NCBI GenBank assembly: GCA_001577055.1
Contig: LSCG01000003.1
Location: 1-44,717 of the forward strand
DNA: 44,717 bases
Direction: 5' to 3'
DNA from: Fidelibacterota bacterium TCS56
Lineage (GTDB): Bacteria > Fidelibacterota > Marinisomatia > Marinisomatales > TCS56
This document shows, piece after piece, positions 1-44,717 of the stretch. Positions within the stretch are counted from its first letter, which is position 1. Each line of letters opens with the position of its first letter. The notes below the pieces were generated by a model, which saw only the letters and a program-made list of their open reading frames with translations, was not told the origin of the DNA and did not search any database. The translations under genes were made by a program, and so were the position numbers.

Positions 1-394
1 CCCTTCGGCTCATAACGTCCTGTGCGACGATGTGTGAGGTCATTCCTGCTGATGATTCTGTTAATAGTTCTCAAGGATGGTAGTTCTGGTACACCCAATT
101 CGGTGAGCTCCCAGTGAATGGCTTGTGCGCCATAGAATACATCTTCATTGTAAAGACTTTGCCTGGTCAACTTAATAACCTCTTCCATCTCTGAACTTGT
201 TTTTCCTGAGACTTGCTTTGGGGTTCTTTGCCTGTCTGTATACCATTTCTCTTCATTGGACTTATATCTATCAAGCCACTTAAAAAACCAGGCTTTTGAC
301 TTTCCCATTGAGACATATATACTTTTTGGCTGTTCTCCATTTAAATGTCTGTCTATTGCTCTCTGACGTTCACTCTCTCTGCTTTTTTATTCAC
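1..394 (-). mobile_element. 5' portion of an integrase-core (rve/DDE, IS481/IS3-like) transposase gene; continues past the left window edge; apparent 1-nt frameshift near its start
   Basis: The minus-strand frame is open from 386 to 1. It reads KSRESERQRAIDRHLNGEQPKSIYVSMGKSKAWFFKWLDRYKSNEEKWYTDRQRTPKQVSGKTSSEMEEVIKLTRQSLYNEDVFYGAQAIHWELTELGVPELPSLRTINRIISRNDLTHRRTGRYEPKG. That is an HTH, an RxPK linker and a second HTH, as in N-termini of rve-type transposases. A GTG at 392-394 with a GGGAG SD opens VNKKAE.. in another frame, and this joins the main frame only through a 1-nt shift in the T6 run at 383-388. This ORF is not in the supplied track because it is edge-truncated. Confidence 0.6.
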
Positions 395-454
395 TTTTAC
401 TCCCTGAAGTTTATTCCTTTTTACAACTAATAATCTATTTTGTTGCAGGAGAGT

Positions 455-502
455 CCACGATGTGGTGGCACTTACTCGGGTCTACGATGTTATGGCATTT
501 AC
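455..502. repeat. Two imperfect 21-nt direct repeats (455-475 and 482-502), candidate subterminal transposase-binding sites or the IS end
   Basis: ccacgatgtggtggcacttac versus ctacgatgttatggcatttac, 17/21 identical with a 27-nt period. They lie between the transposase start and the repeat array. Confidence 0.4.
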
Positions 503-504
503 CA

Positions 505-766
505 GTTAAGCGTTAGGCGGTGACGATACCCGAAAAACTCGTTAGGCGTTAAGCGGTGACGATGCCCGTCTGTGCTGCGACCAAACTCCATCCGGCGCGA
601 CAACGGGCCTCGTAACCGAGTACCGACAAACTCGTTAGGCGTTAAGCGGTGACGATGCCCGGTGCTCCATTTGTCTGTGCTACGACTAATCACTTTCCAG
701 CACGACAACGGGCCTCGTAACCGAGTACCGAATAACGAGGTAAGCGTTAGGCGGTGACGATGCCCG
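505..766. repeat. Tandem mosaic array of ~95-nt repeat units: two complete units (538-625, 631-730) and two 5' half-units (505-532, 736-766)
   Basis: Each unit starts with the paired heptads GTTAGGC/GTTAAGC followed by GGTGACGATGCCCG, at 505, 541, 634 and 739. Complete units end with CGACAACGGGCCTCGTAACCGAGTACCG. The central 29-41 nt differ between units. Confidence 0.85.
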
Positions 767-782
767 CCTGCGCTGCACTCGC

Positions 783-797
783 ATTTCTTCATCATAA
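783..797. repeat. Left arm of a 15-nt inverted repeat bracketing the four-helix-bundle gene
   Basis: atttcttcatcataa is the reverse complement of 1234-1248 (ttatcatgaagaaat) at 14 of 15 positions. Confidence 0.6.
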
Positions 798-811
798 TGA
801 ACCTGCCTGCA

Positions 812-1207
812 CTATTGCCTGCGGGGATCTTTGAATTTGGTCCATGCTTTGGAAAGATTATATAATTGCCTCCCTGATTTATCATATTTATCAATCAACT
901 CTGCCAAGGACAATTCCACCATCAAATCTCCGTAAATATCACGGCACATTTCTAGTCCAACGATTGTCTCGTTGCATTCAGCCATTGCATCATCCAGATA
1001 TTTTTGAAAACCGAATTTTTGATGTCTTTTGGCGTATCCTTCGGCAATTAACCTTGGTATTGCTTTCACTGACCGGCTTAACTGGTCACGCAAATCATAT
1101 TTCTCAATAACAGGGATTTTCGGTAATACTTCTTTTATTACTAACAAACATAATTGATAGGTATTCTGGTAAACATCTAAATCATGGAATGATTTGATCC
1201 CCGACAT
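812..1207 (-). CDS. Four-helix-bundle protein (23S rRNA intervening-sequence protein / S23p / Avd-like family)
   Basis: 131 aa. MSGIKSFHDLDVYQNTYQLCLLVIKEVLPKIP..EKYDLRDQLSRSVKAIPRLIAEGYAKR..FQKYLDDAMAECNETIVGLEMCRD is the characteristic pattern of this family. An AGGGGTG SD lies upstream. Confidence 0.85.
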   Translation of the reverse strand: MSGIKSFHDLDVYQNTYQLCLLVIKEVLPKIPVIEKYDLRDQLSRSVKAIPRLIAEGYAKRHQKFGFQKYLDDAMAECNETIVGLEMCRDIYGDLMVELSLAELIDKYDKSGRQLYNLSKAWTKFKDPRRQ

Positions 1208-1233
1208 AATTCACACCCCTATTATTTCTGCCG

Positions 1234-1248
1234 TTATCATGAAGAAAT
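1234..1248. repeat. Right arm of the inverted repeat bracketing the four-helix-bundle gene
   Basis: ttatcatgaagaaat; see the 783-797 feature. Confidence 0.6.
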
Positions 1249-1280
1249 TACTCAGGGGCTATTGTCTGATAAAAGAAATC

Positions 1281-1377
1281 GTTAAGCGTTAGGCGGTTAC
1301 GATGCCCGGTGCTCCATTTGTCTGTGCTACGACTAATCACTTTCCAGCACGACAACGGGCCTCGTAACCGAGTACCG
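1281..1377. repeat. Fifth, complete copy of the ~95-nt repeat unit, directly abutting the yqeY stop codon
   Basis: 79 nt (1299-1377) are identical to 652-730. The heptad order is swapped (GTTAAGC then GTTAGGC) and GGTGAC is replaced by GGTTAC. Confidence 0.9.
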
Positions 1378-1821
1378 CTAACCGAGTTTTTCCCTGACAA
1401 TGTTTTGCGCCAGTTTACCATCGGCCCGGCCGGCGGAACGCTGCATTACCTGAGGCATGACCTTGCCAATGTCGCTCATACCGGAAGCACCTGTCTCAGC
1501 AATGACTTCCTCCACCAGCGCCCGTAATTCGTTTTCTGACATCATCTGCGGCAGATACGGTACCAAAATGTCCAGTTCAGCCTGGGTCTTTTCCATCAGG
1601 TCGGCGCGGTTGCCAGCTTTAAAAGCTGTCAGCGATTCCTTCTGCTGGCGCACCAGCGATTGAATGATCTTGACTTCTTCCTGCTCGGATAGATCTTCCC
1701 GCCGTTCTATCCGCTTGTCTTTCAGGCGGGACAGGGCCATGCGCAGGGTCGTGGTACGCTGTTTTTCGCCGGACTTCATGGCGGCATACATATCTTTTTG
1801 CAGTCTTTCAAATAATGACAT
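1378..1821 (-). CDS. yqeY: GatB/YqeY domain-containing protein
   Basis: 147 aa. MSLFERLQKDMYAAMKSGEKQRTTTLRMALSRLKDKRIE.. is the typical YqeY N-terminus. An AGGAGG SD is present, 11 nt after the upstream gene. Confidence 0.85.
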   Translation of the reverse strand: MSLFERLQKDMYAAMKSGEKQRTTTLRMALSRLKDKRIERREDLSEQEEVKIIQSLVRQQKESLTAFKAGNRADLMEKTQAELDILVPYLPQMMSENELRALVEEVIAETGASGMSDIGKVMPQVMQRSAGRADGKLAQNIVREKLG

Positions 1822-1832
1822 AATTCAGCCTC

Positions 1833-2645
1833 CTAACTCTGATCGATATTTTTCATTGCCAGCAGTAAATGATCCTTGTTGACGTCGAAACCGATAAAAC
1901 GTCGCCCCAGTTTCTTGGCGGCAACCCCGGTGGCGCCGGTCTTCATAAACGGATCGACCACCCAGTTCAATTTGGCGGTACTGGCATTAATTATATTAGC
2001 TAATACCTTGGATTCAAAACGCTCCAGGTTGGCTCTGATATCACGATGGTTCGGGAAGCGTGCACTCCAGAAATTACCAGACGGGATACTTTCATCGTCT
2101 TGATTGTCGGTCTTTTCCGGCCGGTGAAATTTATTGGAAACCGTGGCAAACCAGATATCGCCCAGCTGATTGGTCCACAGACGCTGGCGCTGCCCGCCAC
2201 CGCTGGGATTCTCCCAGGTTATCCTGGTCTGGACCTGGAATACCTCGCTTAACAGGGCCTGGTACATGCCGGAAAATCGCCAGTGGGAGAACAGGTAGAT
2301 GGCGCCCTGTTCCTGCAGTATCCGGCGGCATTCCCTGATCCAGCCCTGATTCCATTGGTAATATTCATTCAGCGTCATGGCCTGTCCCTGCCGGGCCGGA
2401 CCTTCCCACGGCTCCTGCGGGGGATCGGCCACTACCAGATCAACCGTTGCCTCCGGAATTGATTGCAGGCCGGCCAGACCGTCAACCAGGTAGGCGCCTT
2501 CGTTTAAACCATTGCTGAAATCCAGGTCATCAGCCGTGCGGACCGCTGATAAATAGCGATTCAGGTCAGCGATTGACAAACCGTTTACCGGTTCTAAAGG
2601 CTGGTCAAAAAGCGGTCCAAAGGATTCTTTCTCAGGATTGGTCAT
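1833..2645 (-). CDS. Beta-class N6-adenine/N4-cytosine DNA methyltransferase-like protein (N6_N4_Mtase fold) with non-canonical motifs
   Basis: 270 aa. A motif IV-like VVADPPQ (aa 72-77) precedes a C-terminal motif I-like VVDPFMKTGATGVAAKKLGRRFIGFD. This order is typical of beta-class MTases. Confidence 0.7.
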   Translation of the reverse strand: MTNPEKESFGPLFDQPLEPVNGLSIADLNRYLSAVRTADDLDFSNGLNEGAYLVDGLAGLQSIPEATVDLVVADPPQEPWEGPARQGQAMTLNEYYQWNQGWIRECRRILQEQGAIYLFSHWRFSGMYQALLSEVFQVQTRITWENPSGGGQRQRLWTNQLGDIWFATVSNKFHRPEKTDNQDDESIPSGNFWSARFPNHRDIRANLERFESKVLANIINASTAKLNWVVDPFMKTGATGVAAKKLGRRFIGFDVNKDHLLLAMKNIDQS

Positions 2646-2729
2646 CGGCGGGAAGTTACATTTCCCCCGTTAAAGATTACAGTCGAAAGCTGGGCTTGAT
2701 TTAGAGACTGCCGTGATGAAATTTCGGCC

Positions 2730-3152
2730 ATGGAAAAAGCTAAAATCCTGTTTTTGTGTACCGGTAATTCCTGTCGTTCCCAAATGGCGGAAGGCTTGAT
2801 GTGCCACCTGGCCGGCGATCGTTTCCAGGTATTCAGCGCCGGCACCGATCCCAGTGGCGTCCACCCGCTGTCCATCGCCGTCATGCAGGAAATCGGCATT
2901 GATATCAGTGGCCACACTTCCGATCCTATCGATAAATACTTGACGGCCGGGATCGATATCGTCATTACGGTTTGCGATCATGCCCGGGAGGCCTGCCCGG
3001 TTTTTCCCGGCGCGGTCAAACATTATCACTGGCCCACGGCCGATCCCTTCAGCGGTTGGGAAGCCGATCCCCGGCACCTGCCGGCTTACCGCCTCACCCG
3101 CGACACCCTGAAAACTAAAATCGAAGAGTTTCTCCGGACCGAAAATACCTGA
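2730..3152 (+). CDS. arsC: Arsenate reductase, thioredoxin-coupled LMW-PTP type
   Basis: 140 aa. It has a CTGNSCRS P-loop (CX5R) plus the VCDHAREACP cysteine pair, as in Bacillus/Staphylococcus ArsC. Confidence 0.85.
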   Translation: MEKAKILFLCTGNSCRSQMAEGLMCHLAGDRFQVFSAGTDPSGVHPLSIAVMQEIGIDISGHTSDPIDKYLTAGIDIVITVCDHAREACPVFPGAVKHYHWPTADPFSGWEADPRHLPAYRLTRDTLKTKIEEFLRTENT

Positions 3153-3225
3153 TTTCTATTGTTGACCGGCGCCTGATTCCATCGTAATATTTCGGCGTCT
3201 ATCAAATTTTGAGGGAACGGGTGCT

Positions 3226-5649
3226 ATGATTATTATATTTATGCTGACTTGTTGCCTGTCCCTGACCGGTCAGGTCATTTTCAGCGAAATCATGTTCAAT
3301 CCCCCCGGCAGTGATTCACCCAATGAATTCATCGAGCTGTTCAATCAGTCCGATTCCACTTTAGATTTATCCCAGTGGATCATTACCGACCGGGCCGCCG
3401 GCGACATCCTGATCCCCGATTCACTCAACCCGGGCCCGCTGCTTCCCGGCCGCCACGCCCTGATAATCGAAGGCGACTACGACAATCAACTCTACGTGGA
3501 CCTGCTGCCGGACTCAGTCGCCCGCTACCGCACCGCCACCAGCACCATCGGCAACGGCCTGGGTAACAGCGGCGATTCGCTGTGGTTGCGTGACGCCGAT
3601 TCCATTCTGGTGGCGGTCACCGGATGGAGCGCGGCCGTCCCTGCCGGCTATTCGCGGGAACGGATTCGCTACCACCGCCCCGATGCGCCGGGGAACTGGT
3701 CTGCCAGCCTTGACTCGCTGGGAACGCCCGGACTGCCCAACAGTGTGCGCCCCCATCAGGTGGATGGCGCTGTGGTGGCCGGTTCCCCGCGCTTCGATCC
3801 GCCAATTATCGCCGCCGGTGAAACCACCAGCCTGCATTTTGCAGTTGCCAACCGGGGACTGGCAGCCTTTTCCGGGTCGGCGCAGGTGTACCGGGCCGGT
3901 GACTGGTACAATTCCCTGCCACTGCCTGAATTAGCGGAATTGGATACAATGGCCTTTTCACTGCCGGTGATGGATTCCACCAGCGGGGTAAACCGCTGGC
4001 TGGTGCAACTGGTGGTGGACGGTGATGGTAACCCGGGCAATAATTGTGACAGCACCATTCTCAAGGTGCGCTTTATGTCCGGTGCAGTGACAATCAATGA
4101 ATTTCTTCCCCGGCCGCTAACGCCGCAAGTTGAGTTCGTTGAGGTAACTAATCATTTGGCTTACCCGGTTAACCTGGCGGAATGGTCACTCCGGGATGCC
4201 GGCTCCAGTTACTACCGACTCCCGGCTATCGTCGCCGCTCCCGGACAACTGGTGGTTATCGCCGCCGACACTTCCCTGAAGTTTCATTTACCGGATCCCA
4301 CCGGGCTGATTTGCCCGCTGAATGGCTGGCCCACCCTGAATAACGATTACGATCAAATCAGGATTTATGATCCCTGCCTTACCATCATTGATTCACTCAG
4401 TTACTCCCCCGCATGGGGCGCGGTTGCCGGCTATTCGCTGGAGAAACGCCTGCCCGGCCTGGCCTCTGCCGATCCCGCTAATTGGGCTGCCGCCCGGAAT
4501 GATGCAGGTATGACTCCCGGCCAACCGAATTCAATCATGCCGCATAATATCGATGTGGGTATCGTCCCCAATTCGATTACGCACAATCCCCACTTCCCGG
4601 AGAACAGCCAGACCGTAGATTATCATCTGCAGATTATTAATTCCGGTTTGACTGCGGCTACGCCGTACCTCCAATTGGCCATCGATTCACAGCCTTACCG
4701 GGAGTATTCGGTTATCACCGTTAATCCTGGCGATTCCCTGGATGTCAGCCTGGAATTGCCGGCTTTTACCAGCGGATTTCATCACCTGCAGTTCACCGTT
4801 GCGGCGCCTGGCGATTCCAATTCCGCCAACGACAGCGCCGGCGACACGCTGGTGGTCAGTTATCCGTCAGGGGCGGTGCGAATCAATGAATTTCACTGTC
4901 AACCGGCTGCCGGTTTTACCGAATATATTGAGCTGGACGCAACCCATATTTCAGATTGCGGCGGCTGGGGCTTCAGCGATCAAAACACATCGGCGGTGGG
5001 GTTGCCGTCAATTTCACTGGTGGAAAAGTCATTTCTGGTGCTGGCAGCCGATTCTCAATTACACGCGCCCATTCCGGCGGGAGCACCGCTGCTGATACCG
5101 TCAACCTGGCCAACGCTAAATAACTCCGATGATTGCATCTATATTTATGATCCAACCGGAAAAATTATTGACTCCCTGTGTTATTCGGCAGACTGGGATA
5201 TTGAAGCGGGGCGCAGCATGGAAAAATTGCGTACCTCGCTGGTTTCCAATGATCCGGACAACTGGGCGCCGGCCGTTAATCCCGCCGCCGGTACTCCGGG
5301 GACCGCCAACAGCATTTGTCCCGCAGACACCACCGGCGCCGGCTACCTGCACTGCAAACCCAATCCTTTTTCACCGGACGGTGACGGCCGTGATGATCGG
5401 CTGCATATCCATTATCGTGTTCCCTTTGATCTGCCGGCCGTCCGTGTCGAAATTTTCGATTTGCTGGGCCGGCGGATAGCAGCCCCGGCCTGGAACACGC
5501 CCGCCGCCCGTGAAGGAATCATCATCTGGGACGGGCGGCGGAAAAACGGGGATCCGGCCCGCACCGGCGTTTATCTTGTGAAATTCACTGCCACCAACGG
5601 CGGGCGCCGCTGGGAAAAGATAGAATCTATCGTTATAGCCCGCAATTAA
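3226..5649 (+). CDS. Secreted protein with three lamin-tail domains (LTD), Ig-like spacers and a C-terminal T9SS/FlgD-Ig-like sorting domain
   Basis: 807 aa. LTD signatures are VIFSEIMFNPPGSDSPNEFIELFNQS, VTINEFLPRP..VEFVEVTN and VRINEFHCQP..TEYIELD, each followed by WPTLNN/GNSGD..I.IYD. The C-terminus is NPFSPDGDG..VRVEIFDLLGRRI..TGVYLVKF. Confidence 0.8.
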   Translation: MIIIFMLTCCLSLTGQVIFSEIMFNPPGSDSPNEFIELFNQSDSTLDLSQWIITDRAAGDILIPDSLNPGPLLPGRHALIIEGDYDNQLYVDLLPDSVARYRTATSTIGNGLGNSGDSLWLRDADSILVAVTGWSAAVPAGYSRERIRYHRPDAPGNWSASLDSLGTPGLPNSVRPHQVDGAVVAGSPRFDPPIIAAGETTSLHFAVANRGLAAFSGSAQVYRAGDWYNSLPLPELAELDTMAFSLPVMDSTSGVNRWLVQLVVDGDGNPGNNCDSTILKVRFMSGAVTINEFLPRPLTPQVEFVEVTNHLAYPVNLAEWSLRDAGSSYYRLPAIVAAPGQLVVIAADTSLKFHLPDPTGLICPLNGWPTLNNDYDQIRIYDPCLTIIDSLSYSPAWGAVAGYSLEKRLPGLASADPANWAAARNDAGMTPGQPNSIMPHNIDVGIVPNSITHNPHFPENSQTVDYHLQIINSGLTAATPYLQLAIDSQPYREYSVITVNPGDSLDVSLELPAFTSGFHHLQFTVAAPGDSNSANDSAGDTLVVSYPSGAVRINEFHCQPAAGFTEYIELDATHISDCGGWGFSDQNTSAVGLPSISLVEKSFLVLAADSQLHAPIPAGAPLLIPSTWPTLNNSDDCIYIYDPTGKIIDSLCYSADWDIEAGRSMEKLRTSLVSNDPDNWAPAVNPAAGTPGTANSICPADTTGAGYLHCKPNPFSPDGDGRDDRLHIHYRVPFDLPAVRVEIFDLLGRRIAAPAWNTPAAREGIIIWDGRRKNGDPARTGVYLVKFTATNGGRRWEKIESIVIARN

Positions 5650-5677
5650 AAAAGGGCGGTGAATAGCCGCCCTTTTG
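5648..5677. terminator. Bidirectional rho-independent terminator between convergent genes
   Basis: aaaaaaGGGCGGtgaataGCCGCCCtttt: a GC stem flanked by an A-run and a T-run. Confidence 0.8.
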
Positions 5678-5697
5678 TACAAGTTTGCAGGGTTGAG

Positions 5698-6420
5698 TTA
5701 AAAACCAAGACCTAATCTGATATTCAAAGCACCGAAACCATTCTGGTCCGGAAATATATCTTTCGCTATCGTGTAACGGTAGTTCACAAAAGTATCAAAC
5801 ACCAATAGTTTCACCTGAATACCGGCCTGGATGTGAAGACCGGTAGCACTTTCAAGATTGTCCTCAACATATTCAATGATTTTGTCCTGCATAGTCTGCG
5901 CATCAAAACTGGCATATAAATCGTCCCCCAGTAGATTCTGCATCATATCAATCGACATGTAGGGGGCGGTGCGATGAAAATTCATTCCACCACCAGCATG
6001 AATTTTGACTCCCCCCAGAATCGGCAGGCCAACACCAAGTAGTTTCTTGCGCGCCGTCAGGTAAGCGGAGCCACGGGCATAGGTGAATTCGGCATCGTCT
6101 GGTGTTGAAGCCAGCAACCCATCACTATCATAGTTGCTGAAATTAAAGTCATAGGTAGCGGCTGACAGATTGAAGTCCGCTTCAAGATCAATGAACGGAA
6201 TAAAATCGAGATACAGATATCCGCCTAGAGAATACGGATTCTCGAAACCACCCCTCGTCATAACAGCTTCATAATTATCTTCACTCAGTGAATTGGAATA
6301 ACCATCCACTGTGGCCATTTCCTGTCCGAGTGACAATCCAAATCCGACAAATGCAAAGGTTGGTGAAACAGGTATTATTAGTAAACCCATTAGTAGAAAC
6401 AGCAGTACTCTTGATTTCAT
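5698..6420 (-). CDS. Outer-membrane beta-barrel (porin-family) protein
   Basis: The signal peptide MKSRVLLFLLMGLLIIPVSPTFA starts at ATG 6420, which has an AGGAG SD; the track ORF extends to 6486. It shows alternating beta-strand patterns and ends in a C-terminal ..LGLGF. Confidence 0.7.
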   Translation of the reverse strand: MKSRVLLFLLMGLLIIPVSPTFAFVGFGLSLGQEMATVDGYSNSLSEDNYEAVMTRGGFENPYSLGGYLYLDFIPFIDLEADFNLSAATYDFNFSNYDSDGLLASTPDDAEFTYARGSAYLTARKKLLGVGLPILGGVKIHAGGGMNFHRTAPYMSIDMMQNLLGDDLYASFDAQTMQDKIIEYVEDNLESATGLHIQAGIQVKLLVFDTFVNYRYTIAKDIFPDQNGFGALNIRLGLGF

Positions 6421-6841
6421 TTCCCGACTCCTCACTATTCGCTTAGTATTGATATTTATTAAGTTTTTCGCCCCCGGGCTAACCACAATAATGCCAAATT
6501 TAACCGCTCAGAGCTATTTCACAATAGCTGATTTTTTACGGTCGTGTTTTATCTCACAATTCCCTCGCCGTCCTCCCAACACACGCTGTTACAGCAACTA
6601 ATCGCAAAAAGCTGAACTCTTGGTCCGGTTTTACGTATTTCTGCCATGAATTACGGAGGAAAAATGAAAAAGTTGTTAACCTGGATTATTCGCCACAAAT
6701 TACACAAATAAACACAAAAGTTAAAGAAACAAATGATTACAAAAAATGATCTCGCAGAAAAACATATCAGTTTTGGCACATATAGTAGCTCTTCTAATTT
6801 GAATATAAATATTAGTGTAACTTCGTGTTCATTCGTGGCTG

Positions 6842-7126
6842 ATGAATAGGTCAGGGTTAATAGTACTACTAATGGGTTTCACGCTGGTGTCAGCGCAGAA
6901 AATAGTCACTAAGACGATCAAAGTTGATGAAGGCCAGGATTGTAACATCAGGATTGAAGCTGACAACCTGGACAGTAATATCGTCATAATCATCGACCGG
7001 GACGGTCAGGTTGAAAAATTCTCACTCGATCCCGGTTCCAAGATCAGCCAGCGACTCCAACAGCTCCTGGCTGAGCATGATATCGATTTGGATAATTTCA
7101 ATTTTGAGGAACTGGAAGATATTTAG
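6842..7126 (+). CDS. Small secreted hypothetical protein
   Basis: 94 aa with signal peptide MNRSGLIVLLMGFTLVSAQK and an acidic C-terminus. I recognise no family. Confidence 0.5.
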   Translation: MNRSGLIVLLMGFTLVSAQKIVTKTIKVDEGQDCNIRIEADNLDSNIVIIIDRDGQVEKFSLDPGSKISQRLQQLLAEHDIDLDNFNFEELEDI

Positions 7127-7289
7127 GGCTTCCTCAAAAAGCCGGCTTCAGTGATTTTGAGTAAATATTACCAATCAACCTTTTTTGAAAGATGATGAAT
7201 TAATCAGGCTAAATTAATCCGATCCGCCCGGCGTGATTATATCAAACCACCGGAGCATCAGGACCGGTAACCTTGGTGGACAGCGCTGA

Positions 7290-9296
7290 TCAGTTTTTCA
7301 GATATTTATCGAACCAGTCCACTATCGCCTGTAGCCGATCCACCCGCCGGTCCGGGCGGCCATGGCGTGACAGGCCGTGAAACTCCTCCGGGAAGCGCAG
7401 ATACTCCACATCCCGTCCCAGATATTTCAGGGCGGTAAACATCTGGTCGCCCTGCTCCACATTGCAGCGCAAGTCGTTCTCACTGTGAACAATCAGCAAC
7501 GGTGTGTGGCAGTTTTCGATGTAGGTGATGGGCGACCATTTCTGGTAAACCTCACGGTTTTTCCAGGGCGGCCCATCGAATTCCAAGGCCAGATCCCAGC
7601 CAATATCGGAATTACCGAACATGCTGGACAAATCCGAAACACAGCGCTGGGTACAGGCTGCTTTAAAACGATCGGTGTGGGTAACGATCCAGTTCGTCAT
7701 GTAACCGCCGTAGCTGCCGCCGGTAACCCCCAGACGTTTTTCGTCGATATAACCCTGTTCAAGCAGAAAATCGACAGCGGCCATTATATCCGCCATGGTC
7801 GGCTCGGCCCAGCAGGCGGCAATGGAAGCGGCGAATTCCTCGCCGTATCCCTGGCTGCCGCGGGGATTGGTGTAAACCACCACATAGCCGGCAGCGGCCA
7901 GGGCCTGCATCTCATGGAAAAAGGTTCGACCATACTGCCCGCGGGGCCCGCCATGGATCTGCATTATCAGAGGATATTTATTCCCAAGATCAAAATCCTG
8001 CGGCTTAACGACCCAGCCCTGTAACGATTGTCCATTGTTCTCGAAATTAATTTCCTCCGCAACCTTAAAATCACGACTGTTGACGTAGGAACGATTAAGT
8101 TTAGTCAATTGACGTATTTTGCCGGTCTTCATTGTCAGCAGACAGATTTCGTCGGGATGGCTCAGATCGGCGCCATGAAAAGCGTGGACCGCCTGTTGCT
8201 GATCAAAACTGCCATTGATTGTCACCAGCTCCTCCGGAGTCACAAAGTCGGTGGCATCATTATTTATATCAGTCACCACCAGTGGCTGCCCGCCATTGCG
8301 GGATATGCGATAATAGATTTTATCTCCCGCCTGTGACCAACGGGGTGGCTCGAAAGTAAATGAGGGGGTAATATCACCCAGGGTAAGGGCGATGGCGGTA
8401 CGATCCAAATCCGCTCCAAATGAGCGATGATTTCTGCCGGCGGCATCGATTACATTCAGCAGGTAGCCCACGGCACCCCAGCCCTCATAGGGGCGTTGAT
8501 GTCCAAAATAGGCCAGCCTGGAACCATCGGGGGAATAGGCCAGTCCCTCTTTAGGTCCTTTAGGCGCTTTGATGGTTGTTATTGATCCGTCGCCGGCGAT
8601 ATCAATCGTGTAAATTTCCTGCTCCTCCAGTCGCTTTTCCCAATCGGCGTGTCGGAAGGAGATAAAAGCCAGCCGGCGGGAATCCGGGGACCAGCAAAAA
8701 CTGGTGTCCGGGAAATCGCCGTCAACCAATTGGCGGGCCTTCCCGGTGCGGGCATTAACCAGCCACAGATGGGTGCGTTGGCTGTCAAAAAACCCTTCTC
8801 CATCCAGCCGGAACCAGATGTTTTTAATCCGCCGACTGGTGGGTATTTCCGGCTTTCCGTCATCGTCCAGCTTGACTTCCGACCCCAGCGGATGAAACAG
8901 GATGGCCAGGAATTTTCCATCCGGGGACCATTCCATCTGGCTGATTGAACCGCGCGGCAGCCTGGTCAACGGGCGTGCTTCGCCACCTGCCATTGATAAC
9001 AGCCAGATCTGATCGGATGGGGCTTTCTTGTCACCCACGTCCCGGCGACCGGCGAAAGCCAGCTTACGGCCATCCGGCGCCCAGCGCGGCAGACGGTCAT
9101 GCCGCTTTCCGACCGTCAGGGCACGGCAATTTTTACCGCTGCTGCTGACCTGCCACAAATTCTGGTAGTAGGTTTTATCCTTCTTATCCATGCTTTCCAC
9201 CATGAAGGCAACCTGGTCAGCATCGGGTGATATTTGCGGGTCTCCCACCAGTTTAAGACGATATAAATCTTCAATTTTAATCGCTGGTTTTTTCAT
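7290..9296 (-). CDS. S9 family serine peptidase (acylaminoacyl-peptidase / prolyl oligopeptidase type) with an N-terminal beta-propeller
   Basis: It has repeated (W/Y)SPDG propeller motifs, the GGSYGGYM nucleophile elbow, and ..HSENDLRC.. and EEFHGL for Asp and His. The start is taken at MKKPAIK (9296), because the longer track ORF overlaps the lipase gene. Confidence 0.9.
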   Translation of the reverse strand: MKKPAIKIEDLYRLKLVGDPQISPDADQVAFMVESMDKKDKTYYQNLWQVSSSGKNCRALTVGKRHDRLPRWAPDGRKLAFAGRRDVGDKKAPSDQIWLLSMAGGEARPLTRLPRGSISQMEWSPDGKFLAILFHPLGSEVKLDDDGKPEIPTSRRIKNIWFRLDGEGFFDSQRTHLWLVNARTGKARQLVDGDFPDTSFCWSPDSRRLAFISFRHADWEKRLEEQEIYTIDIAGDGSITTIKAPKGPKEGLAYSPDGSRLAYFGHQRPYEGWGAVGYLLNVIDAAGRNHRSFGADLDRTAIALTLGDITPSFTFEPPRWSQAGDKIYYRISRNGGQPLVVTDINNDATDFVTPEELVTINGSFDQQQAVHAFHGADLSHPDEICLLTMKTGKIRQLTKLNRSYVNSRDFKVAEEINFENNGQSLQGWVVKPQDFDLGNKYPLIMQIHGGPRGQYGRTFFHEMQALAAAGYVVVYTNPRGSQGYGEEFAASIAACWAEPTMADIMAAVDFLLEQGYIDEKRLGVTGGSYGGYMTNWIVTHTDRFKAACTQRCVSDLSSMFGNSDIGWDLALEFDGPPWKNREVYQKWSPITYIENCHTPLLIVHSENDLRCNVEQGDQMFTALKYLGRDVEYLRFPEEFHGLSRHGRPDRRVDRLQAIVDWFDKYLKN

Positions 9297-9310
9297 GGTA
9301 ATCCTTTTGA

Positions 9311-10546
9311 TTAATCGGCCGGCAGGGTGGCCAGTATTTGACAATGATTGAGGAAAATCTGCTGGGCCTGATCCCATTTCCGGCGACCTTTCAGGCCGTG
9401 CCCTACCATTTGTTTGTGATCAAAATCCAATTTGCCCATATAATACCATTGACCGGGAATCACAGCGGCGGCCGGGTTATAGGTGGCAATGGGATCGGGT
9501 CCGTTGAGACCGGTAGTGGGACCGGCCATGGAAACAGTATTCACGATACCGTCATTTTCGAACCAGGTAGAATCGGTGGCCGTGCCATCGCTCCAATAAG
9601 CCACGCGCGAACCCATCAGGCGGGCATTACCGAAATAAGTCAGACTCATGTCAGCGTCCGGCAGGTAGCGCCCACTGCGTGAATCACGGCTGGTGCTGGA
9701 GGTGGCATAAGAGAAATAATAGATATTGGGATCGGCCACCAGGCCGGTATTAAGGTCACGAGCGCCGTCCAGGCTCACGTCCCAGGCACTGATGTTTCGC
9801 GTCCCCCAGGCATGATGATCCCGCATGCGATTACGATAATCAATCCAGGCTTCGCCTTCTTCACGCTTAAAGCGCCACTGCTCCAGATCAAAATTATAGA
9901 AATCAGTGCCGGTCACCGCCGCTACGGCAATAATATCCTGCAGGAATGGAACTGATTTGGTAATGATATTGGACAGGGTGGTGCCGTTGTGGGGTGTGGA
10001 AAAGGTGGAGATCGATTTTATCCAGCCGCGATGGGATTCCCCCAGCAGAAAACTGGATTCGGGAATCTGATAATTGCCATCTTCATAAAAATCATTGGTC
10101 AACAGGAATTGCAGCATGCGGCTGGTCTGCCCCCCCATACTGTGCCCGATTAAATGAACCGGATGTTCACTATCCCATTGTGGATACAAACCGGGATAAA
10201 CCTTGCCCTCAGGTCGCCGGTCAAGTCCGTAGCGTTGGGAATGAGCCTGACCATAATCCACCTGGCCGCCCTTGATACAATAGAATAACTCCACGGCCCG
10301 GTCCCAGTTGGAGGATACGGGTCCGATCGAAGCAGTGTAAACGGTAAAGCCCTGTTCCCGCAGATGTTTTTCCAGATCGGCGTGCCCGCCCCAATAATGG
10401 TACCCACCCATCTCATCGCGGCCCCACCCCATAAAACCATGCACCAGGATTATGGGGTAATCATTCCCGGCCAGCACGCTGACGGCCGGCAGGAGTATAA
10501 TCAGGATCAACAGGCCAGTCGAGTATCTTCCCCGGAATAAACGCAT
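9311..10546 (-). CDS. Secreted triacylglycerol lipase (Geobacillus/Staphylococcus-like family I.5/I.6)
   Basis: It has a signal peptide, then PIILVHGFMGWGRDEMGGYHYWGG and the GHSMGG nucleophile motif. Confidence 0.8.
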   Translation of the reverse strand: MRLFRGRYSTGLLILIILLPAVSVLAGNDYPIILVHGFMGWGRDEMGGYHYWGGHADLEKHLREQGFTVYTASIGPVSSNWDRAVELFYCIKGGQVDYGQAHSQRYGLDRRPEGKVYPGLYPQWDSEHPVHLIGHSMGGQTSRMLQFLLTNDFYEDGNYQIPESSFLLGESHRGWIKSISTFSTPHNGTTLSNIITKSVPFLQDIIAVAAVTGTDFYNFDLEQWRFKREEGEAWIDYRNRMRDHHAWGTRNISAWDVSLDGARDLNTGLVADPNIYYFSYATSSTSRDSRSGRYLPDADMSLTYFGNARLMGSRVAYWSDGTATDSTWFENDGIVNTVSMAGPTTGLNGPDPIATYNPAAAVIPGQWYYMGKLDFDHKQMVGHGLKGRRKWDQAQQIFLNHCQILATLPAD

Positions 10547-10605
10547 GGGGAAATTTACATCATTTTCACCTTGTGCGGCAGGAGCCGATTAGATCGCGGC
10601 AGGTA

Positions 10606-11934
10606 TCAGTAAATCTCCAGGTAGCGGTCCAATTCCCACTGACTGACGGCCGTGGAGTACTCCTTCCAGTCGGCCATCTTGGCCAGGGTGTATTTTTCCC
10701 GGATTTCTTCACCCAGCGCCTCCCCGATAACAGGATCGGCGTTCAACTCTTCCAGCGCCTCCCGCAGACTGGCCGGCAGGGTTTTTACATCCTTCAACTG
10801 CAAGTCCGCTTCGGTCAATTCGTAGATATTCTCTTCCATGGGAAGCGGAGGATCAATCTGATTTCGAATACCATCTATCCCGGCCGCCAGCATGACGGCA
10901 AAGACCAGGTAGGGATTGGCGGTGGGATCTGCCGAGCGTAATTCACAGCGGGTTGAACTTTCCCGGCCGGGGGTGTAACGAGGAATGCGAATTAAAGCCG
11001 AGCGGTTAGTAGTGGCCCAGGAGACATAGGCCGGGGCTTCGTAACCCGGAACCAGTCGTTTGTAAGAATTTACAATCGGATTCAAAATAGCCGTCATAGC
11101 CCGGGCATGCCGCAATTGACCGCCGATGAAATGGCGGGCCATATCTGATAAATGATAACGGCCGTCATTATCGTAAAAGCGATTTTCATCGCCGGTAAAC
11201 ATGCTCTGGTGGACGTGCATGCCTGACCCGTTAATCCCGGAGATCGGTTTGGGCATGAAGGTGGCGTGCAGGTTATGGCGGTGTGCCACCGATTTCACGG
11301 CATACTTGAAGGTGACAACATTATCGGCAACCGTCAGGGCCTTCCCGTAGCGGAAATCGATTTCATGCTGACCTTCCGCCACCTCGTGGTGCAGCGCTTC
11401 CACATCGATACCCAGTCCCTGCAGGGCCAGGGTCATCTCCTGCCGGATATGGGTGGCCTGGTCGGTGGACTGGTCAAAATATCCCCCACGATCGTGTACC
11501 AGCGGCCGAATGTGATCATTGTCTTTGCGAAACAGGAAAAATTCCAGCTCCGGCCCAACGAAATATTCCAGCCCCAAATCTTCCGCCTCCTGCAACTGTT
11601 GTTTTAAAATCGTCCGCGGTGAGCCGGGATAAAGACTGCCATCGGGCAGGTAAACATCGCAAATACAACGGGCGGTCACGTAATCGCTGCCGCGTGTCCA
11701 GGGAATAACGGCAAAAGTGTCCAGCTCCGGCTTAAGATACATGTCGCTTTCAAAGATACGCGTAAAACCTTCGATGGATGATCCGTCAAACCAGACGTTA
11801 TTCTCCAGCGCTTCCTCCAGTTTAGTGGCCGGAATTGTCAGGGCTTTTACCACCCCTACCAGATCGGAGAACTGCATGTCCACAAACATGACTTTTTCCT
11901 GTTTTACAATATCCAAAACCGTCTTGATGTCCAT
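10606..11934 (-). CDS. glnA: Glutamine synthetase, type I
   Basis: 442 aa. Matches include ..FVDMQFSDLVGVVKALTIP..FDGSSIEGF.. , ..MHVHQS.. and NSYKRLVPGYEAP. Confidence 0.95.
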   Translation of the reverse strand: MDIKTVLDIVKQEKVMFVDMQFSDLVGVVKALTIPATKLEEALENNVWFDGSSIEGFTRIFESDMYLKPELDTFAVIPWTRGSDYVTARCICDVYLPDGSLYPGSPRTILKQQLQEAEDLGLEYFVGPELEFFLFRKDNDHIRPLVHDRGGYFDQSTDQATHIRQEMTLALQGLGIDVEALHHEVAEGQHEIDFRYGKALTVADNVVTFKYAVKSVAHRHNLHATFMPKPISGINGSGMHVHQSMFTGDENRFYDNDGRYHLSDMARHFIGGQLRHARAMTAILNPIVNSYKRLVPGYEAPAYVSWATTNRSALIRIPRYTPGRESSTRCELRSADPTANPYLVFAVMLAAGIDGIRNQIDPPLPMEENIYELTEADLQLKDVKTLPASLREALEELNADPVIGEALGEEIREKYTLAKMADWKEYSTAVSQWELDRYLEIY

Positions 11935-11998
11935 TGGATTTCCTTATTATTCGCTCTTGAATTAAAGTGATGAAACAGTATGTTTGGATGGAACCGGA

Positions 11999-12460
11999 CT
12001 AACTTCCGATGGCCGTCAAATCCAGCAGCATGCTTTCTTTATAAGTGGATAGTACCACCATGGTATGGGTGCGGGCCACACCGGGCCACAACTGGATATC
12101 GTGTAACAAGACTTCCAATCCGGAGGAACTGGGGACGCGCACTTTCAACAAATGGGAACCATCGCCGGTAACGGAATGGCATTCCAGCACGGCCGGTGAC
12201 TCGTGGGCGCATTGAATAACCTCGTCATAATGATCAGAAGATGAACTGACCACGGTGATATAAGCCGTCAGGTCAAAACCCATTTTCCGGGGATTGAGCT
12301 GGGCCGTGAAGCGCTTGATGTAGCCTGCTTCGGATAATTTCTTTATTCGTTCGGTAATTGCCGGCACCGATAATCCCACCTGCCCGGCGATTTCGCTGGC
12401 GGTCATGCGGGCATTGTTCTGGAGCAGGCCTAAAATCTCGATATCTTTACTGTCTGGCAT
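11999..12460 (-). CDS. Lrp/AsnC family transcriptional regulator
   Basis: 153 aa. ILGLLQNNARMTASEIAGQVGLSVPAITERIKKLSEAGYI is the HTH, followed by an RAM-like C-terminal domain. Confidence 0.9.
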   Translation of the reverse strand: MPDSKDIEILGLLQNNARMTASEIAGQVGLSVPAITERIKKLSEAGYIKRFTAQLNPRKMGFDLTAYITVVSSSSDHYDEVIQCAHESPAVLECHSVTGDGSHLLKVRVPSSSGLEVLLHDIQLWPGVARTHTMVVLSTYKESMLLDLTAIGS

Positions 12461-12546
12461 GCAAAAATATATTCACATAACAGATAGTTATACAAAATAT
12501 ATTTAAGTAAAAATCGGGTTATGCTTAAATATTTTAGAACACTTGC

Positions 12547-14928
12547 CTAGCGGAGCAGGATGCATAAAATATCCAGCGCTACCTGTTTGCTGGATTTCCC
12601 CACTTCCAGCGACGGTCCAACGCAGGACGGGCAGCCCGATTCGCAGGGGCAGGCGCTGATCAGATCGCGGGTCTGGGAAAGCAATTGTTCGTGGATATCG
12701 AAGAGTTGCTGGCTGAAGCCGATGCCACCCTGGTAATTGTCGTAAATAAACACGGTGGGCTGGAAATCATCGCCGGCTTCCAATCGTACCTGCTGGTCGC
12801 CCAGTTTTCCGCCGGCCGCCGAATAAGCTCCCCGCTGACCGTAAACATTGCGCAGGTACCACTCCGCTGATTTGTCCCCCACGCTGCGGTGAATATCGAT
12901 CACCGTGCACATCAGGTGTATGGCCGCCACGGCATGCAGGGCATTGGCCAGACCCAGGATTCCATCGATGCAATCGGCGGTCTGGTAAGACAGGTCATCC
13001 AGAATCCGCTGGGGAATGGTGAACCAGTAGGCCGTAGTGTGCATTTCCAGATCCGGCAGATTGATATCGCCGTAACCCACGTTTTCCATGGAATAGAACT
13101 TGATCTTCTTATAGCCCACTACCCGGGTCACAACCTGTACTTCACCCAGGGACACATCCAATCGCCCGGCGCGGCGGGTCTCGAACTCGTCCAAAATTTT
13201 CACATTGGTGTAGTCGATGGCGTCAGTATAATAGTCGGAATCGGTGGCCCGGACGATGGCCTTGCGGCCGTCCCAGTCCAGCTCATCAACGATGTACTGC
13301 TCGCCGGCCACCATGTAAATGGCGTCGGGGAAGATGGTCAGGGCGGCGTTGCCGTAATCCACTTCGGCTATAATTTTATTCTCCCGCCCTTTTTCCACCA
13401 CCACGAAATTGCCTTTTTCGATCCGCCGCAGGGACACACCCACCGCCGGGTAAACATCGCTGGACCAGTGCCAGCTTTGACCGTCATGATGCACCACGCC
13501 CCCTTCTTGCAGGTAGGTCAAAACCTCACAGGTATCCTTAACCGACACCTGGCCGAATGATTCACCATCCCGAAACGGCAGCTCAAAAGCCGCACATTTA
13601 ACATGATCCACCATGATGGTCAGGTTGTGGGGATTAATACGGGCTTTCTCGGGATTGGTACCAAAGAAATATTCGTTATGATTGATTAAAAATTGATCCA
13701 CCGGAGCAGAGCGTCCCACCAAGATCACAACCGATGATTTACCCCGGCGACCGGCACGACCGGCCTGCTGCCAGGTGGAAGCAATCGTGCCCGGGTACCC
13801 GGCCAGAACGGCCGCTTCCAGACTGCCGATGTCAATGCCCAGTTCCAGGGCATTGGTGGTCACCACCCCCTGAATCGTGCCCTGGCGCAGGCCCCGCTCA
13901 ATCTCCCGGCGGCGACCGGGCAGATATCCGCCGCGATAACCGGAAACAATCGGCGGCTGCCCCAATTGCTCACGGTCGGTGGTAAACTGGTCCCGCAGAT
14001 ATTTGGTGAGCACTTCCACATTCAAGCGGCTCAGGGCAAACACGATGGTGGAAGCCTTGGCTTCCAGCAGGGCCGCAGCCAGTTTCTGGGCCTGTTTGAT
14101 GTAACTGGCTCGAATCCCCAGCTCCTTATTGACCACCGGCGGATTATAAAATACAAAATTGCGGTCGGTGGTGGGCGCGCCGTTATCATCCACCAGCGAC
14201 ATGGGCAGTTCGGTCAGCGCTTCGCCATGCTCACGGGGATTGCCGATAGTGGCGCTGCAGCAGATAAACCGGGGATCGGAGCCATGAAAAGCGCACACCC
14301 GCCGCAGGCGGCGAATAACATTATTGACGTGGCTGCCAAACACACCGCGGTAGGCGTGAATCTCATCGATGACCACATATTTGAGATTCTGGAATAATTG
14401 AATCCACTTGGTGTGGTGGGGCAGGATTCCCTGGTGGAGCATATCGGGATTGGTGACGACAATATTGCCCTGTTTGCGAATCTTCTGGCGGGCGTCCTGG
14501 GGAGTGTCGCCATCGAAGGTGAACACGCGCACATTTTCACCTGTTTCACCCACAACTTCGTGTAATTCGGCCACCTGGTCCTGGCTCAGGGCCTTGGTAG
14601 GAAAAAGATAGAGCGCCTTGGCGCCGGGATTGTCAAGGATCATCTGTAATACGGGCAGATTATAACACAGGGTTTTACCACTGGCGGTAGGGGTGACCAC
14701 CACTACGTTTTGCCTGGACTGCAATCTTTCCCAGACCGCCCCCTGGTGACTGTAGAGGCGTTCGATTCCCCGTTGCTGATAGGCGCGTTTCAGACGTTCA
14801 TCTACCTCCGCGGGATAGTCAACGTATTTACCAGGTTGTCCGGCGATATGCCGGACATGGGAGATATTGGGACCCAGCTCCGGGTGTTGTTTCAGGTATT
14901 CAACCAATTCCGGAGTTTTAGCGTTCAT
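12547..14928 (-). CDS. DEAD/DEAH-box helicase with a C-terminal DUF1998 zinc module (YprA/MrfA/Hrq1-like)
   Basis: 793 aa. It has Walker A TPTASGKT, a DEIH box, the QQAGRAGRRG motif VI and a terminal CPCESGCPSCVG cysteine cluster. Confidence 0.85.
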   Translation of the reverse strand: MNAKTPELVEYLKQHPELGPNISHVRHIAGQPGKYVDYPAEVDERLKRAYQQRGIERLYSHQGAVWERLQSRQNVVVVTPTASGKTLCYNLPVLQMILDNPGAKALYLFPTKALSQDQVAELHEVVGETGENVRVFTFDGDTPQDARQKIRKQGNIVVTNPDMLHQGILPHHTKWIQLFQNLKYVVIDEIHAYRGVFGSHVNNVIRRLRRVCAFHGSDPRFICCSATIGNPREHGEALTELPMSLVDDNGAPTTDRNFVFYNPPVVNKELGIRASYIKQAQKLAAALLEAKASTIVFALSRLNVEVLTKYLRDQFTTDREQLGQPPIVSGYRGGYLPGRRREIERGLRQGTIQGVVTTNALELGIDIGSLEAAVLAGYPGTIASTWQQAGRAGRRGKSSVVILVGRSAPVDQFLINHNEYFFGTNPEKARINPHNLTIMVDHVKCAAFELPFRDGESFGQVSVKDTCEVLTYLQEGGVVHHDGQSWHWSSDVYPAVGVSLRRIEKGNFVVVEKGRENKIIAEVDYGNAALTIFPDAIYMVAGEQYIVDELDWDGRKAIVRATDSDYYTDAIDYTNVKILDEFETRRAGRLDVSLGEVQVVTRVVGYKKIKFYSMENVGYGDINLPDLEMHTTAYWFTIPQRILDDLSYQTADCIDGILGLANALHAVAAIHLMCTVIDIHRSVGDKSAEWYLRNVYGQRGAYSAAGGKLGDQQVRLEAGDDFQPTVFIYDNYQGGIGFSQQLFDIHEQLLSQTRDLISACPCESGCPSCVGPSLEVGKSSKQVALDILCILLR

Positions 14929-14937
14929 GGAGGCGGC

Positions 14938-15912
14938 TTACAGGCAACCGGTGATTCGTTCAATATCCTCAGGAGACAACTGCACTTCACCGGCATCCAG
15001 GTTGTGGTCCAGTTGCTTGATTGCGGTGGCACCAATAATCGCTGATGAAACCTCTTGTCGGCGCAGAATCCAGGCCAGCGATAATTGGGACAGGCTGATC
15101 CCCAAGTCTTCGGCCACCACTTTCAGGCGTGCGGCGCGGGCCAGATTATCATCAGTAAGATAGCGGGACATAAACTTGCCGCCGTTCGTCTCCGAACGAC
15201 TGCCGGCCGGATGGGGTTTACCGGCTTCATATTTACCGGTTAGTACGCCATGCGCCAGGGGCGAATAAACAATATTGCCCACGCCGTTTTTTGCACAGGC
15301 CGGGAACAGTTGGTCTTCGGCATCCCGTTCCAGCAGATTGTAACAGGGTTGACTACTGATGAAACGCGGCCAGCTATTGGCCCGGGATTTGGTGATAGCA
15401 TCAGTCAGTTGGTCGGCATTGAAGTTGGAGCAACCAGCGTACAGCGCTTTTCCCTGCCGCACAAGAATATCCAGGGCTTCCAGGCTTTCTTCGATTGGTG
15501 TTTCATGATCGTAAGCGTGGAATTGATAGAGGTCGATATAATCCATCTCCAGCCGGCGCAGGGAGGCTTCGCAGGCTTCGATAATATGTTTTTTACTGAG
15601 GCCGGCGCCCATGGGCCCGGGGTGCATCCGGCCGAAAACCTTGGTGGCCACCACCATCTGCTCCCGGGGCAGGTCGCGAGCGGCGCGCCCCAGCATGATT
15701 TCCGATTGGCCGGCGGAATAGACATCTGCCATATCGAAGAGGTTTACGCCCCGTTCAAAGGCCCGGTGGATCAAGCGGATCGACAGAGATTCATCCACCG
15801 TGCCGCCCAGCGTCAGCCAGCCTCCCAGGCTAAGTTTACTTACGCGCAGCCCCGAGGCTCCCAAGTGGCGATAATTCATTTCATGATGTTCCGGTTCGCG
15901 TTTTGAAACCAT
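14938..15912 (-). CDS. Aldo/keto reductase (Kv-beta/Tas-like)
   Basis: MNYRHLGASGLRVSKLSLGGW.. , DMADVYS.. and ..IGATAIKQLDHNL. A GAGGAA SD precedes ATG 15912; an internal ATG at 15879 is an alternative start. Confidence 0.9.
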   Translation of the reverse strand: MVSKREPEHHEMNYRHLGASGLRVSKLSLGGWLTLGGTVDESLSIRLIHRAFERGVNLFDMADVYSAGQSEIMLGRAARDLPREQMVVATKVFGRMHPGPMGAGLSKKHIIEACEASLRRLEMDYIDLYQFHAYDHETPIEESLEALDILVRQGKALYAGCSNFNADQLTDAITKSRANSWPRFISSQPCYNLLERDAEDQLFPACAKNGVGNIVYSPLAHGVLTGKYEAGKPHPAGSRSETNGGKFMSRYLTDDNLARAARLKVVAEDLGISLSQLSLAWILRRQEVSSAIIGATAIKQLDHNLDAGEVQLSPEDIERITGCL

Positions 15913-16005
15913 AATTCCTCAGTGCGAACCAGGGGTCCGCTGATGCCATATTCGTCAGGTAGAATTTGAAAATGTATTTATTCATATCGTAAAAAGCTAA
16001 TCAAG

Positions 16006-18783
16006 TTAAAAATAAAAGCCCCACTGTACCAACCATCGCCAACCCCAGCGATGGCCACTATTCAGCGGGTGTGAAATCCATAGCGGCAGGTAAAGCCCCA
16101 ATTCCACCACCGATTGCGATTCCAGGCCGATTCCGGCAGCGGCGTAAACCGGGTTATCAAGCAGGTCCCGCCAGCGATCATCAATTACGCCGCCGGCTTT
16201 CCCGGCCAAAGCGCCATCGATATAAACCATGGGCCATACCGGCAGGTTGGTTTCGACCCCGATACTGAAGCCCCCACCGACTACCGAATTCCAGCGCTGG
16301 TCTTCAACCGGGGTGAAACCACGGAACAGGGGCACGAAATCATCCCGGGGACGCCAGGCGCGCAGTTTATGTTCCAATCGATAACGCAGATAATTACTAC
16401 CGCGTTCATCCCAGACCATACCGTTCTCAAAATGTGCCCGTAAAATCAGCAGGTGTCCGGCGTGACGCTCCACATCAGCCATGGCCGACAAGCGGATAAA
16501 ATCACCGCCCCGTTGCTGAACGGCGCGCCCTATCACCAGGGCTAATTGCAGGTTCGAGCGTTGTGTCCGGTCATAGCGAAAGCGGACCAGATCAGCTTCC
16601 AGGGTGTAGAGCTTACCGCGTAACCAGTCACGGTTGGGAGCTGTCGTAAAGAATTCTGTCCGGCGGATCTTTCCCGTCAGCCGCTGATAGGCCGAACGGC
16701 GATGGGCCACCAGATACTGCGTGCGCCCCAAATATCGACTGAAGGCCAGGGATTGGGTATTGCGAGGATATTCCAGGCGTGCCTGCGCTTCCCAATAGGT
16801 GCGGTCAATGGCATTTAATGGCGTCCGGTAGGTAATACCAACCCCCAGTTGGTGTTCACCTGCCAGAACCGGAGCCAGTGAGGCTTCCAACTCAAACGAA
16901 TGCCGGTAATAGGCCGGTAATATCGGTTGCAGGTTCAGCCCCAAGCCACCATTTATCACTGCGCCAAATCGCCACAGACCGCGCCAGTCCTGCCGGATTT
17001 GCGGTCGATAATAAAATTTATACACTTCCCAACTGGGCAGGCCGTAAATAGGTTGAAACCTGATTGACCGCGGCCAGCGATTATTGAACCGGTTGGCATC
17101 GTAAATCAGATTATCAGGGTCGAGTACTACACTTTTTATGTGGCTGTCGGTAATCAGATTTATATCCTGATCGGGATGCAGATACTGATCGCGGCGGAGA
17201 ATAGTATCATTGGCGGTGGTGACTATTTCCAAATCTACCGGCAGGGACCAGTCACCGTCGAAATCGGTAATGATCCGATTATTCCAGCGCCGATCCTTCC
17301 GGCCCGAAGTTTGGACATCGTCCACACTAAAATCGGGCCGCAGACCGGTGGTCAGCGCCAGGCGAAAACGATCGGCGGTTGCACGGACCGAATGGGTTTC
17401 TATCACGGAAATAAAGCGGTCAGTGGAAACGGATTGATTACGGTTAATACGCACAAAATCAAGCATGATTTCCCGCATCAGACTGTCGCCAACCGCCGCC
17501 TGCAGCATTTGCAGGGCCTGGCGGCCAGCGACAATCCGGCTGTAAAGCAAAGCCTGATTTTCCCAACCGAGTGATTGCTCCGGTTCATACAGCGGCGGAA
17601 TGACCGACTGCCCCAGCAGGCGATGTAGCATTCGCATGATTTCCTCGGCGGTCAAATCATCAAAATCACGCCAGATGGTCTCGATAATACGCAGCGCTTC
17701 CCAGTGATCTCCCGCCGGTGTTTGAGCGCGTTCCACTTGATAGCCACCGGCAGCATATTCGGCAAATGAATCCATCAGCCAGCTTTCACGGCTGGCATTC
17801 GTCGTCAGCGAATTCCCGAACCACTGCCGGGCGAATAACTGCGGCAATAACTCGGACATTTCGCGGAAATTATCCTGCAATACAATCAGATTGGGGTAGG
17901 CCGCCGCTTTGCGGTTAAGGGAGTGAACGACGGCAAACGCCAGTTTATCATGGGGACAGGCACCAAACTGCCGGGCATAAAATTGATTCAGATCAGCCAA
18001 TTGGGCGAGCAGCGCCGGAACGTACGCGGCCTCCGACGGGGGAAATAGCAGTTCCACTGATATATCGTCAATCACCAGTTGCTGATGAATAAAGCCTTCG
18101 GCCAATACGGCCGAATATCCCCGGGAGTTATTGGCATAATACTGCTTTCTTATTCGTGTGTTCGTCAGGGTATCGGTACGGGCACAGTGGGCAGCACTGA
18201 CAATAGCAAGGCGAGCGGGATATTCTATTGCAATCTCATAATCAGCCGGATTACCGTTGGCGGTAGGGTGGCCGAAATCACGTCTCTGCCAGCCCTCACC
18301 GTTAAACGGCGCTACCCGCGGGTAAAAATTGACCAGGTTGTACACTTCCATGCCAGTATCACCGCTGAGGGTAGGCGCAAAAGTGTCCGCCTGCCGTCCC
18401 AGGCGTGTTTCGAAAGCCACATCGATGATAATAGACTCACCGCTGCCCAGCGCAGGGAAAATTCCCAGGCGTACCACATCACCGCTGTCAACTGTACTCC
18501 GCTCGAGACTGGTACTGCGGATTCCGGTGATGTTTATGCTGGCATTTTCTTCCCCGGTATGGGTAGCGCCTGCTGTGCGGCAAATATAAATTTCGCTGAG
18601 TTCCGCTTCCCGGTGATTAGTGAGATGAATGCGGTTGCTGCCAATGATGCGTCCCGCGGATTCATCGTCGGCCGGATGGAAATCGATACTGAGATCATAG
18701 CGGACATCCAGGTTGCCGGCGGAAATAATACCACAAAGCACCAGGCAGAGTATTGGCAGGAATTTGATTGGGGAATACTTCAA
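16006..18783 (-). CDS. Fusion protein: degenerate M1-aminopeptidase-like domain plus a C-terminal Omp85/surface-antigen-type beta-barrel
   Basis: AAAYPNL and QLFARQWFGNSLTTNASRESWLMDSFAEY align to the M1 motifs GAMEN and HExxHQWFGN..WLNEGFA, with the metal ligands replaced. The C-terminus has an LFRGF (VRGF-like) motif and ends ..WGFYF. The start is taken at TTG 18783, giving MKYSPIKFLPILCLVLCG. The track's ATG at 18861 would overlap the upstream gene by 68 nt. Confidence 0.6.
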   Translation of the reverse strand: MKYSPIKFLPILCLVLCGIISAGNLDVRYDLSIDFHPADDESAGRIIGSNRIHLTNHREAELSEIYICRTAGATHTGEENASINITGIRSTSLERSTVDSGDVVRLGIFPALGSGESIIIDVAFETRLGRQADTFAPTLSGDTGMEVYNLVNFYPRVAPFNGEGWQRRDFGHPTANGNPADYEIAIEYPARLAIVSAAHCARTDTLTNTRIRKQYYANNSRGYSAVLAEGFIHQQLVIDDISVELLFPPSEAAYVPALLAQLADLNQFYARQFGACPHDKLAFAVVHSLNRKAAAYPNLIVLQDNFREMSELLPQLFARQWFGNSLTTNASRESWLMDSFAEYAAGGYQVERAQTPAGDHWEALRIIETIWRDFDDLTAEEIMRMLHRLLGQSVIPPLYEPEQSLGWENQALLYSRIVAGRQALQMLQAAVGDSLMREIMLDFVRINRNQSVSTDRFISVIETHSVRATADRFRLALTTGLRPDFSVDDVQTSGRKDRRWNNRIITDFDGDWSLPVDLEIVTTANDTILRRDQYLHPDQDINLITDSHIKSVVLDPDNLIYDANRFNNRWPRSIRFQPIYGLPSWEVYKFYYRPQIRQDWRGLWRFGAVINGGLGLNLQPILPAYYRHSFELEASLAPVLAGEHQLGVGITYRTPLNAIDRTYWEAQARLEYPRNTQSLAFSRYLGRTQYLVAHRRSAYQRLTGKIRRTEFFTTAPNRDWLRGKLYTLEADLVRFRYDRTQRSNLQLALVIGRAVQQRGGDFIRLSAMADVERHAGHLLILRAHFENGMVWDERGSNYLRYRLEHKLRAWRPRDDFVPLFRGFTPVEDQRWNSVVGGGFSIGVETNLPVWPMVYIDGALAGKAGGVIDDRWRDLLDNPVYAAAGIGLESQSVVELGLYLPLWISHPLNSGHRWGWRWLVQWGFYF

Positions 18784-18793
18784 CTTTGATCGG

Positions 18794-19717
18794 CTATAGC
18801 GCAACTCCCAGTCCGCCTCCCAGGCTCCAGGCGCCGGGTCCGTAGAAATAACCACCGGCATCGACCGTAAATCTGGCGTTGGTCAGCGACAGATTCAAGC
18901 CGCTGGCCGCCAGAAAATCACGCAATTCCTGGTTACCCGATCCCTGGTTGATTTTATCGGTACTGGTACCCCAGCGCAACTCTAATCCCGGCACCAGTGT
19001 AAAGATACCACTGATTGCCGCCCAGGGCTCCGTCTGATCTTCGTAATAACCCACATCCAGCGCAATTTCAAGAGGCAGATAAGCCAATTGCCGCGATACG
19101 GCCACCACCGCCAGGGTCGGTAATCGTTCCTGATAGTCCGTATAATTATCCAAAACAATTCCCAGATTACGCACAGTCAATCCCAACTTGATCCGGTAGG
19201 CGGGTATATCCACCAGTAAACCGGGCGTGAATACCAGGGCGCTGGCATTAAAATTACCGAGACTGCTGGAATGCAGTCCGGAGGTTAAACCATAATGGAG
19301 ATTGCCGCTGCCCAGTGAGCCGGCCACGGACATTGTCACCCAGGTATCGGCCACGCGGTAATCACCGGTACGATTGGCGTTATCGTCATAGCCTTCGAAG
19401 GAACCATAATTGAGATGGCGGATTCCCAAAGCAATATTCATCCGCTCCCGTAATCGCCGGTATTCGGCCAGGCCGGCCTTGATATCCGCCGGGTAGCGCA
19501 CAAAACCGGTGATCACCCGGTCCTTGCCGTAAACCAGGGCGGCTGGATTTACCCGGGCGGCTTCGGCGCCGGCAAATACCGAACTGCCCAGAGCCAATCC
19601 CTGGCTGTGATAGGCGGAATTGAGCCCGCCAAAAGCGGTCTGGGCCGTAAGCCGGGAGCCAACACTAATCAGCGCTAAACCCAGCAGCAGGGCCTGTATT
19701 GAATAACTGTTTTTCAT
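18794..19717 (-). CDS. PorV/PorQ-family outer-membrane beta-barrel protein
   Basis: 307 aa. It has a signal peptide, then ..FGGLNSAYHSQGLALGSSVFAGAEAARVNPAAL.., which is typical of the family. It overlaps the priA stop by 4 nt. Confidence 0.6.
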   Translation of the reverse strand: MKNSYSIQALLLGLALISVGSRLTAQTAFGGLNSAYHSQGLALGSSVFAGAEAARVNPAALVYGKDRVITGFVRYPADIKAGLAEYRRLRERMNIALGIRHLNYGSFEGYDDNANRTGDYRVADTWVTMSVAGSLGSGNLHYGLTSGLHSSSLGNFNASALVFTPGLLVDIPAYRIKLGLTVRNLGIVLDNYTDYQERLPTLAVVAVSRQLAYLPLEIALDVGYYEDQTEPWAAISGIFTLVPGLELRWGTSTDKINQGSGNQELRDFLAASGLNLSLTNARFTVDAGGYFYGPGAWSLGGGLGVAL

Positions 19718-21945
19718 AATAGTGATACCGGATCGATATCGATTTGCAGTCTCACCCGCCCCGGTATCTTAAAATCTCTGTCCGGGGGAAAATTACGGTG
19801 CAAATACTCATGAAGTCGATTACCATTTGGATCCTGGGATTTGGATGATTTAATTACGATTTGCCAGCGATAGTTATTGCGCAATTTCTCACGGTAGCAA
19901 GGAGCCGGCCCCAGGATTTCCATCCCTTTTTCCGCTGCTGCCAGCGACTTCCTGACGCGCGCCGCGCCGCGGGTCACCTGATTATTATCGGGACCGTACA
20001 ATTCCATCCTTACAATCCAACTGAAAGGCGGGTACTGAAGTTCCTGGCGCTCGCTGAGGGCGATATTATAATATTGCTTCAAATCCAGGCGCGTGGCCTG
20101 TTTAATCACCGGATTATCCGGGTTATATGTTTGTACAACCACTTCCCCCGGTTTCTGGTGGCGGCCGGCACGACCGGCGGATTGATAGACCAGTTGAAAT
20201 ACCCGTTCCCCGGCCCGGAAGTCGGGCAGGAACATGCCGGTGTCGGCATTAATAATGCCCACCAGGGTGGCATTCTCAAAATCAAGGCCTTTGGCAATCA
20301 TCTGCGTCCCCAGCAGAATGTCGATTTTGCCCTGTCCGAAAGCCTCCAATGTTGATGTAAGTTGGGTGCCGGTGCGGGTGGAGTCCAGGTCCAGGCGGGC
20401 GATACGGGCCGCCGGAAAGGTGCTTTGTAACAGGTCTTCCACTTTTTGGGTGCCGGTTCCCAGCAGACGCAGGTCGTTGCCCTGGCATTCATCACAGAAT
20501 TGCGGCGGTTGACGGCGGGTGAACCCACAGAAATGGCATTGCAAATTATCATGGGTGCGATGGTAAGTCAGCGTAAGCTGGCAATGAGGACACATGACCA
20601 CTTCACCGCAGTCGCCACAACGCAGCAGGGGCGAATACCCGCGCCGGTTCTGCAAGAGGATCACCTGTTCCCCCGCTCCCAGCCGCTGGTTGATTTTATC
20701 CTGCAACAACCCGGAAATCACCAGTCCGGCCTTGCCCGTCTCCTCCTGCTCGCTATTCATATCCACCACATGTACCTGAGGATAACTGGCCCGGCCGTAG
20801 CGTTCTCCCAGATAGAGGTAGTCCAGTTTGCCCTGCAATTGATTATAATAGCTTTCCAGGCTGGGGGTGGCAGAGGCCAGTAAAACGGTGGCGCCGCTGA
20901 TTTTCCCCCGCATGAGGGCCACATCGCGGGCGTGGTAGCGGGGCGCCGGTGATTCCTGTTTATAGGATTGCTCCTGCTCTTCATCCACCACAATCAGACC
21001 CAGGTTGCGGACGGGAGCAAAGATTGCGCTGCGGGCGCCGATCACCACCTTAAAGCTACCGGCGCAAATCTGGCGCCAGGTCCAGGCCCGGGCCGACTGG
21101 GTCAATTTGGAGTGCCAGAGCGCTACTGTTTCGCCGAACACGGCCCGGAAGCGGCCGGCAATCTGGGGAGTAAGAGCAATCTCGGGTAAAAGCATGATGG
21201 CCGTCTGACCCTGCTCCAGCACCTGTCGCACCAGCTCAATATAAATTTCTGTTTTACCGCTGCCCGTAACACCGTGAAGCAGGGCGGCATGAAATTCACC
21301 TGTGTCCAGATGAGGTGAAATCTTGTCCAGTATGGCCTGCTGGGCCGGGGAGAAATCTATTTCTTTATCGATGGGGGCAAAGGAAAAACCGGTAGCATCG
21401 GGGAGTTTGATTTGCTCGGTTAATTCCACCAATCCCTGATCGGCCAGTTTGCGACAGAGTCCCCGTGGATTGGATGCCAGTCCCGACAGCGAGGTCACCG
21501 GTAGCCGCTCGGCGTGATCAGCCAATTGTTGCAGAAGGCGGGCCTGGGCCGGTTTCCGTTTTTGCAGCGTTTCGAAATCCGAGCCCCACGATTTAAACGC
21601 TGCCAACAATTGAGATGGCGGCTGATAGCTGGTTGTCAGGCTGGCCGGAAAAGCGGTCTTGGCTACCTGTCCGATCGGCGTTAAATAATAGCGACTGAGC
21701 CAATTGAGTAATTCCCACAGATGGTCATCCATCACCTGCAGATCGTCCACCAGTGATTTAATCGACCGGATTTTACCGGCGAAATCAGATTGCTGACGAC
21801 AGGCTACAACCAGCCCCGTCAGGTTGCGTCGGCCCAGGGGCGCCCGGACCCGCATACCTACCGCCAACTGATTTCTTAATTCCGTTGGAATGCGATAGGT
21901 GAAAGTCTGATAACTGGAGATCGGAAAGGCCACATCGGCAAACAT
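19714..21945 (-). CDS. priA: Primosomal protein N' (replication restart helicase PriA)
   Basis: It has Walker A GVTGSGKT, a DEEQ box and a Cys-rich zinc module CGDCGEVVMCPHCQLTLTYH..CHFCG..CDEC. The start is taken at MFADVAFPI (21945). The track ORF begins at 22023, which has an AAGGGGG SD but adds a hydrophobic 26-aa extension. Confidence 0.9.
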   Translation of the reverse strand: MFADVAFPISSYQTFTYRIPTELRNQLAVGMRVRAPLGRRNLTGLVVACRQQSDFAGKIRSIKSLVDDLQVMDDHLWELLNWLSRYYLTPIGQVAKTAFPASLTTSYQPPSQLLAAFKSWGSDFETLQKRKPAQARLLQQLADHAERLPVTSLSGLASNPRGLCRKLADQGLVELTEQIKLPDATGFSFAPIDKEIDFSPAQQAILDKISPHLDTGEFHAALLHGVTGSGKTEIYIELVRQVLEQGQTAIMLLPEIALTPQIAGRFRAVFGETVALWHSKLTQSARAWTWRQICAGSFKVVIGARSAIFAPVRNLGLIVVDEEQEQSYKQESPAPRYHARDVALMRGKISGATVLLASATPSLESYYNQLQGKLDYLYLGERYGRASYPQVHVVDMNSEQEETGKAGLVISGLLQDKINQRLGAGEQVILLQNRRGYSPLLRCGDCGEVVMCPHCQLTLTYHRTHDNLQCHFCGFTRRQPPQFCDECQGNDLRLLGTGTQKVEDLLQSTFPAARIARLDLDSTRTGTQLTSTLEAFGQGKIDILLGTQMIAKGLDFENATLVGIINADTGMFLPDFRAGERVFQLVYQSAGRAGRHQKPGEVVVQTYNPDNPVIKQATRLDLKQYYNIALSERQELQYPPFSWIVRMELYGPDNNQVTRGAARVRKSLAAAEKGMEILGPAPCYREKLRNNYRWQIVIKSSKSQDPNGNRLHEYLHRNFPPDRDFKIPGRVRLQIDIDPVSLL

Positions 21946-22046
21946 AACCGATGAAAATAGCTGGTCTGCCACGCCCGAGGCAACAGCAATTAAAAGCAAC
22001 ACCGATTTTACTGCACGGCACATATCCGCCCCCTTAAATTCATAAC

Positions 22047-22808
22047 ATGCCCAGCATAACTGAAATCAAGCGAATACGTTCGTTATCATATAAGAAATAT
22101 CGTCAATTGGAACGGCGGTTTATTATTGAGGGTCACCGCTTAGTTGCCAGCGCCCTGGAATCCGGATTCAACCTGGAGAAAATATATTTTGATCATGATT
22201 TCCACGATCTGCCCGCCAACCGGACGGTGGTTAATCAGATCAAAAAACAACCACTGGAATGGGAATTGGTGGATCGGCGGCCGATGGAGAAAATGGCCGC
22301 CACCAAGTCACCGTCCGGGATCCTGGCAGTGGCGGAATTACCATCGATGGAATTAGCTAGAGATGATATTCTGCCTGAAGGAAACTGGTTGTATCTGGAC
22401 CGTCTGTCAGATCCCGGCAATCTGGGCACCCTGATCCGCACGGCGGCCTGGTTTGATATCAGGAATATCGGACTTTCCCCCGGTTGTGCCGATCCCTGGA
22501 ATCCCAAAGTAGTGCGCAGTGGAATGGGGGGGCATTTTGCCGTCAATATTTTTGAATTGGAATTATCAAGATTAAAAACAGCGGGTCTGAAATTGGTGGG
22601 CGCCCACATGTCCGGGCAATCCGTGAACGAGAATTGGGATACTCCTGATCGCTGGGCCCTGATTTTAGGCAGCGAGGCCCACGGATTATCATCCGCCACT
22701 AGATCTCTGTTGGATTTGAACGTGGCAATACCCAGGCTGGGCAGCGGAGAATCGCTGAATGTGGCCGCCGCCGGAGCGATTTTATTGAACCGGCTGACAG
22801 CGGGCTGA
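22047..22808 (+). CDS. TrmH/SpoU-family RNA 2'-O-methyltransferase
   Basis: 253 aa. Matches are LDRLSDPGNLGTLIRTAAWF, ALILGSEAHGLS and IPRLGSGESLNVAAAGAILL. Confidence 0.9.
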   Translation: MPSITEIKRIRSLSYKKYRQLERRFIIEGHRLVASALESGFNLEKIYFDHDFHDLPANRTVVNQIKKQPLEWELVDRRPMEKMAATKSPSGILAVAELPSMELARDDILPEGNWLYLDRLSDPGNLGTLIRTAAWFDIRNIGLSPGCADPWNPKVVRSGMGGHFAVNIFELELSRLKTAGLKLVGAHMSGQSVNENWDTPDRWALILGSEAHGLSSATRSLLDLNVAIPRLGSGESLNVAAAGAILLNRLTAG

Positions 22809-22966
22809 TTCGCATATTCAACAAGGGTTGGCGATAAAAATTTTGCAGGGATTACTGGGACAAAACGTGTCTTGCCCCTACCCCTCCGCCCCTTTTGGTT
22901 TAGATTTTCTTTGTGCAACAGGTATTGTAATTTTAGCGGTTATGACTTGTCAGGATTTAGAGCCCA

Positions 22967-23755
22967 ATGACCCCGAACCCCACTGCCGCCAATGCCTTTC
23001 GCGTAGTACTGGTTTCCGTACTGCTGGCAATTATGCTGTCACTGCTGGTCGGGGTGGCCCTGGGGCCTGAAGCCGATCCCCAACTGTTATTCTATATCTC
23101 TATTTTCATCGGCCAGGGCTTTATCGTCATTCCCCTGATTTTCATCCTGCAGCGGCAGGGTCTGTCCCTCTTCCACTGGCTACGGCTTAATCCGGTAAAC
23201 GGACAGGTGGTACTGGCAGCGATTTTGATGGCGGCGGGCGCCGTCATGCTTTCCGATGAATTGGATCGATTAGTCATGCTGTTGTTCCAAGACACCGAAG
23301 CCATTGAGCAATTGAATGAATACCTGGTGGCACCTTCGACCAGCCAGGGATTGATCCTGTTTTTGGGGGTAGGAATATTTGCGCCAATCGGTGAAGAATT
23401 GCTGTTTCGCGGCTTTCTGCAACAGGCCCTGGAGCGCCACTGGAAAGATGTAACCCGGGCCGTGCTGATCTCGGCCCTGACATTCGCCGTTGTGCACTTA
23501 AATCCCTACTGGCTGATACAAGCCTATATTATGGGCGTCCTGCTGGGCTATCTGGCCTGGTCAACCGATTCGGTAATCCCGGCGGTGATTTTCCACGGGG
23601 TTTACAACTCGCTGGCCCTGCTGCTGGCCAATATCTACGCTGAGACCGAGCCCTTCTATCTGTGGAATAATCATGTTTCGCCGGTCTGGCTGTTGTTGTC
23701 TTCAGCAGTATTGGTGTTTGGTTTCATCATCCTCAAGCAAGCGAACGAGGTCTAA
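22967..23755 (+). CDS. CPBP-family intramembrane glutamic endopeptidase (CAAX protease/Abi)
   Basis: It is multi-TM and carries EELLFRGFLQ, FAVVHL and FHGVYN motifs. Confidence 0.85.
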   Translation: MTPNPTAANAFRVVLVSVLLAIMLSLLVGVALGPEADPQLLFYISIFIGQGFIVIPLIFILQRQGLSLFHWLRLNPVNGQVVLAAILMAAGAVMLSDELDRLVMLLFQDTEAIEQLNEYLVAPSTSQGLILFLGVGIFAPIGEELLFRGFLQQALERHWKDVTRAVLISALTFAVVHLNPYWLIQAYIMGVLLGYLAWSTDSVIPAVIFHGVYNSLALLLANIYAETEPFYLWNNHVSPVWLLLSSAVLVFGFIILKQANEV

Positions 23756-23757
23756 TT

Positions 23758-25128
23758 ATGAGAAAAGAGATGTTCGGACATGAAATCGCCGTTTTGCGCG
23801 ATACCTTTCGCCGCCTGTTACGTCGCCATGCCAAGGTTAATTTGCAAAAGTTACTCGAAAAGACCCACCCGGCTGATCTGGCCCTGATCTACCGCCATTT
23901 CAATGAGGATGAGCAGAAGGCACTTTTCTCATTAATGGAAACCAGTGAACAAACGGCGGAGTTTCTGGGCGAATTGGATGAATCGATTCTACATGATCTG
24001 CTGGTAAATGAATCACCGCAGCGAATAGCTAACGTGATTCGCGAAGCCGGCACCAATGACCAGGCCCTGATCCTGGGGCTGCTGCCGGTGGAATTGACTA
24101 AATCCATCCTGGAATTGATGCATGACGAAGACCAGGAAGAAGTGGAAGAAATGATGGCCTACCCGGAGGACAGCGCCGGCAGCCTGATGTACACCGATGT
24201 TTTCACCATGCACGAGGAAACCCGGGCCGGCGAGGCTATCGCCGCACTCCAATCGTTTGAGAAAGCGGAAATGGTTTTTTATCTATATGTCACCGATGAC
24301 GAAGGCCGCCTGGCCGGTGTGATATCCCTGCGCGATCTGGTAACCACCCCGGCGGACGTCCATCTGGAAGACATTATGATTAAGCATGTTTTCTCGGTCA
24401 GGCCGGAAACCGATCAGGAGGAAGTGGCGAAAATCGTTTCCCGCTATAATTATCTGGCCGTACCGGTCATTGATGTGGACAACAAAATCCTGGGGATTGT
24501 GACCGTGGATGATGTCGTGGACGTAATCCGTGAGGAGGCTACCGAAGACTTCCTGCAGATGGCCGGGGTTGGCAAGGACCGGGAGATACTGCTTAAATCA
24601 AGCTGGGATAACGCCAAGAGTCGCCTGCCGTGGCTGTTTACCAGTTGGATGGGAGGAATAGCGGCGGCAATGATAATCGGCGTATTCGATTCCGCGCTGG
24701 AAAGCATGGTGGCCCTGGCGGCCTTTATTCCGGTGGTAATCGGCATGGGTGGTAATATCGGCACTCAGTCATCCACGATTGTGGTCCGGGGACTGGCCAC
24801 CGGCCGGGTTGAGGTCGGCAATACTTTTATGGTAATTTTCAAGGAAATCAAGGTAGGGCTGATTCTGGGGGTATTTTATGGCCTGCTGCTGGGTATCGTA
24901 GCCTATCTGCGCTTTATTTCCGGTCCGCCCCTGCTGGGTGTGGTCGTGGGCCTCAGTATCTGTATATCCATGCTGATTGCCGCCACCATCGGGACATTTG
25001 TTCCCCTGTTTCTGCGCCGTATGGATATTGATCCGGCTATCGCCACCGGTCCGTTCGTCACTACCAGTATTGACGTACTGGGCGTACTGTTTTACTTTAT
25101 GATTGCCACTGCCCTGCTGCCGATTTGA
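23758..25128 (+). CDS. mgtE: Magnesium transporter MgtE
   Basis: 456 aa. It has an N-domain, a CBS pair (..VTDDEGRLAGVISLRDL.. and ..VIDVDNKILGIVTVDDV..) and a TM domain with GMGGNIGTQSS. Confidence 0.95.
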   Translation: MRKEMFGHEIAVLRDTFRRLLRRHAKVNLQKLLEKTHPADLALIYRHFNEDEQKALFSLMETSEQTAEFLGELDESILHDLLVNESPQRIANVIREAGTNDQALILGLLPVELTKSILELMHDEDQEEVEEMMAYPEDSAGSLMYTDVFTMHEETRAGEAIAALQSFEKAEMVFYLYVTDDEGRLAGVISLRDLVTTPADVHLEDIMIKHVFSVRPETDQEEVAKIVSRYNYLAVPVIDVDNKILGIVTVDDVVDVIREEATEDFLQMAGVGKDREILLKSSWDNAKSRLPWLFTSWMGGIAAAMIIGVFDSALESMVALAAFIPVVIGMGGNIGTQSSTIVVRGLATGRVEVGNTFMVIFKEIKVGLILGVFYGLLLGIVAYLRFISGPPLLGVVVGLSICISMLIAATIGTFVPLFLRRMDIDPAIATGPFVTTSIDVLGVLFYFMIATALLPI

Positions 25129-26240
25129 TGCCCATCCCAACCGTCGTACTGCTGGCCGCCCTGGGCGGATATCTGGCTTTCCTGGTTTATTTTATCGCCG
25201 GGCTGATAAAACTGCAGCGCTTCCGGCCGTCGCCTCCTGAAACCCGGCCTCCGGTATCGGTAGTGGTAGCGGCCCGCAATGAAGCACAACACCTGGCGTC
25301 CCTGCTGACCGCCTTGAAGCAGCAGGATTATCCGGCAGATAAAATTGAATTCATAATTGTGGATGATCGCTCCACCGACTCAACCGGTACGATTATTGAT
25401 TCGTTTAGCGAAAAAGATGGGCGTTTCAGGCCGATTCATATCAAGCAGGCCAACCCTGAGATGATCGGCAAGAAATGGGCTTTAACCTGCGGGATTGAGG
25501 CCGCCGCCGGTGAGATTATCGCCACAACCGACGCCGATTGCATCCCCGGAAAATCGTGGGTTGCATCCCTGGTGGCGGCGATGCAGCCGGAGGTGGGGGC
25601 CGTAGTGGGATATTCCGCCGTGACTGCCCGCGGCCAAGGCCTGCTGGATCAATACCAGCAGTTGGATTTCCAGGCCCTGATGACCACCAATGCCGGCAGC
25701 CTGGCCCAGAGAAAAATAGTCAGTGGTTCGGGCCAGAATCTGGCTTTCCGCAAACAGCTCTTCAGCGCTATCGATGGATTTAAGCAAATTGGCCGCTTTG
25801 AGTCCGGTGACGACACCTTCCTGGTTACCGCTATCGCCAGACAGGCGAAAGTCATTTTCAATCCTGATCCCCGCAGCTTTATTGTCACCGCACCCTCGCC
25901 GACCTGGCTTGATTTCATCCGCCAGCGCGGCCGCTGGTCCCATGACATAGGGATTCTGATCCGCCACCACCGGCAACCGCTGGTTTTTCTGGGCCTGGCA
26001 CTGATTCTGAATCTGATGATTCTAATCCATCTGCTGTTACCAGGCTGCTGGAATTCCATTTTCTGGAAGGTGTGGCTGATTAAAATGATCTTTGACGGAC
26101 TGGTGATTCAAATCGGACAACAGCTATTCCGGCAAAAATTCAGCCTCGGGTTAAAAATCTTATGGATGCTGGCCCAGCCGCTATATATTCCCGTGATTGG
26201 AATAATGGGGCGTTGCACAACTTTCAAGTGGAAAAATTAA
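25128..26240 (+). CDS. Membrane-embedded processive family-2 glycosyltransferase (NodC/HAS/cellulose-synthase-like)
   Basis: One N-terminal TM helix, then VSVVVAARNE, DDRSTDST, TTDADC, SGDDTF and QRGRW (QxxRW), followed by C-terminal TM helices. The ATG overlaps the mgtE stop (TGATG). Confidence 0.8.
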   Translation: MPIPTVVLLAALGGYLAFLVYFIAGLIKLQRFRPSPPETRPPVSVVVAARNEAQHLASLLTALKQQDYPADKIEFIIVDDRSTDSTGTIIDSFSEKDGRFRPIHIKQANPEMIGKKWALTCGIEAAAGEIIATTDADCIPGKSWVASLVAAMQPEVGAVVGYSAVTARGQGLLDQYQQLDFQALMTTNAGSLAQRKIVSGSGQNLAFRKQLFSAIDGFKQIGRFESGDDTFLVTAIARQAKVIFNPDPRSFIVTAPSPTWLDFIRQRGRWSHDIGILIRHHRQPLVFLGLALILNLMILIHLLLPGCWNSIFWKVWLIKMIFDGLVIQIGQQLFRQKFSLGLKILWMLAQPLYIPVIGIMGRCTTFKWKN

Positions 26241-26254
26241 AACAAGCACCAATC

Positions 26255-27844
26255 ATGCGCTTATCTAGCAGTCTTTTATCCGTTCTCACGGGGGTGCTGC
26301 TAATCTCCGGCCTGGCGCAGGCGGGTGTTTTCGTGTCCCAACAACACGAAGTCTATCGGTTGATTGACTACCTGGTAACCAGCGGAGTAATTGCCGATCC
26401 GCCCGACCAGCGGCCGTTTGATTCCCAGCGGGTGGTGGAGATGCTGCAACAGGCACGGCCCGCGATAGCTTCACCGGCGATAATCCGGCGGATTGACCGC
26501 TACCTGGCCGAATTGGATTATTCGCGTCCACCGACAGATGACAGGTTTACCGTCTGGCGCTATGACTACCGTCTGGAGCGGGAATTGATCACGGTCTATC
26601 CCCTGTTTCGCAGTCAATTCAATCTGCTGCAGCATGATATACCCCAGACCCGGGCCGATTTCGGATTAAATATCCAGGGGCAGTTAAGTCCGCTGCTGTC
26701 ATTCAAATCAGAGATCGTATTCACGACCCTGATCGGCAACCCTGATATCAGCAAAATCTATGCTTTCGAAGAATCGCGGTCTACGTTTCTGACCGGTAGC
26801 CACGCCTTTTTTCCCCATTCCAAAGATACGCGCTTTAACAGCTCGCGGCTGTCGCTGAATTTCCGCAATGGTTTTGTGGCTGTGGGCAATGATCGCCATC
26901 AGTGGGGTCCCGGCCGCAGCGGCAATCTGCTGATCGCGCTGGACGACTACCCGCTGCCCAATATCGCTTTAGGTTTTAATATCGGTAAAGTGCGTTACAC
27001 CCAGATTTACGGAATTCTGGATAAATTATATCCAATAACGGTCGATCAACGAAAAACCTTCGTCGGCGACCAGCGTCAGATTGCCGCCCATCGCCTGGAA
27101 TTCCACCTGTCGCCCCGCCTGCAATGCAGCATCAGCGAGGCCATGGTTTTCAATCACCAACTGCCCCTCAGCTATATCAACCCCCTGTATCCATTTGCCA
27201 TCAGCGAGATCGACGGCGGCGATGCCGATAATAATCTGGCTGCTCTGGATATTTCCTTCCGTCCCCGAAAAAACACGCGCCTGTATGGAGAATGGATGGT
27301 AGATGATTTCAACTTCAACGAAAATCCTTTTACCTATTGGGGCAATAAATGGTCCTTGCTGGCGGGCTGGCAGCAGTCTGATCCGCTGGGCCTGACCGGT
27401 TCGTGGCTGACGGTGGAATATATTCGCCTCGAACCGTGGGTTTACACCCACCGCGATTCTACCAATCTCTATGAATATTACGGCCAGTCCCTTGGCTATA
27501 ACCTGGAACCTAACAGTCACCAGGTGGTGGTCAATTATAACTGGTTAATGCACGATAACTGGGAATTTCAGGCCGGGTTCCGCCTGCGCCAGCACGGGCC
27601 TGGCGATCGCCGCTTCGGTGTTCCTTTTGGCTATGATGAGAAAAAGGTCTTCCTGGGTGATGATTACGAAACCTGGTATCAAATCCATCTGGAGATCAGC
27701 CGAGTATTTTTCCGGGGATTTCGCTGGCGGATCCGCTGCTGGCAGGAAAGCTACCGGAACCGTCGCGTGGACAATACCTTTGATCAATTCGGCGGGGATG
27801 GCAGTTATATCGGCCTGCGATTATCGGTGGAGTTGAATTATTAA
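26255..27844 (+). CDS. Capsule-assembly Wzi-like outer-membrane protein
   Basis: The signal peptide MRLSSSLLSVLTGVLLISGLAQA starts at ATG 26255; the track ORF starts earlier, inside the GT2 gene. ..VGNDRHQWGPGRSGNLLIALDDYPLPNI.. resembles the Wzi family signature, and the C-terminus is beta-rich. The family call is from memory. Confidence 0.55.
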   Translation: MRLSSSLLSVLTGVLLISGLAQAGVFVSQQHEVYRLIDYLVTSGVIADPPDQRPFDSQRVVEMLQQARPAIASPAIIRRIDRYLAELDYSRPPTDDRFTVWRYDYRLERELITVYPLFRSQFNLLQHDIPQTRADFGLNIQGQLSPLLSFKSEIVFTTLIGNPDISKIYAFEESRSTFLTGSHAFFPHSKDTRFNSSRLSLNFRNGFVAVGNDRHQWGPGRSGNLLIALDDYPLPNIALGFNIGKVRYTQIYGILDKLYPITVDQRKTFVGDQRQIAAHRLEFHLSPRLQCSISEAMVFNHQLPLSYINPLYPFAISEIDGGDADNNLAALDISFRPRKNTRLYGEWMVDDFNFNENPFTYWGNKWSLLAGWQQSDPLGLTGSWLTVEYIRLEPWVYTHRDSTNLYEYYGQSLGYNLEPNSHQVVVNYNWLMHDNWEFQAGFRLRQHGPGDRRFGVPFGYDEKKVFLGDDYETWYQIHLEISRVFFRGFRWRIRCWQESYRNRRVDNTFDQFGGDGSYIGLRLSVELNY

Positions 27845-27848
27845 TATC

Positions 27849-28559
27849 GTGTTAAATGTTCGTCTACTCTTTATTCTGGGGTTATTAATAACCTTCAGCC
27901 CCGCACAGGACAAATACCAAATCACAATCTTCGGCTTCCCTTGCGTGGATGTAACCATGGATACCGATTCGCCCGGTACCATTGATTTTACCACCCGCAC
28001 CGTCGGACTGGTTGATATAATCTGGCCGGTGGATAACACCTATTCCACCAAATATGATCCCGCCACTTTCGCGGTTGTGGATTATGAACGAAAAATCAAG
28101 CAGGGATCCCATAAGCAGACGGTTTCCTTCACACGACAGGTGGATACCAATCTACTGGAATACGGTAATGATGAGGCGGTTGAACGGCCGGCGGACGTTC
28201 AGACCGTTTTTACCATGCTGGCGCGGGCGGTACTGCAGGATAAGGCGATATTCGACACCCAGTGGTACCCGCTGGAACACGAAGGTCGTCAGTATCAAAC
28301 CCGGTTACTGTGGGCCGGCGAAGTGGATGAGCCGATCGGTGGTCGCGATATCACCTGCGATTTCTACCGGCTGGACCTGGTACCTGTGCAAAAGGCAGAT
28401 GTTGCCATAATCGATGGGTCTGATTATTTTTCAGAGCACATTATCCACCCGGATGCGGTGCGTCAAATCTGGGTGACTGATGGCGACAGGAAAAAAATTG
28501 TGAAAGCCGCCGTTAAGATCTACGGGATTAGCGTGGTGGCCGAATTAATCGATGAGTAA
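27849..28559 (+). CDS. Secreted hypothetical protein, possibly DUF3108-like
   Basis: GTG start with signal peptide MLNVRLLFILGLLITFSPAQ, located 4 nt after the Wzi-like gene. The domain call rests on general resemblance only. Confidence 0.45.
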   Translation: MLNVRLLFILGLLITFSPAQDKYQITIFGFPCVDVTMDTDSPGTIDFTTRTVGLVDIIWPVDNTYSTKYDPATFAVVDYERKIKQGSHKQTVSFTRQVDTNLLEYGNDEAVERPADVQTVFTMLARAVLQDKAIFDTQWYPLEHEGRQYQTRLLWAGEVDEPIGGRDITCDFYRLDLVPVQKADVAIIDGSDYFSEHIIHPDAVRQIWVTDGDRKKIVKAAVKIYGISVVAELIDE

Positions 28560-28932
28560 ATCATTTTTCTACAGTTACCGCAAAAGCCTGCTACTGTGGG
28601 CCGGAATTCTGATTATAGTTATTATCGCCCTGCTGCTGGGTGTTGATCAGAAAATTGTAGTATTCGGTACGGTAGTGGTTGGTCTTTTCACTCAGGCTTT
28701 CGCCGGTCTGGGCGCTATCATCGCCATGATTCCCTTCGTAGGGCCATTAATTGTCAAGGTCCTGACCATCCCCTTTTTCTGGATGCTGAACGGTATGGTT
28801 TATATGGTATCGATTCTGGCAATCCGCAAAGGCTACGGCAAGGAAGTAGTCAATTCGCGGGTGGTTACGCTGGCGCTGCTGGTGGGAACGGTAATCGGCT
28901 ATATTCTGGGGCACCTGTTGCCCCTGCGTTGA
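28552..28932 (+). CDS. Small integral membrane protein (3-4 TM helices), function unknown
   Basis: 126 aa and hydrophobic throughout. It overlaps the upstream gene by 8 nt. Confidence 0.5.
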   Translation: MSKSFFYSYRKSLLLWAGILIIVIIALLLGVDQKIVVFGTVVVGLFTQAFAGLGAIIAMIPFVGPLIVKVLTIPFFWMLNGMVYMVSILAIRKGYGKEVVNSRVVTLALLVGTVIGYILGHLLPLR

Positions 28933-28935
28933 TCG

Positions 28936-29622
28936 TTACCGATCTGAATCTTTAAATACACGATCCTTGATACCCCGGTTGATGCGATAGCGGGAAAATT
29001 CCATAATCATCTGGCCACCGGTGGGGATATCCTCCGCCTGCTCCGATGGCGGTGACCGACGGCGGTCCTGATGACTATGCTCCATGGCGGCGATGGCCGC
29101 TGGCGATATCTGCAAATCGACTACCGTTCGCACCGGCATATAATATTTCTTTTCCACCTGTTCGTATTCAATATTTACGGTCATGACATCCAGGGTATCC
29201 ATCCGGGTCTTCACCCGCCGGATCACGAATTCATCTCTGTCAATCCACACCGTGGAAATCAAGGTCCGATCACCCTGCTGCCGTTCACCGGCCACCTGCC
29301 AGCACCTAAACTCGGCTACGGAATCCGCCGGCAAAAAGCGGATATCGGTGAGACTGTCCAGCACTGCTGCCACATTAAGACCCTGGCGCGGGACAATGGC
29401 AAAACCGTCCGCTTCCACTTTCAATTTATCGGGCTGCTTGAAATACAGGTTAATGGTCTTGCGCGGCATGCGGAATTTGGGCAGTTCCACCTTCAGTTTG
29501 ATCCGCACCGAATAATCTTCGATGGCGGCAAAGCGGGCCGAAACGCTGTCCACCAGGGATTCAACTGTGGGTTGCCCCGGTACCCACCCAACAATCAGCA
29601 ATAACAGGAAATATGTCTTCAT
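28936..29622 (-). CDS. LolA-like / outer-membrane lipoprotein-sorting-type periplasmic protein
   Basis: 228 aa. After the signal peptide it reads ..LVDSVSARFAAIEDYSVRIKLKVELPKF.., a LolA-fold-like N-terminus. A 4-nt ATGA overlap links it to the ABC permease gene. Confidence 0.5.
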   Translation of the reverse strand: MKTYFLLLLIVGWVPGQPTVESLVDSVSARFAAIEDYSVRIKLKVELPKFRMPRKTINLYFKQPDKLKVEADGFAIVPRQGLNVAAVLDSLTDIRFLPADSVAEFRCWQVAGERQQGDRTLISTVWIDRDEFVIRRVKTRMDTLDVMTVNIEYEQVEKKYYMPVRTVVDLQISPAAIAAMEHSHQDRRRSPPSEQAEDIPTGGQMIMEFSRYRINRGIKDRVFKDSDR

Positions 29623-30455
29623 GTGAGTATATCCTTGCGATTAAAAACAACAACGGCAATGATTGCAAATACCAGCGAATGTCCCAGCAGGATCGCCAGG
29701 CCGGAAATGATTTCACCCCAGGGAATCGGGTCATGGAAGGCCTGCTGCCAGATATTGAAATAGGTGGTAAACGACCAGGGACGCAGGGCATCGAAGAAAT
29801 CGATGGGGATATTGGTGATCGCCAGGCCGACAAACATAATTGACATGGTCCCGATGATGGGGCCGATTCCATTATTGACCAGGGCGCTGAACATAAAACA
29901 CAGACTGGCCACCACCAGCAGATTCACAAAGGAAAAGGCAAATCCCAAAAGAAAGCGCCAGAAAGCATCGGCGGCAGAGTACAGTATAATTCCATCGTGA
30001 ACCACCGCCAGGTCGCCCTGGCCCAGCCAGATCGTACCCAGGCCCAGACTCATCAACGCAAAGAACACGATCACCATCAGCGTGTAAAGATAAGTGGCGA
30101 TTAATTTGGCCAGGATGATTCGCAGCCGGGAAACGGGACGGATCAGATAAATACGGTAGGTACCGCCAGCGCCTTCCCCCGCCACAATATCCCCGGCCAG
30201 TAAAGTGATTAAAAACGGAATATGGATCCACAGGAAATTCATGGTGATATAAGTGGCCATAAAGCCGTTTACCAGAGTGCCTACAAACAGAAACTGGTCG
30301 CCGAACTGCTGCTCGATATCGCGCTGCATGTGTCCACCGCCGACGCTGAAACCCCATAATACCAGCGGCAGCAAAACCAGGATAGCGGCAAAACTGATGT
30401 AGGTGCGATACTTGCTGAAAGCCTTGATCAGTTCGTTGTAAATCAGGGCGGTCAT
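29619..30455 (-). CDS. ABC-2 type transporter permease
   Basis: 278 aa with six predicted TM segments. It is translationally coupled on both sides. Confidence 0.75.
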   Translation of the reverse strand: MTALIYNELIKAFSKYRTYISFAAILVLLPLVLWGFSVGGGHMQRDIEQQFGDQFLFVGTLVNGFMATYITMNFLWIHIPFLITLLAGDIVAGEGAGGTYRIYLIRPVSRLRIILAKLIATYLYTLMVIVFFALMSLGLGTIWLGQGDLAVVHDGIILYSAADAFWRFLLGFAFSFVNLLVVASLCFMFSALVNNGIGPIIGTMSIMFVGLAITNIPIDFFDALRPWSFTTYFNIWQQAFHDPIPWGEIISGLAILLGHSLVFAIIAVVVFNRKDILT

Positions 30456-31363
30456 TCAGTCAGCCCTGCGGTTAAAGCCAGAAAATAATCTTCCAGTGAA
30501 GTACGGGGGATTACCGCCAACACCGCCACCCGGGCCGCCGTCAGGCGCCGTATCACACCCGGGATGGCTTCACGGCTGGCTGCCACCTTTATACTGTCAC
30601 CGGATACATCGGTTGGCCGGGTATCAAGTTCGGCGCTGATGATACTCAGGGCTTTTTCCAATGGCCGTACCCGGATTTCAAAAATGATTTTGCCACTTTC
30701 ACCCAGTAATTCAGCCACGGTGCCGGCGCGGATCAGCCGCCCATGGTCAATCACGGCCACATGGGTGCACATCTGCTCAACTTCGTGCAGAATATGGGAG
30801 GATAGAAAAACGGTCATATTTTCCTCGCGGGCCAGGCGTAGAATCAAATGCCGCATATCGCGGATACCGGCGGGATCCAGCGTGGAGGTGGGCTCATCCA
30901 GGATCAATACCCGGGGCTGCCCCAGGATGGCCTGGGCGATACCCAGACGCTGGCGCATGCCACGGGAGTAAGCCTTGACGCGATCATCGGCGCGGGCCGT
31001 TAATCCTACCGTTGTCAGCACCTGTGCGATGCGCTCCGCCGAAATACCGCCGTTCAGGCGCCCCAGGATTTCCAGGTTGGTCCGGGCCGAAAGGTTGGCG
31101 TAAAAATCAGGGTCTTCGATAAAGGCACCGACCTCATTTAGGGCCTGATTGCGTAATCGATTAACAGAATTTCCCAGGATGCTGATTGTACCCGTTTCCG
31201 GCTTCACCAATCCCAACAGCATCCGGATAGTGGTGGATTTCCCGGCGCCATTGGGTCCCAGAAAACCATAGATTGAGCCGGCCGGCACCGCCAGCGACAG
31301 ATCAATTACACTGCGGATATTCCCGAAGGATTTGGATAGACCGCTGGTTTCTATGACATTCAT
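30452..31363 (-). CDS. ABC transporter ATP-binding protein
   Basis: It has Walker A GPNGAGKSTT, an ABC-signature-region YSRGMRQRL, Walker B LILDEPT and the H-loop SSHILHE. Confidence 0.95.
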   Translation of the reverse strand: MNVIETSGLSKSFGNIRSVIDLSLAVPAGSIYGFLGPNGAGKSTTIRMLLGLVKPETGTISILGNSVNRLRNQALNEVGAFIEDPDFYANLSARTNLEILGRLNGGISAERIAQVLTTVGLTARADDRVKAYSRGMRQRLGIAQAILGQPRVLILDEPTSTLDPAGIRDMRHLILRLAREENMTVFLSSHILHEVEQMCTHVAVIDHGRLIRAGTVAELLGESGKIIFEIRVRPLEKALSIISAELDTRPTDVSGDSIKVAASREAIPGVIRRLTAARVAVLAVIPRTSLEDYFLALTAGLTE

Positions 31364-31468
31364 CTGAAAAGATAGGCTGACACAATGATAGTAAATTTAA
31401 CGGGAGCAGAAAAAACTAACTATCAGAGAATTTTACCACCCAAGGCAATGATTGGCTAATTTCCGGGT

Positions 31469-31909
31469 ATGAAAATTATCATCCTGCAGGGACCAAATCT
31501 AAATTTGATCGGTGTGCGGTCGGCGCAAACAGGCCGGCGAACCACACTGGATAAAATTAATCGTGACTTACGGCGAACGGCACACGAACTGGCGGTGGAT
31601 ATCACCATATTGCAGACCCACCGTATTGATAAAGCCATAACTTTTATCCAGCGCAACCGCAATACGGCCGATGGCCTCCTGTTGGCGCCCATGTCCTGGG
31701 CACGCCATGAACTTACTTTGCTGGAAACCCTCCGGCTGGTTAACCTGCCTATGGTGGAAGTGCTGCTATCCCGGGATTTCGACTTCGGGCCAGCGGCCGG
31801 AGAATCCAACTATTCAGCCTTTTGTGCCGCCACCATTATAGGCGATCCGGAGACAGTATTTTCGGCGGGTCTCCAGCATTTAACACAGGTATTCAACGCC
31901 GATAGATAA
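31469..31909 (+). CDS. Type II 3-dehydroquinase (AroQ)-like protein with substituted catalytic residues
   Basis: The N-terminus MKIIILQGPNLNLIG is canonical AroQ. Downstream motifs read SAQTG (versus P.iYG), LLAPMSWARH (versus iiNpgAyTHTS) and VEVLLSR (versus VEVHlSN). Confidence 0.6.
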   Translation: MKIIILQGPNLNLIGVRSAQTGRRTTLDKINRDLRRTAHELAVDITILQTHRIDKAITFIQRNRNTADGLLLAPMSWARHELTLLETLRLVNLPMVEVLLSRDFDFGPAAGESNYSAFCAATIIGDPETVFSAGLQHLTQVFNADR

Positions 31910-31949
31910 GGTGTGGGAAGGGTAAATCTGCGCCCGTATACCGGGTAGA

Positions 31950-33212
31950 CTACTGCTTGGTATTTAGCTTGATTGTATGATTTAGCAACAAACGATTAAC
32001 TATCACATCATCAGTGATAGTTTTATCATTCTCTTTCTTAGTTTTAAAGAATTTATCGGCCAAGAACTGCATTTCATGCAGTTCCAATTCATCTTCAAAA
32101 CTGGACAGATCCACCTGCTTCTGCTCCAGTGCCCGATCTATTACCAGGCTTCGCGTAATAATATCATTGACAGCACGATATAATATGTACGGTGTATGCA
32201 CCGACATCCTGGCAATTGCACCGTGGAGATAACTGCGTTCAAGAACCCACTTCAGGTCCACTGACTGAGAACCGATTCTGGCTAATTCTTTCTCAAAAAC
32301 CACCCCTTCCAGCTTCTGGAGTGGATATTTCTCTTTAGACTGCCTGTCAGCTTCGATCATTTCAAACAGATCGGCCAGGTTCTGATACCGCAGCTCAACA
32401 TCGTGCTCCCTAAATAGACGGTCAGCCAGTTTGCGCATTTCATCATCGACAAACCCATACCCGCCCCTGGTAAGTTTTGCATTTATTTCCGCATATTCGG
32501 CTGTTGTATCAAAATCTGCTACTGGCATTTCTTCCCCAATCCATAATAAATGATAGCCGTATTGGGATTTTATTGGACCCGTAAGACCCCCAACTCCAGT
32601 AGCCCAGGCAGCATCCAATACATTTTTAGGCAAATCCTGGTAAGGAATAAATCCATAACTCCCACCTTTTATCTCCATGGAGGGTATTTCAGTGTAAATC
32701 GTTACCGCATCACCGAATCTAATCTCCTGTGATGAAACGCGGTGACGGGCTTTTTCAGCGCGCACCAAGGCTTGCTCCGGCATTCGATCAGAACGGTAAC
32801 CACTGGAAAAATAATGAGTAAATAATATTTCCTTGACTTTCTTTTTGACCTTTCGCTTCAAGAGAATGTCACGTTTAACACTATCGGTAGCCTGTTCTCT
32901 GATATGAGCGTCCATCACCGATTTGATTATCAGATCATTAGTTTTGTTTTCAAGAAAGCCTTCCAATGCGTTAGCATCATATTTATCCCCCAATTTATCG
33001 GCCGCCAGCTGAAGCGTGGCAAATCTTCTGGCAATACGATACTGTTTATCAGGAGAGAGCTGATAGTATTCACTGGAATCAATAAAGGTAAAAAACAGCT
33101 GATTATTTACCGGCTGCCCGTCAATTAAAACTGGTGAATCCGAGTTGAACAACCCACAACTCACGAGCAGGGACACAACCAGCAATGCAAGGGTAGATTT
33201 TTGAATATTCAT
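31950..33212 (-). CDS. Parvulin-type peptidyl-prolyl isomerase (SurA/PrsA-like), probable lipoprotein
   Basis: MNIQKSTLALLVVSLLVSCG contains a lipobox, and GPIKSQYGYHLLWI is a parvulin signature. ATG 33212 is preferred over the track's TTG at 33227. Confidence 0.8.
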   Translation of the reverse strand: MNIQKSTLALLVVSLLVSCGLFNSDSPVLIDGQPVNNQLFFTFIDSSEYYQLSPDKQYRIARRFATLQLAADKLGDKYDANALEGFLENKTNDLIIKSVMDAHIREQATDSVKRDILLKRKVKKKVKEILFTHYFSSGYRSDRMPEQALVRAEKARHRVSSQEIRFGDAVTIYTEIPSMEIKGGSYGFIPYQDLPKNVLDAAWATGVGGLTGPIKSQYGYHLLWIGEEMPVADFDTTAEYAEINAKLTRGGYGFVDDEMRKLADRLFREHDVELRYQNLADLFEMIEADRQSKEKYPLQKLEGVVFEKELARIGSQSVDLKWVLERSYLHGAIARMSVHTPYILYRAVNDIITRSLVIDRALEQKQVDLSSFEDELELHEMQFLADKFFKTKKENDKTITDDVIVNRLLLNHTIKLNTKQ

Positions 33213-33221
33213 AGTCAAATA

Positions 33222-33256
33222 TAACAAAAGGGCGACGTGATAGTCGCCCTTTTGTT
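33222..33256 (-). terminator. Rho-independent-type hairpin after the 787-aa gene, ending 14 nt before the PPIase start codon
   Basis: aaaaGGGCGACgtgataGTCGCCCtttt followed by a U-rich tail on the minus strand. It is near-identical in design to the 5648-5677 hairpin. Confidence 0.7.
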
Positions 33257-33278
33257 TGGTTAAAACTCAACCGATTGA

Positions 33279-35642
33279 TTATTTCAACAACATCATTTTA
33301 CCGGTTAAGGATCTGCCTTCAGATTTCACCTGATACAGATACATACCGGAAGCAACCATCTGTCCAAAGTCGTTCGTACCAGACCAGGTAACAGTTTGGT
33401 CACCGGCATTCTGATGACCGTTGTGAATAGTAGCAATCTTCTGTCCCAAGAGTGAATAGACCGATACAGTTACCGAGCTGCTAACATCCAGTGTGTAGCT
33501 GATATTAGTAGTGGGGTTGAACGGATTCGGGTAATTCCCTTTCAGGGCAAATTCAGTCGGTGTGTTCAGATTATTATCATCAACACCCACGCCGCCATTG
33601 GCACCGAAATGGGTCATTGCCAGACGGAAGGGGCTGACTTCATAATAATCATAGTCGTAGGCACCAACCCAGTATGCAGCACCAGTGGAATAATCCCTTG
33701 CATACAATGACATGATATCAAAAGAGAAGAATGCGGCATTACTGGTTCCATACGTGCCATAGATACCGGTGGTGTAGGTAGTAGTACCGTCAGGATCACC
33801 AGTGGTTACATCCACTGCACCATCAAGACCTTCATAAGCCACGGTGGCGCCGGTTCCGGCATCGATTCCGTCCAGCCAGTTGGAATGGCCCGGATCATAA
33901 TTCGGATCATAATCCAGCACACAGGAACTGTCTGTCAGGAAAGTGGCCATCGGTCCACCAATATCATCACCAGCAACAGGTGTCAGACGCGAGACGGCGT
34001 CGGCAGCACCGTTGATATCGGGATAATAATGAGCAATACCAATATCTTCGGCAAAATCGCCGGCCGGTATTGCCACATCACCACTCCAGCCATAACGGGT
34101 GCCCAGCCATTCGTCACCTTCGACAACATAGGTTTTGTTGCCAGCGGCGAACCAGGGCTGCAAGGCAGCATCACTATCCCAGCTGGGGTATTCATATGAG
34201 GTAATCTCCAGAATTACGTCATAATTCCCTACCAGATCGGCGGTGATGTTTCCGTAAGAGGCATCCCAGATATCAAAGATACCGTCAACATCACATTCCC
34301 AAGCGAAATAGCAATAGGGAACGTAAAGCATGTTGCCATAAAGCGGCGTGGTATTATTGAAGATCAGGTAATCCCCATCTTCAGCCAGGAAGATGTAGTA
34401 GGATTTCTTTGGCGTTGTAGTGGCATTACCATTCACGTCAGTACCTTCGACCCAGTAGTAAACCATAGTACCGGCAGCCTGACCCGGAATCTGGCCTGAC
34501 CAGCGATCGCCGTCGGCGGTCATGGCTACATCATTGATGGCCGCAGTCGTGGAGTCGAGTTGATATTTCAGGACGACATTATCAACACCGGCATCACCGC
34601 CACTGGGGTTATCATCATAAGCATCGATGTAGTAATCGATAGGATCTTCAGAAACGGTGGTAACCAAAGTTTCTTCTTCACCATAGGTCGGGCCACGGTC
34701 ACCGGTCAGTAATACTGCCAGGTCAAAACCGAAGACCCAATTGCGAATATGCCAACCACCGCTGCCAGAGGTTCCTCCGCAGCCAGCGTAGAATTTCAAA
34801 GCGACCCAGGGGTCGTTCAGACCCAGCGGTTCACCATCTACGTACCAGAAACCGGTCGCATGATCAGCACCACCGCCATCACCGGAGAAGAATACCAGAA
34901 CACCAACCCAGGTACCGCCTTCAACGAAGGGTTCAGTACCGAAGTCGGAAGTAGCAAGCCAGTTGGGTATTATTTCATCGGCACTGCCTGGATTGTTGGT
35001 CGGGTCCAGTGTGGGAGCCACAAATCCATCCGGCCAGATCAATCCCTGTAACGGTAACCCGGGGGGTCCGAACGGGGAGTCTTCCTGTCCCAGCGGGTCG
35101 GCCGCATATTCAGCCACATCACTGGCACCACCGGCACATTCCGGCGGAGTTCCCGGAGGTGTATAGATCTCACCATCGAAGACCATGGCGCCGGAGTCGG
35201 CCATCATATCATAGCCGCCAATCCAACCAACACCATTCACAATGTCAAGGGGATAGCGGATTGGATCGCCGTTTGCATCGATACCATAGGGATAGGTCAA
35301 TTCATAAAGAGCGACCGTCATTTGCTGATCGCCTGTTCCCCATTCCACAATTGGTACGTTTACACCTTTAATATATCCGTCGGCGGGCATCTGGAAAGCC
35401 ACAATCATCGCATCGCCGGGCGACTGGACGAACTGGGTATTCCAGGTATCGGTATAGCTCATTGTATCGGCTACATCCCGATTGTTGTAAGCAGCCCGAG
35501 TAACAACAGTGGGCGTTCCTTTGCTTGACCGGAAGTCAAGGCCTGTTGTATTCGACTTATTAATCTCGATAATATTCCCTGCCATCAAAGACCAACTTGT
35601 CAGCAGCAATATACCGAGAACAATTAGCGCTCGTTTACTCAT
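33279..35642 (-). CDS. Large secreted hypothetical protein with a T9SS type-A C-terminal sorting domain
   Basis: 787 aa with signal peptide MSKRALIVLGILLLTSWSLMA. The C-terminus is YPNPFNPTTNISYTL..VSVYSLLGQKI..SGMYLYQVKS..KMMLLK. I recognise no catalytic motif. Confidence 0.75.
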   Translation of the reverse strand: MSKRALIVLGILLLTSWSLMAGNIIEINKSNTTGLDFRSSKGTPTVVTRAAYNNRDVADTMSYTDTWNTQFVQSPGDAMIVAFQMPADGYIKGVNVPIVEWGTGDQQMTVALYELTYPYGIDANGDPIRYPLDIVNGVGWIGGYDMMADSGAMVFDGEIYTPPGTPPECAGGASDVAEYAADPLGQEDSPFGPPGLPLQGLIWPDGFVAPTLDPTNNPGSADEIIPNWLATSDFGTEPFVEGGTWVGVLVFFSGDGGGADHATGFWYVDGEPLGLNDPWVALKFYAGCGGTSGSGGWHIRNWVFGFDLAVLLTGDRGPTYGEEETLVTTVSEDPIDYYIDAYDDNPSGGDAGVDNVVLKYQLDSTTAAINDVAMTADGDRWSGQIPGQAAGTMVYYWVEGTDVNGNATTTPKKSYYIFLAEDGDYLIFNNTTPLYGNMLYVPYCYFAWECDVDGIFDIWDASYGNITADLVGNYDVILEITSYEYPSWDSDAALQPWFAAGNKTYVVEGDEWLGTRYGWSGDVAIPAGDFAEDIGIAHYYPDINGAADAVSRLTPVAGDDIGGPMATFLTDSSCVLDYDPNYDPGHSNWLDGIDAGTGATVAYEGLDGAVDVTTGDPDGTTTYTTGIYGTYGTSNAAFFSFDIMSLYARDYSTGAAYWVGAYDYDYYEVSPFRLAMTHFGANGGVGVDDNNLNTPTEFALKGNYPNPFNPTTNISYTLDVSSSVTVSVYSLLGQKIATIHNGHQNAGDQTVTWSGTNDFGQMVASGMYLYQVKSEGRSLTGKMMLLK

Positions 35643-35695
35643 TGTTTCTCCTTTTTCCTTTCATGAAAGAAAGCTGATTGTAAGACCTCTCGTTT

Positions 35696-36805
35696 TTAAA
35701 ACGAAACTTTCAATGTCAGCCAGTTAACACCTTCAAAGAATTCGGCAGACCGGTAAGCATAATCAATAGATAGTCCCAAACCGGTCAATTTGGTCAAGTC
35801 CAGGCCAAAGCCGAGGCTCGGTCCCCAGATATATTCTTCAGATCTTCCGAACTCCCATTGATCATCGTCGGCATCATCATCTGTGTCTTCAACATTGTCA
35901 ATGCCATAGGGCTCGGGATCAAAGGCGGCCACATACCCACCGCGAAGATAAAACATATCCATCAACTTTGCTTCGGCACCGAAGCGATATTCGTCAAAGG
36001 AATAGTCATTATTCAGGAACGATGTGGCAAGCTTAATTTGAGCGACGCCCAGATCAATCGGGCCGTAGGTTGTCCCCAACTCAAAGGTTGTGGGCATATC
36101 GACATCCTGCAAAACAATCCTGCGTGGTTCGGCGGGAGCGCCTGGTTCGGTTGATGAAGGTGCGTGAAACTCTTCCAGGTCAGACCCATTGAACAACATT
36201 GTTAAGCCCAGGTTTCTAACCGATGCACCTATCATAAGCCCGGTTTCGCGGATACTGTACTGTACCCCGGCATCAATTACGAACCCGGTGGCAGAAACGG
36301 TCATGACTGATTCATTAATCATTTTAACGGCCGTACCAAAATTGATGCGATCGGTCATCGTTCTGGAGAACAAAAACCCGATTGTTACATAATTGGGGGA
36401 ATATGTACCTCCCGTGCCATCAGGGGCAAGAGCAGTGGTAATGTCAATTTTCCCAAAGTCCACAGATCTTAAGGACATACCGATTGTGTTTCGACCGAAT
36501 TTGGATGCAACAGCAGCGTAGTTTACTCCAATGTCACCCAGCCAGGTAGCATGTGAGAACATGGCCTCACCGCTAGTATTCATTCGGCACAATCCACCCA
36601 TATTCCATTCAATCGATTCAATTCCGGAGATGCTGGCCACATTGGCACCGGCCAGGGCAATACCGCCTGAACCCACAGGAATCAAAAGCTCCTGTGCGCC
36701 GGCCGTACCGCGGCGACGCTTACTACCCCCCTGGGCAATACCCGTAATAAAAACAGCCAGCAGGGAAACTACTATAATAGTCTTGTATTTTGTTATTTTA
36801 ATCAT
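35696..36805 (-). CDS. PorV/PorQ-family outer-membrane beta-barrel protein
   Basis: 369 aa. It has a signal peptide, then GTAGAQELLIPVGSGGIALAGANVASISGIESIEWNMGGL. It is beta-rich and ends ..LTLKVSF. Confidence 0.7.
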   Translation of the reverse strand: MIKITKYKTIIVVSLLAVFITGIAQGGSKRRRGTAGAQELLIPVGSGGIALAGANVASISGIESIEWNMGGLCRMNTSGEAMFSHATWLGDIGVNYAAVASKFGRNTIGMSLRSVDFGKIDITTALAPDGTGGTYSPNYVTIGFLFSRTMTDRINFGTAVKMINESVMTVSATGFVIDAGVQYSIRETGLMIGASVRNLGLTMLFNGSDLEEFHAPSSTEPGAPAEPRRIVLQDVDMPTTFELGTTYGPIDLGVAQIKLATSFLNNDYSFDEYRFGAEAKLMDMFYLRGGYVAAFDPEPYGIDNVEDTDDDADDDQWEFGRSEEYIWGPSLGFGLDLTKLTGLGLSIDYAYRSAEFFEGVNWLTLKVSF

Positions 36806-36819
36806 TTCCCAATCCTCCT

Positions 36820-39800
36820 TTAATAGACATCCAACCGTTCTTCGGGCTGGAAGATGGCTAGTTTTAGAACTTTCTGACCTAATTGTTTTCCATTGCTGTC
36901 TTCAACAGTAACATGGGCAATATACATTCCACTGGCAACCGGAATACCGAAACGATTCCGCATATCCCAGGCTGCACGGCGATTGGCGTCATTTTCTGAT
37001 TCTATAGTTTTCTCAACCTTGGCAACAATATCACCAGCCAGCGTGAAAATCCTGATTGTGGATGTACCAACCCCCAGATTTGTAAAGTAAACAAACCTCT
37101 CCAGAGGTGTAACTTCCTCAGGATTCTGGCCAAAGTACGGATTGGGATAAACATTTATCCGGTCGATTTGATCTTTAATGGTCTTTTTGTCGCTAACCGC
37201 TGCCAGTGTATGGGCGGTAAAGCGATATACATCCTCGCCGGGTATCAACTGGTTGCTGAAATGCACCTGGAATATATCTCCTGACTCGAAGATTGATTCT
37301 TCCTTATTAACCTGTAACATCCAGCCCATTTTCTGTCCATCAGCAGAATCCGGTCTGAGTGGGCTGGCCAGAATACCAGCTTCATCATAGGGTTCGTAGA
37401 CGGGCATGAATGCCACGTTTTTCGTTACCAGCCAGCCACCGGTTGTGGAATCTCTCTCAAAGAAGGGCCGGGTTGCGGCAACCTGATACACGGCAATATT
37501 CACTCTCTGGGTATCTTCTGGCTCCACCGTCCACATTTCGAATGGTACCCAGACAGTATCGGTTGGTTGTCCCACCAAGGCATAGTTATCGACAAAGGTG
37601 GCAATAGATCCGTTATCGGTAAACCTGAATTGAATATCTTTTTTCATATCCGGGGGATCCGGGCTGCCACTGGCTTGAGCCAGTGGTAGTGTACTCAGGT
37701 AGGCATTCCAGCTTCCATCTCCAATATCACTTGATGGTGGCAACGCAGCAGACATTACACTCTGGAAGATCATTGGAGTAAGCGGGTCATTATCAGCGAT
37801 AATGGAATAGCCACTATGGTTTTCCGGCTGGAAATAGGTGGCTTTTTCTGTTGTTAACAGGAAACCATCTGTTATGGTAATCCAGGCATGGTCAGCGGTT
37901 GGTTCCCCGATATAATCAGGTACAACTGCACCGCCATTCGTTTTTTCGGTATAGTATTCAGCGGTTACAGGGAAGTTTTTCTGATAGGCCAGGGTATCGC
38001 CTTCGTTCAAATCCACCAGCGTCCAGTAATTAGTGGAATCGTTGATGAAATCAAACGTCAATTCATAAGTATGGCCGGTTAATTGATATGGATCAATAAC
38101 CGTCGGGAAGAAATCAACCCCGGTGGCGAAACCATCAGTATGCTCAACGACAATTGTATCGCCAAACTCGAAGCTATATTCAGTTCCCACGCTCAATCCG
38201 CCCGGCACAACGTCGACTGCCTTGAATGGACTCTCCAGAAATGCAAACGTCGACATGGGATCCGGATCGTATAAATAAGAGGTTACCGCATAATAATACT
38301 GACGATTATTCACCAATTCGCGACTGTTTACATAGTCGTAATCGATTTCGATATGATGTCTAATTCCAGTATCGCGGCCTTCCTGAACCGGCATAACAAT
38401 TACACCACCGGTGATCTCATCCTGAACACCGCTGGAAAGAATCTGATATCCATCAATTACGTCATAGGTCTGAATCTTGGTCCAAGGACCGTTTACTGAT
38501 TCACCCTGATAGATATTATATCCTTCGAAGATATATCCGGCACAAGTATAATTCTCTACCCGATCACTGTTTTCTTCCCAAGACAGAATCAGTTTTTTAT
38601 CTTCCATGGCTACATCAACTTCCGGTGAGACCGGCGAACAAACTTTGAAGTTGGCATCGAAAGCCTGCTGTGCATGCAGGTCGAAAAACTTCAGCTTGTT
38701 GACTGATTTATCCCAGGCAGTACTGGCTGCTAAGATTACTGAGCCAACTACTTCCTGAGTGTCGCCGACTGCCATTGTAAACGGACCGGAAGACATCAGA
38801 TACCGGCGATCGCCAGGAGTATGATCCACCCAACCGGTGTTGGTAGATGGGTTACCGGGATGAATAAAATTGGAGGCGCGTCCGGTTGTCGGATCGACAA
38901 ACTGCTCATTGGTCAACCCAACACGACCATTCATGTAACGATAGGCTGCTTCAGCTGTATTCGGATCAACCAGGCGGGGATCAGCATTAATGTATTTTAC
39001 GAAGGAAGTGAGAGGTAGCTGGGTCTGGTCCGGGACTCGTCTTAAGTAATAGCCATTTTCCACACTCCAGGTCAGAATCTGGGCGGTATCGCCGGGAGCT
39101 TCAACCAGTGGTCCCTGGAAGAAGTCAGTCCCCACGGCAGGAACTTCAACTCCGTAAGTCTGATCTCCACCCGGAGCATTATAAGTATAGCCCAGACTAA
39201 GATCTGTATCGCAACCGACGAGATCATCTCCGGCGTCACCGACATCATCATCATGCCAGAATGATACAAAAACACTATCCAGGTCATCGGTTCCCTTATT
39301 TACTATTACCCAGCGCACAAACAGGATGTCACCAAGGGGACCAGCCTGGTCAAACCCAAACAACGATGTTTGCACTTCAACATTCATGGGTGGGGTACCA
39401 AACAGGGGGGTGTGTTTTGCCGCATTGGCGTCATTCATTACATACCAATGAAACAAATCACCCAGGATATCCGGATAGTCTCCATCCAGTATGTTATAAA
39501 CACCATCCCCATTTGCGTCTACAAAGGGGGCTCCTTCATCGGCCGGCCAATTTTCAAAATCACTTGTGGGCAAGGATTTTGCCACCAGCTCAGTTTCAAT
39601 ATTGGTACCATCAATCACGCTAATTGGCAGGTCCAAAACCATGCTCGAGAAAACAGCATAATCATTTTCGACAAAGGCCTGGATTTCTTTTTTGTGTATC
39701 TCAAAGATATGTCCGGAATCGTCATTATTACTGCCAATCGCACCGGGGGTAAACTCTTGAGTGTATTCCGCGCAGGCTGTTCGCATATCCTGCTCCCAGT

Positions 39801-40104
39801 CACCACCCGGAGTCCGGGACTTACCGCTTGCCAGCCAGATTCCAGACGCGAAAACGGCGAAGCGCCCACTACCTTTGGGCCACTCCAAACCGGACTCGCT
39901 CGTTACGTTATAACTAACAACATCGCCGTCGTTTCCATGGACAGTACTAATATTGTTACCATCCCAGATCACATGATCAACTGGTGCTGCAGCAATATCC
40001 AGGATTTTACTAAGTCTCTGATTGTGCAACTGTTCGTTTGGTCTAGCAATCAACATGCTCCCGGCAACCATAAAGCTTAGTATTAAGATTTTTTGCCTAA
40101 ACAT
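36820..40104 (-). CDS. Large secreted hypothetical protein with a FlgD-Ig/T9SS-like C-terminal domain
   Basis: 1094 aa with a signal peptide and no lipobox. It carries a DANGDGVYNILDGDYPD Ca-loop-like motif. The C-terminus is VYPNPYFG..IRIFTLAGDIV..SGMYIAHVTV.. An AAGGAG SD lies 29 nt after the TBDR gene. Confidence 0.7.
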   Translation of the reverse strand: MFRQKILILSFMVAGSMLIARPNEQLHNQRLSKILDIAAAPVDHVIWDGNNISTVHGNDGDVVSYNVTSESGLEWPKGSGRFAVFASGIWLASGKSRTPGGDWEQDMRTACAEYTQEFTPGAIGSNNDDSGHIFEIHKKEIQAFVENDYAVFSSMVLDLPISVIDGTNIETELVAKSLPTSDFENWPADEGAPFVDANGDGVYNILDGDYPDILGDLFHWYVMNDANAAKHTPLFGTPPMNVEVQTSLFGFDQAGPLGDILFVRWVIVNKGTDDLDSVFVSFWHDDDVGDAGDDLVGCDTDLSLGYTYNAPGGDQTYGVEVPAVGTDFFQGPLVEAPGDTAQILTWSVENGYYLRRVPDQTQLPLTSFVKYINADPRLVDPNTAEAAYRYMNGRVGLTNEQFVDPTTGRASNFIHPGNPSTNTGWVDHTPGDRRYLMSSGPFTMAVGDTQEVVGSVILAASTAWDKSVNKLKFFDLHAQQAFDANFKVCSPVSPEVDVAMEDKKLILSWEENSDRVENYTCAGYIFEGYNIYQGESVNGPWTKIQTYDVIDGYQILSSGVQDEITGGVIVMPVQEGRDTGIRHHIEIDYDYVNSRELVNNRQYYYAVTSYLYDPDPMSTFAFLESPFKAVDVVPGGLSVGTEYSFEFGDTIVVEHTDGFATGVDFFPTVIDPYQLTGHTYELTFDFINDSTNYWTLVDLNEGDTLAYQKNFPVTAEYYTEKTNGGAVVPDYIGEPTADHAWITITDGFLLTTEKATYFQPENHSGYSIIADNDPLTPMIFQSVMSAALPPSSDIGDGSWNAYLSTLPLAQASGSPDPPDMKKDIQFRFTDNGSIATFVDNYALVGQPTDTVWVPFEMWTVEPEDTQRVNIAVYQVAATRPFFERDSTTGGWLVTKNVAFMPVYEPYDEAGILASPLRPDSADGQKMGWMLQVNKEESIFESGDIFQVHFSNQLIPGEDVYRFTAHTLAAVSDKKTIKDQIDRINVYPNPYFGQNPEEVTPLERFVYFTNLGVGTSTIRIFTLAGDIVAKVEKTIESENDANRRAAWDMRNRFGIPVASGMYIAHVTVEDSNGKQLGQKVLKLAIFQPEERLDVY

Positions 40105-40133
40105 CTAATTCTCCTTAATCTTCTGATCTTGAT

Positions 40134-43100
40134 TTATAAATCTACCCGAATACCCAGACGAACCTGTCTCGGCGCTCCAAAGTTCAGCTCCTGGCTGGTG
40201 CGGGCATTATACAGATCTGCTCCCGATCCGGGACCACCAACAGCAAAACTGTTCAGCCAGTTCTGCCCTTCGTTGGTTGGCAACCATCCATCCTGATCCG
40301 GAAGACCGGTGCCAGTCCAAACATTGGATACATTTTCATAATCCAGTGCATTCATAATCACCAAGAAAACACCCATGTCAACTCCACCAATCTGGAAGGT
40401 TTTATCAAACCTTAAATCGACATTGATGGTGGCTGGCATCACACCAGTATTCATACCAGCAATTGGGCGGTCTGAAATACCACCGGCGAAGACAGTCGTA
40501 CGTGGCCGGGCCGGTGTATAGCGCATCCCACTGCCATACTGCAGGGCCATATTGGCCCCCAGAAGTGGTATTACTGAGTTTGCCGGTGTACGGTAGTCTA
40601 AAATCAGACTGGCGGTATGCCGCTGGTCATAGTCCAGTGGTGAAATGAAGGTCGGGTTGTTTCCACCCTGCCATGCAATGCGAAACAGGCCAGCTGAGTT
40701 GGATCCGGTACCACCAGCATACTGCAGAGTATAATTTGTGGAGATTTGGACATTCTTTATACGCCTGGTGTTAAGAGATAGACTCAGGCCGCGAACAGTT
40801 CCATAATCACCATTAACAAAGAGGGCATATACGCCCGTTTTATTGGCAATATTCCGCAACTGAACCATACCGGACATTTGCTTGTAAAACACAGTTGCAT
40901 CAATGCTGATGTTATTGGTTATCAGCTGCTTGAACCCGATTTCATACGCCGTAGTTTTAACCGGCTGCAGATCCGGATTGGCTGAAGTCGTATAGTTACC
41001 CTGCTCCAGGTTTGATACAAATCTGGTGTAACTCAGGAACAAGCGGTTCAATTCGGGTAACTGGAAATATTTCCCATATTGAGCATGGAATACCGTTCTG
41101 TCGGTAACCGGGAAGGCCAACCCAATCCGCGGGCTGATCATCGAGCGGGTGGGAGCATCAATGCGATGCGGCAGACCGGTAGAATCATCGGAAGTGGGAA
41201 GGGCATAGCGGTACTCCTGAGGATTCAGAACACCATCTTCATTCGCATCGCTTGCATAAACGATATCGGCTAAAGCGCCAACATCATTAATCACAATATT
41301 CTCCTTTCCACCGGTAGCCGGATTCCAGATCTTATTGGCCGCATCGATATAATCATATCGGGCGCCAACATTCAGGATAAGGTCTTCGATTTCGTATTTA
41401 TCCTGAAGATAAAACGCCCCAATAACTGGAGTTCTGGCTTTATCTAAACCGCTGTCAGCTTTCTTTTCACCGGTAACATCGTAGCCAATATTCTCCGCAT
41501 AAGCTGATTTGTATGCCTGGTAGATATAATCACCAATATAATCGTTGTAATCAACTACACCGTCATTATTATAATCAGCATTCTGCAGATCGGCACCCCA
41601 GGTATCACTAACATCCTGGTTGTAATCCAGTATTCCATCGGCCGACAGATCAGTGAAAACCTCACCAGAGTCCGGATCGAAAACACCATTACCATTAATA
41701 TCATTAAACTCATCGGACTGCATATTGCCGTCTGAACCAAGAATAAGGGCGCCCAGTTCATCGCTCCAGCGATACCGATCTTGGGTGGGTGCGTAAGGAG
41801 CGTTGTTAGCAAAATAGCGCGTCAGAGAACGGGCTCTTCCCATTTGATAATAGCGCAAGGTGGTTTTTTCATACGATCCACCCATTTTTATCTCATGGTA
41901 CCCAAGCTGCCAGGTCAAAGATCCATCAAATGTGTTCCGCTGGGTTTCACGCTTACGGTAACTATCCGTTAAGAAACCGGGCAGGGTGAAGTTGGCTAAT
42001 TCTGTCATTGGTGTGGGACGGATACCAACGTCGGAAAACAGTGGGTTAATCCAGGAGGTATCATAATCAAGGCTTACGAATGTGAGATTTGTATCCGTTT
42101 GCCAGTAGTCATGTGTGCTAAGTCCATCATTAAGTGAATCAACCAGGGAAGAGTCAACGTAAGTCCAAGCCGGATTATGGAAGTCATCCCGTTTTCCATA
42201 CTGAATATATGGAATTTGTGAGTCGGACACTGTACCATCTTCATAAATATAGCGGCCGCTACCCTTTTCCATCACCGGGTCATAACGTTCGTAAAAATCA
42301 CCATAGTGACTGGCCTGAACCCGGAAAAAGACCTTTTCCATTCCTGGTACAGTACCAGACAGGCGGGCATACATTGTGTTGACTTTGTCGGTTGCAACGT
42401 TAAAACGGTTTAGCAGTTCTCCGGTGGAGCCGATTTTATCCTTGGTACTGGCATCATTATACTTCGCAAAAATTGAGCGGGCAACCAAATACTCTGAATT
42501 AGAATTATCGTAGTGCGATCCACCAAACTTCATTTTCCATGGCAAGCCGGTTACGGGATGTAAATCAACCAGCAAATTTCCAGTCAAGCTAAGACGCTTC
42601 ATCCAGTTATTGGGCTTGGGCCCCCGTACATATTCCATTTGGTCTGTGTCAATTGCCAGCCAGTCAGGAGCATTATAAGCGTCGTCATCGTTAGCATCAG
42701 TGTAGGGCTCGTCTTCATCCCAAACAGTATTACCATTAAGGTCTTCAAATTCCTCACCATTGTCTGGTAATCCATTGGCAGAATTGACCGGGCCGTTATA
42801 GCGGCCAACTAATCCAGTGAAAGGACTTCCATCGGCCATCTCGGTTAATTCGACAGCCGTAAAGAAACGCAAGAACTTTAACGCTGGAATTGGTCCGCCA
42901 AAAGAACCGGAGAATAAATTATAACCATACGAGAATGCAAAGGGCATTTCATCCTCGATGGTCGGATCTGAAGAAAGAAATCCATCGGTTATGGCTTCCA
43001 GAGATAATTGATATTCCTCTCCACCGGTTTTGGAGGCCGTATTAATAATACCAGCATTGGCAGATCCGTATTCGGCACCAAATCCACCAGCCTGGAAAGA

Positions 43101-43763
43101 GACCTCCTCCAGCCCAAGATTGGGGATATCGCCACTGTACCCACGCCGGTTTGAAAACCTGTTCCCAGCAGACGGGTTGGCGATCTGGTAATTGGAGTTG
43201 ACATACACACCGTCGACGTAGTATCCGACCTCTTCAGATCTACCACCACGAACATGCAAATTGACATTATCGTCAACTACACCGGTTTGTAATGCAGCAA
43301 TGTTACGCGATCCGCGCACAGCCATATTTTTAATATCTTCGGCGCGCGTTACCCGAACTTCATTGGTCGCATTGATTTCGATCAATGGTTTTTTCGCAAA
43401 AACGGTAACTGATTCACCCATTACAGCTTCTGGTGACATACCTATGGTATATCCTTCCGAAGATGTATATAAATTAGTAGTTAAGTCTCGTGTCACGCGT
43501 ACGTTCTCAATGATTACGTCAGCATAACCGATAAAAGTAGTTTTTACCCTGTATATCCCGGGCGGGACAAACATAATGATAAATTCACCGTTATCATCCG
43601 TAGCTGCCCCAAACGAGGTACCCAGCAATACAATGTTAACGCCGGGCATTGGGTTATTGGTTTCGCTATCAACAACCTTCCCAACAATCTTTCCTGTCTC
43701 AGTAGCGAAAACTGCTGACAATAGCAGTATACACAATATAATACAGGTAGTAAAATTCTTCAT
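40134..43763 (-). CDS. TonB-dependent receptor with an N-terminal carboxypeptidase-regulatory-like domain (SusC-like architecture) and Ca-loop insertions
   Basis: 1209 aa. After the signal peptide, GKIVGKVVDSETNNPMPGVNIVLLGTSFGAATDDNGEF.. is the CarboxypepD_reg domain. ESVTVFA is a TonB-box-like element, and the plug region reads ..AALQTGVVDDNVNLHVRGGRSEEVGYYVDGV... A long beta-barrel ends ..RLGIRVDL. Confidence 0.85.
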   Translation of the reverse strand: MKNFTTCIILCILLLSAVFATETGKIVGKVVDSETNNPMPGVNIVLLGTSFGAATDDNGEFIIMFVPPGIYRVKTTFIGYADVIIENVRVTRDLTTNLYTSSEGYTIGMSPEAVMGESVTVFAKKPLIEINATNEVRVTRAEDIKNMAVRGSRNIAALQTGVVDDNVNLHVRGGRSEEVGYYVDGVYVNSNYQIANPSAGNRFSNRRGYSGDIPNLGLEEVSFQAGGFGAEYGSANAGIINTASKTGGEEYQLSLEAITDGFLSSDPTIEDEMPFAFSYGYNLFSGSFGGPIPALKFLRFFTAVELTEMADGSPFTGLVGRYNGPVNSANGLPDNGEEFEDLNGNTVWDEDEPYTDANDDDAYNAPDWLAIDTDQMEYVRGPKPNNWMKRLSLTGNLLVDLHPVTGLPWKMKFGGSHYDNSNSEYLVARSIFAKYNDASTKDKIGSTGELLNRFNVATDKVNTMYARLSGTVPGMEKVFFRVQASHYGDFYERYDPVMEKGSGRYIYEDGTVSDSQIPYIQYGKRDDFHNPAWTYVDSSLVDSLNDGLSTHDYWQTDTNLTFVSLDYDTSWINPLFSDVGIRPTPMTELANFTLPGFLTDSYRKRETQRNTFDGSLTWQLGYHEIKMGGSYEKTTLRYYQMGRARSLTRYFANNAPYAPTQDRYRWSDELGALILGSDGNMQSDEFNDINGNGVFDPDSGEVFTDLSADGILDYNQDVSDTWGADLQNADYNNDGVVDYNDYIGDYIYQAYKSAYAENIGYDVTGEKKADSGLDKARTPVIGAFYLQDKYEIEDLILNVGARYDYIDAANKIWNPATGGKENIVINDVGALADIVYASDANEDGVLNPQEYRYALPTSDDSTGLPHRIDAPTRSMISPRIGLAFPVTDRTVFHAQYGKYFQLPELNRLFLSYTRFVSNLEQGNYTTSANPDLQPVKTTAYEIGFKQLITNNISIDATVFYKQMSGMVQLRNIANKTGVYALFVNGDYGTVRGLSLSLNTRRIKNVQISTNYTLQYAGGTGSNSAGLFRIAWQGGNNPTFISPLDYDQRHTASLILDYRTPANSVIPLLGANMALQYGSGMRYTPARPRTTVFAGGISDRPIAGMNTGVMPATINVDLRFDKTFQIGGVDMGVFLVIMNALDYENVSNVWTGTGLPDQDGWLPTNEGQNWLNSFAVGGPGSGADLYNARTSQELNFGAPRQVRLGIRVDL

Positions 43764-44163
43764 CTTTTACTCTCCATTAGCTGATATATTTAGGATTACA
43801 ATACCCTGGCGAGGTATTACTTCTGTAACCCTTCGGTCCTGAAAGTGTCGTTATTTTCCCCTCAGTTCCTCTCTTCTTTCACTCTTCTACCGTTTTACCA
43901 GTAGTTCAAATCCTCGACAAACCTACAGCGATGTTGCTGTCTAAGTCAATAAAATAATCTCATTACACTACAACTGCCAAGTATGCAATTCTATACGGTA
44001 ACGGAAGGTGAAATCGATTCCCTTACAAAGGACGTGCTGATAGTAGGACAGCAGCTTAGTTTATTTCATAGAGATCAGCAGTGTATTTGAGCTAATAAAC
44101 ACAAATATCCGTCTTTTCTATTTCCAGCTAAATCTGATACTTAGCTGCACCTAAAAGAAAGAT

Positions 44164-44190
44164 GGCTGGCCAAATGGGATTCGACCAGCC
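44164..44190 (-). terminator. Probable rho-independent terminator of the MMPL-family gene
   Basis: The minus-strand RNA is GGCUGG-15 nt-CCAGCC followed by AUCUUUCUUUU, starting 7 nt after the stop codon. Confidence 0.5.
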
Positions 44191-44196
44191 TTTGTA

Positions 44197-44717
44197 TTAC
44201 TTCCTTTCAATTACCCCAAGCAGTGCTGGTAATACCAGCAGTGATGCCAACAGGCAGGTACCCACACCGATAAACAGGGCGATCCCAAGACTGCCATAAC
44301 CGCGATATACGGCAAATACCAGCGATCCGAATGCCAACATGGTGGTCAACGAAGTAATGGTGATTGCCTTGCCAGTGGAACTGAACACGGTAAAGACCGA
44401 GCCTTTACCTTCATGTTTGTAGCGGTGGATCAAATGGACCCCGTCATCAATACCAATTCCGATAATCAACGGCAGGGCCATAATATTCAGGAGCGTCAAT
44501 TGAATACCGGTTAATCCCATCAGGCCAACCATCCATACCATACCAAATAATAACGGAATCATCGCCAATGCCGCTAATTTAAATGATTTGAAATCCAGCA
44601 GGAGGAAAACAAACACCACCGTCAGCGTCAGCAGGGATGCACGGCGGCCATCCGCACCCAGAATCTTAAGCAGGTAGTAAAACATGGGCGGCGTCCCTGC
44701 CAGGCTGGGAGTTATCG
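44197..44717 (-). CDS. MMPL/RND-superfamily transporter, C-terminal part (gene continues past the right edge)
   Basis: The frame stays open upstream of the track's ATG as far as the window end. The TM-rich sequence ..LPLIIGIGIDDGVHLIHRY..AITITSLTTMLAFGSL.. is typical of the last TM bundle of MMPL/HpnN-like proteins. Confidence 0.7.
   Translation of the reverse strand, partial: ITPSLAGTPPMFYYLLKILGADGRRASLLTLTVVFVFLLLDFKSFKLAALAMIPLLFGMVWMVGLMGLTGIQLTLLNIMALPLIIGIGIDDGVHLIHRYKHEGKGSVFTVFSSTGKAITITSLTTMLAFGSLVFAVYRGYGSLGIALFIGVGTCLLASLLVLPALLGVIERK

Follow-up and report, generated by a model that had tools for sequence, protein, structure and literature searches.

The window, which is the whole 44,717-nt stretch of DNA analysed here, comes from a Marinimicrobia/Fidelibacterota bacterium. 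On its minus strand, four consecutive open reading frames encode proteins of 1209, 1094, 369 and 787 amino acids: a TonB-dependent transporter, a secreted protein, an outer-membrane barrel and a second secreted protein. The original prediction had placed four co-directional genes at these coordinates, with gaps of 29, 14 and 53 nt, AGGAG-type Shine-Dalgarno sequences and a single strong hairpin after the fourth gene, and all of this was confirmed. GGAG or AGGAG precedes every start codon (4/4), and an intrinsic terminator with a 14-bp stem and a U-run lies 3′ of gene 4 (33223-33256, minus strand; ΔG -27.8 kcal/mol, z = -7.1), equalled by none of 200 shuffles. A distinct terminator at 44164-44190 ends the upstream MMPL gene. 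Since these two terminators bound them, the four genes form one unit with a 430-nt leader. In the leader, the conserved block AGATTATTTTATTGACTTA (43920-43960, minus strand) carries a -35-like TTGACT, which lies about 180 nt ahead of the start codon of the transporter gene. Apart from the Shine-Dalgarno/start-codon block, it is the longest fully conserved leader block in an alignment with the closest relative (L091), and we regard it as a candidate promoter at the level of consensus. No riboswitch or known regulator pointing to a substrate was found at the locus.

The first gene (40134-43763, minus strand) encodes a TonB-dependent transporter of Oar architecture. Its 1209-aa product comprises a signal peptide, a CarboxypepD_reg N-terminal extension (Pfam CarbopepD_reg_2, 26-100), a TonB-box-like GESVTVFA, a plug (Plug, 132-238) and a 22-strand-type barrel (TonB_dep_Rec, 545-1089), and is also matched by PF25183. 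The receptor had been described as SusC-like, a label that gives way to an Oar-class assignment: with the SusC/RagA model TIGR04056 the receptor reached 52.6 bits, where 368 are required, and over the N-terminal domain only. Across 45 transporters of the conserved three-gene module described below (the triad), a TonB-box-like V.V.A..PL, the plug motifs and the C-terminal OMP beta-signal are conserved, and acidic loop insertions with DxDxDG-like motifs are a Marinimicrobia-specific feature. The protein is a complete TonB-gated transporter.

The second gene (36820-40104, minus strand) encodes a 1094-aa secreted protein from a Pfam-less family of 5,590 clusters at E ≤ 1e-30. A signal peptide without Cys, and therefore without a lipobox, is followed by a conserved core (~45-705) made up of a large Asp-rich beta-sandwich domain and an Fn3-like domain, a variable module (~705-980), a divergent T9SS-type sorting domain (CTD, ~984-1083) and a tail (1084-1094) with the conserved sequence FQPEERLDVY. 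This 11-residue tail is present in 44/45 triad members versus 4/12 free-standing paralogues. The AF2 model (pLDDT 86) is all-beta and joins the CTD to the body without a disordered linker. The product is multidomain and all-beta, is exported by Sec without lipidation and ends in a T9SS-type CTD, and the earlier view that the gene after the receptor is not a SusD-like lipoprotein holds.

A T9SS sorting domain had been assigned to both large proteins. This stands for the 787-aa protein, which clears the TIGR04183 cutoff of 23 bits with 41.6 and is also matched by Por_Secre_tail and FlgD_ig over residues 704-784. The assignment is weaker for the 1094-aa protein (17 bits, below the same cutoff), but its CTD aligns with that of the 787-aa protein (95% hhalign probability, VASGMY in both) and carries the type-A hallmarks PNPY, ASGMY and KLAV. 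By sequence, the 1094-aa family matches the CTDs of PorZ and PorU and nothing else, with ortholog-model scores of 28.7 bits (cutoff 260) and 27.9 bits (cutoff 420), and PorZ is also the top Foldseek hit of the model, as a local match. Foldseek returned no global fold match in the PDB; the protein has no recognisable ligand-binding fold, and its body matches neither a beta-propeller nor a C25 peptidase. Its beta-sandwich array weakly resembles S-layer and Ig-array proteins. A Cys/His catalytic pair was considered and rejected, with H231 present in 82/116 sequences and C298 replaced in 18/116, true triad members included. Outside the CTD, neither large protein has a Pfam, NCBIfam or PDB sequence match, in agreement with the predicted lack of a recognisable catalytic motif, and structure and family searches for enzyme or SGBP families matched no characterised family in either. 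Members of the 1094-aa family found at one and the same locus carry swapped C-terminal halves. Paralogues also occur in tandem, 2-4 in a row, and free-standing paralogue arrays have no transporter of their own.

The third gene (35696-36805, minus strand) encodes a 369-aa PorV/PorQ-family (FadL-like) outer-membrane barrel, which passes the PorV_fam model NF033709 (120 bits, cutoff 90) and is matched by F. johnsoniae PorV (6h3i_F, E = 0.003). Assignment as a PorQ, PorV2 or PorV ortholog was rejected (63.5, 43 and 37 bits against cutoffs of 220, 325 and 250). The best ortholog-level matches, in Marinimicrobia and Ignavibacteria alike, are PorQ for the barrel and PorZ for the CTD. Barrel homologues form 549 clusters; most are unnamed, and the family names given by the source are all "PorV/PorQ family protein". 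Toluene_X/FadL (PF03349) also matches a few of them, and the barrel scores far higher with PorV/PorQ models than with FadL. A second, PorQ-like barrel at 18794-19717 in the window is a better PorQ match than the operon barrel. Because the ortholog models failed and this second barrel is present, we consider the operon barrel an extra paralogue, in line with the private PorV-family member that had been proposed. It is specific to the triad and, by the NCBI ortholog models, neither PorV nor PorQ, and we propose it as the cognate anchor for the 1094-aa protein. A CHU_C-type cargo is also encoded in the window. In total the window encodes three proteins with a CTD and two barrels of the PorV/PorQ family, indirect signs that the T9SS core (PorKLMN, Sov, PorU) may be present in this genome.

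The fourth gene (33279-35642, minus strand) encodes a Marinimicrobia-specific T9SS type-A cargo protein of 787 aa. It has beta-sandwich domains and a middle domain of alpha/beta type, and a disordered linker of 27 residues leads to its canonical CTD. Its AF2 model (pLDDT 82), disordered at 683-709, has no global fold match, and the CTD alone is common to this and the 1094-aa protein. The picture of a barrel between two equivalent cargoes had to be abandoned: the 1094-aa CTD is divergent, linkerless and tailed, whereas the 787-aa CTD is textbook type-A behind a disordered linker. The 787-aa family is essentially restricted to Marinimicrobia (136 hits). Since a similar gene is sporadic outside this group and lies there upstream of the transporter (three loci), the fourth gene is a lineage-specific accessory of the operon, outside the conserved module.

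The first three genes are inherited together. Homologues of the 1094-aa protein with sufficient flank are present at 62 loci; 57 of these loci have the transporter upstream and a PorV-family barrel downstream, and none has just one of these neighbours. Triad loci are found in Marinimicrobia, Ignavibacteria, Eisenbacteria, Latescibacterota, KSB1, Calditrichota, Kryptonia and Rhodothermales, gene order and strand are constant in at least eight phylum- or class-level lineages, and reciprocal look-ups begun at barrel homologues led back to the same three genes. Because the gene order recurs across phyla, this co-occurrence is far beyond chance, and the transporter, the 1094-aa protein and the barrel are a deeply conserved triad of FCB-group phyla. 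The predicted four-gene synteny is thus upheld for the first three genes but not for the 787-aa gene, a Marinimicrobia add-on. No second triad occurs in one genome among the best 80 loci (the collection holds one genome per species), and no description of the module was found within the searchable literature.

Recurrent neighbours of the triad are envelope housekeeping genes (SurA-like PPIase, LpxL-type lipid A acyltransferase, GWxTD, DUF4397 and PIG-L proteins) rather than catabolic enzymes or regulators. In the window, a parvulin-type (SurA/PrsA-like) PPIase lipoprotein (31950-33209, minus strand; Pfam Rotamase, lipobox LLVSC) forms its own transcription unit downstream of the operon. It is kept in nine Marinimicrobia loci, a SurA-like gene lies 40 nt 3′ of one Ignavibacterial triad, and the protein may be a folding helper. 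The upstream MMPL-type gene, a lipid exporter, is not kept beyond close relatives. No SusD, CAZyme or PUL regulator is present at the locus, and with a receptor that fails the SusC/RagA model and no SGBP match, the locus is not an ordinary PUL, as had been suspected.

We propose, with a probability of roughly 45%, that the products of the locus make up an outer-membrane uptake complex driven by TonB, with a surface subunit that is delivered via type IX secretion (T9SS) and not by lipoprotein export. The triad is most likely a nutrient-uptake complex that holds this subunit on a private PorV-like anchor in place of a lipid tail. The 1094-aa protein would pass the outer membrane through the T9SS, and its uncleaved CTD, together with the 11-residue tail, would remain bound to the cognate barrel, as in PorZ/PorQ and PorU/PorV. 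We infer this retention from similarity and model confidence: matches to PorZ and PorU only, PorZ as the top Foldseek hit, a sub-cutoff TIGR04183 score and the lack of a disordered linker all point to a retained-type CTD. The barrel-held protein would thereby sit beside or above the transporter. Its Asp-rich N-terminal core may serve a constant role, as a docking or Ca2+/ligand site, and the swappable 705-980 module may provide specificity; the captured ligand would be handed to the transporter and imported as TonB pulls the plug. In this Marinimicrobia lineage, the additions are a second T9SS cargo, the 787-aa protein, which would be processed in the conventional way, and larger acidic loops on the transporter.

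Uptake is supported by the co-inheritance of both neighbours and the reciprocal barrel look-ups, by the conserved TonB box, plug motifs and beta-signal of the 45 transporters, which indicate a working gate, by the way in which the tail tracks the triad, and by a barrel that is an extra paralogue. The swapped C-terminal half and the tandem arrays suggest diversification like that of binding proteins. Counting against uptake are the housekeeping neighbours in place of catabolic enzymes or regulators, the absence of a substrate-hinting riboswitch or regulator and the absence of a ligand-binding fold in the 1094-aa protein, and a single triad per genome among the best 80 loci fits a nutrient system no better than a constitutive machine.

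This single copy and the neighbouring LpxL-type acyltransferase, PIG-L-domain proteins, SurA-like PPIase and GWxTD would also suit a housekeeping envelope or T9SS-processing module, which we consider unlikely. On this view, the 1094-aa protein and the barrel would do in these lineages what the attachment pair PorZ-PorQ (or PorU-PorV) does elsewhere: they would attach CTD cargo or an LPS-type anchor to the surface, and the transporter would be an outer-membrane component associated with them. The closeness of the barrel to PorQ and of the CTD to PorZ, in Marinimicrobia and Ignavibacteria, and the rank of PorZ as top fold hit speak for it, and so does the porU-porV pair of Bacteroidetes, which has the same size and adjacency as the 1094/barrel pair. 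However, the PorZ, PorU and PorQ models fail widely, the 1094-aa body matches neither a beta-propeller nor a C25 peptidase, the Cys/His pair is excluded, and a better PorQ-like gene already lies elsewhere in the window. Half-sequence swaps and tandem arrays are also unusual for core machinery, and the obligate first gene, an intact TonB-gated transporter, is left unexplained.

Two further accounts give the transporter another role. It could act outward like Myxococcus Oar, as a TonB-energised exit channel for the 1094-aa protein, which the PorV-like barrel would receive and hold; the three would form a small, self-contained system for secretion and anchoring that either parallels the T9SS or is ancestral to it. 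The Oar architecture (CarboxypepD_reg extension, plug, barrel; PF25183), the strict co-inheritance of cargo, barrel and transporter, and the divergence of the CTD from the generic type-A model are consistent with this, as is the Caldithrix abyssi genome paper, which describes no Bacteroidetes-type gliding machinery, given that Calditrichota MAGs carry the triad. Such export is nevertheless very improbable: the CTD retains the T9SS-recognised PNPY, ASGMY and KLAV, paralogue arrays exist without their own transporter, and the type-A cargo in the operon, with the CHU_C-type cargo and PorQ-like barrel in the window, implies an ordinary T9SS; a 22-strand barrel is narrow for a folded protein of 1000 residues, and Oar is the lone precedent. 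Somewhat less remote, yet still improbable, is a looser partnership, in which the transporter works independently, the barrel passes a hydrophobic or amphipathic compound as a FadL-type channel, and the 1094-aa protein is simply a co-transcribed adhesin or surface-coat protein. PorV belongs to the FadL superfamily and a few barrel homologues match PF03349, the beta-sandwich array is weakly S-layer/Ig-array-like, and in this lineage the operon has an MMPL-type lipid exporter upstream. That exporter is conserved in close relatives only, though, and the barrel scores far better as PorV/PorQ than as FadL. All-or-none co-occurrence across phyla, fixed order and very short gaps argue for a functional unit, and tail retention correlates with the presence of both neighbours.

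As an uptake complex, the triad would resemble the surface lipoprotein-TBDT complexes of Bacteroides (PMC12578637). As in SusCD utilisomes and BtuB-BtuG, the transporter gene lies directly upstream of a large surface accessory thought to capture ligand. Unlike in these systems, the transporter falls outside the SusC/RagA family, the partner is neither a lipoprotein nor a relative of SusD or BtuG, and its proposed anchor is a CTD bound to a dedicated barrel; neither CAZymes nor regulators were seen, nor more than one locus per genome. The transporter itself resembles Myxococcus xanthus Oar in its CarboxypepD_reg extension, TonB-box plug, ~1000-aa barrel and lack of a SusD partner (PMC6434023), a putative likeness that rests on architecture; Oar, however, acts in protein secretion, without a linked PorV-like barrel or CTD protein.

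For the anchor, PorZ-PorQ and PorU-PorV of P. gingivalis offer a precedent of retention, together with the idea that a cognate PorV-like barrel protects the CTD (PMC10202324). The triad would likewise tether a surface protein to a cognate PorV/PorQ-family barrel by an uncleaved T9SS CTD. It differs in a 1094-aa body without the beta-propeller of PorZ or the C25 peptidase of PorU, in scores that all stay below the ortholog cutoffs, in the TonB-dependent transporter that obligately precedes the pair, in the extra conserved tail of the CTD, and in a 1094-aa family that diversifies and duplicates. In BamG-BamH, too, a FadL-family 14-strand barrel is the docking platform for a surface protein, through its extracellular loops (PMC12578637), but there the barrel is of the FadL/Toluene_X branch, its partner BamH is a lipoprotein, no CTD takes part, and the pair functions in OMP assembly. 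In F. johnsoniae, type-B CTD cargo is linked to its own PorP/SprF barrel, which sets the final location, whereas type-A CTDs are all served by the general PorV (PMC12618676). The triad similarly links a T9SS cargo gene to its own specialised barrel; unlike the type-B systems, it pairs a type-A-like CTD with a PorV/PorQ-family barrel and adds a TonB transporter.

The four open reading frames lie in one direction on the minus strand, which confirms the original observation: a transporter of 1209 aa (40134-43763), a protein of 1094 aa (36820-40104), a barrel of 369 aa (35696-36805) and a protein of 787 aa (33279-35642). They are separated by 29, 14 and 53 nt, GGAG or AGGAG precedes every start, and the hairpin already described follows gene 4 with a 14-bp stem and a U-tract (dG -27.8 kcal/mol, z = -7.1). 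The MMPL-type gene upstream is closed off by a terminator of its own (44164-44190), after which a 430-nt leader begins. A -35-like TTGACT sits within the longest leader block away from the start codon that is fully conserved in the closest relative, L091 (L-numbers denote loci with a homologue of the 1094-aa protein). No riboswitch or other known RNA, sought as a clue to the substrate, was found at Rfam gathering thresholds in the whole window, this leader included. The names of homologues assign the window to Marinimicrobia/Fidelibacterota, and L091 has a matching order: MMPL, transporter, 1097 aa, 369 aa, 783 aa, PPIase, DHquinase and ABC. The parvulin-type PPIase (31950-33227, minus strand) adjoins the operon as a conserved neighbour in Marinimicrobia. 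Its mechanical start, a TTG at 33227, falls within the operon terminator, and the true start is probably an ATG near 33209, leading to the lipoprotein signal LLVSC.

The original prediction expected the four-gene order to be conserved across FCB genomes, and this held for the first three genes, not for the fourth. Scanning genomes for relatives of the 1094-aa protein yielded at least 583 stretches, of which the best 80 loci were examined. Neighbours were counted when, on the same strand, a transporter homologue ended ≤900 nt upstream and a PorV-family homologue started ≤900 nt downstream. Both were present in 57 of the 62 loci with enough flank, one alone in 0/62 and neither in 5/62, the MAG loci being phylogenetically non-independent. 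The 57 triads originate from Neomarinimicrobiota, Ignavibacteria/Melioribacter, Eisenbacteria, Latescibacterota, KSB1, Calditrichota, Kryptonium, Rhodothermales and unclassified 'Bacteroidota' MAGs, and a reciprocal start from two barrel homologues of ~41% identity led to triads again. The exceptions (L024, L033, L072, L079 and L085) consist of 2-4 tandem members of the 1094-aa family, paralogues with neither transporter nor barrel. No genome among the best 80 loci had two triads. Apparent fusions of the transporter to the 1094-aa protein in the GC-rich loci L019, L050 and L067 were judged ORF-picking artefacts. The real unit is the triad plus one lineage-specific cargo, the 787-aa protein. 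Such all-or-none co-inheritance speaks for the transporter, the surface protein with its C-terminal sorting domain (CTD) and the private barrel forming one physical or functional unit. The purpose-built surface complex once envisaged is partly supported: the partnership of these three genes survives, the four-gene unit and the SusC-like receptor do not.

Membership of the 369-aa barrel in the PorV/PorQ family was confirmed by a full-length match (35-369) to NF033709 at 120.4 bits (cutoff 90). Its homologues are named 'PorV/PorQ family protein' where sources give a family name, most being unnamed. All ortholog models failed on it, namely PorV (NF033710, 37.2 bits, cutoff 250), PorQ (NF033711, 63.5, cutoff 220) and PorV2 (NF052325, 43.4, cutoff 325); the barrel of the Ignavibacterial locus L018 showed the same failing pattern, and F. 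johnsoniae PorV in the PDB reached E = 0.003 only. A literature match for 'PorV2' was a citation artefact. The window has a second, unrelated-looking PorV/PorQ-family barrel of 307 aa (18794-19717, minus strand), with 108 bits on the PorQ model (cutoff 220). Since this PorQ-like gene scores higher, the triad barrel is regarded as an additional paralogue; the failed ortholog models and the second family member together uphold the proposal of a private PorV paralogue. Directly after the second barrel, a 951-aa ORF (16006-18861, minus strand) has a degenerate M1-peptidase-like region, with WFGN kept and HExxH lost, and an OMP-type C-terminus (...WGFYF). The two genes may be another barrel-plus-partner pair.

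The 1094-aa protein carries a signal peptide that lacks a lipobox, and Pfam shows no SusD match for it, in agreement with the view that the gene after the receptor does not encode a SusD-like lipoprotein. Beyond CTD models, no Pfam or NCBIfam match was obtained for the whole protein, for its segments (E ≤ 10) or among 38 relatives, and a PDB sequence search returned nothing except the PorU CTD (E = 0.04). Its AF2 model (pLDDT 86, pTM 0.71) is built of beta-sandwich domains for which Foldseek found no global match (TM ≤ 0.18). PorZ was the top local match, and other local resemblance was to the non-catalytic beta-sandwich domains of GH94, GH116 and GH149 enzymes. A hidden enzyme or SGBP was rejected on these Pfam, NCBIfam, PDB and Foldseek results, in line with the recognisable catalytic motif missing from the first reading of the sequence. 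Full-length matches to PorZ (NF052228, 28.7 bits, cutoff 260) and to the PorU sortase (NF033707, 27.9 bits, cutoff 420) failed, with the CTD alone aligned. Eleven residues are invariant in 116 family sequences (N224, D225, D285, D287, G289, D294, D314, P381, R434, G440 and Q479). The LVGCD motif had prompted a sortase-like His-Cys-Arg triad, H231/C298/R434, as a candidate; the His is found in only 82/116 sequences and the Cys is replaced by V, S, I, G or A in 18/116, triad members included. With neither Cys298 nor His231 conserved across the family, a cysteine transpeptidase is excluded. The family itself comprises 5,590 clusters at 50% identity (profile search, E ≤ 1e-30). Its residues 1-705 are conserved and its residues 705-980 are swapped between lineages at the same locus; this variable module and the paralogue arrays would fit a binding role.

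Both large proteins had been thought to end in an SGMY-type sorting domain. This applies fully to the 787-aa protein, which carries the CTD of a type-A cargo (TIGR04183, 41.6 bits, cutoff 23; PF18962, 30.3, cutoff 27), of textbook form and placed behind a 27-residue disordered linker. The 1094-aa CTD stays below the TIGR04183 cutoff (17.1 bits), lacks a Pfam match and is followed by a tail, and in the AF2 model it joins the body without a disordered linker. It aligned with the 787-aa CTD at 95% probability, and of 38 family members 19 matched FlgD_ig and 5 Por_Secre_tail at E ≤ 0.1. By profile comparison it is a putative, divergent CTD with its best matches in the CTDs of PorZ and PorU. BLASTP and hhalign found the CTD alone in common between the two large proteins, and paralogy was dismissed. 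The tail consists of 11 conserved residues, [FI]Q[PE]E[EQ][RQ].[LI]D..[YFL], and is present in 44/45 triad members compared with 4/12 free-standing paralogues. It is gone from many paralogues in the tandem arrays.

The 1209-aa protein belongs to the TonB-dependent transporter (TBDT) superfamily, as its Plug (PF07715, 26.1 bits, cutoff 23.9) is followed by a TonB_dep_Rec beta-barrel (PF00593, 82.9 bits, cutoff 27). A TonB box, GESVTVFA, was recognised at the sequence level N-terminal to the plug. Across 45 aligned triad transporters, the plug motifs and a TonB-box-like V.V.A..PL are conserved, and the C-terminal beta-signal PRQIRLG[IV]R[LV].[YF] is kept; from these motifs, the triad transporters are predicted to be working TonB-gated proteins. 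The N-terminal extension is of the CarboxypepD_reg type (PF13715 and PF13620, with a partial match to PF25183), and extension, plug and barrel together give the architecture that defines the Oar subclass of TBDTs (PMC6434023). The earlier label 'SusC-like' was right about these three domains and wrong about the class. The SusC/RagA model TIGR04056 scored 52.6 bits (cutoff 368.25), aligned over model positions 2-110, the N-terminal extension only, and failed likewise on the L018 homologue; the receptor is Oar-class. Transporters of Marinimicrobia have two acidic loop insertions of 46-89 residues, absent elsewhere, with up to four DxDxDG-like motifs, three of them in the window protein. Here the loops occupy residues ~318-380 and ~672-760 and carry calcium-binding-like DxDxDG/DxNxDG motifs. 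They are restricted to the Marinimicrobia lineage in which the 787-aa gene is present as well, and the window has the longest version. The loops may be a docking site for the extra 787-aa cargo, but their co-occurrence with its gene is confounded by phylogeny. Neither in the loops nor in the 787-aa protein was a dockerin or cohesin matched by Pfam at E ≤ 0.01.

The 787-aa family is essentially limited to Marinimicrobia. Its model (pLDDT 82) has no global PDB fold match, and on that search the protein was not taken for an enzyme; its alpha/beta domain at 425-680 has a weak SGNH/SIAE-like resemblance. Longer homologues of it (P0132, P0178, P0207, P0211, P0223, P0228 and P0230) bear Dockerin_1, Cohesin and PKD domains, a domain content that suggests that Marinimicrobia cells assemble surface structures of the cohesin-dockerin type. 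In the lineage of the window, the 787-aa cargo and the enlarged acidic loops seem to have been acquired later.

An ordinary PUL had been doubted, with reason: the SusC/RagA and SusD tests fail, the neighbours in the window are the MMPL gene, the PPIase and an ABC transporter, and no CAZyme, peptidase or regulator pattern surrounds the triad in related loci. Its recurrent neighbours are a GWxTD-domain protein (13/52), an upstream DUF4397 protein (9/52), an LpxL-type lipid A acyltransferase (9/52), a SurA/PrsA-like PPIase (7/52) and a PIG-L-domain protein (3/52, plus L089). In flanks from Ignavibacteria, KSB1 and one 'Deferribacteres' MAG (L014, L017, L018, L020, L036, L049, L062, L076, L077, L004 and L029), the gene after the triad encodes the GWxTD-domain protein (TIGR04514). 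In the Ignavibacterial ones the lipid A acyltransferase usually comes next after it, and a DUF4397 protein often precedes the triad. Elsewhere in the window, a one-direction run at 22967-27844 (plus strand) encodes a Rce1-like CAAX protease, MgtE, a family-2 glycosyltransferase and a Wzi-like capsule-assembly outer-membrane protein; MgtE and the glycosyltransferase are also near the triad in more distant Marinimicrobia (L001 and L088). The window holds three CTD-bearing proteins and two PorV/PorQ-family barrels, and none of the T9SS core genes (PorK/L/M/N, Sov/SprA, PorU and PorV) lies within it. One of its proteins, of 807 aa (3226-5649, plus strand), has three Lamin-tail domains and a type-B (CHU_C) T9SS sorting domain, which would be an indirect sign that the genome uses a T9SS.

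Our best model, to which we give a probability of roughly 0.45, draws on the co-inheritance and on three precedents. The T9SS would export the 1094-aa protein, the CTD and tail would keep it bound to its own barrel, and the barrel-held protein would capture ligand for the adjacent TonB-powered importer. The nearest mechanistic precedent for genes 2 and 3 is the uncleaved retention of PorZ on PorQ and of PorU on PorV, from which a review proposed that cognate PorV-like barrels protect the CTD from cleavage (PMC10202324). Apart from this, the only CTDs documented to have dedicated shuttles are those of type B, with PorP/SprF; type-A CTDs are said to use the general PorV (PMC12618676). In the BAM complex of Bacteroidota, a FadL-type barrel serves purely as a docking platform for a surface protein (PMC12578637).

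Three other explanations were weighed against this model. The triad could be a housekeeping module of the T9SS or the envelope, comparable to the PorQ/PorZ attachment pair, a reading that its envelope-biogenesis neighbours and near single-copy pattern favour. We consider it unlikely: the ortholog tests fail, catalytic residues are missing, the window has a second PorQ-like gene and the 1094-aa family has diversified. This reading also leaves the transporter without explanation. Less credible still is the view that a FadL-like channel, a transporter and an adhesin are only loosely joined by co-transcription; it agrees poorly with the co-inheritance statistics. Least probable, and in our judgement very doubtful, is an autonomous TonB-powered device for secretion and anchoring, in which the 1094-aa protein would leave through the Oar-type transporter as its exit pore, to be taken over by the PorV-like barrel and held at the surface. 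The type-A-like CTD motifs of that protein speak against such outward transport, as do the window's signs of an ordinary T9SS; if true, the device would be widespread in FCB phyla possibly without parts of the canonical machinery.

If the ligand-capture model is correct, there is an undescribed way of building TonB-transporter surface complexes, used by many FCB phyla outside Bacteroidia, among them Marinimicrobia, Ignavibacteria, KSB1, Latescibacterota, Eisenbacteria and Calditrichota. It would provide the first functional context for a Pfam-less family of ~5,600 clusters at 50% identity, and would draw attention to a single-copy, deeply conserved outer-membrane module in marine and sediment heterotrophs that are abundant but poorly cultured. 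Because some triads come from MAGs assigned to Melioribacter and Ignavibacteria, groups with cultured members, the idea should be testable. A search of open-access full text found no account of the triad, no mention of GWxTD or its function, and nothing on a T9SS in Marinimicrobia. The principle of a cognate shuttle or anchor, so far represented by type-B CTDs with PorP/SprF and by PorZ-PorQ, would then also cover a type-A-like CTD and nutrient uptake. The 1094-aa protein would play the part of SusD or BtuG without being lipidated: the T9SS would deliver this accessory and a private PorV-like barrel would hold it in place, where SusD and BtuG are flipped lipoproteins. We rate the triad, with its very large uncharacterised family for which that search gave no description, as a variation on two known themes, the TBDT-accessory complex and the pairing of a CTD with its cognate barrel.
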